Virus genome (UHGV): UHGV-0006788 | DNA: 35,015 bases | Direction: 5' to 3' (one strand) | From: a virus | In this document: piece after piece, positions 1 through 35,015 of the stretch | How positions within the stretch are numbered: the first letter of the stretch is position 1 | How the letters are laid out: the number at the start of each line of letters is the position of its first letter | Notes under the pieces: generated by a model | Database searches by the model: none | The model's input: only the letters and a program-made list of their open reading frames with translations | Told to the model about the DNA's origin: nothing | Program-made: the position numbers and the translations under genes

Positions 1-189
1 TAAAGCCAATGGCACAAGCCAGACGGTGAAAGACAATACGTAATTACGATGCCGGGCGTGGGTTGTTGGCGTCCGGCGCTTTACCAGATCCCCCCACAGC
101 GCTACAATGCCCGCCCTTAAAGTGGGGGCACTCCCCTAACCGCTTCATCAGGTGAAGCGGATCTGACCTGTCATCAGAACGAGAGAATT

Positions 190-1551
190 ATGTTTAAACC
201 GGAACTCCTTTCCCCGGCGGGAACGCTGAAAAATATGCGTTACGCTTTCGCTTATGGCGCAGATGCTGTTTATGCGGGCCAGCCGCGTTACTCCCTGCGT
301 GTGCGCAACAACGAATTCAACCACGAAAATCTTCAGCTCGGCATCAATGAAGCCCACGCGCTGGGGAAAAAGTTTTATGTCGTGGTCAACATTGCACCGC
401 ACAACGCCAAGCTGAAAACCTTTATCCGTGACCTGAAACCGGTGGTGGAAATGGGGCCGGATGCGCTGATTATGTCCGATCCAGGGCTGATTATGCTGGT
501 GCGTGAGCACTTCCCTGAAATGCCGATCCACCTCTCGGTGCAGGCTAACGCCGTAAACTGGGCGACGGTGAAATTCTGGCAGCAAATGGGCCTGACCCGC
601 GTGATCCTCTCTCGCGAGCTGTCGCTGGAAGAGATTGAAGAGATCCGCAATCAGGTGCCGGATATGGAGATCGAGATCTTCGTTCACGGCGCACTGTGCA
701 TGGCCTACTCCGGTCGCTGCCTGCTCTCTGGCTATATCAACAAGCGCGATCCGAACCAGGGTACCTGCACCAACGCCTGCCGCTGGGAGTACAACGTCCA
801 GGAAGGGAAAGAAGATGACGTTGGCAACATCGTACACAAGTACGAGCCGATTCCGGTGCAAAATGTTGAGCCGACGCTGGGTATCGGCGCGCCAACCGAC
901 AAAGTGTTTATGATCGAAGAAGCCCAGCGTCCGGGCGAGTATATGACCGCGTTTGAAGATGAGCACGGCACTTACATCATGAACTCGAAAGATCTGCGCG
1001 CCATCGCCCATGTAGAACGCCTGACCAAAATGGGCGTGCATTCGCTGAAAATCGAAGGCCGTACTAAATCTTTCTACTATTGCGCACGCACCGCACAGGT
1101 TTACCGTAAAGCTATCGATGACGCCGCTGCGGGCAAACCGTTCGATACCAGCCTGCTGGAAACTCTGGAAGGTCTGGCGCATCGTGGCTATACCGAAGGT
1201 TTCCTGCGTCGTCATACTCACGACGATTATCAGAACTACGAATACGGTTATTCAGTTTCTGACCGCCAGCAGTTTGTTGGTGAGTTTACCGGTGAGCGCA
1301 AGGGGGACCTCGCGGCGGTAGCGGTGAAAAATAAATTCTCCGTTGGCGACAGCCTTGAGCTGATGACGCCGCAAGGCAACATTAACTTTACCCTTGAGCA
1401 CATGGAAAACGCCATAGGTGAAGCGATGCCGGTCGCACCAGGCGATGGTTATACTGTGTGGCTCCCGGTCCCGCAGGATCTTGAGCTCAATTACGCTCTG
1501 CTGATGCGTAATTTCTCCGGGGAAACCACGCGTAACCCACACGGTAAGTGA
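190..1551 (+). CDS. yegQ: Peptidase U32-family protein YegQ (tRNA hydroxylation, TrhP); host chromosomal gene
   Basis: 453-aa ORF beginning MFKPELLSPAGTLKNMRYAFAYGADAVYAGQPRYSLR, recognised from memory as enterobacterial YegQ of the same length; GC-rich host-like composition. The 357-aa antisense ORF 148..1221 is treated as spurious. Confidence 0.85.
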   Translation: MFKPELLSPAGTLKNMRYAFAYGADAVYAGQPRYSLRVRNNEFNHENLQLGINEAHALGKKFYVVVNIAPHNAKLKTFIRDLKPVVEMGPDALIMSDPGLIMLVREHFPEMPIHLSVQANAVNWATVKFWQQMGLTRVILSRELSLEEIEEIRNQVPDMEIEIFVHGALCMAYSGRCLLSGYINKRDPNQGTCTNACRWEYNVQEGKEDDVGNIVHKYEPIPVQNVEPTLGIGAPTDKVFMIEEAQRPGEYMTAFEDEHGTYIMNSKDLRAIAHVERLTKMGVHSLKIEGRTKSFYYCARTAQVYRKAIDDAAAGKPFDTSLLETLEGLAHRGYTEGFLRRHTHDDYQNYEYGYSVSDRQQFVGEFTGERKGDLAAVAVKNKFSVGDSLELMTPQGNINFTLEHMENAIGEAMPVAPGDGYTVWLPVPQDLELNYALLMRNFSGETTRNPHGK

Positions 1552-1635
1552 TTAATTTCGATTATTTTTCCCGGATGGAAAATTCTTAGAAACCGATCAC
1601 ATACAGCTGCATTTATTAAGGTTATCATCCGTTTC

Positions 1636-1722
1636 GCTGAAAAACATAACCCATAAAATGCTAGCTGTACCAGGAACCACCTCCTTAGCCTGTGTAATCT
1701 CCCTTACACGGGCTTATTTTTT
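1636..1722 (+). ncRNA. cyaR: CyaR (RyeE) small regulatory RNA
   Basis: Sequence gctgaaaaacataacccataaaatgctagctgtaccaggaaccacctccttagcctgtgtaatctcccttacacgggcttatttttt matches my recollection of the ~87-nt CyaR sRNA, ending in its own stem-loop plus U-tract. It sits immediately downstream of yegQ, as in E. coli. Confidence 0.8.
1696..1722. other. P2-type attachment core (prophage-host junction) overlapping the 3' end of cyaR
   Basis: aatctcccttacacgggcttatttttt is the reverse complement of the 27-nt P2 att core as I recall it (AAAAAATAAGCCCGTGTAAGGGAGATT). It lies about 100 bp from the ogr stop, where P2 places attP relative to ogr. Confidence 0.6.
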
Positions 1723-1785
1723 ACGCACAACAAATTGAAATAAAAGGATTTATTTCTGGTCACGTCCACACATTGACCACATCGA

Positions 1786-1820
1786 CAAAAAAAGCCCCTC
1801 GACTGAGGGGCTTCCTGTTT
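1786..1820 (-). terminator. Intrinsic terminator downstream of ogr (hairpin also readable on the plus strand)
   Basis: GC stem gcccctc / gaggggc (1794..1800 and 1805..1811) with loop gact, flanked by an A-run on the plus side, which gives a U-run after the hairpin on the minus-strand transcript. Confidence 0.6.
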
Positions 1821-1824
1821 CTAA

Positions 1825-2043
1825 TTACATCCACATAATTTGCTGCCCTGACGGCAACGGGTGCGGCCTTACGGCGTGGACTTCTCCCGGCTTCACGATG
1901 TATCGCTGTACCGACTCATAAGTGATGAACGTGGCGCTGCAATTCACGTTCTGACACTGGTGATAACGCTCTTTTGTCGTGTCAGTGATATAGCGACTTG
2001 TACGCGCATGTGCGGCATGCTGGCATAAAGGACAATGAAACAT
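1825..2043 (-). CDS. ogr: Late-gene transcriptional activator Ogr (zinc-finger protein)
   Basis: 72-aa product MFHCPLCQHAAHARTSRYITDTTKERYHQCQNVNCSATFITYESVQRYIVKPGEVHAVRPHPLPSGQQIMWM with the Cys4 arrangement of P2 Ogr. The ORF track extends 21 codons upstream (to 2106); start placed at the internal Met by family length. Confidence 0.85.
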   Translation of the reverse strand: MFHCPLCQHAAHARTSRYITDTTKERYHQCQNVNCSATFITYESVQRYIVKPGEVHAVRPHPLPSGQQIMWM

Positions 2044-2124
2044 CGCGAGCACCTCTTCCGGTTTTGTTGATGGTGCCATTTTAGTTAATTTACCCTTATA
2101 AAACAAACAGATAAAAACAAAACA

Positions 2125-3288
2125 TTACTCATCACCTTCTGTTTCGTACTCCACATCAGAAAGCCTGACCTCAAGCTCTAAGGACGTCGTGAAGCCGCTG
2201 TTATTCAGAAAATGTGTCACCTTAGTGATTGTCCAGTCCTGCTCGTCTATGACGCGCTTAAAGCCTGACACTTTAACCGGTGTTTCCGTGTAAATATCTG
2301 CCCGACCGGTAGCCAGGCTGATGGAGAACTCCGCAACGCCCCGTTGCAGTTTATCCCACTTCGCCTGAGCGGCGCGCATGGCCTGCGCTTTCGTGGCATA
2401 TACCGTGGTCAGGGCAAAAACATTGTCAGCCTCACCGGCCATGTATTCACCTTCGCGCGCTTCCGGCGCTTTTGGCGCTTTCTTCTGCGTGACTGGTTTC
2501 GCTTTCGGGTGCTCCAGTGCGCGCAGGTGTTTTTCTTTCTTTTTGCGTTTCAGTTTTACCTTCTGCTTTTGCGGCTTCGGGTCTTTGGTGTGTAACCACT
2601 TTGCCGTTACGCCGGTGTAAGCTCCACGGTCAGCAATCGCAAAATGATGACGGTCGCCGTCGCTGCGGGTGATGGTAATCTGCGGGATTTTTTTACCGCT
2701 GGCCGTCACCCCCTGCCCCGCCTTAAGAAACAACAGTTTTCCCATTTTTACCGACACCTCACCGCCGTTGCGTTCAGCAAGACGGATCAGGAATTTCGCA
2801 TCAGACTCCTGCGACTGGTCGATGTGCGGGATTTTAATTCCGGCCAGTGACGGAGCGACACTGGCCTCCAGCTTGTTACGGGAGGCTATCGCCTCAACAA
2901 TCGCACCGAGCGTGGTGTCATGCCAGGAGCCTTCCCGGCGGGAATTAAGCGTCCCGCGGAAATCTGCACTCCGGGCGCGGATGGTAACCACATCCGGCGC
3001 GCCCCGGTGTTCAACCTCATCAACGGTAAATTTCCCTTTGCATACCAGGGCAAAACCTTTCCAGCCGATATACACCGTCAGGACAGCGCCACGAATCGGT
3101 AGCCCGACCTGCCCGTCGGCGTCGTTCAGTTCAATATCAAGCTGGTCAGCCTCAAAGCCCCGGTTATCCGTCAGGGTCATGCTCATCAGACGGTCGCTGA
3201 TATTGCCGGTAATATCCCTGCTGTCGAGCATCAGCATGTAATCCGGCGTCAGCGTACTGCCTGCATCAAATGTCAGCGCATCCAGCAT
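2125..3288 (-). CDS. D: Tail protein D (P2 gpD family, late control gene D)
   Basis: 387-aa ORF, the same length as P2 gpD, in the expected position between U and ogr. Confidence 0.85.
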   Translation of the reverse strand: MLDALTFDAGSTLTPDYMLMLDSRDITGNISDRLMSMTLTDNRGFEADQLDIELNDADGQVGLPIRGAVLTVYIGWKGFALVCKGKFTVDEVEHRGAPDVVTIRARSADFRGTLNSRREGSWHDTTLGAIVEAIASRNKLEASVAPSLAGIKIPHIDQSQESDAKFLIRLAERNGGEVSVKMGKLLFLKAGQGVTASGKKIPQITITRSDGDRHHFAIADRGAYTGVTAKWLHTKDPKPQKQKVKLKRKKKEKHLRALEHPKAKPVTQKKAPKAPEAREGEYMAGEADNVFALTTVYATKAQAMRAAQAKWDKLQRGVAEFSISLATGRADIYTETPVKVSGFKRVIDEQDWTITKVTHFLNNSGFTTSLELEVRLSDVEYETEGDE

Positions 3289-3767
3289 TATCCCGCCCCC
3301 GTCATACCCGTGAATTTAGTCGCCATACTGCCAGCCTTACCGATGAGCGATTCCGCCTGTTTACCGATATCGCCATAAAGCGCGGCCAGTGATTCATCAA
3401 CGCGGGTGAGCGACAGCGTAAAATCAATTTTCCGGGGTGTGCCGTCTGCAAAGAAAATACTCCCTGTTTCACTCACCTTGCTGATGACATACATGCCGTA
3501 AATCATGCCGGTGCCATCCAGCAACGGCCACGCCCGCCCCTCCTCTGCCATCAGCCTGAGCGTGGTCATCGTCAGCTTGCCGCCGGTCAGTTCGGGATAA
3601 AGCACACCGGCAAGCGTGATGTTTTCCTCACCCACACCGAGAAACTGAAAAGCGTCCCGTTTACCGATACGGGAATTTGACGGCCAGCGATAATCTGATT
3701 CACGCTGCATGGTCTGGTGTGGCAGCGTCTGGCGCATAAAAACAAACATACCTAACGCGAGCATCAT
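3288..3767 (-). CDS. U: Tail protein U (P2 gpU family)
   Basis: 159-aa ORF matching P2 gpU in length and position; its start overlaps the D stop. Confidence 0.85.
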   Translation of the reverse strand: MMLALGMFVFMRQTLPHQTMQRESDYRWPSNSRIGKRDAFQFLGVGEENITLAGVLYPELTGGKLTMTTLRLMAEEGRAWPLLDGTGMIYGMYVISKVSETGSIFFADGTPRKIDFTLSLTRVDESLAALYGDIGKQAESLIGKAGSMATKFTGMTGAG

Positions 3768-3781
3768 TTTTCGTCACCTCC

Positions 3782-6229
3782 TTAACCGTCATGCATCATG
3801 CTGGCACGGGCGCGCGCACGTTTATCCCGCTCGTATTTTTCGAGCGCATCCTGTAACTGGCGGTCGAGCTGTGTCCCCGGCGCAGTACCACCCGTCAGGC
3901 TGATGTGATATTCGTTTTTACTCTGGTCTACATAAGAGCGGCCAGCCGGTGCCGTGACCGGCTGATAAGCCTGATAACCTGCATAAGAGCTGGTCGCCGG
4001 AATATAACCACCGCTGCCATACGTGGCGGCTTGAGTTCTGGCGGCGGTCTGGTCAAGTGTGTCTGACTCTTTGTTGATAACACCGAGTTTTTCCAGTACC
4101 CAGTCAATACCACTGCGCAGTTTGTTGAACGCATTAAGCGGCAGCATCAGCGCGTCAGCCAGTGCCTGCCCGAACATGACGCCCGTGTCACGGCAACGGT
4201 TCAGGGTGTCCTGGGTGGCTTTGACCGGGGCAATCAGGTTTTTAAACCACTGCCACGCGGCCTGTAACTTTTCACCCAGCCAGTCAAACACCGGCTTAAG
4301 TGGCGTGAACAGTTCCCCCACCGGCGCAAATGCCGCTTTCAGCCCTTCCACCACACCGCCAAAGAATGCGCTGACAGGCTCCCAGTATTTACGGATAAGC
4401 AACGCCCCGGCGACAATGGCGGCCACCACGGCCACAACCGGCCAGCTAATAGCCCCGATGGCGGTCATAACAGCACTGCCAACCGTCGTGAAGACTGCCC
4501 CCATTGCGCCTGCTGCCGCGATGATGGCATTGATGCCGGTGATAACCGGCCAGGCTACAAGACCAATGGCACCGATGATGCCAATAAGCGCCAGCGCGCC
4601 ACCGACAATGAGGCCGATGGTTGACGCCAGTGATTTGTTTTTCTGGATCCAGCCGTCGAGTTTTAACACATACTTTGTGGCCGTCTGAGTGAGCTTACGC
4701 AGTGCGCCTTCCTGCTGGTCAAACAGGTCAGTCCCCACTGCCTCATAAGCGGACTGAAACTCTTTAAAGTCACCGCCTAGGTTGTCCTGCATGATATTTA
4801 CCAGCTCGGCGGTCTTCCCGTCTGAGGCTTTAAACGCAGCGGTCAGTTTGTCCAGCTTTCCGGTTGAGGCGGCAGTCATCAGCACGACGGCGGCTGAGCT
4901 GGCCTCCTCCCCGAAAATGGTTTTCATGTATTCAGCCTGCTGGGCAGTACCGAGCCGGTTTTTCTCAAAACTGGCCTGCATTTCTTTCAGAATGGTAAAT
5001 ATTGGCCGGGTGTTTCCCTTGCTGTCTGAGGTTTTCACTCCAAGCTCTTTGAGTGCATCCCATGCTTTTCCCGTCGGTGCCTGCAGGCGGCTTAACACGG
5101 CACGGCTTCCCGTCCCCGCCATTGAGCCTGTGATTTTTGCATCATGCAGCGCCCCGACCATTGCGGCGGTTTCTTCAATGCTGACACCGGCATTTTTTGC
5201 CACAGGTGCGGCATAGGTCAGCGCATCGCTCATGCCGTCAAAATCGGCGGCGGTTTTGTTCATCGTCATGGAGAGAACATCCCCGATATGAGCGACCTTA
5301 TCGTTTGAAAGCTGAAAGGCGGATTTCATCCCCATCAGCAGGGCGGCGTTTTCTTCCATCGCGCGGCGGTTCGCCAGCGCCATATTCAGCGTGACCGGTG
5401 TTGCCGCCTGAATGGCATCAACATCCCCACCCGCTTTCGCGATGATTATCTGTGCACCGGCCGCATCATCCGCTGAGGCGGCGGTATTGTCGCCGAGCTG
5501 GCGCGCCTGTTTGCGGAGCGCGGCCATTTCGGCGGAGTCTTTTGCCACGCCGAGCACAGCCTGTAATTCTGAGTTTTTCTGCGCAAACTCATAACCGGGC
5601 ATCAGCAGCTTAACTCCGGCCATCGTTCCCGCCGCCGCAATCCCCACACCGGCAGCGCCCACTGAGGCCATATTTCCGGCCAGTTCCTTGCCGGCCTGAT
5701 AACGCTGTTTGACTGCGTTAAGTTTTGCCTGTTGCGCACTGACACGCGCCAGTGCGTCACGCTGCCGGTTAAGCTGGGCAGTGGTTTCACTGATACGGTT
5801 TTTCAGTCCCTGCTCATCATGTGCAAGATTGCGGGTATTAATTCCCACAGCGGCCAGTTCCCGCTGCTGGCGTTTAACGGAATCCGTCAGGCGGTTATAT
5901 TTCGCCTGTAAGTCCTCCGCCGCACGCTTTGCGGATTCCAGCACTTTCGCCTGAGCACGGGTCGGACGTTCGGTGTTTTTAAACTGTGTGGCAAGGGCTT
6001 CGGCTTCCTGCCGTGCCTTTTCAAGTGCATGACCAGTCACGGCAAGCTGTGCGCTGGTCTTGCGGAATCCCTCAATACGGGATGCGTGACCGTTCAGCTC
6101 GCGCAGTGATTTTTGTGTTTCCCGGATATCCCCCGACAGCGATTTGCTCGCTGTGCGGATGGATTTAAACGGGCGGGATGCCTGGTCAACAGCCCTGAGC
6201 AATACCTGTAATTTTACATTGTTACTCAT
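3782..6229 (-). CDS. T: Tail tape measure protein (P2 gpT family)
   Basis: 815-aa ORF, the same length as P2 gpT; coiled-coil-rich N-terminal part, Ala/Gly-rich hydrophobic central stretch, position after E/E'. Confidence 0.9.
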   Translation of the reverse strand: MSNNVKLQVLLRAVDQASRPFKSIRTASKSLSGDIRETQKSLRELNGHASRIEGFRKTSAQLAVTGHALEKARQEAEALATQFKNTERPTRAQAKVLESAKRAAEDLQAKYNRLTDSVKRQQRELAAVGINTRNLAHDEQGLKNRISETTAQLNRQRDALARVSAQQAKLNAVKQRYQAGKELAGNMASVGAAGVGIAAAGTMAGVKLLMPGYEFAQKNSELQAVLGVAKDSAEMAALRKQARQLGDNTAASADDAAGAQIIIAKAGGDVDAIQAATPVTLNMALANRRAMEENAALLMGMKSAFQLSNDKVAHIGDVLSMTMNKTAADFDGMSDALTYAAPVAKNAGVSIEETAAMVGALHDAKITGSMAGTGSRAVLSRLQAPTGKAWDALKELGVKTSDSKGNTRPIFTILKEMQASFEKNRLGTAQQAEYMKTIFGEEASSAAVVLMTAASTGKLDKLTAAFKASDGKTAELVNIMQDNLGGDFKEFQSAYEAVGTDLFDQQEGALRKLTQTATKYVLKLDGWIQKNKSLASTIGLIVGGALALIGIIGAIGLVAWPVITGINAIIAAAGAMGAVFTTVGSAVMTAIGAISWPVVAVVAAIVAGALLIRKYWEPVSAFFGGVVEGLKAAFAPVGELFTPLKPVFDWLGEKLQAAWQWFKNLIAPVKATQDTLNRCRDTGVMFGQALADALMLPLNAFNKLRSGIDWVLEKLGVINKESDTLDQTAARTQAATYGSGGYIPATSSYAGYQAYQPVTAPAGRSYVDQSKNEYHISLTGGTAPGTQLDRQLQDALEKYERDKRARARASMMHDG

Positions 6230-6649
6230 TCGTGTTTCCGCTTCGCCGGAGCGCCTTTTCGCGCCATGTGATGAGTTCGGTCAGGCTCATGGGATACAGT
6301 TCTGATGGCGGCCAGTGAAATATCACTGCCACATCTGCCATCAGGTCATCGACCGACAGATTTTTCGGAAACGTCACTGCACCGAGTTCGGCGACAAAAA
6401 ACCGACCACCTTACCGGCCAGCGCCACAAGGTCAGGCAGTTCCAGCGCGGCGACTTCCTGCTCGGTCAGCATCGGTGCCGTCATGCGCGGCAGCACCTTA
6501 ATCAGTGCATCGACTTCGGAGTTTGCAACCGCAGCCAGACTGACACCGCGTAGCGTCCCGGCATTGGGTTTCATCAGCGTGACCTGTTCGATAACCTGCT
6601 CACCACGTTTGACCGGATTGTCCAGGGTAATGACATTTTCTTTGTTCAT
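6222..6649 (-). CDS. E': Tail assembly chaperone E+E' made by programmed -1 ribosomal frameshift
   Basis: Slippery heptamer T TTT TTG on the minus strand (plus 6395..6401) sits eight codons before the E stop. I traced the -1 frame by hand: it stays open to a TAA at 6222..6224, giving a fusion of about 142 aa that overlaps the start of T, as in P2. Confidence 0.7.
6374..6649 (-). CDS. E: Tail assembly chaperone E (P2 gpE family)
   Basis: 91-aa ORF ending ...VVGFLSPNSVQ; the same length as P2 gpE; lies between FII and T. Confidence 0.85.
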   Translation of the reverse strand: MNKENVITLDNPVKRGEQVIEQVTLMKPNAGTLRGVSLAAVANSEVDALIKVLPRMTAPMLTEQEVAALELPDLVALAGKVVGFLSPNSVQ

Positions 6650-6705
6650 GGTTTTCTCACTTCTGAATCAGGGTTAACCGGCCAGCCAGGCTGACCGGAT
6701 GAAAA

Positions 6706-7224
6706 TCACAGGCCGATATTGCGGCGGTGTTGCTCCAGCCGGTCGACGCCGTTCACCTTCTCAATCATGTTGATGGTGTCAATTTCGACCAGCTCCTTAC
6801 CGTCCATCGTCAGCCGGAAATAGGTGCAGACCACGGAGATTTTCGACTCAGTGTCTTCTCCCTGTTTACCCTCGCCGGTGTCGATTTCTTTCTGACGTCC
6901 ACGCATGACCACTTCGACGGCCACCGTTTCGCCGGTATCATCGCGCTGGTAAGAGCCTGCAAAACGAATCGGCACGGCATCCACGCCGGTTGCGGCGTAA
7001 AGCTCCCAGATAACCGAATCCGGGAAGCCCCCGAGCGACCACTCCATTGACAGCGCATCGTCATCAAGGCCGAGGTCTACCGGTGCGCTGCCGTTCATCC
7101 CCGCACCGCGATAGTTTTCGAGCTTACGGGTCAGTTTTGGCAGCGTGACGGACTTTGCAACGCCCTGATAGCTGTAGCCGTTCAGAAAGACGTTCATAAA
7201 CTTGAGTTTGCGCGGCATTGCCAT
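6706..7224 (-). CDS. FII: Major tail tube protein (P2 gpFII family)
   Basis: 172-aa ORF, the same length as P2 gpFII, directly downstream of FI. Confidence 0.9.
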   Translation of the reverse strand: MAMPRKLKFMNVFLNGYSYQGVAKSVTLPKLTRKLENYRGAGMNGSAPVDLGLDDDALSMEWSLGGFPDSVIWELYAATGVDAVPIRFAGSYQRDDTGETVAVEVVMRGRQKEIDTGEGKQGEDTESKISVVCTYFRLTMDGKELVEIDTINMIEKVNGVDRLEQHRRNIGL

Positions 7225-7236
7225 CGGTCAGGCTCC

Positions 7237-8427
7237 TTAATTGCTGTTAACCGAGGTGACCAGATTTGCCAGGTATTTATCGGTAATACGCTGGCGCAGG
7301 GTCAGGTTTTCGAGAGGAGGCACCGGTGTATAGTCGTAGTCGATATACAGTTTTCCGGCCTTGAGGGTTTCCGCATCGTTGGATTCTTCGCTGAACCAGC
7401 AGGTCGCATCCACGATATAGCCGTTTGTTTTCAGCTCACGGAATTTGGCATTGATGCCGTCAACGATGTCGCGAATCAGCGTTGCGGTGATGGGCTTGTC
7501 CACCGCCCACATGTGCGCCTCAGCCATCGTGTCGGCCAGCACCTGCGCGGTGCGTGTGTAGTTTTCAAAGAGAAACAGCGGGTCATCAGAGCAGGTACGG
7601 TTACCCCAGAAGCGGAAACCGTCGCGGCGAATCAGCGTAGTGACGCCTGACTCGTTAAGCAGGTCAGCATCGGTGCCGGACTCCTGCAAATCCCAGAATA
7701 CAGAGGCGCTGATGCCGGTAACACCGTTCACCCCGACGTTGGACAGCGTTTTATGCCAGCCCTGCTCCTGGTCGATTTTAGCGCGCAGACCCAGCGCACG
7801 GGCGGTGGCATACGCGGTGGCAGTGGTACTGGTGACCGTATCCCATGCGAGGAAATCCGGCCAGATGACCATCAGCTCACGCTGGCTGAAATTCTGGCGG
7901 TAGGCTTTCACCTCGGAAATGGTCTTACAGCCCCATGTGCTGATATATCCGAAAGCGCGCAGCTTCTGACAGACGGATGCCAGTGCAACAGCCACCTCTT
8001 TGGTATCCAGCCCCGGCACACCAAGAATACGCGGTTTAACACCGGTTACCGACTCCGCCGCCAGCAGGGCTTTCAGTCCGGTGTACTGACCGTTTTCGTC
8101 GGTGGTTCCGATGATATTGGAAACAGTCTGCGCGAGTTTCGTTTCTTCGTCTTCGCCGGTGCCGTCTTCCACACGCACGACAACGGTGACCGGTTTTGAC
8201 TGGTCGGCGATGGCCTGCAACGATGCCGCCAGCGTGCCTTTTTTACCGGCCTTTGCAATTGCGCTCTGCACATTGGTAATCAGCACCGGTTTATTGAGGG
8301 GGAAGGTTTCCGCATCCGCATCGCTGGCCGTGCAGACCATGCCGACAATGGCAGTGGATACGGTGGAAATGACGCGGGTGCCGTCGTTAATCTCCAGCAC
8401 CTGCACGCCGTGATGATAGTCACTCAT
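7237..8427 (-). CDS. FI: Contractile tail sheath protein (P2 gpFI family)
   Basis: 396-aa ORF, the same length as P2 gpFI; first gene of the FI-FII-E-T-U-D operon. Confidence 0.9.
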   Translation of the reverse strand: MSDYHHGVQVLEINDGTRVISTVSTAIVGMVCTASDADAETFPLNKPVLITNVQSAIAKAGKKGTLAASLQAIADQSKPVTVVVRVEDGTGEDEETKLAQTVSNIIGTTDENGQYTGLKALLAAESVTGVKPRILGVPGLDTKEVAVALASVCQKLRAFGYISTWGCKTISEVKAYRQNFSQRELMVIWPDFLAWDTVTSTTATAYATARALGLRAKIDQEQGWHKTLSNVGVNGVTGISASVFWDLQESGTDADLLNESGVTTLIRRDGFRFWGNRTCSDDPLFLFENYTRTAQVLADTMAEAHMWAVDKPITATLIRDIVDGINAKFRELKTNGYIVDATCWFSEESNDAETLKAGKLYIDYDYTPVPPLENLTLRQRITDKYLANLVTSVNSN

Positions 8428-8520
8428 CCGTTTAACTCCGTGGTTAATGGGTGCAACTATTTTCTGTTGGGCAGAGCATGAGACGCTATTTGACCTGGCT
8501 GGTCAGTGGATGAAACAACA

Positions 8521-8551
8521 GATAAAGAAAAGGCGGGCAATTCGCCCGCCT
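8521..8551 (-). terminator. Putative intrinsic terminator insulating the FI operon from the upstream cargo island
   Basis: Stem ggcgggc / gcccgcc (8532..8538 and 8544..8550) with a short loop; on the minus strand the hairpin is followed by a U-rich tract (reverse complement of gataaagaaa). Confidence 0.4.
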
Positions 8552-8850
8552 GTCCTGATTTGTACTCACTCATTTTCCGCCTGACAATTTACATAGCCCA
8601 AATGCTATCAAATCTGACAGTCTGCTTTGAGCGAGAAACGGACGTTATAGATAGTGTGTTAAGGTTTTCTCTTTAATTGCAATGTCATATCCTCAACGAC
8701 CAAGTAGTGACATTTTTCGTTATTATATGGTATTGTGTTAGAATTAATTTATTGATGCGAAATCATTCAAAGCTTCATTGGTACTTATATTTAACTTATA
8801 ATCTTAATTAAAGAATTTCTTATTTTTAGATATTTTTATGCAAATACTTA

Positions 8851-9603
8851 ATGAAAGGAGGCATAAATTTGGATACTAACAGTCCATTAATTGAAGTCGA
8901 GCAGAACACTTCAGACATATATATTCCGTTGCAAGCCTGGTTCGAGGGGAGAAAATTCCTTTCACACAGATTTTCGGGCCAAAACTGTAGTGATAATCCA
9001 TCAAGTGATTGGGAGGCTTGGTTATCAATACAGGAATGCTGTCCTCTCCATCAGGTCAATAGTCTTAACTGGGTCGGACTGCATGAAGCTAGGAAAAATA
9101 CAGATTCATTCTTGGGGAATGTGAAGAGTGAATTTAATGGAAAGCTTCCCATTTTTATTCATGAAAAGGAGAGGGTGATAATCGAAAAAAAAATCGGCAT
9201 TCCTCCCAAACCCTCATTACCAATCTATTTAATATCATGCTCTGATATGGATGATACCAATGAACACATTGTTTATGTCGGAAAAACCGTTAACTCCAAA
9301 AGGTTTATTGGCGGTCACTCGGCTGCCTTAAAGTTGCTAGATCCCAAATATAATAATATGAAAAAGAGGATATATAGAGCCACCCCATGGTTTTATGATG
9401 GAAAAGACTATATTTCACTGGATTGGATTAGTCCGACATCATTAGCTATAGAATTACTTGACTTTATAGAGTCTCATCTTATTTACAATCTCAAGCCGGA
9501 ACTCAACACATCGAAGAAAAAAAATGAAGATACACGTTATTCTTTTTATCTTCACATTCAGAACTTTTTATCAACAGGCTTTCTTAATGATGAGTTTATT
9601 TAA
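8851..9603 (+). CDS. Cargo protein with a putative GIY-YIG-type nuclease domain
   Basis: 250-aa ORF in a visibly AT-rich island. The segment PIYLISCSDMDDTNEHIVYVGKTVNSKRFIGGH has the GIY...YIG spacing and the following Arg/His seen in GIY-YIG nucleases such as I-TevI and UvrC. The AAAGGAGG Shine-Dalgarno sits inside the annotated first codons, so the true start may be the in-frame TTG at 8869. Confidence 0.6.
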   Translation: MKGGINLDTNSPLIEVEQNTSDIYIPLQAWFEGRKFLSHRFSGQNCSDNPSSDWEAWLSIQECCPLHQVNSLNWVGLHEARKNTDSFLGNVKSEFNGKLPIFIHEKERVIIEKKIGIPPKPSLPIYLISCSDMDDTNEHIVYVGKTVNSKRFIGGHSAALKLLDPKYNNMKKRIYRATPWFYDGKDYISLDWISPTSLAIELLDFIESHLIYNLKPELNTSKKKNEDTRYSFYLHIQNFLSTGFLNDEFI

Positions 9604-9639
9604 TATCATTACTTATTAACATAGTAGAGATTAAACTAC

Positions 9640-9704
9640 GTCCGCTCCTGGCAAGCAGCGGACATTGCTGGCTGAGTTGAGGGTCCGCTGTGAGCGAGGA
9701 GCGG
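9640..9704. repeat. Pair of palindromic hairpin elements with arms GTCCGCT / AGCGGAC
   Basis: gtccgct-cctggcaagc-agcggac (9640..9663) and tccgct-gtgagcgagg-agcgga (9684..9704), between the two convergent cargo genes. A related palindrome occurs at 11786..11809. Confidence 0.5.
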
Positions 9705-9978
9705 AAGTTCAAAATTTTTCATAACGACTGATGAGAACAACACTAATTTTCGAACTTACTGGTACAAAAAATTTCCATAATCTTATAAAAAGTGGGGGAG
9801 TCAGTATGGTTCAATATTTGAAATACTACTTGTTTATGTTGAGAAAATTTTAAGCTTGACCTGGTTACCAGATTACAGCCGATCAACACCTAGACATCGA
9901 AACTTAGAGGTACCTCTGCTTTCAGGCATACTTAGAGGTCTATGTCTAAACCACCCGCTATGCAGGTGGTTGATTTAC

Positions 9979-11514
9979 CTAATTCGGCCTTGCTTGAATA
10001 GCAGACTCTATAGCTGCTCGGAATTCCGGGGCATCAGTTCTTAATCGATAATCATCAAGGGTATTGAATATTTCTAGAAGTTCTCTACGATAATGCGGCG
10101 GTGCTGAATTACCTTCGCCTCTAGTGGTGAAAATTAATAATGAGTCAGCGACGTCTTTTAATTTTTTATTCCTTTTCAACCTAATATAACAAGATACAAC
10201 TATATCAAGAATATGCTTTCTAGATTTCAAGGTGAGTTTATTATTAGGCATAACCAACTGCAGCATAGCACCAAGTAATTTGGTAGCCTCTTTTGAAATA
10301 TAATGAAGATCGAAATTATCTATTTCTTTATTTTCTTGAGGAATCTCCTTTTCATCTATCCATTCGCATTGTTCTGCCCAATCTGTAGCGACGCTAAATA
10401 AATGACAGAGAAGGAAGTGAAAAGGTGTTTCCCATTCACCACTATATTCATCTGATTGCCTATTCATATTCTTTATAATTTTCCTTGCGAAATATGAATA
10501 GTAATGCAACCATAAATGATCCTGAAGACCCTGGTGAATACCTTCATGAACCATAATTTCAAACAGCGTGACACCTGAGTAAATAGGACATTTATATTTT
10601 GAAGCATCGTAATAGGAACCTAAAGACTTATTAAGTGCAGCAATAATTTTTTCATCTTCATCTAACCTCCAGTAGAGATAGTCACCGATATCACGGTATA
10701 TTGCTAAATCAGCTGCAAACTTAGCATTGGAAAAGAAAAAATGTAATATACGGTTGTTTTTTGGAATCAATAAACGATGTCCTCGACTAACGTTAAGATT
10801 ATTTTTAAGCTCAACATATAGACGACTGTTAGGTGAACCAAGTAATGCACTGATAAAATTAGAAGTAAAGTCAGAACGAACTATTGGCTCGATCTTGATT
10901 AACTCAAGGCAGAGGGATGGGTGCGCAAGTGCAAAGTGATTGGTAAGTTCAGGTGATGAGACAATATTTAACAATGCTTCATGTGCATGTTCAGCAGCTG
11001 TCTCGCGATTAGAGATGCGGAGATTGTTAGCTATCTTATCACAAAGTCGATTCTTCACAGGTCTATCAATTATTGATATTAATTTTTCTAGTTGAGGTGC
11101 CAACAATTGTGCCAGATCGTCGTATCGTTTAGTAAGGTGCAAATTTTCCACTAACTCTAGAAATATCCCTGTTCTTCCAATTGAGAGTTTAGGGTTTTTT
11201 AAGCGAAATAAAATGTAAATAGCAACTGCGAGTGATATCAGGTATACGGCACTTGAACTATCTAATCCCCATTTCCAGGGGCCAAAGCTAAAATATAAGT
11301 CTAGTGATTTTAAAGCCGGTGCAAACACCAAATAATTGCTTAGTAAGAATGCAAACCCAACAATTACCCAATCCCACCACGCTAGGCAGAACCTTAAACG
11401 TAGTCGAGCGTTTGGCGTAATAAGGGCCCATACAGCAGCAATAACGCCCAATATGGTAAGTAGACTTGATGTATCAATTTTGGTTGGCGGTGTCATAATT
11501 TCTCTTGTAATCAT
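9979..11514 (-). CDS. Cargo protein, membrane-anchored (hydrophobic N-terminal segments), function unknown
   Basis: 511-aa ORF in the AT-rich island; the first ~110 residues hold several hydrophobic stretches (LLTILGVIAAVWALI, WDWVIVGFAFLLSNYLVFAPAL, AVYLISLAVAIYILF), followed by a ~400-aa soluble region with no motif I recognise. Confidence 0.65.
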   Translation of the reverse strand: MITREIMTPPTKIDTSSLLTILGVIAAVWALITPNARLRLRFCLAWWDWVIVGFAFLLSNYLVFAPALKSLDLYFSFGPWKWGLDSSSAVYLISLAVAIYILFRLKNPKLSIGRTGIFLELVENLHLTKRYDDLAQLLAPQLEKLISIIDRPVKNRLCDKIANNLRISNRETAAEHAHEALLNIVSSPELTNHFALAHPSLCLELIKIEPIVRSDFTSNFISALLGSPNSRLYVELKNNLNVSRGHRLLIPKNNRILHFFFSNAKFAADLAIYRDIGDYLYWRLDEDEKIIAALNKSLGSYYDASKYKCPIYSGVTLFEIMVHEGIHQGLQDHLWLHYYSYFARKIIKNMNRQSDEYSGEWETPFHFLLCHLFSVATDWAEQCEWIDEKEIPQENKEIDNFDLHYISKEATKLLGAMLQLVMPNNKLTLKSRKHILDIVVSCYIRLKRNKKLKDVADSLLIFTTRGEGNSAPPHYRRELLEIFNTLDDYRLRTDAPEFRAAIESAIQARPN

Positions 11515-11785
11515 TGTTTGATGTACATCGGAATGGTTTCAAATGATAAGGCTCTGTGTATGATAAATCAGAACGTTATGCACGTTTAAGAATACCCTCA
11601 AAATGGCACATTTTAATCTAAAAATGGCATTAAATGGACACTACTTGTCCACACAAGTTTTTTTCAGTCGGCTTTTCCCGACTAACGTTTGGGGTGTCCT
11701 ATTGAAACTACGCTCCTTATAAAAGCAATACTGTAGCTGTATGTTTATCAAAGGGGTTGTGCTAACCAAATTACTGAAGCCTAAG

Positions 11786-11809
11786 GTCCGCTCTTGGCAC
11801 AGAGCGGAC
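11786..11809. repeat. Palindromic hairpin related to the 9640..9704 elements
   Basis: gtccgctct-tggcac-agagcggac, a 9-bp perfect stem; the loop-proximal ggcacagag can alternatively pair with ctctgtgcc at 11827..11835. Lies between the cargo island and the stop of G. Confidence 0.5.
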
Positions 11810-11870
11810 TGTCAGATCAGGCTTTACTCTGTGCCATAGATATGTAAGCTCACACCAGAGCTCATACAAC

Positions 11871-12398
11871 TTATTGTGGCATTTTCGGCCATTCGGGATT
11901 TGCAGGATCCACACGGCTGACCAGAACACTGTAGCGTTCCCATGCTTCCAGTCGGCTATGCTCCTCATCTGTTGCCATGTTCAGCCTGACAGCGCGCTCC
12001 AGTGGCTGAATAACGCTTTCCGCTTCGGAAAGTAACGCGGCCTTTTGTGATTCTGTCTGTTGTTGCTGTTCGTCTGCCGTATAAATCCGCTTAATCACGG
12101 CACCATCCTTAAACATCCATTTACCTGAGTCATCAGCACGTCGGTTGGCGGTAATATCAGGAACCTCGACAACGCTAAAACCTTCAGGGTTAAGCGTTGA
12201 AGCATCTCTGGTGATGCCGACAATTATATTATTCTCGTCGTAAACAATCTTTATCGTGTCTTCCTGAAAATTACTTACTTCCTCATACCAGTTTTTTCCG
12301 TCTTCGGACCATAACCAGATAACATCAAAATTTTTTGTCAGTTGATATTGAGCAACAGTTTTTGGATTACCCGCAGTAATATTTTTTAAATGCTGCAT
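11871..12398 (-). CDS. G: Tail fiber assembly chaperone (P2 gpG family)
   Basis: 175-aa ORF, the same length as P2 gpG, immediately downstream of the tail fiber gene H. Confidence 0.85.
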
Positions 12399-12401
12399 AA
12401 A

Positions 12402-14492
12402 TTACACCTGTGCGACGTTATACCATGTGCCATTGATGTATTTTTGTATCGGTCTGAATACTGCGGGGTCATCACCATCGACTTCACCGACAATACCAAG
12501 CCCTGTAATTACGTGCCCTGCTTTCTCATACATAACCCCTTTCTGCATAGTCTGAACAACACGAGTGCCCAGGCGAATATCCCGGACATAGCGAGAATCT
12601 GATTCAGCTTTGGTGTATGCACCAACATCTCCCGCTGATGGTTTTCGTGTTGTGGTATAGAAATCAGACCAGCCAGATTCAAAACCATAACCATCACGGG
12701 CTGACCTGTAAGATATACCGCCATTTTTATAATTCACACGAAACTGTACAGCCGGGCAGCTACCAGCATTTATATTAAAGTGAAGAATTAATGCAGATGC
12801 TCCCCCAATCAGAGCGTTGTATGCGCCACTGTCCCAATTCCATCCAACGGCTGTATCACCATTAACCGTATTACCTGTCTGCCGAAGTGCAAATGCACCG
12901 ACATTTCTGGCATTAAGGGTAATATCTCCAGAACCATCAAAGGCAACACCTGCTATTTTCCTCGGTGTTTCGAGTTTTGAGGCTGTTGCAGCATTTCCTG
13001 AAAGGCTGGAAATAAATGGATGTGAACAGTAATAACCACGTCCATTTTTAAAATCCAGAATAGCCTGTACGTTCGTGCTTTCTGTAGCGGGATTAGTTGC
13101 CCCCCACTTATATGTCGTCTGACCGACGACATAATACTCTGTCGGAACAATAACCGTTAGCCCTTCCTCTGCAAGAATTTGTACTGGGAAAGCTCTGGCT
13201 TCAACATAAAAAACACTACATACATCATCATCTTTCAGGCTTGTAACAATGGAATGGATTGAACGCTCATTAGTCTGATACGTCCAGAAATAACCTGCCG
13301 CATATGAACCACGATCGGTCCAGCCTCCGGGCATAACCATGCCATTAAACTCGCAGTTATTCATTACATAATCGCCGTTATAACAACCAGTTGAAATAAC
13401 GACGCGGGATGCCATTTCTCCTGAAAGGCTGGCAGCACGGCGAAAGATAACGGGATACCACTTCCCGGCAACGACATTTGCAGGGGCTGCAAACGAATAC
13501 TTTCGCATTCCCTTTTTCTTATCCACTTCACCTTTGCTGTAAACATTAATGTTACTCAGGAAGCGTCCTTTATCAGGAATATCCGCACCGTTCTGATCTT
13601 TCTGAAGACGTTTTTCAGCATTGTCATAGGCAGACTTCACCGCTTTTGGTGTTGCAGCCAGCGTTTCAGAATCACTGTTGGTGGCGCTACTGAGCTGGAC
13701 AAGACCTTTTCGCGCTGTGGTGGCATCCTGTGCAGTGTATTTCCCGTTAGCAAGGTCATACGCTGTCTTAACCGCCTTTGGCGTTGCCGCAAGCGTTTCA
13801 GAATCGCTGTTGGTGGCGCTACTGAGCTGGACAAGGCCTTTTCGCGCTGTGGTGGCGTCCTGTGCAGTGTATTTCCCGTTAGCAAGGTCATATGCTGCTT
13901 TTACCGCTTTTGGTGTTGCGGCGAGTGTTTCAGACGTGCTGTTGGTCGCACTGCTTAACTGAGTAAAACCTTTGGCGGTCAGCGAGGCGTCCGGGTGACG
14001 TCGTGACTGTTCATGTTCTGCAATTTTGTCATCAACGTAATCCTGCGTTGCCATCACCGTTGTGGTGTCAATGGTCAGCGCCACTGAGGCCACACTGCTG
14101 ACGATGATGACCATGCGGCAGGTCTGCGAACGCCCTGAGCCTTCGGCAAGAGCTGGCTTATAACTTTCAGCCATGTTCGCCACGGCAATTAACGTTCCAG
14201 CATCATCGTACAGGCCAAGCTCACGCATCCAGAAACCCCCCACCTCCGGCGGAATAACCAGCTCTGCGATAATATAATTACTGTTTCGTTTGTCCTGGCT
14301 GATTTTGTTCAGCGCATGTCGCCAGACTTCGTGGATAAGCCCGGTCTGTCCGGCATCCGGGACTGGCAATTTACCACCGCCATCCCCGACGGCCATCGTG
14401 GTAATGTTGACCTTCCGCCCTCCCGGCGCGGTTGCCGCTGCCAGCTTTGCTGCACCAGCAGTGGTGATAACGGTTCTGAATTTTGTGCTCAT
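12402..14492 (-). CDS. H: Tail fiber protein (P2 gpH family) with internal tandem repeats
   Basis: 696-aa ORF; the N-terminal region is as expected for gpH; residues ~174-293 contain about 2.7 tandem copies of a 44-aa unit (KG..QLSSATNS.SETLAATPKAVK.AYDLANGKYTAQDATTAR); C-terminal receptor-binding part follows. Confidence 0.85.
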   Translation of the reverse strand: MSTKFRTVITTAGAAKLAAATAPGGRKVNITTMAVGDGGGKLPVPDAGQTGLIHEVWRHALNKISQDKRNSNYIIAELVIPPEVGGFWMRELGLYDDAGTLIAVANMAESYKPALAEGSGRSQTCRMVIIVSSVASVALTIDTTTVMATQDYVDDKIAEHEQSRRHPDASLTAKGFTQLSSATNSTSETLAATPKAVKAAYDLANGKYTAQDATTARKGLVQLSSATNSDSETLAATPKAVKTAYDLANGKYTAQDATTARKGLVQLSSATNSDSETLAATPKAVKSAYDNAEKRLQKDQNGADIPDKGRFLSNINVYSKGEVDKKKGMRKYSFAAPANVVAGKWYPVIFRRAASLSGEMASRVVISTGCYNGDYVMNNCEFNGMVMPGGWTDRGSYAAGYFWTYQTNERSIHSIVTSLKDDDVCSVFYVEARAFPVQILAEEGLTVIVPTEYYVVGQTTYKWGATNPATESTNVQAILDFKNGRGYYCSHPFISSLSGNAATASKLETPRKIAGVAFDGSGDITLNARNVGAFALRQTGNTVNGDTAVGWNWDSGAYNALIGGASALILHFNINAGSCPAVQFRVNYKNGGISYRSARDGYGFESGWSDFYTTTRKPSAGDVGAYTKAESDSRYVRDIRLGTRVVQTMQKGVMYEKAGHVITGLGIVGEVDGDDPAVFRPIQKYINGTWYNVAQV
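13614..13973. repeat. Tandem 132-bp repeats (about 2.7 copies) inside the tail fiber gene H
   Basis: Near-identical DNA units visible on direct reading (for example cgctgttggtggcgctactgagctggacaag near 13676 and 13808); they generate the repeat-driven spurious ORFs on both strands. Confidence 0.8.
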
Positions 14493-14502
14493 TATTCCTC
14501 AC

Positions 14503-15033
14503 TTATCCGGGGTAAACCGTAATTACATCGCCGTCATAAGCCACACCACCGGCGAACAGGTAGCCGGGAATGTCCCGGGTAATGTTCAGACCAATAAGGT
14601 GACGGCTTGCAGGTTTGGCATCAGCAATCAGCCGTTCCATTTCCTGATACATTGCCTCTGTGATACCGCTTTCCAGTACACCAATATCAAGGCGGAAGGT
14701 GCCGGGCGGGTCACTGTTTTCCCACCACTCCGTCACGTTGATGAGATAGCCGAGCGGCTCCACCACACGCCGGATTGCGCCGATAGTGCCTTTATGACAG
14801 TGGATGAAATAGGCATCGCGGATAACGGCGCGTTTTGTCGCTTCCGGCCACTTTTCATCCCACCTGTCGACCGAAAACGCCCACGCCAGCCACGGCAGCA
14901 GATTTGCCGGGCAGGTGTCCGGGTTCCACAGCTCACGAATCCTGACCGGCGTTTTTTCAATTTCCGCACAGGCTTTTGCGGCGGCAACTTCAAGCGGTGA
15001 TGAGCCGGTCGGCAGCAGGCGCGAATCACTCAT
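14503..15033 (-). CDS. I: Baseplate assembly protein I (P2 gpI family)
   Basis: 176-aa ORF, the same length and position as P2 gpI. Confidence 0.85.
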   Translation of the reverse strand: MSDSRLLPTGSSPLEVAAAKACAEIEKTPVRIRELWNPDTCPANLLPWLAWAFSVDRWDEKWPEATKRAVIRDAYFIHCHKGTIGAIRRVVEPLGYLINVTEWWENSDPPGTFRLDIGVLESGITEAMYQEMERLIADAKPASRHLIGLNITRDIPGYLFAGGVAYDGDVITVYPG

Positions 15034-15934
15034 CCGAGCCTCCGGTCACGACGCGGTATTCGGTACAGAAAGACGCCTGCGTACTGTTGAGCACGATGTC
15101 GGCCAGTGGTGCAGCCAGTTCGACACGCTGCACACCTTCCACATGCAAAGCGGCATAAATGGCAGACAGACGGATGTCACGCCCCAGCCGGTGCTGTGCC
15201 GTGATATACGCTTCCAGTTTTTTCACGGCGGCAGCGCGAATGGGTTCGCTTTCGGGACCAGGGTAAAGGTAAAGCGTGGCGTTTATCTGGTATTCAACGA
15301 TGGCGGCAGACTGCACGGTCACGCGGTCGGCCACCGGCCTGACATCCTCGCCATTAAGGGCGTTACGTACCACAGCCAGCAGGTCTTCGGATGCCACACC
15401 GTTATTCTCACGTGACAGCACAGAGATGGTGACGCAGGCCGGAGACGGACTGGTGACAGAGATATCCGCGACACGCCCGTCAGCACTGCGACCATGATAC
15501 TGATAGGCTCCCACCGACCCGGCGACGCTTAAGCCCTCAAACGCCTGCTGAATACGCAGACGATAATCGGTGTCAGACTCCATCACTGCCGGTGTCGGCG
15601 GGATAGTCGAATCATCTGCCGGGGTGATAATCAGGCGCGTGGTGTTGTAATTGGCACCAATCACATCAAGGTCATTACCGGCGGCACAGGCCAGCATCAC
15701 CGCCCGTGCGGCCTCATTCACACGCTGACGCCAGATAAGCTCACGATAAGCATTTTCCTCCAGAAGTTTGACGAGAGGCTCGGATTCCAGCGTCAGGGTA
15801 CGGGCGACCGCCTCCTGCTGGTCTTCCGGGTAAAGGGAAATCAGTGTCGCCTTGCGTTCGGCAAGAATGGTTTCAAAGTCCAGCTCCTCGACCACATCCG
15901 GTGCGGGTAGCTGGTTCAGGTCGATAATCGGCAT
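15026..15934 (-). CDS. J: Baseplate assembly protein J (P2 gpJ family)
   Basis: 302-aa ORF, the same length and position as P2 gpJ; overlaps the start of I. Confidence 0.85.
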   Translation of the reverse strand: MPIIDLNQLPAPDVVEELDFETILAERKATLISLYPEDQQEAVARTLTLESEPLVKLLEENAYRELIWRQRVNEAARAVMLACAAGNDLDVIGANYNTTRLIITPADDSTIPPTPAVMESDTDYRLRIQQAFEGLSVAGSVGAYQYHGRSADGRVADISVTSPSPACVTISVLSRENNGVASEDLLAVVRNALNGEDVRPVADRVTVQSAAIVEYQINATLYLYPGPESEPIRAAAVKKLEAYITAQHRLGRDIRLSAIYAALHVEGVQRVELAAPLADIVLNSTQASFCTEYRVVTGGSDE

Positions 15935-15938
15935 GGTT

Positions 15939-16286
15939 TCAACTCACAGGGATGGTTAACGAAAGTGGCTGGCCGATGTCGTTGTGCTGGCCGGTTAACG
16001 TGACCGTCATTCGCCCGTCAAAACTGCGCTCAGTGGTGACGGATGACAGGGTGACGCGGGGTTCCCATTTCAGCACCGCCATGTAACAGGCGACCTTAAT
16101 CTGCAACTCAAGCGCCGGGGTCTGCGGCTGGTCAATCATTGACGCCAGCAACGAGCCGTAATCACGACGCATCACCCGTGAGCCGACCGGTGTGCGCAGG
16201 ATATCGCCGATACTCTGGCTGATATGCTCAAGGTCAGTGACAGTCAGGCCATCACTGCGATTCATTCCGAGATAACGCGCTGTCAT
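15939..16286 (-). CDS. W: Baseplate wedge protein W (P2 gpW family)
   Basis: 115-aa ORF, the same length and position as P2 gpW. Confidence 0.85.
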   Translation of the reverse strand: MTARYLGMNRSDGLTVTDLEHISQSIGDILRTPVGSRVMRRDYGSLLASMIDQPQTPALELQIKVACYMAVLKWEPRVTLSSVTTERSFDGRMTVTLTGQHNDIGQPLSLTIPVS

Positions 16287-16918
16287 AGAGGACTCCCGGT
16301 TGTGCCGCCGCTGTCGCCGGGGTGTTTATGGGTATGCAGTACCTTACCGTTTGATGAGAGTTCACCGCCGGTGTGTTCAATGTTGCCGCGCATCGTCCCG
16401 CCCTTCTGCACTTCCAGCGTGCCGGTAATCAGCCTGTTGGTGCAGACCACCTCCGGTGTGTCCAGGGTGACGCGGGTTGATGCTTTCACCGTGACCACCG
16501 GCACCGTGGCAGTAACAGAATCAGAAGCCGTCACGCTGGCCGTTTTAATTCCGCTTACCGTGAGTGCACTGGTTTCGGGTTCATACTCAATCACCGCCCC
16601 GTCAGGGAAACGGATATGCAGGGCATCCGCCGACGCAGACGGCGCGGGGTTATCGCCGGAATAAATCCCCGGCAGAACGAACGCCGTGTCGAGTTCACCA
16701 CCCACGGCCAGAATCAGCACCTGTTCCCCCACGGAAGGTGCCCACCATGTGCGCGAACGCCCGGCGCGATGGGTCAGCCACTGAAGCCAGTCGGTGCACA
16801 TGCCGCCAGTCTGCACACGGCAGCGACCGGCGTTAAGGTCGGTTTCGACGACAAGGCCGGTGCGAATCATGTTGCGCAGTGCGCGCGCGAGTTCCTGAAT
16901 ATTTGCGAGAGTGTTCAT
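16283..16918 (-). CDS. V: Baseplate spike protein V (P2 gpV family)
   Basis: 211-aa ORF, the same length and position as P2 gpV. Confidence 0.85.
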   Translation of the reverse strand: MNTLANIQELARALRNMIRTGLVVETDLNAGRCRVQTGGMCTDWLQWLTHRAGRSRTWWAPSVGEQVLILAVGGELDTAFVLPGIYSGDNPAPSASADALHIRFPDGAVIEYEPETSALTVSGIKTASVTASDSVTATVPVVTVKASTRVTLDTPEVVCTNRLITGTLEVQKGGTMRGNIEHTGGELSSNGKVLHTHKHPGDSGGTTGSPL

Positions 16919-16984
16919 AACGGGAAGGATGCCGCCGGGTCATACCGGCGGCAATGTGACGATGAGGTGTCAGGAATGGCACAA

Positions 16985-17437
16985 CTAACGGTCGAGGTGA
17001 GCCAGGATAATCTCTTCAATCATCTGCACATCCTCACTGGTAAAGCCGAGCAGAGGACGCGCCGGATAATCAATTTTCTTACCGTCTTTCCGGTTTTCTT
17101 CCGACAGACCGAACTGATGCACGCTGGCGATTTTCGGTGACTTCCCGCCGTAAAACTCCATTGATGCCTGTTCCGGGCTGGCGCGGATATGCAAAAAACG
17201 ACTGGTGATAAGTTTCGCAAACATTTTTCGCTTAACACGACCGGTCTTTTTTCTGGCGCTCTGCTGCTGGCGTGGCGCGTAGGGTGTGCCGTCCGGGGCT
17301 TTCTGTGCCATCACCCGACGCTGCTGACTCTGACGCAGACGTTTCGCCAGTTCGGCACTCAGTCGTCGACGCCCTGACGGTGACAGCGACTCAATCAGTC
17401 CGGTCAGCCGGTCTTCAAAACGCTTAAACTCATTCAT
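16985..17437 (-). CDS. S: Tail completion protein S (P2 gpS family)
   Basis: 150-aa ORF, the same length and position as P2 gpS. Confidence 0.85.
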   Translation of the reverse strand: MNEFKRFEDRLTGLIESLSPSGRRRLSAELAKRLRQSQQRRVMAQKAPDGTPYAPRQQQSARKKTGRVKRKMFAKLITSRFLHIRASPEQASMEFYGGKSPKIASVHQFGLSEENRKDGKKIDYPARPLLGFTSEDVQMIEEIILAHLDR

Positions 17438-17897
17438 CCCACTTGCTCACCAGTTCGCCATTGATATACAGCTCCATCGGGCGGGTGACCGGCTCCGGCG
17501 GCGGGGGTTCCGGGATATTCTTCACATGCAGCGCGCCGTCCACCTCACTGACCAGCGTGCGCTCGGTCAGCATCAGGCTGATGCTGATATCAAAGCTGCT
17601 GTCATTGTTGATGTCCGCATAAAACGTGAAGCCCTTTTTCTGGCCTGCGTCGGTGGTCATGATGTCGGGCTGATTTTCCCGCAGCCACGCCAGCACCGGC
17701 ACGATGAGCAGGTCAAAATCACCGGTAAAGTCGGTCACAATCACATTGAGCGTGTAACGCTTTTCGAATGACAACGACGTCGCCAGCGTGGAGGCAATAC
17801 TCCCGTTATCAACGAATATCCGCAGCATCTCGGGACTGGTTTTCAGCACCGTGACGGCATCAGTCAGCGCCCTGCGCAGGCTGTCGGGTTTGAGCAT
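17430..17897 (-). CDS. R: Tail completion protein R (P2 gpR family)
   Basis: 155-aa ORF, the same length and position as P2 gpR. Confidence 0.85.
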   Translation of the reverse strand: MLKPDSLRRALTDAVTVLKTSPEMLRIFVDNGSIASTLATSLSFEKRYTLNVIVTDFTGDFDLLIVPVLAWLRENQPDIMTTDAGQKKGFTFYADINNDSSFDISISLMLTERTLVSEVDGALHVKNIPEPPPPEPVTRPMELYINGELVSKWDE

Positions 17898-18150
17898 CGT
17901 TTTCGTCCTGACAGTGTTTAATCATTTTTACCTGGCTGGCACAGCGTGCCAGCGCGTTCTCAAGCTGTCGGATATCGGCACTTAAATCGCCGTTCGTCTC
18001 CGGGTCACTGCCCGGCATCGGGCAAAGGCTCACTTTCGGGCAGGCGTTGGCGACAATCACTGGCGTCAGTGCAGGCGGGGCGCTGGTGCAACCGGCGCAC
18101 AGCATCAGGCAGGTCAGCACCGTACCAGCGGCGAAAATCTTCGTTTTCAT
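17860..18150 (-). CDS. lysC: Outer-membrane spanin lipoprotein LysC (Rz1-like), nested in the lysB region
   Basis: 96-aa product MKTKIFAAGTVLTCLMLCAGC... with a signal peptide and lipobox (LCAGC); encoded in an alternative frame overlapping the 3' part of lysB and the start of R. Start placed at the internal Met of the 166-aa track ORF. Confidence 0.75.
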   Translation of the reverse strand: MKTKIFAAGTVLTCLMLCAGCTSAPPALTPVIVANACPKVSLCPMPGSDPETNGDLSADIRQLENALARCASQVKMIKHCQDENDAQTRQPAQGAD

Positions 18151-18430
18151 TAAGTAACCTCGTGATGGTTTTCTCGCGCTGTGCTTCACGCTTCGCGGCG
18201 TTCTCCAGTTCCTGACGCAGTGCCACCTGCGCCAGCTCGTTTTTGTCTGCCCTGGTGATGGCAACATGAAGCTGATTTTGCAGCATGGTGATGGTCGTCT
18301 GCTGCCCGCTGGCGACGTTGTTCGCCCTGTCCAGCGAGGCGCGCAGGCTGGCGTTTTCATGCTTCACCAGAAACAGCCCCGCCACCGCCAGCGATAACAG
18401 CACAACCATCACAATCATCAGCTTTGACAT
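18005..18430 (-). CDS. lysB: Inner-membrane spanin LysB (Rz-like)
   Basis: 141-aa ORF with an N-terminal transmembrane segment (MSKLMIVMVVLLSLAVAGLFLV) and a coiled-coil-like periplasmic part; the same length as P2 LysB. Confidence 0.8.
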   Translation of the reverse strand: MSKLMIVMVVLLSLAVAGLFLVKHENASLRASLDRANNVASGQQTTITMLQNQLHVAITRADKNELAQVALRQELENAAKREAQREKTITRLLNENEDFRRWYGADLPDAVRRLHQRPACTDASDCRQRLPESEPLPDAGQ

Positions 18431-18843
18431 GGTTCCCGCCCCTCAAAACGCTGACGGCAGGCCGTACGTATCAGCCGGAAGAACACCGACGCCACGAGAT
18501 AAATCAGCGCGGTAAAAATCCACCCGGCAGCGACCAGCGAGATAAACGTCGCCACCATCACCACCAGAGCCACCGCCCGTCTGCGCCACGGCACCGGCTG
18601 CAAAAACAGCGACGTGACAATCTTCACGGCCAGCGATTCCGGCGGCAGCTCCCGCCCGTAGCGTTCCAGCACATACTCAGTGGCATACACGCCGACACCA
18701 CCGGCAACCACACAGATAACCGTCGCCAGAATCGCCCAGGCGGCGACAAAATTGACGGCCACGCACTGCGGGTAAATCAGGGACAGTGCCAGCATCAGCG
18801 CCAGCGACACGTTCAGCATCAGTGAAAGGGATAATTTCTTCAT
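18418..18843 (-). CDS. lysA: Lysis regulatory membrane protein LysA
   Basis: 141-aa multi-pass hydrophobic protein, the same length and position as P2 LysA (between K and lysB). Confidence 0.8.
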   Translation of the reverse strand: MKKLSLSLMLNVSLALMLALSLIYPQCVAVNFVAAWAILATVICVVAGGVGVYATEYVLERYGRELPPESLAVKIVTSLFLQPVPWRRRAVALVVMVATFISLVAAGWIFTALIYLVASVFFRLIRTACRQRFEGREPCQS

Positions 18844-18857
18844 GGTGTTTACTCCGT

Positions 18858-19355
18858 TTAAGCCGGTACGCCGCCAGCGGTACGCCAGACGGTGACCAGT
18901 TTTTCCAGTGAATGCTCACGCTGACCGTAACCGGCACCCGGCAGGGACGCCCAGATATTGCGACAGCGTGAAATGGCGCGCTCAATGCGTCCCGCCCGGA
19001 TGTCATCCAGTGCACCGCGTTCGCGGATCAACTGAATGGCAAGTCTGTCCTGTGACAACGGACTGAAATCCGGCAGGGCAAGCTGTTTGCGGTAATGCGG
19101 CCAGAACAGGTAAAGCTGCTGATAGCGACCGGAGGCCGTGGATTTTTCACCGCGACGGTTAAACACCTTCGCCGGTCGGCCATGTGCGAACGGGTGGTCA
19201 CTGTAGTCGGTGAAAATTTCCGGCTTCCCGTCCAGTCCGGTGACTATCACGTCATAGCCCCGGTTTTTCGTCAGCGGATGGTTTGCCGTCCCTTCGGACA
19301 CGGCCAGCATGTCGAGAAAGGCGGCGATATTCTGATGCGTGTTAATAACCGGCAT
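18858..19355 (-). CDS. K: Endolysin (phage lysozyme, P2 gpK family)
   Basis: 165-aa ORF, the same length and position as P2 gpK, downstream of the holin gene. Confidence 0.85.
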   Translation of the reverse strand: MPVINTHQNIAAFLDMLAVSEGTANHPLTKNRGYDVIVTGLDGKPEIFTDYSDHPFAHGRPAKVFNRRGEKSTASGRYQQLYLFWPHYRKQLALPDFSPLSQDRLAIQLIRERGALDDIRAGRIERAISRCRNIWASLPGAGYGQREHSLEKLVTVWRTAGGVPA

Positions 19356-19636
19356 TACGGTTTCCCCCTGCCCTTAAAGCGGCGCTGAATGGCAATCTCA
19401 ATCACCTGATAACCGGCGATACCCAGCATGGAGCCGATGCCGCACACCGCAGGCAGTGACAGGTCAGGAAACTGCACCAGAACAACACCGGCAACCATCG
19501 AGACAAAACCACCGAGCAACATGCGCCCGATAAACAGACGCGGGGTGATGGGTTCACCACCGGCAAGCACCTTGCCGACAACAATCAGCACCCCAATCAT
19601 GAAAAGCGACAGGACGCTTTTTTCTTCTGCTGTCAT
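19355..19636 (-). CDS. Y: Holin (P2 gpY family)
   Basis: 93-aa protein with hydrophobic transmembrane segments and a charged C-terminus (RRFKGRGKP); the same length as P2 gpY. Confidence 0.85.
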   Translation of the reverse strand: MTAEEKSVLSLFMIGVLIVVGKVLAGGEPITPRLFIGRMLLGGFVSMVAGVVLVQFPDLSLPAVCGIGSMLGIAGYQVIEIAIQRRFKGRGKP

Positions 19637-19639
19637 GCG

Positions 19640-19843
19640 TTACTCCCACAGATTGACAGTTTCAGCCACGGGCGCGGTCTGAACGTCGGGCAGTTCGACG
19701 GCGGTGCCGTGCAGCAGCACCGCGCCCAGTTCAGCCAGTCCCGGATTTGCGGCGAGCACGGTCTCAACCACGCCCTCAGTGCGCCCGTAATACCGGACAC
19801 AGATGGCGTCGAGCGTGTCGCCCTGTAGCGCAAAGGTCTTCAT
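19640..19843 (-). CDS. X: Tail protein X (P2 gpX family)
   Basis: 67-aa product MKTFALQGDTLDAICVRYYGRTEGVVETVLAANPGLAELGAVL... The track ORF is N-terminally over-extended to 90 aa; start placed at the internal Met by family length. Confidence 0.8.
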   Translation of the reverse strand: MKTFALQGDTLDAICVRYYGRTEGVVETVLAANPGLAELGAVLLHGTAVELPDVQTAPVAETVNLWE

Positions 19844-20352
19844 CAGATTTGACTCACGATGCAGCGCGGCTTGTCCTGGATACGCGCCACCGCCCAGCGC
19901 ATATCCCGCCACAGCTCATCAATGGTGCTGTCAATGCTGTCGGCCTTCTTGTCGCCTTTCGCACTGGCATCCACGCCGCGATAACGCTCATAAAGCGATG
20001 CGGTCGCCATCGCACACACGGCGCGCTCGTAGTAAAAAACTTTGATGCTTTCACCGTCGATGTCGTCCGCCGGGACGTCCGCCAGACGCGTAAAACCGGC
20101 AGCAATTTTCTGTTCGCGGTACTCGTACAGCTCCGCATTCGTCTCCGCCATGCCTGACTTGATGGCCTCACGCAGACGGGCGGGGGCGACGGTCTGCTCA
20201 AGGCGCATACGTTCCCGGACGCGCTTCGGGTCGATATCGGGAAAAAAGAACGTGTTTTTAATCACCGGCTCGTCGCCTGCCGGTTGCGGGATGACCACCG
20301 TACCCTCACCGGACACGGGAGCCTCCTTTCGCGGAATAATCAGCGTCATCAT
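19843..20352 (-). CDS. L: Head completion/stabilisation protein (P2 gpL family)
   Basis: 169-aa product starting MMTLIIPRKEAPVSGEGTVVIPQ; the track ORF (189 aa) is over-extended upstream. Confidence 0.8.
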   Translation of the reverse strand: MMTLIIPRKEAPVSGEGTVVIPQPAGDEPVIKNTFFFPDIDPKRVRERMRLEQTVAPARLREAIKSGMAETNAELYEYREQKIAAGFTRLADVPADDIDGESIKVFYYERAVCAMATASLYERYRGVDASAKGDKKADSIDSTIDELWRDMRWAVARIQDKPRCIVSQI

Positions 20353-20451
20353 GACTACCTCTGAAAAGTCGGGCGGTGGACGCCGGTGCAGTGTCAGGTG
20401 ATTCACCCTCACTGACCGGCGTGCCGCCCTGGCGCGGGGCGCATTCGGTTG

Positions 20452-21195
20452 TTAACTGGCTTTCTTTTTCGGGCGTCCACGTTTTGCCGGTGTCACGCTC
20501 CGGGTCTTACGCAGGGCGCGGGTGACCGCTTTTGGCTGCGGCTCCGGCTTCGGTTTCAGCTCCCGCTCCAGTCGTTCAATCTCTTTTTTGACGCCTGCCT
20601 GACAGTCGAGCTGTGTCGCACGTTGCAGGTGCGCCAGCGCCCCTGCGGCATCACCAGCGTCACGCAGAAACAGACCGGTGATTTTGTGCAGCTTTGCGCG
20701 CACTTCATCAGGCATGTCAGCCGTGGCGGTCAGTTCAAGGGTGTCCGTCAGCAGGCGGGGATCCACAGACTCACCGGCAGCGTGAGCGCGCATGGCCGCG
20801 AGTGCGACCTCCTCGGTGAACATGTACGGCGGGGTGCGGCGGTGTTTACCCGGCATGGTCAGACCGTACTTCAGGGCATAACGGGCAATCTCCAGCGCAC
20901 CGGCAATATCGCCGGTATCCAGACGCCACAGCATGACCGTCATCAGAATGTCATCCTGTGCACCTTTGCCCTGCTCCAGCACGCCGTTCACCCACGGCAA
21001 CCAGAACGGCAGCAGTTCGCGTTTTTTCGCGGCCTTCAGCTCTTTTGAATAAATCGCTTTCAGTGTGCGCTGGTCTGCGGCCAGCTTGACCAGCATCTGC
21101 TCATAGACAGTTGCATGTCGCAGCGGGGCGGCTTCCCGCTGCGCGGTCATCGCTGCCGAGACCCGCATCATGTGGCGCTGTGCGGGACTCGTCAT
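20452..21195 (-). CDS. M: Terminase endonuclease (small) subunit (P2 gpM family)
   Basis: 247-aa ORF, the same length and position as P2 gpM; basic C-terminal tail. Confidence 0.85.
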   Translation of the reverse strand: MTSPAQRHMMRVSAAMTAQREAAPLRHATVYEQMLVKLAADQRTLKAIYSKELKAAKKRELLPFWLPWVNGVLEQGKGAQDDILMTVMLWRLDTGDIAGALEIARYALKYGLTMPGKHRRTPPYMFTEEVALAAMRAHAAGESVDPRLLTDTLELTATADMPDEVRAKLHKITGLFLRDAGDAAGALAHLQRATQLDCQAGVKKEIERLERELKPKPEPQPKAVTRALRKTRSVTPAKRGRPKKKAS

Positions 21196-21198
21196 CGG

Positions 21199-22272
21199 TT
21201 ACGCTCCCGGCTCTGCGGTCGCTTTAGCCGGTGTGGAGAAATCACCGACCTTAATTTTTTCCACCAGACAACCGGCGGCGTAGTCCTCCACCACGTAATC
21301 AATATTCATTGACTCGTAGTTCTCCACGCGGTCGAGTTTCGGGTTTTCCTCAATCACGCGGCGATGGCTGTCATCCATGTAGTAGATGGACAGGTTTTCC
21401 AGCTTTGTGATGAGCATCGCATCCGCCGGGAAGTACGGGACGCGTACCGCCGGCAGGTTACCGATGCGTTTCTGGCTGATGATGACGTCAGCGGCCAGCA
21501 TTTCGCTGTTGTCCTGCTCCTTGTTGACGATGGGAAAATACTTGTCCGCCAGTAGCTGACGCCCCACAATCACCACAAGGTCAGGGTCTTCCTGATACCA
21601 CGGCTCAATCATGTTGTTGGTCGCATCCATCACCAGTGCGTCAAGGCTGGCATAATCACCGCCCTTACCCACGCGGATAACCTCAGAGGTGGTGTGCCCT
21701 TCCTCGTCAGTGACCTTGCTCATCACGCGCGCCGGTGCTTCATTGCGGTATTTCTGCAGCCAGCCGACCGCCACATCCTGTAGCATCGGATTACTGCTGC
21801 GGTCAGAGGTTTCGGCACGCCTCACGCCGTTAAAACCGGCCATGATTAAATCAAGGGACTGGCGTTTGATAATGGCGTTACGGACACGGAGCTGGAAATC
21901 CTGATAACGCGCCCACAGGTCCAGCGTTTTGTAGCGGATATAAAAATCGAAGTTAATCTGGTCGCATTCGTACTTGTTAGACGCCAGCTTCGAGAAGTCC
22001 TTCGGCTGACGCTCGGTGCCACCGGCGGTGTCGGTGGTGCTGGCGATGGAGCCGGTGACACCGATACCAATTTTTTCCCCTTTCATTTCGCTGACCGGCA
22101 CAATGTTGATGCGGGTCAGAAAATCAGAGGACTCCTGCATGGTGTTCATCAGGGTCTGGGTGACCGACGGTTCAACGGTGAATTTTTTCGACACATCACC
22201 GGCGTCGATGCCGTTCAGTTCGGCAACACGGGACAGGTAGGCATTAAATTTAAAGCGGGTTTCCTGGCGCAT
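21199..22272 (-). CDS. N: Major capsid protein (P2 gpN family)
   Basis: 357-aa ORF, the same length and position as P2 gpN. Confidence 0.9.
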   Translation of the reverse strand: MRQETRFKFNAYLSRVAELNGIDAGDVSKKFTVEPSVTQTLMNTMQESSDFLTRINIVPVSEMKGEKIGIGVTGSIASTTDTAGGTERQPKDFSKLASNKYECDQINFDFYIRYKTLDLWARYQDFQLRVRNAIIKRQSLDLIMAGFNGVRRAETSDRSSNPMLQDVAVGWLQKYRNEAPARVMSKVTDEEGHTTSEVIRVGKGGDYASLDALVMDATNNMIEPWYQEDPDLVVIVGRQLLADKYFPIVNKEQDNSEMLAADVIISQKRIGNLPAVRVPYFPADAMLITKLENLSIYYMDDSHRRVIEENPKLDRVENYESMNIDYVVEDYAAGCLVEKIKVGDFSTPAKATAEPGA

Positions 22273-22330
22273 AGTTTTTCCTGAAATTAAGGGTTAATCG
22301 TGAAGGTTTTCCCGGACTGACTGACGCCGG

Positions 22331-23185
22331 TCAGCAGTTCGTCATCAGGGCGTCACCGCCACCGCCGGTGGCCTTGCTGCGGCGCTGCTGGGTCAGACTT
22401 TCGGTGTGGTCGAGATTGTTTTTCAGACGGGTGAATGCCTGACTGGTTTCATCCGCCCTGTCAGTCACCTCCTGCTTAAGTGCGGAAAAGGCGGTTTCCA
22501 TCTCTGCGAGGCGCTGCTCAGTGGCGCTCAGTTTTTCCTGCACATGTTCAGCAACAGCGGTCACCGCTTCATGCACATCATTCAGACGGGCGTCATCACT
22601 GGCCTGTTTGCGACCAAAAATGGATTTCACCTTTTCGGTCAGGGCGGTGAACACGGTTTCAGGCAGGTCTTCAAATTCCAGCTCAACGGGCGTTGCCACT
22701 GAAATCAGGTTTTCAGGGCTTAATTTGAAGCGGTTCAGGGGGTTGTGTTTTGCCTTGCGGCAGAATTCCAGGTATTCCGTGCCGAGGCTCGCCGGGTCGT
22801 CGGTGACGGCCAGACCCACCAGATAACATTTGCCGGTATTGGCAAAGTTCGGCTGAATTTCCATTGAGGTGTAGACCTTCTGCGCGGCCTTGTTCATCGC
22901 GATAAGGTCATCGGTCGGGGTGATTTTCGCAAACAGCGCCCATTTGCCTTTCAGCGCCGAATCGTCGTCAATCTTTTCGGCCTTCAGTTCGACCACATCG
23001 CCATAACGTTTAAAAATACCGTCAGGCAGGATGCCGCGCAGATGTTCCAGGTTAATGCGGCAACCATAGACACGCGGGTCAAAGGTTTCGGCCATTTCCT
23101 GAATATCCTGCGCACTGATGACACGCCCGTCACAGGTGTCACCCTCAACGCCGATACGAAAGAATTTTGAGACTTTTTTTGCCAT
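22331..23185 (-). CDS. O: Capsid scaffolding protein (P2 gpO family)
   Basis: 284-aa product starting MAKKVSKFFRIGVEGDTCDGR; the track ORF (306 aa) is over-extended upstream. Confidence 0.85.
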   Translation of the reverse strand: MAKKVSKFFRIGVEGDTCDGRVISAQDIQEMAETFDPRVYGCRINLEHLRGILPDGIFKRYGDVVELKAEKIDDDSALKGKWALFAKITPTDDLIAMNKAAQKVYTSMEIQPNFANTGKCYLVGLAVTDDPASLGTEYLEFCRKAKHNPLNRFKLSPENLISVATPVELEFEDLPETVFTALTEKVKSIFGRKQASDDARLNDVHEAVTAVAEHVQEKLSATEQRLAEMETAFSALKQEVTDRADETSQAFTRLKNNLDHTESLTQQRRSKATGGGGDALMTNC

Positions 23186-23358
23186 TGTCAGGAGTCCTGA
23201 ATAGTGAGTAGAGGAGTCACATGTCGGCATCAGTTTCCCGACGATGCGCATCCTCCGCCATCAGTCCCGGATGGCTTATCACTGACACAACAGCACCTTA
23301 GCGAATCGCGGGGCGCGACTCAGTAGCCTTGCCGTGTATTCATCACGGCGAGGTATTC
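23186..23358. promoter_or_regulatory. Divergent late-promoter region between O (minus) and P (plus); Ogr-dependent promoters expected here
   Basis: Positional inference from P2 organisation: the ONML... operon and the PQ operon diverge from this intergenic region. I could not confidently place the TGT-N12-ACA activator sites by eye. Confidence 0.4.
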
Positions 23359-25131
23359 ATGACCATCACCACAGACACCACTCTTTTACACGACCCGCGT
23401 CGTCAGGCGGCGCTGCTGTACTGGCAGGGGTTTTCCGTGCCGCAGATTGCCGCCATGTTGCAGATGAAACGCCCGACGGTGCAGAGCTGGAAACAGCGCG
23501 ACGGCTGGGACAGCGTTGCTCCCATCAGCCGTGTCGAAATGAGTCTGGAAGCGCGGCTGACCCAGCTCATCATAAAACCGCAGAAAACAGGCGGTGACTT
23601 CAAGGAAATTGACCTGCTCGGACGCCAGATTGAACGACTGGCACGGGTAAACCGCTACAACCAGACCGGCAACGAGGCAGACCTTAATCCGAACATCGCT
23701 AACCGCAACAAAGGCGGGCGGCGCAAACCGAAAAAGAATTTTTTCAGCGACGAGGCTATCGAAAAGCTGGAGCAGATTTTCTTTGAGCAGTCTTTCGAAT
23801 ATCAGTTGCACTGGTATCGCGCCGGGCTTGAGCACCGCATCCGCGATATCCTGAAATCCCGCCAGATTGGCGCGACGTTTTATTTTTCCCGCGAGGCGCT
23901 GCTGCGCGCCCTGAAAACCGGTCATAACCAGATTTTTCTGTCGGCCAGTAAAACGCAGGCGTATGTGTTCCGCGAATACATCATCGCCTTTGCCCGGCTG
24001 GTTGACGTTGACCTGACCGGTGACCCGATTGTCCTGGGCAATAACGGCGCAAAACTGATTTTTCTCGGCACCAACTCCAACACCGCACAGAGCCATAACG
24101 GCGACCTGTACGTCGACGAGATTTTCTGGATCCCGAATTTTCAGGTACTGCGTAAGGTGGCATCAGGTATGGCCTCACAGAGTCACCTGCGCTCGACCTA
24201 TTTCTCCACCCCGTCCACGCTGGCGCACGACGCCTACCCGTTCTGGTCGGGTGAACTGTTCAACCGGGGACGCGCCAGCGCCGCCGAACGCGTGGAAATC
24301 GACGTCAGTCATAACGCCCTTGCCGGTGGGCTTCTCTGTGCGGACGGCCAGTGGCGACAGATTGTCACCATTGAGGACGCCCTGAAAGGCGGCTGCACGC
24401 TGTTCGACATTGAGCAGCTCAAACGCGAAAACAGCGCCGACGATTTTAAAAACCTGTTCATGTGTGAATTTGTTGACGACAAGGCATCGGTGTTCCCGTT
24501 CGAGGAGCTGCAACGCTGCATGGTCGACACGCTGGAAGAATGGGAAGACTATGCGCCGTTTGCCGCCAATCCGTTCGGCTCCCGCCCGGTATGGATTGGT
24601 TACGACCCGTCACACCGTGGCGACAGCGCCGGATGCGTGGTACTGGCACCGCCGGTGGTGGCCGGTGGCAAATTCAGAATACTTGAGCGTCACCAGTGGA
24701 AAGGCATGGACTTTGCCACCCAGGCGGAATCCATCCGCAAACTCACCGAAAAATACAACGTCGAATACATCGGGATTGATGCCACCGGCCTCGGTGTCGG
24801 CGTGTTCCAGCTCGTGCGCTCGTTCTATCCCGCCGCGCGCGATATCCGCTACACGCCGGAAATGAAAACTGCAATGGTGCTCAAGGCAAAAGACGTTATC
24901 CGCCGTGGCTGTCTGGAATATGACGTCAGCGCCACCGACATCACCAGCTCGTTTATGGCTATCCGCAAGACCATGACCAGCAGCGGACGCAGCGCCACCT
25001 ATGAGGCCAGCCGCAGCGAGGAAGCCAGCCACGCCGACCTCGCCTGGGCGACCATGCACGCCCTGTTAAATGAGCCACTCACCGCCGGTATCAGCACCCC
25101 GCTGACATCCACCATTCTGGAGTTTTACTGA
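23359..25131 (+). CDS. P: Terminase large (ATPase) subunit (P2 gpP family)
   Basis: 590-aa product starting MTITTDTTLLHDPRRQAALLYWQGFSV; the track ORF begins 10 codons upstream. The stop overlaps the Q start (TGATG). Confidence 0.9.
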   Translation: MTITTDTTLLHDPRRQAALLYWQGFSVPQIAAMLQMKRPTVQSWKQRDGWDSVAPISRVEMSLEARLTQLIIKPQKTGGDFKEIDLLGRQIERLARVNRYNQTGNEADLNPNIANRNKGGRRKPKKNFFSDEAIEKLEQIFFEQSFEYQLHWYRAGLEHRIRDILKSRQIGATFYFSREALLRALKTGHNQIFLSASKTQAYVFREYIIAFARLVDVDLTGDPIVLGNNGAKLIFLGTNSNTAQSHNGDLYVDEIFWIPNFQVLRKVASGMASQSHLRSTYFSTPSTLAHDAYPFWSGELFNRGRASAAERVEIDVSHNALAGGLLCADGQWRQIVTIEDALKGGCTLFDIEQLKRENSADDFKNLFMCEFVDDKASVFPFEELQRCMVDTLEEWEDYAPFAANPFGSRPVWIGYDPSHRGDSAGCVVLAPPVVAGGKFRILERHQWKGMDFATQAESIRKLTEKYNVEYIGIDATGLGVGVFQLVRSFYPAARDIRYTPEMKTAMVLKAKDVIRRGCLEYDVSATDITSSFMAIRKTMTSSGRSATYEASRSEEASHADLAWATMHALLNEPLTAGISTPLTSTILEFY

Positions 25132-26159
25132 TGAGCAAGAAAAAAGGGAAAACACCGCAACCTGCGGCAAAAACAATGACCGCCAGCGCCCCGAAAATGG
25201 AGGCATTCACCTTTGGTGAGCCGGTGCCGGTACTCGACCGCCGTGACATTCTGGATTACGTCGAGTGCATCAGTAACGGCAGATGGTATGAGCCGCCGGT
25301 CAGCTTTACCGGTCTGGCAAAAAGCCTGCGTGCTGCCGTACATCACAGCTCACCGATTTACGTCAAACGTAATATTCTGGCTTCAACGTTTATTCCGCAC
25401 CCGTGGCTTTCCCAGCAGGATTTCAGCCGCTTTGTGCTGGATTTTCTGGTGTTCGGTAATGCGTTTCTGGAAAAGCGCTACAGCACCACCGGTAAGGTCA
25501 TCAGACTGGAAACCTCACCGGCAAAATATACCCGCCGTGGCGTGGAGGAGGATGTTTACTGGTGGGTGCCGTCCTTCAACGAGCCGACACCTTTCGCGCC
25601 CGGCTCCGTGTTTCACCTGCTGGAGCCGGATATTAATCAGGAGCTGTACGGTCTGCCGGAATATCTCAGCGCCCTTAACTCTGCCTGGCTGAATGAGTCG
25701 GCCACGCTGTTCCGCCGCAAGTATTACGAAAACGGCGCACATGCCGGATACATCATGTACGTCACCGATGCCGTGCAGGATCGCAACGATATCGAAATGC
25801 TTCGCGAAAACATGGTGAAGTCGAAAGGCCGCAACAACTTTAAAAATCTGTTTCTCTATGCCCCGCAGGGGAAAGCCGACGGCATTAAAATTATCCCGCT
25901 CAGTGAAGTGGCAACGAAGGACGATTTTTTTAATATCAAAAAAGCCAGCGCCGCTGACCTGCTGGACGCGCACCGCATCCCCTTTCAGTTGATGGGCGGC
26001 AAGCAGGAGAACGTCGGGTCGCTGGGTGATATTGAGAAAGTGGCAAAGGTCTTTGTCCGCAATGAGCTTATCCCGCTACAGGACAGGATCCGCGAGATAA
26101 ACGGCTGGCTCGGTCAGGAGGTCATCCGCTTTAAAGATTACAGTCTAGAATCTAATTAA
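25131..26159 (+). CDS. Q: Portal protein (P2 gpQ family)
   Basis: 342-aa ORF (P2 gpQ is about 344 aa), translationally coupled to P and reading toward cos. Confidence 0.85.
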   Translation: MSKKKGKTPQPAAKTMTASAPKMEAFTFGEPVPVLDRRDILDYVECISNGRWYEPPVSFTGLAKSLRAAVHHSSPIYVKRNILASTFIPHPWLSQQDFSRFVLDFLVFGNAFLEKRYSTTGKVIRLETSPAKYTRRGVEEDVYWWVPSFNEPTPFAPGSVFHLLEPDINQELYGLPEYLSALNSAWLNESATLFRRKYYENGAHAGYIMYVTDAVQDRNDIEMLRENMVKSKGRNNFKNLFLYAPQGKADGIKIIPLSEVATKDDFFNIKKASAADLLDAHRIPFQLMGGKQENVGSLGDIEKVAKVFVRNELIPLQDRIREINGWLGQEVIRFKDYSLESN

Positions 26160-26254
26160 GTACCCTTAGCGCCGTCTCCAGACGGCGTGATTCTATGCAA
26201 TCCAGGCAAGATTAACCCCCAACACCTTCAATTACTATATGGTTTAATAGAAAT

Positions 26255-26944
26255 TCAATCTTTAACTTCAATATATGAAGAAGAAAACCATATAGATTTT
26301 TTCCCATTTATGTATTTAGAAACAGGCGAGCCATCTTCGTTCATTGCCTCAGCACTAAATGTTACATAATACATTCCTTTTTCTTTTGTCGAAACAAGAT
26401 AGTTCAAGCGTCTTTCGGCAGAGATAGGAACGGATATATCATATAAAGGTATATTTTTAGCTTTTCCTTGCGAGCTACTTTCTTCATTAAGAACAGCCAA
26501 CTCCTCATAATAATTTGGATAAAAAACTTCCGTAGCGACTTGCTTTGCACCGGCCGATAAAACACGACTAACAGCAAGGGACTTGTTATTAAGCTTCACA
26601 TAAATTCGCTCATTACTGTTATTCCTAATAGTCACAATAGGCTTTATATAAAACACATCATCGATTTTAACAACATTAACGTCAACATTAAAAAATGTCG
26701 ATTCTGTATTTCTAATTCTATTTCTTAACTCTATAAGATCAGCTTCTGCCTTATCCCTTTGGTGCAAAACATCAAAAGTATATCCTCCCCACACAAGTGT
26801 CAAAACAGCGCACAATGACATCACGACGTTATTAAACTGATCGTGTGTTCTGTAAATATCTTTGAATTTTAAAATTAATAATAGACATGCTATGAATAGC
26901 ATGCCTATTATCAGCCAGTGTTCTTTTACAAATTCAAAGTTCAT
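26255..26944 (-). CDS. Cargo protein, predicted small membrane protein (candidate effector), function unknown
   Basis: 229-aa ORF in a visibly AT-rich island; hydrophobic N-terminal segments (WLIIGMLFIACLLLIL and VVMSLCAVLTLVWGGYTF) followed by a soluble domain; its start codon lies 2 nt after the stop of the upstream 366-aa gene. Confidence 0.65.
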   Translation of the reverse strand: MNFEFVKEHWLIIGMLFIACLLLILKFKDIYRTHDQFNNVVMSLCAVLTLVWGGYTFDVLHQRDKAEADLIELRNRIRNTESTFFNVDVNVVKIDDVFYIKPIVTIRNNSNERIYVKLNNKSLAVSRVLSAGAKQVATEVFYPNYYEELAVLNEESSSQGKAKNIPLYDISVPISAERRLNYLVSTKEKGMYYVTFSAEAMNEDGSPVSKYINGKKSIWFSSSYIEVKD

Positions 26945-26946
26945 AG

Positions 26947-28047
26947 TTAGTCACTCGCATGCCTCGCATCACCATCTTCAGGGAAATTGATCCCCTGTCC
27001 GATCTCACGGTTCGTTGGACGAGCAGAAACAAAGCCTCTATTTTGTCTTTTTAAACGCAACTCTAGAACTTGAGAAACTCTATCAAAGTTTAATCCATCC
27101 ATTGCAACCTCTTTTTTCCCTTCAATATGAGATCGAAGTTCCTCACTTATACGATTATCAACCGTTGAAGCGAAGGCTACATCATGATTAAAAATGGCCC
27201 CCATAATTAACATAAACGCAATTCCGGCCTTTCTATTATTTGTTTTAAATTGTAGCCAAACATCCCCCGGAGACATCAACATTTGTTGAGCAGTCAAGGA
27301 TAACTCTCCATTATTAGAAAGTCTTTCCATCTCAAACTGAACAACTTCGTTTGTATACTCGCCATCAAACTCTTCGCCAATTAATAGCGCAAGTACCTGC
27401 ACTCTATCGACCAGCTCAGCCAGCTGCTTAAGAGTATGATGCCGAATGGCTTCTGCTTGCTCGACTCTTAAGCTAGTACAGAAAATATTATCCGTTATAA
27501 AGAATGACATTAACCAATGCAGTACTTCTTCTGACTTCCCGCCCAAAGAGAATACGGTCTGGTATGCAGTAAACGATTTCTGAAGAGCTAATGGAATCTC
27601 TCGTCTGCGAACTGGCTCTCCCCATGTGACTCTACGTCTTACATGAAACCCTTCATTATTACCTAAACATTCACGCTCAAAATACGCGGAAGATGCAATA
27701 ACTCCAGGAACAACCATATCACCTGACAAAGTGAAAACAACATCACCGACCTGCATATCTATGAGGAAATTTTCAATTTGGGTATGAATATTTCTTGAAC
27801 CAATAGTATCTAACCCATCAACCTTTTGATTAATATTTTCATGGTTAATTTCATCATTAAAGTCAATTTGATCTGGACTTAACCTATCCAAGTGAGCAGT
27901 AGCAACCATATTGCATTCAAGGAAGTCTGCAAAATATCTATACTTAATCCCAGGTCTAACGACCCAACACTTTACATTTAAATCAACATGTTGTACTGAA
28001 ATAGCTCTTTGTGATGAAGTTCCAAGCATAGCTGATCCATAATTCAA
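26947..28047 (-). CDS. Cargo protein, function unknown (first gene of a two-gene operon between Q and cos)
   Basis: 366-aa ORF in the AT-rich island with no motif I recognise; weak or no Shine-Dalgarno before the first ATG, and an alternative start at Met7 is possible. Confidence 0.65.
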   Translation of the reverse strand: MNYGSAMLGTSSQRAISVQHVDLNVKCWVVRPGIKYRYFADFLECNMVATAHLDRLSPDQIDFNDEINHENINQKVDGLDTIGSRNIHTQIENFLIDMQVGDVVFTLSGDMVVPGVIASSAYFERECLGNNEGFHVRRRVTWGEPVRRREIPLALQKSFTAYQTVFSLGGKSEEVLHWLMSFFITDNIFCTSLRVEQAEAIRHHTLKQLAELVDRVQVLALLIGEEFDGEYTNEVVQFEMERLSNNGELSLTAQQMLMSPGDVWLQFKTNNRKAGIAFMLIMGAIFNHDVAFASTVDNRISEELRSHIEGKKEVAMDGLNFDRVSQVLELRLKRQNRGFVSARPTNREIGQGINFPEDGDARHASD

Positions 28048-28253
28048 AAAATTTTACGCATTTTACATATTTTTATTTAAGACTCTAGAGAGTTAGGAAT
28101 GATGAATCGCTTCAACAGATTATTTTTTGTGCAGATAGTGTGCTTAAACCAACTCATCGTAACGAAAGCACTCGCCTGAATCGTAAAGATAACATCTCAT
28201 GACTCGATTCATAGGCTAATAGTATTATGTAATGGTCGTTAATGGAGCGCGCA

Positions 28254-28272
28254 GTGCTTTCCCCGCCTCGCC
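28254..28272 (-). other. cos site (19-nt cohesive-end sequence of P2-like phages)
   Basis: gtgctttccccgcctcgcc is the reverse complement of GGCGAGGCGGGGAAAGCAC, the P2/P4 cohesive end as I recall it; the following bases on the minus strand (TGCGCGC...) also fit the P2 left end. Confidence 0.75.
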
Positions 28273-28750
28273 CGCCCGCTTCACGGGGCGGTTTTAATGC
28301 AGTTGCATAGATACTATGGATCCGCACCAGTCCTGACCGCACGCAGCCTGAACGGACATCCCCAACGCATGCAAAAACATTCACTTGTTGCATGCATAGC
28401 TTTTTAAGTACGCCATACCGCAACTGTACATTTTTAAGCAATTGGCAACTTTAAAAAATTTACATTGCTTTCAAGACCTTATCATCCGTAGTCTCTGTTT
28501 TTTACTTTGAGCTACATCAATAAAATCTCAAACATGTTTAATGCAAAGCCCTTGTTACACAACATAGAATGTATGTCTAGAAACAACGACATACTATATG
28601 TTGTGTTTTTCCGGCTCTCTGTTCGGTGATATGCCAAATCACTTTGCGTTTAAACAGAGCATTATTTCAGGGCAAGACTTCGCTCAAAAGTCATTCCACC
28701 TAAGAAGCGCATATACCGGTGGAAGTTGCCCTCTACTTACAGGAGGCAAT

Positions 28751-28864
28751 ATGAAGAAATGCTATTACTGCATTCTCGTTCTGGCCCTCTTTGGCTATCC
28801 AAACGGTAGTCCGAGTGGTTTGTCAGTAAACGTCAGTAATATCAATGTCAGCATTATGCTTTAA
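28751..28864 (+). CDS. Possible small hydrophobic peptide (37 aa), speculative
   Basis: ATG preceded by a strong AGGAGG Shine-Dalgarno at the right spacing; product MKKCYYCILVLALFGYPNGSPSGLSVNVSNINVSIML; followed directly by a strong intrinsic terminator. Confidence 0.3.
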   Translation: MKKCYYCILVLALFGYPNGSPSGLSVNVSNINVSIML

Positions 28865-28873
28865 TATGCTTGA

Positions 28874-28907
28874 AACAAAAAAACCACCTGCCAGGGTGGT
28901 TTTTTTG
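28874..28907. terminator. Bidirectional intrinsic terminator
   Basis: aaaaaaaccacctgccagggtggttttttt: GC-containing stem flanked by an A-run and a T-run, so it can terminate on either strand (small ORF on plus, A operon on minus). Confidence 0.7.
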
Positions 28908-29166
28908 CGCCCATCATCAATACGATGAAAGACTGACAAGACTTCGCTCAAGACGAATTATGCGTCGACATAAGGTTCCCCGCAATGATTTTATTAGACT
29001 AAATGGATGGCCTTTTATGACCCGGATCAAACGGCTGTCCTTACCTACATGCTAGTCACTCAATAGCATTTAGCCTTCTAATTCAGCATGCTATTGACCT
29101 TCTGCTGCCCCATAACTGCTCCGCATAAGCCATTCAATGCCATATCAAATCACGTTGTGTTTTTAC

Positions 29167-31443
29167 TCAAATGGGTAACGAGAACCCCGGCCACTCATCA
29201 GCAACCGGATACGTGAATTTTTTCCCGTCATAATTTACGGTCGCGCCACGCGCCAGCGCCTCAAGCTCCCATCGTTGCGGCCTGATACCGTTCTGAGCGA
29301 GGTCAACGCGGATACGGGTAATTTGCAATCGTTCAGACCTGGTCAGTCTGGCAGATGGTGCAATTTCATGCGGTTTTAACGGGATTCCGTTTCTTTGCTG
29401 ACGGTTTGGTGTTCTCAGGTCGTGTTTTAATGCGCCCCTGAGCGCCCTCACGACCTCCGTGTCATTCCATTCGATAACACCGTCATCAACCAGATTAAGC
29501 ACTGCTGCGGCGTGTTCAGAAGGTGTGGGAGCCGGTAACGAAGTATCACCACCGGTGAGCTTTCCACAGTTATTGACAGGACTCCGAGGCGCGGCGATGC
29601 CGCTTTTTAAAGTCAAAGGCTCAACGACCGGAACTTTCGGCACAATGCGCCAGTCCGTCGTTCTGGTGATATGAATATGACGCGCGCCGAGATGCGGCGC
29701 GTAAATGCCGACCACTCTCTCGACTTCTTCCTCGTACTCGTTAACTTCATCCGACGGGCTACGGGCGACTCTGACAGTCTGACAATCGCGCGGGACATTT
29801 GCCCCACCCTGCGCGCTGATATACAACGCAAAATCACCACTGTCTGCGGCGGCGCGTGCAGCCTCGACGCGCTCGTCAAACTCATCAGCAATGCTGACGC
29901 CGCGCGGCAATTTGCGTAGTTCACGGTAAGCCCCCATTGTCGGCAGGCCAACCGTTTTAAATTGCGGGATGCGCCACGTTGACGCCCATGCGGTAACAGC
30001 CGCTGCAGTGTCTTTCAGCGGCCTGCCGGTGTCGTTATCGAGCTGACCATCCAGTGCATAGCCGTCGATGTTTTTTGAAATGTATTTCGCGATATATCCC
30101 GCAGCACCGCCCCGGTTAAGGTGTTTTGCCTGAAAACGGTTTCGCGCGGCTCCTCTTTCGTCGCCATCCTCTTTGAGCGCATAGCGACGCATGATTTCGA
30201 TAATCTGGTTACGCTGGCGTGGATTACAAAAAAGCATCATATGCCAGTGCGGCGTTCCGTCGTGGTGTGGCTCGACGACACGCAAACCGTAGACCTGTAA
30301 ATCATTATCCTTGAATGCCGTGCGCATCAGGCTCCAGATACGGCAGAGATAACGCTGCGCATCCTTTGGATTAAATGCCTCATCATTCCAGCCGTGATTA
30401 AGCTGGACGGTTTTATTTTCGCCTTTTCCGACCTGACGTGTCGGGTGATACTTTGACGGCGCGGTAAGCGTGATAAACATCCCCACATCACCCTCTGCGG
30501 CGGCGTAACGCTCAATACCGGCAATGGTGTTCATCAGCTCCATCCGGCGAATTTCAGGATTAGAAATACTGCCCATCACCTTACTGATAAGGTCGATGCG
30601 CTCGCCGGTTTCCCTGTTTTCAAGGTCACACGATTTAAGAAATTCCAGATTTGCCTGGCGGCGCGCACGCACATCACGAATGGCATGTTTACTGGCATAA
30701 GGTGAACGGTCTTTATTGACCTCCCCGACAGCAATCAGTAACGCCTCATGCCAGCGCATACGCTGGCCTTTAAGCTGACTAATCCACCACTCATCGTTAA
30801 ACAGGCGGGCAATGGCAGAATATGCCTGCCTCGTGGTCATCTGCCCTTTACGGTATTTTCTCCAGTAAAGCGGGGAAATATTGAAAGCACGTGCAGCGCC
30901 AGCAACATGACCATACAGGTGAGCCTGCGCCTCATCCGTAAACAGCGATTCTTTTTCGCCATGCGCATCCACCCAGGCATCGCAGAGTTCCTCATACATC
31001 ATGAAAAGCTGCGATGAGATTCGGGCGGCAAACTTTTTCAGCTCCTTGTCATTCATCCCCGGCAGGCGCGCATACTGGTCGCGCTCTGCCAGAAACAGCA
31101 ACGACGCGTCGGTGTTCATTTCATGGCGCTGATTCACGCGCTCAATGCGCGGCCATAAACGACGCTGAAAAGTGGATGTGAGGAAATAAAACCCGTGCAC
31201 CGGGCTTTTATTGCGCCGGATGTAGTCATAGCGTGAAGTAAACAGCGAGCGCAAAAAGTAAGGCAGGCGGTTAATCGTGGATAAAACACCTTGCACCTGA
31301 CGCATCTCGTCACGTGTAAGGGGTCTTTCGCGCCCGACGGCCTCGCGTGGCGCGTTCCATGCATAAGCACCGGTAAACGTCTTACCGGTGCCTGCGGCAA
31401 ATGCTGACGGAGGGACAAAACGCCCGGAGGCTTTAACGGCCAT
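29167..31443 (-). CDS. A: Replication initiation protein A (rolling-circle nickase, P2 gpA family)
   Basis: Product MAVKASGRFVPPSAFAAGTGK... of about 758 aa; P2 gpA is about 761 aa. The track ORF is extended 14 codons upstream; the exact start is uncertain. Confidence 0.85.
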   Translation of the reverse strand: MAVKASGRFVPPSAFAAGTGKTFTGAYAWNAPREAVGRERPLTRDEMRQVQGVLSTINRLPYFLRSLFTSRYDYIRRNKSPVHGFYFLTSTFQRRLWPRIERVNQRHEMNTDASLLFLAERDQYARLPGMNDKELKKFAARISSQLFMMYEELCDAWVDAHGEKESLFTDEAQAHLYGHVAGAARAFNISPLYWRKYRKGQMTTRQAYSAIARLFNDEWWISQLKGQRMRWHEALLIAVGEVNKDRSPYASKHAIRDVRARRQANLEFLKSCDLENRETGERIDLISKVMGSISNPEIRRMELMNTIAGIERYAAAEGDVGMFITLTAPSKYHPTRQVGKGENKTVQLNHGWNDEAFNPKDAQRYLCRIWSLMRTAFKDNDLQVYGLRVVEPHHDGTPHWHMMLFCNPRQRNQIIEIMRRYALKEDGDERGAARNRFQAKHLNRGGAAGYIAKYISKNIDGYALDGQLDNDTGRPLKDTAAAVTAWASTWRIPQFKTVGLPTMGAYRELRKLPRGVSIADEFDERVEAARAAADSGDFALYISAQGGANVPRDCQTVRVARSPSDEVNEYEEEVERVVGIYAPHLGARHIHITRTTDWRIVPKVPVVEPLTLKSGIAAPRSPVNNCGKLTGGDTSLPAPTPSEHAAAVLNLVDDGVIEWNDTEVVRALRGALKHDLRTPNRQQRNGIPLKPHEIAPSARLTRSERLQITRIRVDLAQNGIRPQRWELEALARGATVNYDGKKFTYPVADEWPGFSLPI

Positions 31444-31708
31444 ATGAGCCAAAAGCCTCTGAACAACGCTTGCTGAGTTGCTCAACCTGCGCGTTTAAAT
31501 CAGCAAAAGACTTTGCGCTTCCGGTCAGAATATCGTGATGCATCAGGCCGGAAACGAGCTGGCTTAATTTCGGGTAATAACCAACCACCGCCAGCCATTC
31601 CTGACCGGCGTTTTTACCGCTTTCAGCTCTCTTTTTCTCGTGGAGAATAAACTGAAAGCTGTCACTGGTAACGACATAACGTTCGCCAATTTCAATACGA
31701 ATACTCAT
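31433..31708 (-). CDS. Small early-operon protein (P2 orf83-like), function unknown
   Basis: 91-aa ORF immediately upstream of and slightly overlapping A, in the position of the small early ORFs of P2. Confidence 0.6.
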   Translation of the reverse strand: MSIRIEIGERYVVTSDSFQFILHEKKRAESGKNAGQEWLAVVGYYPKLSQLVSGLMHHDILTGSAKSFADLNAQVEQLSKRCSEAFGSYGR

Positions 31709-31929
31709 GCCGTTCTCCGGTAATGTTTGTTTTTTGCTTCAAAGACTGACTGACAGGAAACACAACGCGTGGCTGACGGATAAGCCGCACGACGGGCAGC
31801 AGGTATTGGCGCATCACACTCTTCGCAAACCAGCGAAGAAACACCGCAATGTTTTACCCTTGCCGCGTTAATCTGGCGCTCCAGTAATTCAGCCTGTTGT
31901 TCCTGAATAAAATCTACGTTGTCCGGCAT
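31705..31929 (-). CDS. DksA/TraR-family C4 zinc-finger protein (P2 orf82-like)
   Basis: 74-aa ORF with the motif C..C-(17)-C..C (CEECDAPIPAARRAAYPSATRCVSC) typical of TraR/DksA-like proteins. Confidence 0.65.
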   Translation of the reverse strand: MPDNVDFIQEQQAELLERQINAARVKHCGVSSLVCEECDAPIPAARRAAYPSATRCVSCQSVFEAKNKHYRRTA

Positions 31930-32234
31930 TACCAGTTCCTTTTGTCGTTCAGTTTTTTAAATTCATCAGCGCAATAGCTGGCGATTTCTGTCGTTAATTT
32001 CGTCAGTTCATCCACGGAGGAAATTTGCTTGTGAAATACAGCGCGTTTAACAAGTAAATTGACCACATCAGACAGGAGGTTTAACTCATTCTGATAAATC
32101 GCGATAACAGATTCAGTGATGTCGCGTTTTTCTTTATCAAGACAAAGTTGAATAAGAGACAAATCGCCATTTTTCATAACGGCGATTTTTAAGGCGTTAT
32201 TCAGTAATACAACTGAATGAGAACAGGACATCAA
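31929..32234 (-). CDS. Small early-operon protein (P2 orf81-like), function unknown
   Basis: 101-aa ORF, translationally coupled to its neighbours in the cox-B-A operon. Confidence 0.55.
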
Positions 32235-32455
32235 AGCACCTCCCCGCGAGACAATCCGATATTGTGAAATTTTTCCGACTCCTGACTGAGCAGCTCGACT
32301 ATCTCCACGCGGGATAACTCCGCCTTTGTGATGTGGCGAATCATGGCATCAAGATGAGAAGAAAAGCGCGTCGCAGCGTCGGCCTGTGCTTCGGTTCTGG
32401 CCTGTTGCAGCAGTAATGCGTATTTACCGCACTGATTTTCAGAAACTGTATGCAT
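32231..32455 (-). CDS. Small early-operon protein (P2 orf80-like), function unknown
   Basis: 74-aa ORF between B and the orf81-like gene. Confidence 0.55.
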
Positions 32456-32518
32456 AACTTTCTCCAGGCAAAAAGAAGCCCCGCACGATTAAGTGCGTTA
32501 AAAACTCTGGTTAATTAC

Positions 32519-33019
32519 TTAATGCAGATATTGCTCTGGTTTTACCGACGTCAGAATTGTCGGTGCATACTCAAACAGGCTGAATAATTCACGTAATGCA
32601 CGGAATAAAGCATCACGCCAGTAACATGACTCTTCATTAATTCGCCAGTATGGCTGGTTAAATTCTTTTTCAGTCAATCCGGCATGCATAAATAAAGTAC
32701 GACGCTGACTGACTGTTAAAAAACTAATATATGCATACTCACTTGCACCGACCTGACGACGTTTTGAGAATGCCCCACGCAATTCATCAATTGCACATAC
32801 CAGTCGTTCACGTTCGACGTCGTTCATTTCTTCAAAACGCATCGTTGCGTGACGCTGTTTTAACTGCGCATGAAAGCAAACTGTTAGCCGTTCGCGCTCC
32901 ATCATCTGATTATAATAATCACATGTATCCTGCCAGCGAGGAACGGCAAGATGCTTACCAATTATCCGGCGCATAGCTGCTGGCTGTTTTTCAACGAGAT
33001 TGAGCGTCATCACTGTCAT
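32519..33019 (-). CDS. B: Replication protein B (helicase-loader-like, P2 gpB family)
   Basis: 166-aa product MTVMTLNLVEKQPAAMRRIIGKHLAVPRWQDTCDYYNQMM...; the track ORF starts two codons upstream. Confidence 0.8.
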   Translation of the reverse strand: MTVMTLNLVEKQPAAMRRIIGKHLAVPRWQDTCDYYNQMMERERLTVCFHAQLKQRHATMRFEEMNDVERERLVCAIDELRGAFSKRRQVGASEYAYISFLTVSQRRTLFMHAGLTEKEFNQPYWRINEESCYWRDALFRALRELFSLFEYAPTILTSVKPEQYLH

Positions 33020-33210
33020 TTCCATACCCTCCGGCTTTTCAGAAAGGTCAGAGCCTTTTTTAACGGACTCTGTTTTTTGGTGCGGATAATGATTCCCTTA
33101 CGCCCCTTACCGTGGGTGATGGTGAAGTCAATCGCCCTGGGGCTTTCGTTACGCAGTAACTGAGCAATACAACGAGGCTCATTCATACGGTTCTCCTTAA
33201 CGTGGTTCAC
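33016..33210 (-). CDS. Small ORF between cox and B (P2 orf78 position), uncertain
   Basis: 64-aa ORF overlapping the cox stop; basic, no recognisable motif. The start could be the internal Met (MNEPRC...). Confidence 0.35.
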   Translation of the reverse strand: MNHVKENRMNEPRCIAQLLRNESPRAIDFTITHGKGRKGIIIRTKKQSPLKKALTFLKSRRVWK

Positions 33211-33472
33211 CGAGACCTAACCACATCAACCAGCCGTCACGAATCTCTTTAGGGCGGCTTTCATAAGCCAGTTTTAGTCCGTTATTCCATGCCGGAAGGT
33301 ATACCCAATATTCACCTGCACGACCTGAAGCTGATTGTGGATCGGTCATATCAATTACAGGCAGCTTTCCTTTATCGATCATCCGACGAACCGCTCCTGT
33401 CGATTTTCCTATTAGTTTTGCGAACTCCTGATAAGGAATCGCATCAGTCATGAGTGTTACTTGCTTGCTCAT
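33197..33472 (-). CDS. cox: Cox: excisionase and repressor of Pc
   Basis: 91-aa product MSKQVTLMTDAIPYQEFAKLIGKSTGAVRRMIDKGKLPVIDM..., the same length as P2 Cox; first gene of the early operon, divergent from C. Confidence 0.85.
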   Translation of the reverse strand: MSKQVTLMTDAIPYQEFAKLIGKSTGAVRRMIDKGKLPVIDMTDPQSASGRAGEYWVYLPAWNNGLKLAYESRPKEIRDGWLMWLGLGEPR

Positions 33473-33586
33473 GTCGTCCTCTAGCCCTCATGAATTGCGT
33501 TTAATGTCTTATAATGCCTTTTAGTGCCCACATCCAAGCACTAAACAATCTACATCTAAACTAAATACTATTGAGATCTAAACACC
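33473..33586. promoter_or_regulatory. Pe/Pc developmental switch region with putative C-repressor operator direct repeats
   Basis: Intergenic region between cox (minus) and C (plus); two copies of atctaaac at 33554..33561 and 33576..33583, spaced 22 bp apart, fit the direct-repeat operator arrangement known for P2 C repressor. Confidence 0.55.
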
Positions 33587-33886
33587 ATGTCAAACACGAT
33601 AAGCGAGAAGATAGTCTTAATGCGAAAATCAGAGTATTTGAGCAGACAACAACTTGCTGATTTAACAGGGGTTCCGTATGGCACGCTGAGTTACTATGAA
33701 AGTGGTCGTTCAACACCTCCAACAGATGTCATGATGAACATCCTGCAGACCCCACAATTCACCAAATACACTTTATGGTTCATGACCAATCAGATCGCTC
33801 CTGAGTCCGGGCAAATTGCGCCCGCTCTCGCACACTTTGGGCAAAACGAAACAACGTCGCCCCACTCCGGTCAAAAGACTGGTTAA
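33587..33886 (+). CDS. C: Immunity repressor C
   Basis: 99-aa ORF, the same length as P2 C; helix-turn-helix-like segment (LSRQQLADLTGVPYGTLSYYESGR); located upstream of int. Confidence 0.85.
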   Translation: MSNTISEKIVLMRKSEYLSRQQLADLTGVPYGTLSYYESGRSTPPTDVMMNILQTPQFTKYTLWFMTNQIAPESGQIAPALAHFGQNETTSPHSGQKTG

Positions 33887-34001
33887 CAATTCATCGTGAA
33901 TATATTCATCACAAGTGCCTACTATTGGTGGCTAAATTTCAGCCACCACGAAAAAAGCGATTAGTAGTCGCAAAAAAACACACCACTCGGAGGGTTTTCT
34001 G

Positions 34002-35015
34002 ATGGCAATCAAAAAACTCGATGATGGTCGATATGAAGTGGACATCCGCCCTACTGGACGTAATGGAAAACGCATCCGTAGGAAGTTTGATAAGAAAAGC
34101 GAAGCTGTCGCTTTCGAGAAATACACGTTGTACAACCACCACAATAAAGAATGGCTATCAAAACCAACAGACAAGCGACGTCTGTCGGAGCTGACACAGA
34201 TCTGGTGGGATTTAAAGGGTAAACACGAAGAGCATGGGAAATCTAATCTTGGAAAAATTGAAATCTTCACAAAAATAACGAATGACCCATGCGCATTTCA
34301 AATTACGAAATCGCTTATCAGCCAGTACTGCGCCACCCGAAGAAGTCAGGGTATTAAACCTTCGAGTATCAATCGTGATTTAACATGTATTAGCGGCATG
34401 TTTACAGCCCTGATTGAAGCGGAGTTATTCTTTGGTGAGCACCCTATCAGAGGGACAAAAAGGCTTAAGGAGGAAAAACCAGACACAGGCTATCTCACGC
34501 AGGAAGAAATTGCCTTACTGCTTGCTGCTCTTGACGGCGACAACAAAAAGATTGCGATTCTTTGCCTGAGTACTGGAGCACGTTGGGGAGAAGCAGCTCG
34601 TTTGAAAGCAGAAAATATCATCCATAACCGCGTCACGTTTGTTAAAACGAAAACAAACAAACCACGCACCGTCCCGATCTCAGAGGCTGTTGCCAAAATG
34701 ATCGCGGATAACAAACGAGGTTTTTTATTCCCTGATGCTGATTACCCTCGCTTCAGACGAACAATGAAAGCAATAAAACCGGATTTGCCAATGGGGCAAG
34801 CCACACATGCACTAAGGCACAGCTTTGCCACTCATTTCATGATTAATGGAGGAAGTATTATCACGCTACAACGGATACTAGGTCACACGCGGATTGAGCA
34901 AACTATGGTTTACGCTCATTTTGCGCCAGAGTACCTTCAGGACGCCATTTCTCTTAATCCGCTAAGAGGTGGTACTGAGGCCGAGAGTGTCCACACAGTG
35001 TCCACAGTAGAGTAA
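34002..35015 (+). CDS. int: Tyrosine integrase (P2 Int family)
   Basis: 337-aa ORF, the same length as P2 Int; C-terminal catalytic motifs of tyrosine recombinases (R...HxxR...Y: ATHALRHSFATHFM ... LGHTRIEQTMVYAHF). The stop codon coincides with the last bases of the window. Confidence 0.9.
   Translation: MAIKKLDDGRYEVDIRPTGRNGKRIRRKFDKKSEAVAFEKYTLYNHHNKEWLSKPTDKRRLSELTQIWWDLKGKHEEHGKSNLGKIEIFTKITNDPCAFQITKSLISQYCATRRSQGIKPSSINRDLTCISGMFTALIEAELFFGEHPIRGTKRLKEEKPDTGYLTQEEIALLLAALDGDNKKIAILCLSTGARWGEAARLKAENIIHNRVTFVKTKTNKPRTVPISEAVAKMIADNKRGFLFPDADYPRFRRTMKAIKPDLPMGQATHALRHSFATHFMINGGSIITLQRILGHTRIEQTMVYAHFAPEYLQDAISLNPLRGGTEAESVHTVSTVE

What the first reader, a model, noticed from the sequence alone, without database searches (positions are those of the whole stretch)
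8851..9603. GIY-YIG-like nuclease gene in the FI-G (Z/fun) cargo position
The 250-aa protein has an N-terminal ~130-aa region of unknown type followed by PIYLISCSDMDDTNEHIVYVGKTVNSKRFIGGH, which matches the GIY...YIG...R...H spacing of GIY-YIG nucleases. It is AT-rich and sits exactly where P2 carries the T5-exclusion gene Z/fun. It could be a single-gene anti-phage nuclease, or alternatively a freestanding homing endonuclease that has invaded the locus.
Basis: partly seen in the sequence, partly recalled or inferred. Interest (0 to 1): 0.7.

Follow-up and report, generated by a model that had tools for sequence, protein, structure and literature searches.

The report
Orphan GIY-YIG nuclease in P2 hotspot
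A P2-type prophage of E. coli carries, in its known Z/fun cargo slot, a rare and untested stand-alone DNA-cutting enzyme of the GIY-YIG type that is probably an anti-phage gene of an expected class rather than a new kind of system.

Summary
An ORF at 8851-9603 (+), more likely starting at TTG 8869, lies in a 3.4-kb AT-rich island between sheath gene FI and tail-fibre assembly gene G. This is the P2 Z/fun slot.

The nuclease domain is C-terminal. The first ~118 residues match no solved fold, apart from a weak DUF1778 (ribbon-helix-helix antitoxin) similarity.

The protein matches no PADLOC model (the library should include PD-T4-3, PD-Lambda-1 and Uzume) and no phage record, so it is not a Fun homologue.

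Homologues travel alone on prophages, Tn7-like elements, ICEs and integrase islands, often beside SIR2-STAND, Shedu, Thoeris, Gabija or RM genes.

In E. coli the gene and its 511-aa neighbour are separate cassettes bounded by conserved hairpin sites. That explains how it arrived without homing.

Verdict: a likely new single-gene defence nuclease with unknown self/non-self discrimination. Interest is moderate.

The parts
8869..9603 (+). Coding sequence of the GIY-YIG family protein. The likely start is TTG 8869 (244 aa).
   Evidence: ORF list. RefSeq WP_001471804.1 coordinates. Homologue N-termini. Sequence read.
8855..8861 (+). Shine-Dalgarno sequence AAGGAGG, 7 nt before TTG 8869.
   Evidence: Read directly from the sequence. 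No comparable site precedes ATG 8851.
8707..8736 (+). Sigma-70-like promoter candidate (GTGACA, 18-nt spacer, TATTGT, with an extended -10 TG). It points away from the late tail operon.
   Evidence: Consensus scan only, and fewer sites were found than in shuffles, so the evidence is weak. The orientation matches that of the promoter-bearing ORF1 annotated in P2-EC58.
8908..9201 (+). Conserved N-terminal region (residues ~20-117), mainly helical with one strand at 55-65. Its fold is not assigned.
9202..9540 (+). GIY-YIG nuclease domain (residues ~118-230) with Y126 (GIY), Y142-V-G144 (YIG), R151, H156, E207 and N219.
8612..8647 (.). Left boundary hairpin site (type A, degenerate) of the Z-locus cargo. 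It belongs to the conserved P2 inverted repeat.
   Evidence: Inverted repeat I1. Alignment with the annotated repeats of AJ512683 and AJ512676, with sequence divergence starting just after the site.
9638..9663 (.). Type B hairpin site closing the nuclease cassette.
   Evidence: The identity block shared with L021 runs 8610-9709.
9683..9708 (.). Type A hairpin site opening the neighbouring 511-aa gene cassette, 19 nt after the type B site.
   Evidence: Identity to E. coli islands L002 and L003 starts here.
9979..11514 (-). Neighbouring 511-aa gene, a separate cassette and not a partner of the nuclease. Hydrophobic N-terminal segments suggest a membrane protein. Function unknown.
   Evidence: Matches phrog_13820 only, with no Pfam or PADLOC hit. 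It occurs about 99% identical without the nuclease gene in other E. coli islands and at 74% identity in Klebsiella phage-plasmid records.
11782..11817 (.). Right boundary hairpin site (type B) of the Z-locus cargo.
   Evidence: DNA hairpin -12.9 kcal/mol, z -4.4.
8531..8551 (-). Intrinsic terminator between the cargo slot and the FI promoter region, part of the P2 backbone.
   Evidence: Terminator scan: a 9-bp GC-rich stem followed by a T run.

Best explanation
The gene encodes a stand-alone, highly divergent GIY-YIG DNA endonuclease carried as lysogenic-conversion cargo in the P2 Z/fun hotspot. Its most likely role is to protect the lysogen against other phages or invading DNA. Shown here: it is a real, conserved protein family; its C-terminal ~115 residues have the GIY-YIG fold and the full catalytic set (Y126, Y142, R151, H156, E207, N219); it has no conserved partner gene; it sits on many kinds of mobile element, usually next to known defence genes. 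Inferred: it is transcribed from its own promoter in the lysogen, opposite to the late tail operon, and it cuts foreign DNA by the usual one-metal GIY-YIG chemistry. No methyltransferase accompanies it, so self DNA must be spared some other way. One route is recognition of a feature of phage DNA, such as modified bases, as in the type IV enzyme CMoRE/PD-T4-3. Another is inactivity until infection. The conserved N-terminal ~118 residues are predicted to pack against the nuclease core and are the probable specificity, oligomerisation or regulatory module. My split is roughly 0.9 that it is a GIY-YIG nuclease, 0.6 that it is a defence gene, and 0.25 that discrimination depends on DNA modification.
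Against: There is no experimental evidence for any member. This protein is below both Pfam thresholds (14.9 and 13.1 bits). Foldseek against the PDB gives nothing below E 0.1. Family profiles against PDB sequences find no GIY-YIG chain, and hhalign against I-TevI fails. No PADLOC model matches. Three of twelve contexts look like ordinary chromosome: Pseudomonas protegens, a betaproteobacterium and Neptuniibacter. No known modification-reading domain was detected. The gene is rare, in 6 of 5426 complete E. coli genomes, all carrying the same island. A frameshifted allele also exists (P0002, P0005).
Confidence: 0.55

Rival explanations
1. Abortive-infection or toxin-type nuclease. The enzyme is held inactive, for example by its own N-terminal region or by oligomeric state. 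On sensing infection it degrades host and phage DNA indiscriminately and kills the cell. This is still defence, but by suicide rather than restriction.
For: No methyltransferase or immunity gene accompanies the gene in any of twelve contexts. CMoRE shows that a GIY-YIG defence enzyme can be autoinhibited and becomes toxic when the inhibitory loop is removed. The N-terminal region shows weak similarity to a DUF1778 antitoxin.
Against: No trigger or sensor domain was recognised. The DUF1778 similarity is not significant. Nothing distinguishes this reading from direct restriction on sequence grounds.
Confidence: 0.2
2. Free-standing homing endonuclease that invaded the FI-G intergenic region and spreads by cutting P2 genomes that lack it.
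Against: The nuclease domain is C-terminal and there is no NUMOD, IENR1 or HTH DNA-binding module. hhalign against I-TevI gives probability 0.8%. tblastn finds no copy in 50,697 phage records. Homologues sit at unrelated sites in a lambdoid prophage, a Tn7-like element, an ICE and integrase islands. In E. coli the gene lies inside a cassette bounded by the same hairpin sites that bound non-nuclease cassettes, and other cassettes are inserted at the same junction in L021.
Confidence: 0.07
3. Structure-specific nuclease that acts on the hairpin (cruciform) sites and takes part in mobilising the cassettes of this hotspot.
For: The cassette is flanked by strongly folding palindromic sites. Some GIY-YIG enzymes (SLX1, UvrC) are structure-specific; this is from my own knowledge.
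Against: The 511-aa cassette and hundreds of B-A junctions in E. coli occur without this gene: 590 genomes hold the junction and only 6 hold the gene. Homologues in seven other genera have no such sites nearby.
Confidence: 0.03
4. A cellular or mobile-element housekeeping nuclease (repair, recombination, plasmid or ICE biology) with no role in immunity, or a decaying passenger gene.
For: Three contexts lack mobile or defence neighbours. Frameshifted alleles exist. The gene is rare in E. coli.
Against: There is strong purifying conservation over the whole length, about 50% identity between distant proteobacterial classes. Nine of twelve contexts are mobile elements or defence neighbourhoods.
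Confidence: 0.12

Closest known systems
T4 endonuclease II (DenA, PDB 2wsh)
   Different: EndoII is a lytic-phage enzyme that degrades unmodified host DNA while T4's own hmC DNA is spared. The present gene is prophage, transposon and ICE cargo expressed in the host, its N-terminal extension is about 118 residues and unrelated, and sequence similarity is marginal.
CMoRE / PD-T4-3 (PDB 9u75), a single-gene type IV GIY-YIG restriction enzyme
   Different: The domain order is reversed: CMoRE has an N-terminal nuclease and a C-terminal modification sensor. There is no GIYxY motif here, no PADLOC PD-T4-3 hit and no sequence-level relationship.
Eco29kI / Cfr42I type II GIY-YIG restriction endonucleases
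   Different: Those enzymes come with a cognate methyltransferase. None is present in this cassette or next to any homologue examined.
P2 Fun(Z), the cargo of the same slot in reference P2
   Same: Same genomic slot between G and FI, bounded by the same inverted repeats. It is a lysogenic-conversion type of gene.
   Different: There is no detectable homology. tblastn of the protein against all 50,697 phage records gives no match.
I-TevI / Seg-type GIY-YIG homing endonucleases
   Different: Homing enzymes have an N-terminal nuclease tethered to a C-terminal DNA-binding module. Here the nuclease is C-terminal, no such module is found, and hhalign probability is 0.8%.

Membership tests
GIY-YIG nuclease superfamily | GIY and YIG motifs (two Tyr and a Gly) on consecutive strands, 10-27 residues apart | tested here: met
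   P-I-Y126 ... Y142-V-G144. Y126, Y142 and G144 are invariant in 32 members, and strands at 125-131 and 139-145 appear in the model.
GIY-YIG nuclease superfamily | Conserved Arg about 10 residues after YIG, followed by a His or Tyr on the next helix | tested here: met
   R151 and H156 are invariant. The spacing from Y142 to R151 is 9 residues, and 10 in the Bacillaceae members.
GIY-YIG nuclease superfamily | Metal-binding Glu on a helix and a downstream Asn | tested here: met
   E207 and N219 are invariant, and hhalign places them on E118 and N130 of T4 EndoII. PDB entry 2wsh is the E118A mutant, which confirms the position.
GIY-YIG nuclease superfamily | GIY-YIG alpha/beta fold | tested here: met
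GIY-YIG nuclease superfamily | Score above the curated Pfam cut-off (PF01541 22.6 bits, PF20815 22.4 bits) | tested here: not met
   This protein scores 14.9 and 13.1 bits. Homologues P0017 and P0060 just pass PF20815 (23.3 and 24.0 bits), and P0060 reaches 21.8 bits on PF01541. The family is a borderline, divergent branch.
GIY-YIG nuclease superfamily | Metal-dependent phosphodiester cleavage | not testable with these tools
   Needs purified protein and E207A / R151A controls.
Known single-gene GIY-YIG defence systems (PD-T4-3/CMoRE, PD-Lambda-1, Uzume) | Match to the system's HMM in PADLOC-DB | tested here: not met
   There is no PADLOC hit at E<=1 for this protein, and none of the 32 family members hits these models. 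That PADLOC-DB 2.0.0 holds models for all three systems is my own knowledge, not checked here.
Known single-gene GIY-YIG defence systems (PD-T4-3/CMoRE, PD-Lambda-1, Uzume) | CMoRE architecture: N-terminal GIY-YIG (GIYxY-YIG) plus a C-terminal modified-cytosine sensor | tested here: not met
   The nuclease is C-terminal here and the motif is PIYLIS with no second Tyr. The CMoRE architecture is taken from PMC12923530.
GIY-YIG homing endonucleases (I-TevI, Seg, I-BmoI) | N-terminal nuclease tethered to a C-terminal DNA-binding module (NUMOD, IENR1 or HTH) | tested here: not met
   Pfam finds no such domain, and the nuclease occupies the C-terminus to within about 20 residues of the end.
GIY-YIG homing endonucleases (I-TevI, Seg, I-BmoI) | Presence/absence polymorphism at one target locus among related genomes, with the gene as the mobile unit | tested here: not met
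   There are unrelated insertion contexts in different elements. In E. coli the mobile unit is a hairpin-bounded cassette of a type shared with non-nuclease genes.
Type II GIY-YIG restriction-modification (Eco29kI, Cfr42I) | Adjacent cognate DNA methyltransferase | tested here: not met
   No methyltransferase is present in the cassette or directly adjacent in eleven of the twelve loci. In Microbulbifer a type I RM lies about 2.5 kb away and is a separate system.
P2 Fun(Z) | Sequence homology to the P2 fun product | tested here: not met
   tblastn against 50,697 phage records, which include P2 genomes, found no match.
DUF1778 / TacA-like ribbon-helix-helix antitoxins (N-terminal region only) | Strand-helix-helix core followed by the L..(R/E)D...I.E.L.NPP.P motif | tested here: inconclusive

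The most novel reading that the evidence does not exclude
The family is a new single-gene immune nuclease. Its conserved N-terminal ~118 residues would form a previously unseen sensing or dimerisation module, possibly descended from a ribbon-helix-helix antitoxin. That module would gate a C-terminal GIY-YIG active site, giving a way of telling phage DNA from self that differs from both methylation-based RM and the CMoRE type IV mechanism.
Probability: 0.3. Interest if true: 0.6.

Novelty: new member of a known kind. Interest (0 to 1): 0.4.

Why it matters
If confirmed, this would add a fourth, architecturally distinct family to the single-gene GIY-YIG defence nucleases, alongside PD-T4-3/CMoRE, PD-Lambda-1 and Uzume. 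It is compact at about 240 aa. It spans Proteobacteria and Bacillaceae, comprises only about 250 clusters at 50% identity, and is missed by PADLOC-DB 2.0.0. It is therefore a cheap, well-defined candidate for phage-challenge screens and possibly a new DNA-recognition tool. The cassette anatomy seen in passing bears on an open point raised in the 2026 NAR study of P2/P4 hotspots: how defence genes are swapped in and out. Here the swap points coincide exactly with conserved hairpin sites that also occur in about 590 complete E. coli genomes.

Tried and rejected
1. Family profiles (full length and nuclease domain only) against all PDB sequences found no GIY-YIG chain, only noise such as RNase H at E ~0.45 and haemoglobin.
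2. Foldseek of the full model against the PDB gave no hit below E 0.1. The afdb50 library was unavailable.
3. hhalign of the nuclease-domain alignment against I-TevI gave probability 0.8%.
5. PADLOC gave nothing for the protein or its 31 relatives, and nothing for the 511-aa neighbour. NCBIfam gave nothing for the nuclease and only noise for the 511-aa neighbour, far below the curated cut-offs. PHROGs gave only 'unknown function' families.
6. Ten distant relatives that share only the nuclease domain were scanned for informative N-terminal domains. None was found.
7. Partnership with the 511-aa gene was rejected. Each gene occurs without the other, and other cassettes separate them in L021.
8. 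A GNAT acetyltransferase lies directly downstream in two lineages, which together with the DUF1778 hint suggested a toxin-antitoxin link. The two GNATs are unrelated to each other and absent from the other ten loci, so the idea was dropped as a conserved partnership.
9. Literature searches for the accession and for a tested homologue found nothing. Nilsson et al. 2004 and Odegrip et al. 2006 could not be read.

Full report
**What is in the window**

The window is a P2-type prophage of E. coli. The stretch 8400-11900 is 99.9-100% identical to six complete E. coli chromosomes. RefSeq annotates its flanks as tail sheath protein (window 7237-8427, -) and tail fibre assembly protein (11871-12398, -).

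Between these genes, GC drops from about 0.55-0.59 to 0.35-0.39. The flanks align with GenBank records deposited as 'P2 proviral Z-region' (AJ512683, AJ512676).

The island holds two convergent genes:
- The reported ORF at 8851-9603 (+).
- A 511-aa ORF at 9979-11514 (-).

The reported ORF and the quoted peptide are exactly as described. The start is probably TTG 8869 rather than ATG 8851. A strong Shine-Dalgarno (AAGGAGG, 8855-8861) lies 7 nt upstream of the TTG, RefSeq uses that start (WP_001471804.1, 244 aa), and the close homologues begin MDTN/MDND. I keep the 250-aa numbering below.

**Is it a real gene and a GIY-YIG nuclease?**

A search of 5.8 billion proteins found 85 homologues, most of them 226-250 aa and covering about 90% of the query. 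They come from Proteus, Dickeya, Pseudomonas, Acinetobacter, Burkholderia, Halodesulfovibrio, Microbulbifer and several Bacillaceae. An exhaustive profile search of 1.84 billion cluster representatives found only 249 clusters at E<=0.001. Nearly all have the same full-length architecture. The family is small but widely scattered.

In an alignment of 32 diverse members the invariant residues are Y126, Y142, G144, R151, F152, G155, H156, K172, E207 and N219. These include the two Tyr and the Gly of the GIY and YIG motifs and the Arg that follows them. They also include the helix His, the metal-binding Glu and the downstream Asn of the superfamily. That list of defining residues comes from established knowledge of I-TevI, UvrC and Eco29kI.

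Evidence for the assignment:
- Pfam gives two complementary sub-threshold hits for this protein. PF01541 covers residues 125-161 (14.9 bits, cut-off 22.6). PF20815 covers residues 186-228 (13.1 bits, cut-off 22.4).
- 22 of 32 members hit PF20815 and 17 of 32 hit PF01541. Two homologues just pass the curated cut-off.
- An AlphaFold2 model built on the family alignment is confident (pLDDT 89, pTM 0.85).
- hhalign of the family against T4 EndoII gives E 2.5e-5 and aligns E207 with E118 and N219 with N130.

Evidence against the assignment:
- Foldseek against the PDB finds nothing.
- Family profiles against PDB sequences find nothing relevant.
- hhalign against I-TevI fails.

My reading is that this is a genuine but very divergent GIY-YIG branch.

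**Architecture**

The nuclease domain is C-terminal, at about residues 118-230. The first ~118 residues are conserved across the family but have no Pfam match.

Its only lead is a weak similarity to a DUF1778 (TacA-type, ribbon-helix-helix) antitoxin:
- It is the best PDB sequence hit of the N-terminal profile, at E 0.028.
- hhalign probability is 42% over 66 columns, including a shared L..(R/E)(D/E)...I.E.L..PP.P segment.

This is not significant and I treat it as a hypothesis only.

**What it is not**

- It matches no PADLOC model, and neither do its relatives. It is therefore not a member of the known single-gene GIY-YIG defence systems PD-T4-3/CMoRE, PD-Lambda-1 or Uzume (listed).
- CMoRE has the opposite domain order, with an N-terminal nuclease and a C-terminal modified-cytosine sensor (PMC12923530).
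- It has no match in any of 50,697 phage records by tblastn, so it is not a Fun(Z) homologue.
- No methyltransferase accompanies it, so it is not a type II RM enzyme like Eco29kI.
- It lacks the C-terminal DNA-binding module of homing endonucleases.

**Genomic context of the family**

I examined twelve contexts. Nine are mobile elements or defence neighbourhoods:
- This P2 slot.
- An E. coli-type island next to a P4-type integrase (L021).
- A Proteus lambdoid prophage beside SIR2 and a STAND NTPase.
- Cargo of an Acinetobacter Tn7-like transposon beside Shedu or DUF3800.
- A Peribacillus element near Mrr.
- A Halodesulfovibrio ICE beside Thoeris.
- A Microbulbifer integrase island near a type I RM.
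- A Dickeya contig with type IV secretion genes.
- A Virgibacillus locus beside a Gabija-like OLD-TOPRIM ATPase and UvrD helicase pair.

Three contexts look like ordinary chromosome. No neighbour is conserved across loci, so the gene acts alone.

The Z/fun slot itself is an established defence hotspot. Three of the systems found by Vassallo et al. map there (PMC9519451; also PMC13586616).

**How it probably works**

The most economical reading is a stand-alone defence endonuclease. It would be expressed from the lysogen, since its orientation is opposite to the late operon, like the promoter-bearing ORF1 annotated in P2-EC58. It would cut invading DNA with the standard GIY-YIG active site.

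How it spares the host is unknown. With no methyltransferase, the options are:
- Dependence on a phage DNA feature, as in the type IV enzyme CMoRE.
- Autoinhibition released on infection, which would make it an abortive-infection nuclease.

The conserved N-terminal region is the likely specificity or regulatory module. These steps are inference. No member of the family has been tested, and literature searches found nothing on it.

**How it got there, and the homing alternative**

The island has a cassette structure built on conserved palindromic sites of two types:
- Type A: GTCCGCT-[GT]TGAGCGAGGA-GCGGA.
- Type B: GTCCGCT-C[CT]TGGCAC..-AGCGGAC.

The layout in the window is A (8612-8647, degenerate), nuclease gene, B (9638-9663), a 19-nt spacer, A (9683-9708), 511-aa gene, B (11782-11817). 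The pattern occurs 5 times, against 0.02 expected by chance. The sites fold strongly as single strands.

The outer sites lie within the 'left/right inverted repeats' annotated in the 2004 GenBank Z-region records. Different P2 phages diverge in sequence immediately inside them.

The 511-aa cassette recurs at about 99% identity in non-P2 islands of E. coli. Identity there starts exactly at its A site and ends exactly at its B site.

In L021 the nuclease cassette (98% identical) and the 511-aa cassette (99.5%) are both present. Extra A/B-bounded cargo, carrying a DUF6615 gene and a 135-aa ORF, separates them and begins at the B-A junction.

The B-A junction itself is found at >=80% coverage in 590 of 5426 complete E. 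coli genomes, including CFT073 and Nissle. None of the nuclease homologues outside E. coli has such sites nearby.

The gene is therefore passive cargo of a cassette-exchange process that also moves non-nuclease genes. That removes the need for a homing explanation. It also argues against the idea that the nuclease mobilises the cassettes, because the junction is about 100 times more common than the gene.

**Verdict**

The GIY-YIG assignment and the position are supported. The anti-phage role is likely but untested. The homing alternative is unlikely.

This is a new, unannotated family within a known kind, the single-protein nuclease defence genes of prophage hotspots. It has an unusual reversed architecture and an N-terminal region with no assigned fold. 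Interest is moderate (0.4). A specialist would not be surprised by the class, but the family is a clean experimental candidate, and the cassette boundaries are a useful lead on how hotspot cargo is exchanged.

Noticed in passing
window 8612-8647, 9638-9663, 9683-9708, 11782-11817; L021 2064-7039; L022 and L023: The Z-locus cargo is built of cassettes bounded by two types of conserved palindromic hairpin sites (A with a TGAGCGAG loop, B with a TGGCAC loop), joined as B-19 nt-A. Identity blocks shared with other E. coli islands start and end exactly at these sites, and in L021 extra cargo begins at the same junction. The junction occurs in 590 of 5426 complete E. coli genomes. In CFT073 and STEC316 it lies in islands that also carry a 200-aa 'site-specific integrase' (WP_001305361.1). 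This is probably what Nilsson et al. 2004 reported, but that paper could not be read here.
   Followed up: partly
window 9979-11514 (-): A 511-aa protein with hydrophobic N-terminal segments and no Pfam, NCBIfam or PADLOC match (phrog_13820 only). It is an independent cassette, found about 99% identical in non-P2 E. coli islands and at 74% DNA identity in Klebsiella phage-plasmid records. It is an unexamined second candidate defence gene in the same slot.
   Followed up: partly
window 26255-28047 (-), between portal gene (25131-26159) and gpA (29167-31485): The other classical P2 hotspot (the old/tin position) is also AT-rich and holds two ORFs. The 229-aa ORF has no hits. The 366-aa ORF matches the PADLOC candidate family PDC-S02 (E 4e-12).
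   Followed up: partly
L006 8888-9217 and L024 8812-9213: In Pseudomonas protegens and in a betaproteobacterium, a GNAT acetyltransferase lies directly downstream of the nuclease homologue on the same strand. The two GNATs are unrelated to each other and absent from the other ten loci. This is curious given the weak DUF1778 (GNAT-toxin antitoxin) similarity of the N-terminal region, but it may be coincidence.
   Followed up: partly
L021 2313-3062; proteins P0002, P0003, P0005: Some E. coli-type alleles (91-92% identical) carry a frameshift after the catalytic Asn. It replaces the conserved C-terminal HIQNF...FLND segment, so these alleles may be inactivated.
   Followed up: no
proteins P0177, P0179, P0217, P0220-P0222, P0226, P0229, P0230, P0234: Distant relatives of 267-318 aa share only the nuclease domain of the family and have different N-termini with no Pfam match. 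The nuclease module therefore seems to be recombined with other uncharacterised N-terminal regions.
   Followed up: partly

Follow-up and report, generated by a model that had tools for sequence, protein, structure and literature searches.

Inverted-arm sites of two core classes at the cargo boundaries of the P2 G-FI locus and their proposed role in cassette exchange

P2-like prophages rank among the major carriers of anti-phage defence genes, and the turnover of their cargo outpaces the divergence of their core genes. How cargo is exchanged at the locus between the genes G and FI (Z/fun) is the question taken up here; a recent large study described the recombination processes at P2 hotspots as still to be elucidated (PMC13586616, September 2026). 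The concept behind the answer is already known, since GenBank records and a passage of a 2022 review (PMC8987985) credit the repeats at this locus, and the idea of site-specific cargo exchange via flanking inverted repeats, to Nilsson et al. 2004; the same interpretation was thus published for this locus in that year. The additions made here are two core classes, a base-level placing of the crossover, tandem cassettes, the spread of the sites, and their absence from P4. The sequence analysed, referred to as the window, is a 35,015-nucleotide stretch of the virus genome UHGV-0006788.

Site anatomy and layout of the locus

An earlier note made from the sequence alone had described three palindromes with common arms, and all three are present where it placed them (9640-9663, 9683-9706, and 11786-11809). 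The 35-kb window has three copies of the motif TCCGCT-N4-14-AGCGGA; shuffling gave an expectation of 0.03, and none of 100 shuffles reached three. The bare arm 7-mer was not significant in the window (7 found, 4.07 expected). The arms pair fully at 9640-9663 (GTCCGCT-cctggcaagc-AGCGGAC), but only 6 of 7 arm bases do so at 9683-9706 (GTCCGCT-gtgagcgagg-AGCGGAa). The third palindrome reads GTCCGCTCT-tggcac-AGAGCGGAC with a stem of 9 bp, and the alternative pairing proposed for it proved exact: 11795-11804 (TGGCACAGAG) is complementary to 11827-11836 (CTCTGTGCCA) at 10 of 10 bases. The palindromes do bracket the 511-aa gene as described; a fourth, degenerate member that had been overlooked was detected at 8620-8643 (GTCTGCT-ttgagcgaga-AACGGAC), and the elements therefore bracket both cargo genes and not the 511-aa gene alone.

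Comparison across loci defined sites of 25 to 29 bp, in which the inverted arms GTCYGCT and AGCRGAM surround a near-invariant asymmetric core. Two core classes, GAGCGA ("B") and GTGCCA ("A"), differ at two linked positions. Among 257 distinct sites from ~350 loci, 129 were B, 121 were A, and 7 were other, with the core dimorphism strictly linked; the loci were gathered by exact sequence patterns, which inflates the apparent conservation and is controlled in part by excluding the seed. The outer arm, GTCYGCTNT, belongs to the backbone, and the inner arm, RRAGCRGAM, in most cases with GTT or ATT after it, moves with the cargo. Since both classes have identical arms, homology of the arms would not by itself set the A/B polarity. 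One A end and one B end were found in 92 of 98 distinct cassettes; a single cassette was A+A and none was B+B. Likewise, 36 of 38 junctions were A-B, and at P2 every one of 27 cargos had B on the FI side and every one of 36 cargos had A on the G side.

The description of these elements as hairpin-forming needed revision. The arms are real, but the supposed loops are the most conserved part of the sites. Covariation between the arms was absent (pair 5/22 was C-G 131, T-G 63, C-A 27, and T-A 10 times, as independence predicts), and the site at 8618-8646 folds no better than shuffles (z 0.2). Because of this, the functional unit is probably something other than the hairpin itself, and the arms would act as binding sites rather than stems. 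A protein-binding element, one of the functions suggested earlier, is compatible with the data and likely. The absence of terminator U-tracts was borne out, with no T-run after any element, and an intrinsic terminator was rejected: a scan of 8400-11950 reported only 8531-8551, 8536-8550, and 9955-9969, the first of which is a terminator in the backbone, and flagged none of the sites. Nothing was found in support of an RNA processing site, and neither the window region nor any of six related loci matched a known RNA family in Rfam.

In the window, the sites split the G-FI locus into two cassettes, each having one B and one A end, which are joined by an A-linker-B junction (Table 1). The GIY-YIG label given earlier to the 250-aa ORF was not confirmed by Pfam or PADLOC. 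Beyond the G-side site, 11827-11836 has the look, judging by its sequence, of a second but degenerate A-type half-site that points outward; the flank that contains it (cacagagtaaagcctaatctga) is conserved in P2-like genomes bearing 36 different inserts.

Table 1. Features of the G-FI locus in window coordinates
Feature	Position	Strand	Remarks
FI	7237-8427		
B-type site, FI/pF side	8618-8646	+	CA-GTCTGCT-T-T[GAGCGA]GA-AACGGAC-GTT; core 8629-8634; model score 23.9 bits
Cassette 1	8647-9636	+	ORF 8851-9603 (+, 250 aa), function not assigned by Pfam/PADLOC
A-type site closing cassette 1 (first palindrome of the earlier note)	9637-9665	-	Minus strand AT-GTCCGCT-G-C[TTGCCA]GG-AGCGGAC-GTA; core 9649-9654, a variant of GTGCCA; 21.2 bits
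Linker between back-to-back sites, 19 nt	9664-9682	.	Part of the ~72-nt composite junction 9638-9709
B-type site opening cassette 2 (second palindrome)	9681-9709	+	GG-GTCCGCT-G-T[GAGCGA]GG-AGCGGAA-GTT; core 9692-9697; 30.4 bits
Cassette 2	9710-11782	-	ORF 9979-11514 (-, 511 aa), no Pfam or PADLOC match
A-type site, G side (third palindrome)	11783-11811	-	Minus strand CA-GTCCGCT-C-T[GTGCCA]AG-AGCGGAC-CTT; core 11795-11800
Backbone copy of CTCTGTGCCA	11827-11836	.	Partner of 11795-11804 in the alternative pairing
G	11871-12398		

The sites at 8618-8646 and 11783-11811 form the inner ends of two inverted repeats, a right one of 91 bp and a left one of 113 bp (window 8553-8643 and ~11786-11898), annotated as the P2 Z/fun repeats, which lie at the same locus in homologous sequence (Nilsson, Karlsson and Haggard-Ljungquist, Mol Biol Evol 2004; GenBank AJ512676, AJ512682, AJ512683). 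AJ512683 annotates the right inverted repeat and AJ512676 has an unlabelled repeat_region at the same coordinates; the site layout between FI and G matches all three records. On direct reading, positions 156-246 and 1874-1986 of locus L001 agree with window 8553-8643 and 11786-11898, and the window flanks are 94 to 96% identical to P2-EC58, P2-EC30, P2-EC53, and Wphi. The GenBank features and the passage of the review do not include the 25-29-bp minimal site, the two core classes, or the 6-bp crossover, nor the internal A-linker-B junctions, the tandem cassettes, or the spread to lambdoid and other phages, islands, and other genera. The site sequences were not found in the literature searched.

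Homology breakpoints and the proposed exchange

Backbone homology among P2-like prophages always stops inside the sites (27 different inserts on the FI side and 36 on the G side), and the match between the window and other P2-like prophages of E. coli goes no further than 8635-8653. The backbone keeps the outer arm and core, while 27 to 36 different cargos each bring their own inner arm. In alignments with these relatives the sites were present at the cargo boundaries, and the earlier suggestion that the repeats mark the boundaries of cargo swaps in P2-like phages was upheld at base-pair resolution by the homology breakpoints. The exchange is not confined to P2-like phages; other phages and genomic islands take part too. 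Segments with 99.0 to 99.3% identity to the cassette encoding the 511-aa protein (window 9682-11816) occur in at least 24 E. coli chromosomes. Two of these loci were inspected (L005 and L006); they are islands outside P2 prophages with other outer arms, and their identity to the window starts inside 9681-9709 and ends inside 11783-11811. They contain dnd genes, inovirus Gp2-type genes, IS66, and dynamin, RdcB, and patatin genes, and have repeats flanking homologous cargo outside P2, the trait reported in Nilsson 2004. Cassette 1 was found in 6 of 5426 complete E. coli genomes, always in the same arrangement.

Site pairs were compared position by position to place the switch. For the same backbone with different cargo (n=1206 pairs), differences were at most 9% up to the last core base (15% at the two outermost flank bases) and then 54 to 55% at the next two positions past the core, a step that was unchanged without the two large P2 groups. 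For the same cargo in different backbones, differences were 60% and 23% just before the core and 0 to 7% from the core inward, bar one position at 13%. The step persisted after dropping all sites used as search seed; it lies between positions 10 and 17 as a comparatively inferred position and not a mapped cleavage. Uninterrupted identity between partner sites spans ~7 to 16 bp and is mostly the 7-bp core, which is far too short for ordinary homologous recombination. A switch within a 6-bp core reads, at the level of sequence, as the signature of site-specific cassette exchange.

We therefore favor, at a probability of roughly 0.6, a reading in which the palindromes would be the arms of short duplex recombination sites that delimit exchangeable cassettes at the G-FI locus and are served by a trans-acting recombinase. 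Its support comes from sequence comparison throughout, which shows the site anatomy, the two classes, the A+B rule, the base-level breakpoints, and the distribution. From these we infer catalysis by an enzyme, its class, and a double-crossover route. A trans-acting, sequence-specific recombinase would exchange strands within the core, and the geometry would best fit a tyrosine recombinase with a 6-bp overlap region. Each class would recombine with its own kind (B with B, A with A) on a second DNA molecule, be it a phage, an island, or a plasmid, and one or several cassettes would thereby be replaced as a block without an excised intermediate.

The proposed system would be nature's equivalent of the cassette exchange that has been engineered with two incompatible lox or FRT sites. 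Common to both are inverted arms, an asymmetric overlap of 6 to 8 bp, and two variants that differ at two positions and flank the segment in inverted orientation, with block replacement without excision expected; heterospecific lox/FRT exchange is an engineering design, whereas the present sites are known from sequence. As in tyrosine-recombinase sites generally, the 257 sites have inverted arms around an asymmetric 6-8-bp center, to which the crossover appears to be confined. Two other routes were rejected. Classical integration of a circular cassette was discarded on the grounds that the A and B cores lie in opposite orientation, with 2 of 6 positions different. For a transposon or IS with terminal repeats, the flanks are inverted and not direct (ATCTGACA before 8618-8646 and TGTCAGAT after 11783-11811), and no transposase domain was found in the cargo. 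Counting against the favored reading, an empty site (outer arm-core-outer arm) was not found when 5426 E. coli genomes were queried with a synthetic FI-flank plus G-flank sequence; the apparent matches, H118 and H120, were occupied loci.

Folded strands, short homology, and the recombinase search

As single-stranded DNA, the junction at 9632-9714 folds into one long A:B hairpin of -23 and -20.4 kcal/mol on the two strands (z ~ -5.3, and -5.35 for -23), in which the two dimorphic core positions are exactly the unpaired ones. These positions recall the extrahelical bases of integron attC sites, and the junction is kept as a unit, part of the linker included. Such features would suit a model, improbable in our view, in which the sites work as folded single strands in the manner of attC or HUH-hairpin origins: the ~72-nt A-linker-B junction would be extruded while DNA is single-stranded in the course of P2 rolling-circle replication, conjugation, or transformation, and an enzyme would cut in or next to the mismatched core. 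However, at P2 backbones the B and A halves are 1 to 6 kb apart and cannot pair, the breakpoints fall in both cores and not at one fixed junction point or at the GTT, and one and the same linker is found between cargos that differ on both of its sides. Unlike in integron cassettes, the genes point either way (27 versus 26) and have a median of ~217 nt of DNA upstream, and no IntI-like or HUH gene was found linked to the sites.

The likeness to attC extends to short, mostly single-gene cassettes between ~70-nt imperfect palindromes made of two inverted "simple sites," to a hairpin fold with conserved mismatches, and to diverse, often defence-related cargo. The differences are that the array in the window is flanked by FI and G with no adjacent intI/attI, that the RYYYAAC/GTTRRRY boxes are absent and the bases after GTT are not RRRY, and that breakpoints lie in two cores at the two cassette ends instead of at a single point between G and TT. 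Integron cassettes are, moreover, co-oriented and mostly promoterless, whereas these carry their own upstream DNA, and here the sequence of the site, not its structure alone, is conserved.

Exchange might also proceed with no dedicated enzyme, if conserved insulator or stem-loop sequences travel with morons and recombine through short homology (RecA, phage recombinases) or template switching at hairpins. Palindromes are known stalling and template-switch points, and, consistent with this alternative, a recombinase was not found, a result that also counts against the favored reading. No recurrent recombinase family emerged from a Pfam summary of 145 cassette proteins, whose cargo was very diverse, and Phage_integrase was not among the top 25 families of the cassette cargo set. 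In the soil (high-GC) loci, 2 of 148 neighboring ORFs had a Phage_integrase domain, none of them recurrent. A serine-recombinase motif scan returned nothing recurrent, BLAST clustering of all ORFs gave no recurrent recombinase, and tblastn with three island integrases gave no recurrent recombinase link. P4-type integrases end 47 to 250 nt from a site in four island-type loci and are ordinary island integrases; P2 carries only its own integrase. Homologous and illegitimate recombination are also listed as candidates in the recent survey (PMC13586616). Against the absence of a dedicated enzyme, the breakpoints are held to ~6 bp though the arms are equally conserved, polarity is strict, with A never swapped for B despite the same arms, and the uninterrupted shared identity is ~7 to 16 bp. 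The sites have no terminator features, and the backbone already has a proper terminator at 8531-8551. We consider this alternative unlikely.

The shufflon sfx site has the 7-bp core GTGCCAA (PMC4176322). This is the window's A-type core extended by one base (11794-11800, minus strand), an identity that may be a coincidence. Rci of plasmid R64 is a tyrosine recombinase acting on asymmetric sites, and the core matches, but the conserved right arm TCCGGTNNNTGG does not; the sfx right arm TCCGGTACGTGG is absent here. Shufflons invert segments within one gene, whereas the window sites bracket cassettes, and no rci-like gene was found adjacent to the sites in the window.

Distribution and wider reading

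An A site was present in 3830 of 5426 E. coli genomes and a B site in 2627, each at 1 to 6 places. The A-linker-B composite was detected at ~78 to 80% identity in 619 E. coli genomes, with 1 to 4 places per genome (any match length), always intergenic. All E. coli site copies were in accessory DNA. Lambdoid and other phage backbones have sites as well, as do integrase-bearing islands and other genera. The P4 genome has no site, and the P4 genes sid, delta, and psu were in no site-bearing locus, which fits the reported lack of P2-P4 exchange beside P2-island exchange (PMC13586616). The E. coli K-12 element e14 (pinE-mcrA) likewise has no site.

More tentatively, the sites could belong to a widespread natural form of cassette exchange that is unlinked to an integrase, in which two or more incompatible core classes on common arms serve as universal "sockets" in P2-like and lambdoid phages, integrase-bearing islands, and chromosomes, and a putative trans-acting enzyme, maybe host-encoded, moves defence and metabolic cassettes, with relatives of further core classes reaching out to soil Alpha- and Betaproteobacteria and Acidobacteriota; this broader proposition we hold to be possible but short of probable. 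If true, it would account for the passing of cargo between the P2 tail-gene hotspot and cryptic islands and never between that hotspot and P4. For the G-FI hotspot, the sites offer a concrete and testable answer, comprising a 25-29-bp socket, a 6-bp crossover, two incompatible, polarity-fixing classes, and a distribution that covers exactly the exchanging partners and leaves out P4. If this is confirmed, a hunt for the putative enzyme becomes feasible, the ends of cassettes can be assigned to the base in thousands of genomes, and the site pair could become a natural cassette-replacement tool.

Soil Alpha- and Betaproteobacteria and Acidobacteriota have the same A-type 24-mer beside ordinary chromosomal genes, in composites of 2 to 3 hairpins that are REP/BIME-like in look and not obviously predicted by a dedicated cassette-exchange system. 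That the elements are REP/BIME-like palindromes, or regulatory or RNA elements, accumulating in accessory intergenic DNA with no role in cargo exchange is very unlikely: the palindromes are clustered in alternating orientation, may be numerous beside ordinary genes in the genomes of soil bacteria, and in one case harbor an IS1182, but the 1 to 6 detectable places per E. coli genome are all in accessory DNA, Rfam gave no match, covariation is absent, and the base-level coincidence of breakpoints and the A+B rule would be left without explanation. The REP-like reading in the earlier note accordingly did not hold for E. coli, where all detectable places are unannotated and the hundreds of dispersed copies typical of REP/BIME were not seen. 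REP, BIME, and REPIN elements share with the present sites short extragenic palindromes in opposite orientation with a short spacer, retention within lineages, and use as IS targets; the present sites differ in being low copy in E. coli, in having no GTAG/GTGG head, and in being tied to accessory cassette boundaries. The IS1182 copy mentioned above was inserted into the site itself, as IS elements do into REPs.

Palindromes and cargo at the G-FI locus

The stretch is a P2-like prophage with 3.4 kb of cargo between FI and G, the Z/fun hotspot of P2. The three palindromes with arms GTCCGCT/AGCGGAC described in an earlier note were found exactly as located there, at 9640-9663, 9683-9706, and 11786-11809, and the alternative pairing proposed for the last proved perfect (11795-11804 with 11827-11836). 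The pattern TCCGCT-N4-14-AGCGGA occurred 3 times in the window against 0.03 expected, and a fourth, degenerate copy, overlooked by the note, lies at 8620-8643. None was terminator-like in a terminator scan, and no Rfam family was matched. Across positions 1 to 35015, four sites were detected at ≥8 bits, all in the G-FI locus only, in the order B(8618)-cassette 1-A(9637)-19-nt linker-B(9681)-cassette 2-A(11783), where A and B denote two core classes; the first two of the three palindromes are the junction between the two cassettes. The second P2 cargo hotspot (replication gene A/portal gene Q), if present in the window, is without such sites. The 250-aa ORF had been called GIY-YIG-like, a label that was not borne out: it gave no Pfam match at E≤0.01 and no PADLOC match, and the same was true of the 511-aa ORF.

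Genes of the G-FI locus in the window
Feature	Position	Strand	Role
FI	7237-8427	minus	flanks cargo
250-aa ORF	8851-9603	plus	cargo, cassette 1
511-aa ORF	9979-11514	minus	cargo, cassette 2
G	11871-12398	minus	flanks cargo

Two further elements were observed at this locus. An intrinsic-terminator-like hairpin at 8531-8551 (minus; AGGCGGGCGAATTGCCCGCCT then TTTCTTTATC) lies in conserved backbone, with the B site 8618-8646 on one side and the FI promoter region on the other, and is probably the real stop for leftward transcription out of the cargo region. The 511-aa ORF is preceded, at a distance of ∼100 nt, by a direct repeat at 11597-11629 (CTCAAAATGGCA and CTAAAAATGGCA, 21-nt spacing), a possible operator or promoter element for this cassette.

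BLAST against phage records retrieved the GenBank "Z-region" entries of P2-like coliphages (AJ512683, AJ512676, and AJ512682), which annotate inverted repeats termed "right" (91 bp, by the FI promoter) and "left" (113 bp, by G). The inner ends of the right and left repeats are, respectively, sites 8618-8646 and 11783-11811 of the window. A proposal for this locus by Nilsson et al. (2004) is summarized in a passage of a 2022 review (PMC8987985), and the main reading of the earlier note, that the palindromes are boundaries for swapping cargo, had therefore already been published as a hypothesis on this same locus. This reading was supported here, in agreement with the 2004 proposal, and the window is a two-cassette version of a known, barely characterized kind.

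Site anatomy and breakpoints

About 350 loci were pooled from IMG/VR and one genome per GTDB species (exact-pattern scans), annotated E. coli regions, and GenBank records; a caveat is that loci were fetched via exact patterns. The oriented site model spans 29 nt: 2 flank bases, the outer (backbone-side) arm GTCYGCT, N, T, the core G-W-G-C-S-A, RR, the inner (cargo-side) arm AGCRGAM, and then GTT or ATT in most cases. In the set of 257 distinct sites, conservation was highest in the supposed loop, and the core was dimorphic with strict linkage (GAGCGA [B], 129; GTGCCA [A], 121; other, 7). Variable arm positions were independent of their pairing partners (C-G, 131; T-G, 63; C-A, 27; T-A, 10), and site 8618-8646 folded no better than shuffled sequence. 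For these reasons, the elements look like two-armed duplex binding sites rather than selected hairpins.

P2-like genomes read CAGTCTGCT-TTGAGCGA on the FI side with 24 of 27 different cargos and CAGTCCGCT-CTGTGCCA on the G side with nearly all of 36, and variation starts directly after the core. For 17 cargos found in two or three backbones, the inner arm and the two bases preceding it were kept, while the outer arm followed the backbone. When the same backbone carried different cargo (1,206 pairs), mismatch was ≤9% up to and including the last core base (15% at the outermost two flank positions) and then 54 to 55%. For the same cargo in different backbones (30 pairs), mismatch at the two bases preceding the core was 60% and 23%, falling to 0 to 7% from the core inward, except for one position at 13%. 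The step persisted without the two big P2 groups and without any site used as a search seed. In other P2-like prophages, homology to the window extended only up to 8635-8653. Cassette 2 (9682-11816) matched segments in at least 24 chromosomes of E. coli at 99.0 to 99.3% identity, outside P2 prophages in both chromosomes inspected, and this identity began in site 9681-9709 and stopped in site 11783-11811.

A folded single-strand junction, attC-like or HUH-like, would account for the 72 nt that fold as one long hairpin (z, −5.3), in which the unpaired positions are the dimorphic core bases, but it is difficult to reconcile with breakpoints in both cores, with the same linkers occurring beside different cargo on both sides, and with halves lying kilobases apart at P2 backbones.

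Cassette architecture and putative exchange

Cargo lies between two facing sites, and successive cargos are separated by sites in back-to-back arrangement. The distinct facing pairs, 98 in all, included 92 A+B, 1 A+A, and no B+B, and 36 of 38 back-to-back junctions were A|B. Cassettes had a median length of 1.6 kb, with genes in either orientation relative to B-to-A (27 versus 26) and a median of 217 nt upstream. Their cargo was highly varied, including GNAT acetyltransferases, AbiEii-like and SMC-like ATPases, dehydrogenases, and regulators. Among 40 P2-like G-FI loci, 26 had two detectable sites, i.e., one cassette, and 5 had three or four. No empty site was found in E. coli P2-like prophages. 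In a lambdoid backbone (L151, 940-1032), facing A and B sites are only 35 nt apart; these nucleotides are the start of a cargo present at greater length in another locus, L131, and this near-empty cassette was rejected as a true empty site in favor of a deletion derivative. In a P2-like prophage of E. coli S1-ZIM-01-A (L350, 1490-1545), the cargo sequence adjoining the inner edge of the G-side A site is similar to the backbone flank on the P2 FI side (aaattaacatatctcaatgttatcaat versus caatttacatagcccaaatgctatcaaat), a possible trace of an old rearrangement between the locus ends.

Crossover within ∼6 bp between two inverted arms is the hallmark of conservative site-specific recombination, and 9-bp arms with a 6-bp overlap are the geometry of tyrosine recombinases, to which that of the present sites corresponds by analogy. 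Excision of a cassette as a circle by A × B recombination was ruled out because the two cores are mutually inverted and differ at two positions. We infer from the sequences that a cassette would instead be replaced via two crossovers, B × B and A × A, with another molecule, the two core classes securing polarity and blocking inversion. Such replacement would account for the strictness of the A+B rule, for each P2 side having a fixed class, and for block transfer of several cassettes with their linker. No recurrent recombinase was found in or beside the cassettes, which agrees with short-homology recombination or template switching in which no dedicated enzyme takes part; that explanation is, however, at odds with both the 6-bp confinement and the polarity. 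In four island-type loci, P4-type integrase genes end at a distance of 47 to 250 nt from a site; they were rejected as candidates and mark another kind of backbone. The 7-bp core of the shufflon sfx site is the A core plus one base, but its arms differ from those of A sites, and the likeness is therefore treated as a lead only.

Distribution beyond P2-like prophages

For E. coli, copy number rules out an element that is purely REP-like or regulatory, with A sites in 3,830 and B sites in 2,627 of 5,426 genomes, at 1 to 6 places each, and junctions at 1 to 4. Sites also occurred in lambdoid phages between the replication and nin regions, in a tail-fiber/invertase region, and in islands with P4-type integrases or with dynamin, RdcB, and patatin genes. 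They were likewise spread over genera of the Enterobacterales, among them Erwinia, Serratia, Pantoea, Klebsiella, Citrobacter, Kosakonia, and Rahnella. Phage P4 was free of sites at all thresholds, and its genes sid, delta, and psu were absent from every site-bearing locus. The absence of sites from P4 matches a 2026 report that P2 and P4 never exchange defenses, whereas P2 does exchange them with cryptic islands (PMC13586616). That study, in which boundary repeats, palindromes, hairpins, and motifs are not mentioned, states that the recombination processes at hotspots remain to be elucidated, and the base-level site anatomy makes this question testable.

In an island downstream of ychF in E. 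coli CUVET21-1780 (L226), consisting of a P4-type integrase gene and then an array of A/B-bounded cassettes, an IS1182-family element lies exactly inside a B-type core (32688-32716 and 34448-34476; ...GTCCGCTTTGAGCG, IS, AGCGAGGAACGGAAGTT). A metagenome-assembled genome labelled Bacillota bacterium (L267, 2239-2262) contained, base for base, the terminal part of the E. coli 511-aa cassette plus the outer flank of another locus, L005; this is almost certainly enterobacterial DNA that was assigned to the wrong bin.

Exact A-type 24-mers were also present in soil Xanthobacteraceae, Hyphomicrobiales, Nitrosomonadaceae, Acidobacteriota, and other metagenome-assembled genomes, as two- or three-hairpin composites with the same arms and other loop classes (TTACCCCCAAA and TTGGGTCATT) beside ordinary chromosomal genes. 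In five soil loci of Alphaproteobacteria/Acidobacteriota (L232, L242, L265, L268, and L305), composites with arms GTCCGCT/AGCGGAC and a ∼45-nt period recurred every 0.3 to 5 kb. These soil composites are possibly REP/BIME-like elements related to the enterobacterial sites.

Follow-up and report, generated by a model that had tools for sequence, protein, structure and literature searches.

A candidate inner-membrane immunity gene carried as a hairpin-bounded cassette in the P2 FI-G hotspot

Genes and features of the FI-G island

The window analysed here, the whole 35,015-nt stretch of the virus genome UHGV-0006788, holds between the P2 FI and P2 G tail genes an island with a gene for a predicted membrane protein (hereafter the membrane gene), a GIY-YIG-like gene and a set of short hairpins.

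7237..8427, minus strand: P2 FI tail sheath gene, a conserved flank of the hotspot
8620..9663, no strand: neighbour cassette, from a degenerate B-type hairpin (8620-8643) to an A-type hairpin (9640-9663)
8851..9603, plus strand: 250-aa GIY-YIG-like gene, inside the neighbour cassette
9683..9706, no strand: B-type hairpin GTCCGCTGTGAGCGAGGAGCGGAA, the cassette end beyond the 3' end of the membrane gene (-6.4 kcal/mol, z -2.6)
9979..11496, minus strand: membrane-protein CDS, read from Met7 (505 aa) to the stop codon at 9979-9981
11513..11542, minus strand: weak sigma-70-like promoter match (TTGAAA-18-AACAAT) directly upstream of the membrane gene, low confidence
11786..11809, no strand: A-type hairpin GTCCGCTCTTGGCACAGAGCGGAC, the upstream cassette end, by P2 G (-9.8 kcal/mol, z -2.8)
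11871..12398, minus strand: P2 G tail-fibre assembly gene, which flanks the hotspot on the opposite side and is likewise conserved

The GC content of the island (8500-11870) was 0.35-0.39 compared to 0.54-0.59 in the flanking tail genes, in agreement with the initial annotation, which had described an AT-rich gene in an FI-G cargo island. The placement held as well: the membrane gene is non-structural cargo of the P2 FI-G (Z/fun) hotspot, a recognised location of P2 defence and accessory genes (PMC13586616; bioRxiv 10.1101/2024.10.15.618418), and P2 defence loci are swapped very rapidly (PMC13586616). We also confirmed the reported convergence with the GIY-YIG-like gene, which lies on the plus strand and the membrane gene on the minus strand, while the GIY-YIG matches themselves were sub-threshold (E 0.03 and 0.09). 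An Rfam scan of the island returned no RNA family.

The membrane gene and its translation start

An uninterrupted open reading frame of 511 codons spans 9979..11514 on the minus strand and is opened by the upstream ATG at 11514; at 36.9% GC, 511 stop-free codons would arise by chance with a probability of ~2e-16. The membrane gene is real and purifying selection acts on it, as indicated by a dN/dS of ~0.16 between two alleles. The reading frame of 511 codons proposed at the outset therefore stands, whereas the product is likely 505 aa long, with translation more likely to start at Met7 (11496) than at Met1 (11514): the RefSeq call is 1518 nt, which corresponds to the Met7 start, essentially all homologues begin there with MTPPTK, and a Shine-Dalgarno-like AAGAGA lies 5 nt upstream of Met7, with no such sequence found upstream of Met1. 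The number of promoter-like sites across the region was not above the shuffled expectation, so the TTGAAA-18-AACAAT match serves as a positional hint only. Frameshifted copies were found in several E. coli lineages, and the gene is therefore dispensable.

Protein architecture

Residues are numbered on the 511-aa reading frame, in which three parts were distinguished.

11200..11472, minus strand: N-terminal membrane module, residues 15-105 (hydropathy, charge and AlphaFold2)
9982..11199, minus strand: predicted cytoplasmic, all-alpha, solenoid-like domain, residues 106-511
10480..10599, minus strand: most conserved segment of the family, residues 306-345, FEIMVHEGIHQGLQDHLWLHYY (per-column conservation over 138 representatives)

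Kyte-Doolittle values above 1.5 (19-residue windows) were found at residues 15-33, 47-68 and 84-105 and in no window beyond residue 120. The AlphaFold2 helices at 16-31, 46-70 and 86-106 coincide with these peaks, and both lines together predict three transmembrane helices, so that of the three to four proposed in the initial annotation the hydrophobic N-terminal helices are retained and a fourth is not. Loop 1 is Arg-rich (RLRLR; three Arg and no acidic residue), and six Lys/Arg occur in the 27 residues following the third helix, consistent with a polytopic inner-membrane protein that follows the positive-inside pattern. The predicted topology, derived solely from hydropathy and charge, is N-out and C-in, with the ~400-aa C-terminal domain facing the cytoplasm. 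That the first hydrophobic segment is instead a cleaved signal peptide appears unlikely, given a Pro at -3 and an Arg-rich loop that would be exported. Among 138 distant relatives the transmembrane segments were conserved as strongly as the cytoplasmic core, which suggests that the membrane module is more than an anchor; loop 2 (FGPWKWG) is conserved too.

The ~400-aa cytoplasmic domain was predicted to be entirely alpha-helical and, at the level of fold class, to be a HEAT/ARM-like alpha-solenoid. The resemblance is generic, as Foldseek comparisons with HEAT/ARM solenoids gave TM-scores of at most 0.25 and no E-value reaching 1e-3. Within the segment 306-345, F318, M321, H333, W335, L336 and Y338 are conserved family-wide, and E235, F318 and H333 are invariant in one of the family alignments (A4).

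A widespread, uncharacterised family

The protein had been called an orphan, a term that fits only in the sense of unannotated, since the family comprises 165 clusters at 90% identity and at least 834 at 50% identity. Nearly all members are full length (505-600 aa), almost every one is labelled 'hypothetical', and the hosts are Gammaproteobacteria and Betaproteobacteria. No Pfam family matched the membrane protein, NCBIfam gave only matches of E 0.037-0.2, far under the curated cut-offs, and PADLOC-DB v2.0.0 returned no family at E ≤ 1, so that the protein is absent there even as a candidate. A set of 57 diverse members gave only two weak, isolated matches to Pfam and none to NCBIfam. The sole PHROG match was PHROG 13820, to which no function is assigned, and profiles of two alignments (A1 and A4) found no credible match among the sequences of solved structures. 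These searches agree with the earlier view that the cytoplasmic domain has no recognisable motif; they revealed no homology to structural or housekeeping proteins and no known catalytic domain. Literature searches by accession, PHROG id and descriptors retrieved no paper on the family, and the RefSeq accessions of the protein were not among the DefensePredictor supplementary files searched. The family is thus widespread and uncharacterised.

Hairpin-bounded cassettes and mobility

The related palindromes noticed around the gene proved to be four 24-nt hairpins of the form GTCCGCT-N10-AGCGGAC, starting at 8620, 9640, 9683 and 11786. This pattern occurs five times in the window (the fifth match, at 4731, is unrelated) compared to 1.6 times per dinucleotide-shuffled window, with no shuffle reaching five, and three of the four hairpins fold stably as single-stranded DNA. 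The membrane gene moves alone, as a ~2.1-kb cassette between two conserved hairpins. Cassettes of 99% identity with the same two hairpins were found in P2 prophages and CP4-like islands; the copies in non-P2 islands begin exactly at the B-type hairpin (L001, position 5002; L002, 5014; L022, 5705), and the segment common with other islands stops at the A-type hairpin next to P2 G. Phage P2 itself carries an A-type hairpin at the G end, and a study from 2004 reportedly dealt with the inverted repeats of the P2 Z region.

More distant versions of the gene had other carriers. A Rac-like prophage and a further island carry an allele of 94% identity, relatives of 51-75% identity occur in SSU5-like phage-plasmids, and 16 IMG/VR viral contigs encode a relative, one of which (36% identity) adjoins the sheath gene of a distant myovirus. 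The carriers therefore include P2-like and lambdoid prophages, phage-plasmids and genomic islands, and no neighbour gene was conserved across the contexts compared. At the level of sequence comparison, these data demonstrate that the membrane gene is mobile as a single gene.

Integron attC sites are 57-141 nt long and lie at one end of each cassette, with intI and attI at the head of the array. The cassettes described here have 24-nt hairpins of two loop types at both ends, much shorter than attC, and no intI annotation was found in the loci inspected. A gene for a 200-aa 'site-specific integrase', represented in CFT073 by WP_001305361.1, was observed repeatedly close to cassettes of this kind in two E. 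coli islands.

Association with defence genes

Family members were found next to AbiC in Yersinia and next to Lamassu and DUF3800 in Delftia, and restriction endonucleases adjoin the membrane gene in E. coli. Neighbour matches further included GajB (7e-266), ZorA3 of Zorya III (E=0) and DndH-like, Ppl-like, PDC-S33 and PDC-M11 proteins, while pooled neighbour scans yielded SduA (4e-196), pAgo (3e-100), two LmuB and methyltransferases. We estimate that a known system lies within 6 kb in at least 8 of 19 species-level loci, a count made without a background model. The eight are Gabija, Zorya III, a DndH-like and two Ppl-like systems, plus Shedu, pAgo and Lamassu, which are known from the pooled scan only and carry no locus assignment. 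No recognisable defence gene was found nearby in the P. aeruginosa island, the phage-plasmids or the islands L001 and L022. Counted over only ~25 contexts, the family is recurrently associated with defence islands in unrelated genomes, and these neighbours, together with the presence of members in cargo sites of four types of mobile element, lend indirect support to a defence role.

Alternative explanations

The convergent arrangement could reflect a two-gene system in which a membrane sensor works with the GIY-YIG-like nuclease as effector, and the two genes indeed adjoin in all six complete E. coli genomes that carry the GIY-YIG-like cassette, as well as in Leclercia and three IMG/VR P2-like contigs. 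However, the membrane gene was matched in 81 E. coli genomes (in 76 of them across 80% or more of the gene) and the nuclease in only six, no GIY-YIG-like gene adjoins the more distant homologues of the membrane protein, and between the two genes lie two hairpins, each ending its own cassette. The GIY-YIG-like gene has a family of its own (some members are named GIY-YIG or match PF20815). Members unaccompanied by the membrane gene adjoin SIR2 and STAND genes in a Proteus prophage and DUF3800 or Shedu in Tn7-like cargo of Acinetobacter. Judged by this distribution, the two cassettes are separate and independent, which largely refutes the two-gene system and leaves it very improbable. A membrane-bound zinc metalloprotease that cleaves a host or phage protein, with HEGIH (323-327) and H333 as third ligand, is barely credible. 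Lit (peptidase U49), a zincin with an HExxH motif, cleaves EF-Tu, and HEGIHQGLQDH, nearly invariant in the 36 closest homologues, matches HExxH with a further His at metzincin spacing. Across the 138 representatives, though, position 323 is S, T, L or R and His in only nine, position 327 is H, Y or F and His in 58, and only H333 is conserved; no peptidase HMM was matched in Pfam or NCBIfam, and the predicted fold is that of a helical repeat rather than of a zincin. The HExxH motif is confined to a close sub-clade, so metalloprotease activity is refuted for the family as a whole.

Non-abortive superinfection exclusion, in which the solenoid would bind the tape-measure or ejection proteins of an incoming phage, or a host channel that these use, and thereby stop DNA translocation in a cell that survives, is unlikely but accounts for several observations: the protein is prophage-encoded, predicted to be in the inner membrane, made from a single gene oriented like the conversion gene fun(Z), and equipped with a conserved periplasmic loop (FGPWKWG), the gene adjoins tail genes in two unrelated myoviruses, and solenoids bind proteins. 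To our knowledge, the known exclusion proteins (T4 Imm, P22 SieA, HK97 gp15, Ltp) are small, well below 250 aa, compared to 505 aa here. Moreover, most family members lie in chromosomal defence islands outside prophages, and general immunity therefore fits better than exclusion of one phage by another. It is quite unlikely that the gene is non-defence cargo serving envelope physiology, stress tolerance, colonisation or virulence, or acting as an addiction or toxin-like element, with defence neighbours that merely reflect common integration hotspots. Partition systems and a cytolethal distending toxin have been described in P2 hotspots (PMC9122126), several contexts resemble pathogenicity islands, and no catalytic or nucleic-acid-binding domain was detected. 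On the other hand, the neighbours in distant hosts are specifically defence systems rather than virulence genes, virulence has no bearing on the environmental Betaproteobacteria in which the family is common, and no partner antitoxin or regulator is conserved.

Preferred interpretation

We propose, with a probability of about 50%, that the gene product is a candidate single-gene inner-membrane immunity protein directed against phages or other mobile elements. Because the gene is oriented against the late tail operons, like fun(Z), expression in the lysogen may be presumed. The solenoid is a protein-binding fold that carries a conserved polar patch (S230, E235, H333 and E360); it may sense a phage component or a host component altered by the phage, upon which the three-helix membrane module would execute the response, either by disturbing the membrane, resulting in abortive infection, or by blocking genome entry. 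The defence activity, the division into sensor and effector and the abortive outcome are what we infer, and the effector role of the three helices is speculation. That an alpha-solenoid has no intrinsic effector chemistry counts against a defence role.

A more far-reaching proposal, tentative and on the whole rather doubtful, is that the protein represents a hitherto unrecognised class of one-protein inner-membrane immune receptors and that its gene is cargo of an integron-like hairpin exchange system. The cytoplasmic alpha-solenoid would recognise a phage protein, and the three-helix module, with its invariant periplasmic W-x-W-G loop, would cause an ion leak or close the route of DNA entry. 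The two types of 24-nt hairpin would bound single-gene cassettes that pass between P2 prophages, lambdoid prophages and Enterobacterales genomic islands. If real, this exchange system has been overlooked by recent work and would provide a mechanism for the very rapid swapping of P2 defence loci (PMC13586616); the hairpin-bounded cassette is a testable lead on fast exchange of defence genes between prophage hotspots and genomic islands.

Should the defence role hold, the family would be a new and widespread anti-phage family of at least 834 clusters in two proteobacterial classes, reaching P. aeruginosa, Klebsiella phage-plasmids and E. coli ST167-type clinical strains, which current annotation (PADLOC v2, Pfam, NCBIfam) misses entirely. 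Its unusual architecture, with three conserved predicted transmembrane helices, a solenoid and no detected enzymatic domain, could help to explain how infection is detected and answered by a membrane protein without a signalling partner. If there is no anti-phage effect, the gain is a described architecture for a common 'hypothetical protein'.

Comparison with known systems

P2 Fun(Z) (NP_046777), a lysogenic-conversion gene product that blocks phage T5 according to its GenBank note, is encoded at the same G/FI site and in the same orientation against the tail operons as the window protein; both are products of single non-essential genes and are similar in length (528 aa and 505 aa, respectively). 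However, Fun(Z) has a Walker A motif (GEKGTGKT), whereas the window protein has three predicted transmembrane helices and no NTPase motif, and BLASTP found no sequence similarity between the two (E 0.62). Homology to Fun(Z), which site and size had prompted us to consider, was therefore ruled out, and Fun(Z) is a positional analogue only.

Temperate phages encode inner-membrane accessory proteins that act against superinfection as single polypeptides or small systems, among them lambda RexB, P22/lambda SieB, P22 SieA, T4 Imm and HK97 gp15. Unlike the window protein, these are small and have no large cytoplasmic solenoid, and no homology to them was found with PADLOC and Pfam, in which several of them are represented by models. 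The window family is, moreover, mostly chromosomal and spread over two proteobacterial classes, unlike prophage exclusion proteins. The likeness to HEAT/ARM alpha-solenoids is one of fold class only, as no sequence repeat family matches the window protein, and none of the solenoids among the matches listed is described as a membrane-anchored bacterial protein. Single-polypeptide defence proteins that combine membrane helices with a large cytoplasmic domain carry an NTPase or nuclease domain, whereas sequence and fold searches found none in the window protein; the layout is nevertheless the same, and these proteins likewise occur in defence islands and prophages.

A conserved gene in the AT-rich G-FI island

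We confirmed that the membrane gene occupies exactly the minus-strand open reading frame of 511 codons that had been proposed, and that its setting is AT-rich: GC is 35-39% across the 3.4-kb island and 54-59% in the genes around it. The island and its flanks are arranged as follows.

Features of the G-FI island
7237-8427: P2 tail sheath gene FI, island flank, 94-96% identical to P2 and Wphi
8620-8643: hairpin
8851-9603 (+): GIY-YIG-like gene, 250 aa
9640-9663: hairpin
9683-9706: hairpin
9979-11514 (-): membrane gene
11786-11809: hairpin
11871-12398: P2 tail-fibre assembly gene G, island flank, 94-96% identical to P2 and Wphi

At the base composition of the island, an open frame of 511 codons would arise by chance with a probability of ~2e-16, and two natural alleles differ with a dN/dS of ~0.16; the gene is thus real and subject to purifying selection. 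Translation probably starts at Met7 (11496), giving a product of 505 aa (residue numbers below follow the 511-aa version). The RefSeq annotation is 1518 nt long, homologues begin with MTPPTK, and a Shine-Dalgarno-like AAGAGA precedes Met7, with nothing similar before Met1. In the 270 nt preceding the gene, the direct repeats CTCAAAATGGCA (11597-11608) and CTAAAAATGGCA (11618-11629) stand 21 nt apart; they may serve as an operator or bind a regulator. In several E. coli lineages, a 1-nt deletion splits the 99% allele into two ORFs of 332 and 175 aa (e.g. 5310-6826 in L002, the NCTC9022 locus), indicating that the gene decays in some hosts.

The gene had been described as an orphan, which did not hold. 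Relatives filled 165 clusters at 90% identity in a word-indexed search, with ~98% of the length covered, and 834 clusters at 50% identity in an exhaustive profile search (E<=1e-3); of the latter, 389 had E below 1e-30 and nearly all were 505-600 aa long. Among species-level genomes the family spans Gamma- and Betaproteobacteria, with one Armatimonadota and one Bacteroidota metagenome-assembled genome as outliers. Each of the 165 clusters is named 'hypothetical' and lacks a Pfam domain. The absence of a recognised motif was borne out, as Pfam, NCBIfam and PADLOC gave no significant match for the query, and Pfam and NCBIfam gave none for 57 family members down to 22% identity, apart from two isolated weak Pfam hits. 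The sole match was PHROG 13820, of unknown function, and no description of the family was found in the libraries or literature searched.

Two further features of the window were observed. A second AT-rich island (26255-28441, minus strand, GC 0.36-0.41) occupies the classical old/tin hotspot, with portal gene Q (25131-26159) on one side and a 772-aa ORF (29167-31485) on the other. Its ORFs encode 229, 366 and 95 aa; a match to PDC-S02, a phage-defence candidate of PADLOC (E 4e-12), was obtained for the 366-aa product, and none in Pfam or PADLOC for the other two. Tail fibre H (12402-14492, minus strand) carries three tandem copies of a ~45-aa motif (…KGLVQLSSATNSxSETLAATPKAVKxAYDLANGKYTAQDATTAR…), which is ordinary for P2-type fibres.

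Predicted architecture and conservation

The hydrophobic N-terminus proposed in the initial annotation was recovered, and the number of transmembrane helices, given there as three or four, was narrowed to three by hydropathy and by AlphaFold2. Kyte-Doolittle values exceeded 1.5 in three 19-residue windows (residues 15-33, 47-68 and 84-105) and in none beyond residue 120. The first loop, RLRLR, has three basic and no acidic residues, and six Lys/Arg lie within the 27 residues following the third helix, so that the positive-inside rule predicts an outside N-terminus and a cytoplasmic C-terminal domain; the seven cysteines would agree with this location. The AlphaFold2 model (36 homologues; pLDDT 82.9, pTM 0.76) is all-helical, and its helices match the positions of the three hydrophobic segments. 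The predicted architecture is three transmembrane helices and a cytoplasmic alpha-solenoid, for which no known domain or fold relative was found.

Family-wide conserved positions (P199, S230, E235, G277, F318, M321, H333, W335, L336, Y338, E360 and W379) fall mostly within residues 230-380 of the solenoid and are consistent with one predicted binding or catalytic patch. The membrane helices are conserved equally to the core, and close homologues hardly differ in the second loop, FGPWKWG. Variability is greatest at the extreme C-terminus and around residues 150-195. In this variable region (residues ~160-170, about 11005-11035) the window allele and its closest relatives lack ~35 residues common to most relatives; the site lies between the fourth and fifth cytoplasmic helices, where AlphaFold2 confidence is lowest (pLDDT <50, residues 153-159), and may be a variable specificity loop.

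In the close sub-clade of the window protein, HEGIHQGLQDH combines an HExxH motif with a third His spaced as in metzincins. Among 138 representatives, S, T, L or R mostly replaces the first His, and H, Y or F occupies the position of the second; because both positions vary, a zincin identity was rejected for the family as a whole.

Hairpin-bounded cassettes

The palindromes said to bracket the gene were found as 24-nt hairpins, GTCCGCT-N10-AGCGGAC, three of the four in the window folding stably as single strands. They are of two types, 'B' with the loop ..TGAGCGAgg.. and 'A' with ..cTGGCAca.., and each cassette runs from a B to an A hairpin. The membrane gene was matched in 81 of 5426 complete E. 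coli genomes (76 over at least 80% of its length), in allele groups of at least 99% (43 genomes) and ~94% identity (35 genomes). Only six genomes held the whole two-gene island; in the others, the shared DNA ran from 9682 to 11816, exactly from hairpin 9683-9706 through hairpin 11786-11809.

The same hairpins flank the gene in CP4-like islands (L001, L002, L020, L022) and in Leclercia (L023), and, where unrelated cargo genes follow one another, separate them both in a Yersinia chromosomal array (L010) and in E. coli islands of pathogenicity type, among them the CFT073 island. Further hairpin loci were L021, L042, L043, L045 and L052, a Rac-like prophage being included. The exact 14-base pattern occurred eight times in 41 loci (~0.58 Mb), against ~0.004 expected by a rough estimate, and a paired A+B junction was present at one to three places in 716 of the 5426 E. 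coli genomes. GenBank entries of the 2004 P2 Z-region survey carry 'left/right inverted repeats' at this site, and the recent hotspot literature searched does not mention them. Overall, the two-type hairpins look like a cassette-exchange system, which may account for the speed at which defence genes are exchanged.

A ~200-aa 'site-specific integrase' gene lies a few kb from hairpin cassettes in two different E. coli islands (L042, CFT073, 7126-7728; L043, 2857-3459); it could be a fragment or a recombinase acting on the hairpins. The ~94% allele is accompanied by a restriction endonuclease of 853-877 aa (L020 1752-4385; L021 1754-4315), with a disrupted IS30 between them. This arrangement is common to a genomic island and a Rac-like prophage, and a B-type hairpin also bounds the endonuclease side.

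Genomic contexts and proposed role

The membrane gene moves as a single gene between hairpins, and its family is carried by four kinds of mobile element: P2-like prophages at G-FI, a Rac-like lambdoid prophage (following its replication genes and adjoining a restriction endonuclease), SSU5-like phage-plasmids of E. coli and Klebsiella, and integrase-bounded or CP4-like islands. The family was also present on 16 IMG/VR viral contigs, on one of which a 36% relative adjoins the sheath gene of a distant myovirus. No neighbour gene was conserved across these contexts. Known defence genes were found within 6 kb of family genes in many unrelated hosts.

Defence neighbours of family genes
Yersinia: putative AbiC
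Delftia: Lamassu and DUF3800
E. coli: restriction endonucleases
Xanthomonas: Gabija (GajB 7e-266)
Pandoraea: Zorya type III (ZorA3, E=0)
Allopusillimonas: DndH-like giant protein
Pseudomonas, Stutzerimonas: Ppl-like ATPases
Near family genes: PADLOC candidates PDC-S33 and PDC-M11

Pooled neighbour scans added Shedu SduA (4e-196), class I pAgo (3e-100), two LmuB and type II methyltransferases. The defence-island signal is strong in qualitative terms, although some of the contexts inspected hold no recognisable defence gene near the family member. We propose that the protein would act at the inner membrane in immunity against phages or other mobile elements, with the solenoid as a putative sensor and the conserved membrane module as a putative effector; we give the defence reading as a whole a probability of about 0.6-0.7. 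Abortive infection and entry exclusion would both fit this reading, and the abortive version specifically is doubtful. A cargo function outside defence appears improbable.

The convergent neighbour was found as described, and belongs to a family of its own (~226 aa), some members of which have GIY-YIG in their name or PF20815 in their sequence. A Proteus prophage carries this family next to SIR2 and STAND genes, and in Acinetobacter it is Tn7-like cargo adjoining DUF3800 or Shedu, in each case with the membrane gene absent. The neighbour is thus an independent cassette, and a partnership with the membrane gene was rejected. The cassette is probably also defence-related, its product being a candidate single-gene nuclease defence. 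Identity with PD-T4-3 was rejected because PADLOC gave no match.

Comparison with known systems

Membrane proteins of prophages and defence islands that protect against phages are a well-known kind, to which the present protein probably belongs. Defence genes of unknown type in P2 hotspots are expected by specialists; the membrane protein is a widespread, well-supported and cheaply testable candidate, and its enzyme-less architecture is unusual. The site is a recognised accessory and defence hotspot (PMC13586616; bioRxiv 10.1101/2024.10.15.618418). P2 fun(Z), which blocks T5 according to a GenBank note, occupies the same site in the same orientation and is of similar size (528 aa), but Fun(Z) is an unrelated P-loop protein.

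Follow-up and report, generated by a model that had tools for sequence, protein, structure and literature searches.

P2-like prophages carry a variable hotspot between the replication gene A and the portal gene Q, which has been defined and described as a defense reservoir (PMC9122126), and the same role is documented in a further study (PMC13586616). In P2, the genes tin and old are located by cos and transcribed away from it, and they are non-essential lysogenic-conversion genes that exclude other phages (PMC9122126). Metis and PUA-Cal-HAD are abortive infection systems that sense m6dAMP, with a PUA-like domain as the infection sensor (10.1101/2025.11.05.686725; 10.64898/2026.01.15.699771). 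Metis is defined by the HAD phosphatase MisB, accompanied either by MisA (a PUA domain and a calcineurin-like phosphoesterase) or by MisC, which has three transmembrane (TM) segments (10.1101/2025.11.05.686725). PDC-S02 is an unvalidated candidate of PADLOC, and one representative, which has only the N-terminal domain in common with the protein described below, gave no protection against T4, T5 and T7 in one study. Kiwa consists of the inner-membrane protein KwaA and the cytoplasmic, nucleic-acid-directed protein KwaB (DUF4868), and P2 hotspots are among its locations.

The window analyzed here is the 35,015-nucleotide virus genome UHGV-0006788, a P2-like prophage with a backbone 97–98% identical to P2. 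The portal gene Q is located at 25131–26159 on the plus strand in the list of open reading frames, with its stop at 26159. The cos core (56 bp, 28246–28301) is 100% identical to P2 in a blastn comparison with the P2 junction, and contains the 19-nt cohesive end of P2, GGCGAGGCGGGGAAAGCAC, as the reverse complement at 28254–28272. The 2.1 kb of DNA between the Q stop and cos is filled by two genes, here called A and B. The first-pass annotation had placed this AT-rich interval correctly, and its GC content is 0.36–0.40 over 26001–28500, versus 0.54–0.59 in the flanking P and Q genes. The same interval is only 167–185 bp in P2 and in the otherwise near-identical prophage of E. coli 90-1. The distance in P2 itself is 167 nt, rather than the roughly 100 bp given in that annotation.

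The segment is foreign, as had been proposed, but it is not a plain insertion. Instead, 2,104 bp (26142–28245) stand in place of a 185-bp stretch of the unoccupied site (E. coli 90-1) that takes in the final 18 nt of Q as well as the terminator tQ. The DNA is 97% identical to P2 up to 26141, and no P2 homology is found over 26142–28245 in blastn and tblastn comparisons with P2. As the last 18 nt of the gene (26142–26159) are inside the replaced segment, the C-terminus of Q differs from that in P2. The right junction of the segment is only 8 nt from cos.

Gene B (229 aa) is located at 26255–26944 and gene A at 26947–28047, both on the minus strand, so that Q and the A-B operon converge on the spacer at 26160–26254. 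A GC-rich hairpin is found in this spacer (approximately 26170–26187), where P2 has tQ, and it is not called as an intrinsic terminator in the terminator scan. At the other end, the upstream DNA of the operon (28030–28245, minus strand), between gene A and cos and within the replaced segment, is presumed to contain the promoter. The promoter scan of this DNA gives only weak sigma-70-like matches, in a number not above the shuffled expectation, and nothing in the combined promoter and terminator scans exceeds that expectation.

On the far side of cos, outside the cassette, an AT-rich segment of 878 bp with no long open reading frame (28302–29179) extends toward the replication gene A. It occupies the place of orf91, tin and old in P2, and has no P2 homology. 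Of 5426 E. coli genomes, 191 have this segment and 7 have the cassette. A tblastn search of the window (E ≤ 0.01) gives no match to tin, old, orf91 or fun(Z) of P2, in agreement with the earlier statement that tin and old are absent. The cos-proximal hotspot invoked in that statement is real (PMC9122126), although in P2 tin and old are on the other side of cos, toward the replication gene A. The locus itself lies between this gene and Q, and its content varies among near-identical prophages, as in the described hotspot. An Rfam search of 26000–29300 for RNA genes gives nothing but noise below threshold, at a hairpin near 28875.

The genes A and B are not chance open reading frames, based on low dN/dS values against orthologs (0.075–0.165 for both) and on 47 homolog clusters for A and 46 for B, in two lists that mirror each other; a spurious-ORF reading is thereby ruled out. 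The lengths of 366 and 229 aa and the 2-nt gap of the first-pass annotation are found in the sequence (the junction is TAA-CT-ATG), but the length of A should probably be revised. It is 366 aa if translation starts at the TTG at 28047, and more likely 360 aa from the ATG at 28029, the start favored by RefSeq and by the N-termini of homologs. In each of the 49 informative loci (those whose contig continues past A), which range from E. coli to Pseudomonas and Shewanella, the next gene downstream of A is B. Across 11 divergent loci the spacer ranges from −4 to +7 nt, and the pair is still coupled in Shewanella, where the proteins are only 28% (A) and 36% (B) identical to those here.

The cassette is rare, and it is mobile. 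Either allele is found in 8 of 5426 complete E. coli genomes, and the cassette is absent from 50,697 phage records (DNA and protein searches) and from 72,556 plasmid records (protein search). Three single-protein scans of viral contigs for the context of the wider A family also found nothing. In different P2-like prophages the cassette is located on either side of cos. Other copies are terminal in a satellite-like element, adjoin icd, share an integrase island with CcdAB, TacAT and AbiE (in Pectobacterium, among CcdAB and TacAT), or are found in an island beside a type II-A retron and a HEC-07 candidate. In sister prophages, a retron VI RT or PDC-S06 is found across cos from the cassette, and one prophage has kept the cassette without its structural genes. 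These observations support A-B as cargo of the cos-flanking hotspot of P2-like prophages, in the form of a cassette whose two genes are tightly coupled and inherited together.

The N-terminal domain of A (residues ~20–175) has a PUA/EVE/YTH-like fold, a β-barrel of the PUA-like class. The best fold match of the N-terminal half is the EVE-HNH restriction enzyme VcaM4I, and the closest structural relatives are proteins that bind DNA or RNA polymers. The residues Trp28, Arg31, His52, Asp102 and Trp142 are invariant, and Asp54 and Arg137 nearly so, among 30 sequences with 20–32% identity. The C-terminal domain (residues ~180–345) is specific to the family and is followed by an acidic tail, FPEDGD; no known relative of this domain was found. 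The same two-domain architecture is present in a wider family of 858 clusters (about 860 at 50% identity). The Pfam EVE, YTH and ASCH models match neither gene A nor 24 homologs and 18 distant relatives. Searches with Pfam, NCBIfam, PADLOC, PDB profiles and folds detect no nuclease domain (HNH, PD-(D/E)XK, GIY-YIG or similar) in either protein, and no other recognizable effector domain or DNA-binding autoregulator domain is found in A. An ApeA link appears only as the UniRef name of one distant relative of A, with no ApeA or HEPN match in PADLOC or Pfam, and was rejected. Overall, A looks like a cytoplasmic protein with a candidate modified-base-reader domain.

The protein B has a TM helix at residues 10–25 and a second hydrophobic helix at ~39–57, followed by a stalk to residue 79. 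Residues 83–227 form an Ig-like β-sandwich, a structured extramembrane domain of 145 residues for which the fold search returns only generic Ig/FnIII-type sandwiches. By a heuristic positive-inside analysis, the loop between TM1 and TM2 is predicted to be cytoplasmic and the sandwich external in almost every one of 25 family members, and from this charge distribution the sandwich is probably periplasmic. B has no PADLOC match and no similarity to known pore-forming or depolarizing effectors. The N-terminal transmembrane segments noted from the sequence alone, and the layout of a soluble sensor-type protein with a small membrane protein, are thus borne out by the PUA-like domain of A and the two helices of B.

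The annotation databases hold the family without a function. Gene A belongs to Pfam DUF8426 (PF28530), through the precomputed matches of a 99% identical protein (P0001) and of most homologs, and RefSeq names WP_024234794 a 'DUF8426 domain-containing protein'. A is also matched by phrog_10226, of unknown function, and the Pfam, NCBIfam and PHROGs searches with A and B otherwise give only sub-threshold noise. Table S5 of Rousset et al. 2022 enters the pair as 'hypothetical + hypothetical' (WP_024234794 + WP_024234795), outside their tested set. In a literature search, neither DUF8426 nor the three protein accessions are mentioned in the main text of any paper. PADLOC assigns A and B to no named defense system, with only a partial PDC-S02 match for A. 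The pair is therefore undescribed in the sense that it belongs to no named system, but the Table S5 entry, DUF8426 and the N-terminal domain of PDC-S02 had already brushed against it.

The resemblance to PDC-S02 is confined to that domain. A and ten distant relatives match the PDC-S02 models there with E values of 4e-12 to 1e-20, and the proteins are of similar size (300–350 aa); among the relatives, the domain also matches an interior stretch of a type II restriction-enzyme model. However, only profile positions ~3–160 to 3–185 of 299–346 are aligned, and the C-terminal half is not. For A itself the best match (E 4.4e-12) pairs residues 26–212 with positions 3–185 of 324. Moreover, by definition PDC-S02 comprises one gene, whereas A always occurs with B.

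Metis is also a two-gene E. coli system with a PUA-like domain, and in its type II form a membrane protein carries out the killing. The operon here likewise has two genes, but neither protein matches HAD or PF00149, so the calcineurin-like phosphoesterase and the HAD phosphatase MisB are both missing. Instead of the 3-TM MisC, B has two TM segments and a sandwich, and a further difference is that ligand binding in type II Metis falls to the membrane protein itself. The papers on Metis and PUA-Cal-HAD describe neither the C-terminal domain of A nor the sandwich of B. Unlike VcaM4I and type IV restriction enzymes, A has no nuclease and is partnered by a membrane protein. Kiwa has a comparable pairing of an inner-membrane with a cytoplasmic protein, but PADLOC and Pfam give no Kiwa match, B does not have four TM segments, and A is not DUF4868. 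Tin and Old are cargo of the same cos-flanking hotspot, with no homology to A or B. Overall, the pair falls outside PDC-S02, type IV restriction, Metis (types I and II), ApeA, Kiwa and Tin/Old/Fun(Z) of P2.

The A-B pair probably has a defense function, as judged from its context and from the fold of A. It would be a mobile two-gene anti-phage (anti-mobile-element) cassette, presumably expressed from the lysogen as non-essential cargo of the hotspot. This reading is favored by the co-inheritance of the two genes, their status as cargo, their defense-type mobility and the documented hotspot, and also by the domain common to PDC-S02, the conserved residues of the N-terminal domain and the PUA-like sensors of Metis and PUA-Cal-HAD. 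In the proposed mechanism, cytoplasmic A would read a modified nucleobase through its PUA-like (EVE/YTH-type) pocket, either in modified phage DNA or RNA or as modified nucleotides freed when the phage degrades the host chromosome. The family-specific C-terminal domain would couple A to B in the inner membrane, and ligand-bound A would switch B to a membrane-damaging state, so that infection is aborted. We infer the ligand, the contact between A and B, the direction of signaling and the membrane damage, and the full mechanism is put forward tentatively, as somewhat more apt to fail than to hold. The PDC-S02 representative that gave no protection, the dissimilarity of B to known pore-forming or depolarizing effectors, and the lack of a convincing match in the promoter scan count against this explanation.

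The predicted periplasmic location of the sandwich is awkward for a simple model in which A acts on B, as contact would then be limited to a short, conserved loop in the cytoplasm, and it fits a membrane-sensor model as well. A soluble sensor that activates a membrane killer is thus one of two plausible logics. In the reversed one, akin to Kiwa and to superinfection exclusion, the sandwich of B would sense or block tail insertion or DNA entry, and A, tethered to the cytoplasmic loop, would be the effector that binds the incoming (modified) phage nucleic acid and blocks its use, with survival of the cell. The topology shared by nearly all B family members agrees with this arrangement, although it is a heuristic prediction, and a structured 145-residue domain is unlike a minimal pore-former. 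The best structural relatives of A bind polymeric nucleic acid, and systems with a membrane sensor and a soluble effector are known, for example Kiwa. On the other hand, A has no nuclease or other recognizable effector domain, and the PADLOC Kiwa models match neither protein; the reversed logic is considered unlikely. Slightly better placed, but still doubtful, is the idea of a nuclease-free analog of type IV restriction, made of a PUA-like reader of modified nucleobases (in hypermodified phage DNA, or as methylated nucleotides from degradation of the host genome), a new C-terminal domain and a periplasm-facing Ig-fold membrane protein. Here either the reader would trigger a new membrane effector, or B would position the reader at the site of DNA entry.

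Explanations other than defense are less probable still. In an addiction module of the toxin-antitoxin type, B would be a membrane toxin and A its antidote, selected for stabilizing the element without sensing phage. Tight coupling with a small membrane protein encoded second, the Pectobacterium copy among CcdAB and TacAT, and retention in the prophage that lost its structural genes are as expected for such a module. However, A would be an unusual antitoxin, being large (360 aa), as constrained as B, equipped with a conserved domain resembling a ligand pocket and lacking a DNA-binding autoregulator domain. This reading, the boundary of which with abortive infection is partly semantic, is given a small chance. 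Equally improbable is a lysogenic-conversion role unrelated to defense, in which B serves an envelope or stress function regulated by A, or the PUA-like protein A a housekeeping function linked to RNA modification. PUA/EVE/YTH domains do occur in tRNA and rRNA biology (PMC7641849), Ig-like periplasmic domains are frequent in envelope proteins, and neither A nor B is functionally annotated. Against such a role stand the extreme patchiness of the cassette in E. coli and its constant location on mobile or variable DNA, repeatedly by retrons, PDC-S06, AbiE and toxin-antitoxin modules. Only the position between the portal gene and cos suggests an accessory function in packaging or morphogenesis, and this proposal is effectively refuted. 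P2 lacks the cassette, as does a sister prophage with 100% identity over cos and the segment toward the replication gene A and ~98% over Q; none of the 50,697 deposited phage genomes searched carries it, and other P2-like phages have it on the opposite side of cos. Its non-phage contexts (by icd, in integrative islands and in the retron island) rule out this reading.

Short as it is, the stretch from Q to cos in P2-like phages serves as a cargo slot of its own, which accepts foreign DNA to within 8 nt of cos. That one cassette hops across cos and into satellites and chromosomal islands bears on how defense genes are shuttled between phages, satellites and hosts. Either version of the nuclease-free reading, if true, would represent a new defense family. 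If the defense cassette is active, it would be a new family with a sensor of the PUA/EVE/YTH class, recently shown in Metis and PUA-Cal-HAD to detect phage-induced genome degradation. With an output through an uncharacterized domain and an Ig-like membrane protein, rather than a nuclease or a nucleotide-depleting enzyme, an active pair would extend the known routes from modified-base detection to immunity.

The interval 26160–28253, marked out in the first-pass annotation as an AT-rich two-gene operon, exactly fills the space from the stop codon of the portal gene Q (26159) to the 19-nt cohesive end (28254–28272, GTGCTTTCCCCGCCTCGCC), which is the reverse complement of P2 cos. Its GC content is 0.36–0.40, versus 0.54–0.59 in P and Q. 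Gene A is on the minus strand (28047–26947) and encodes the annotated 366 residues when read from a TTG codon; the ORF itself stands, but RefSeq and the N-termini of homologues favor a 360-residue protein starting from the ATG at 28029. Gene B (26944–26255, minus strand, 229 residues) follows across the junction TAA-CT-ATG, with the 2-nt spacer originally described. The operon is transcribed from the cos side toward Q and is convergent with Q. A promoter scan identified no promoter for it.

In the P2 reference, cos (1–19) and the Q stop (187) are separated by 167 nt, with the terminator tQ between them, rather than by the roughly 100 bp assumed earlier. A sister prophage in E. coli 90-1 is 100% identical to the window over cos and the segment between cos and the replication gene A (to be referred to as repA), and ~98% identical over Q. 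Instead of the cassette it has a 185-bp segment, made up of the 3′-terminal 18 nt of Q plus a P2-like spacer, reaching to 8 nt before cos. Homology to P2 and to this empty site breaks off within the final 18 nt of Q, at 26141, and restarts at 28246, 8 nt before cos. About 2.1 kb of foreign DNA is therefore present at the site, as proposed, but 185 bp has been replaced by 2,104 bp, and the event was not a plain insertion. The other side of cos has been replaced too, so only a 56-bp cos core (28246–28301) is retained. Of 5426 complete E. coli genomes, 191 carry the cos-to-repA segment (878 bp) and 7 the cassette; the two flanks of cos thus vary independently.

The window is otherwise a near-complete P2-like prophage, with a backbone 97–98% identical to P2 in the order attachment site (~1696), ogr-D...FI, G/H...V, S...O, P, Q, cos, repA, and int at the window end. 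P2 homology is absent from five segments: the host flank (1–1695), the replaced Z/fun slot (8647–11781), the variable central to C-terminal part of the tail-fiber gene H (12600–13634, no P2 DNA homology; probably a host-range variant), the Q-cos segment (26142–28253, narrowed to 26142–28245 by blastn comparison with the P2 junction and with the empty-site prophage), and the cos-to-repA segment (28302–29179), which replaces P2 orf91/tin/old. P2 Tin, Old, Orf91 and Fun(Z) have no tblastn match in the window, which bears out the reported absence of the canonical tin and old. The non-essential P2 orf30, between S and V, is also missing, with ~64 nt in its place (16919–16982).

Two of these segments carry other candidate genes. 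The Z/fun slot, between the tail sheath gene FI and the tail-fiber assembly gene G, is a second AT-rich island (~36% GC) with two unannotated ORFs, of 250 residues (8851–9603, plus strand) and 511 residues (9979–11514, minus strand, with a hydrophobic N-terminal half). Neither matches Pfam or PADLOC, and the island is a further candidate cargo system. The cos-to-repA segment has no long ORF. Its plus strand does hold a hydrophobic 37-residue ORF (28751–28864, MKKCYYCILVLALFG...), which has a GGAGG Shine-Dalgarno sequence and may encode a small membrane peptide or be a type I toxin-like gene; a strong hairpin with T-runs follows it at ~28877–28907.

Both cassette genes are under purifying selection, with dN/dS of 0.075–0.165 relative to the alleles of Citrobacter and Enterobacter and to the second E. 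coli allele (dS near saturation). Gene A has 47 clusters of homologues in Enterobacterales and Pseudomonas (39–99% identity), and a profile search finds 46 clusters for gene B, on contigs that parallel those of the A clusters in size. Among 52 loci with an A homologue, representing ~15 distinct alleles or contexts, gene B is directly downstream of gene A in 49/49 where the contig continues, with spacers of −4 to +7 nt. The pair is also kept in a Shewanella locus (A 28% and B 36% identical), where the genes overlap by 4 nt.

The pair recurs at the Q-cos position of other P2-like prophages. Besides the window, six further E. coli genomes, one Citrobacter freundii prophage and several IMG/VR contigs show the order repA...cos-A-B-Q. 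Enterobacter ludwigii and related contigs use a second slot, between repA and cos (repA-A-B-cos-(other cargo)-Q). In E. ludwigii CP195344.1, cos is diverged (~10385–10445); the cassette lies on its repA side, and the Q-cos slot holds a different, unknown ORF of 357 residues (10544–11617) with no Pfam or PADLOC match. In sister prophages, the DNA across cos from the cassette encodes a type VI retron RT together with an HTH protein in E. coli Ec-U9-2, and a PDC-S06/PrrC-like ATPase in Citrobacter. Outside P2-like prophages, the cassette lies at the distal end of a satellite-like element that encodes RepA/D5 primase, PerC and DUF2213, is part of an integrase island of Pectobacterium together with CcdAB, TacAT and AbiE, adjoins icd in Serratia and Providencia, and in Pseudomonas grimontii is flanked by a type II-A retron and an HEC-07 candidate. 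Searches of 50,697 deposited phage genomes and 72,556 plasmids did not find it. In E. coli ET881 (NZ_CP100890.1, 1–5700), a deletion joins the Z/fun island directly to a 27-codon Q remnant and the A-B cassette; every structural gene from between G and Q has been lost, and both cargo islands and repA are retained, which looks like domestication of cargo.

The first-pass annotation regarded the cos-proximal region as a hotspot for anti-phage cargo, and the gpA-gpQ interval is indeed a published defense hotspot (PMC9122126; PMC13586616). Rousset et al. (PMC9122126) put the number of gene arrangements in it at 1,650. Table S5 of that paper lists this pair as 'hypothetical + hypothetical', and the pair is missing from its tested-systems table.

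Protein A has no Pfam, NCBIfam or PDB sequence match in local searches, and is assigned to DUF8426/PF28530 by database annotation. The best fold match of its N-domain is the EVE-HNH enzyme VcaM4I, followed by YTH m6A readers, the EVE proteins PH1033 and Atu2648, THYN1 in complex with 5mC DNA, and the T. gammatolerans McrB N-domain. The assignment as a PUA-like domain is thus based on a predicted structure, with moderate similarity scores. An exhaustive profile search gives 858 clusters at 50% identity, 232 of them below E 1e-10. Nearly all A-family clusters are 330–390 residues long and many match over almost the whole profile, so the two-domain architecture represents a sizeable, unnamed family. 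In 30 members at 20–32% identity, Trp28, Arg31, His52, Phe94, Asp102, Gly115 and Trp142 of the N-domain are invariant, and Asp54, Gln90, Ser119 and Arg137 are conserved in at least 27, a pattern that fits a ligand pocket. In the C-domain, Ser192, Ser259 and Gly261 are invariant and His177 is found in 28 of the 30; position 217 is Glu in 28 but Gln in the window protein. A distant relative from Pseudomonas siliginis is named 'ApeA N-terminal domain-containing protein' in UniRef, and has no match to the local Pfam or PADLOC ApeA models. A link between the N-domain of A and the ligand-binding ApeA N-domain is possible.

The AF2 model of protein B (pLDDT 85) supports the N-terminal transmembrane segments noted earlier. 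A transmembrane helix (residues 10–25) leads through a short loop, positively charged and bearing the conserved motif (W)..H..FNN, into a second hydrophobic helix, which extends as a stalk to residue 79; residues 83–227 form a β-sandwich. By charge counts over 25 homologues, a heuristic, the loop is predicted to face inward, and the stalk and the sandwich to lie outside, probably in the periplasm.

No named defense system fits the pair. Residues 26–212 of A match the PADLOC PDC-S02 models, over only the first 155–185 model positions, and in relatives the same region also aligns with an internal part of a type II restriction-enzyme model. The partial match, and the definition of PDC-S02 as a single-gene candidate, exclude the pair from that system; one PDC-S02 representative, with only the N-domain in common, showed no activity against T4, T5 or T7 when tested heterologously. 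In many type IV restriction enzymes, modifications are sensed by PUA-superfamily domains (PMC7897488; PMC6765204; PMC7641849), but the pair lacks a nuclease and so is not such an enzyme. Nor is it Metis, since the HAD phosphatase, calcineurin domain and MisC are absent. Kiwa, ApeA, Tin and Old were likewise rejected.

Reading function from sequence, models and context, a role in defense or exclusion is best supported by the genomic contexts and the strict pairing, and is likely. PUA domains sense m6dAMP from phage-driven genome degradation in Metis (10.1101/2025.11.05.686725) and PUA-Cal-HAD (10.64898/2026.01.15.699771), and in those families are fused to calcineurin-like, HEPN, TIR, HNH and McrB effectors (10.64898/2026.01.15.699771). 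The A-B pair has no enzymatic effector and the sole partner of A is a membrane protein, and signaling from A to B is therefore proposed. A would sense a modified base or nucleotide and signal through its C-domain to B, which would then compromise the membrane. This complete chain is put forward tentatively, as a possibility that falls just short of probable.

The main rival reverses the logic, with B sensing or gating events at the envelope and A acting on incoming nucleic acid. The probable periplasmic location of the B sandwich favors this reversal, which we nonetheless judge unlikely. That the pair serves as a toxin-antitoxin-like stabilization module, or in conversion outside defense, is in either case quite improbable, and a packaging role is effectively excluded. 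With defense or exclusion as the preferred role, the pair would be closest in its working to PUA-sensor defense systems, with a new output module. It is a rare, conserved, uncharacterized candidate system in a well-known hotspot, one among many candidate occupants, and its point of interest is the pairing of a PUA-like reader with a membrane partner.
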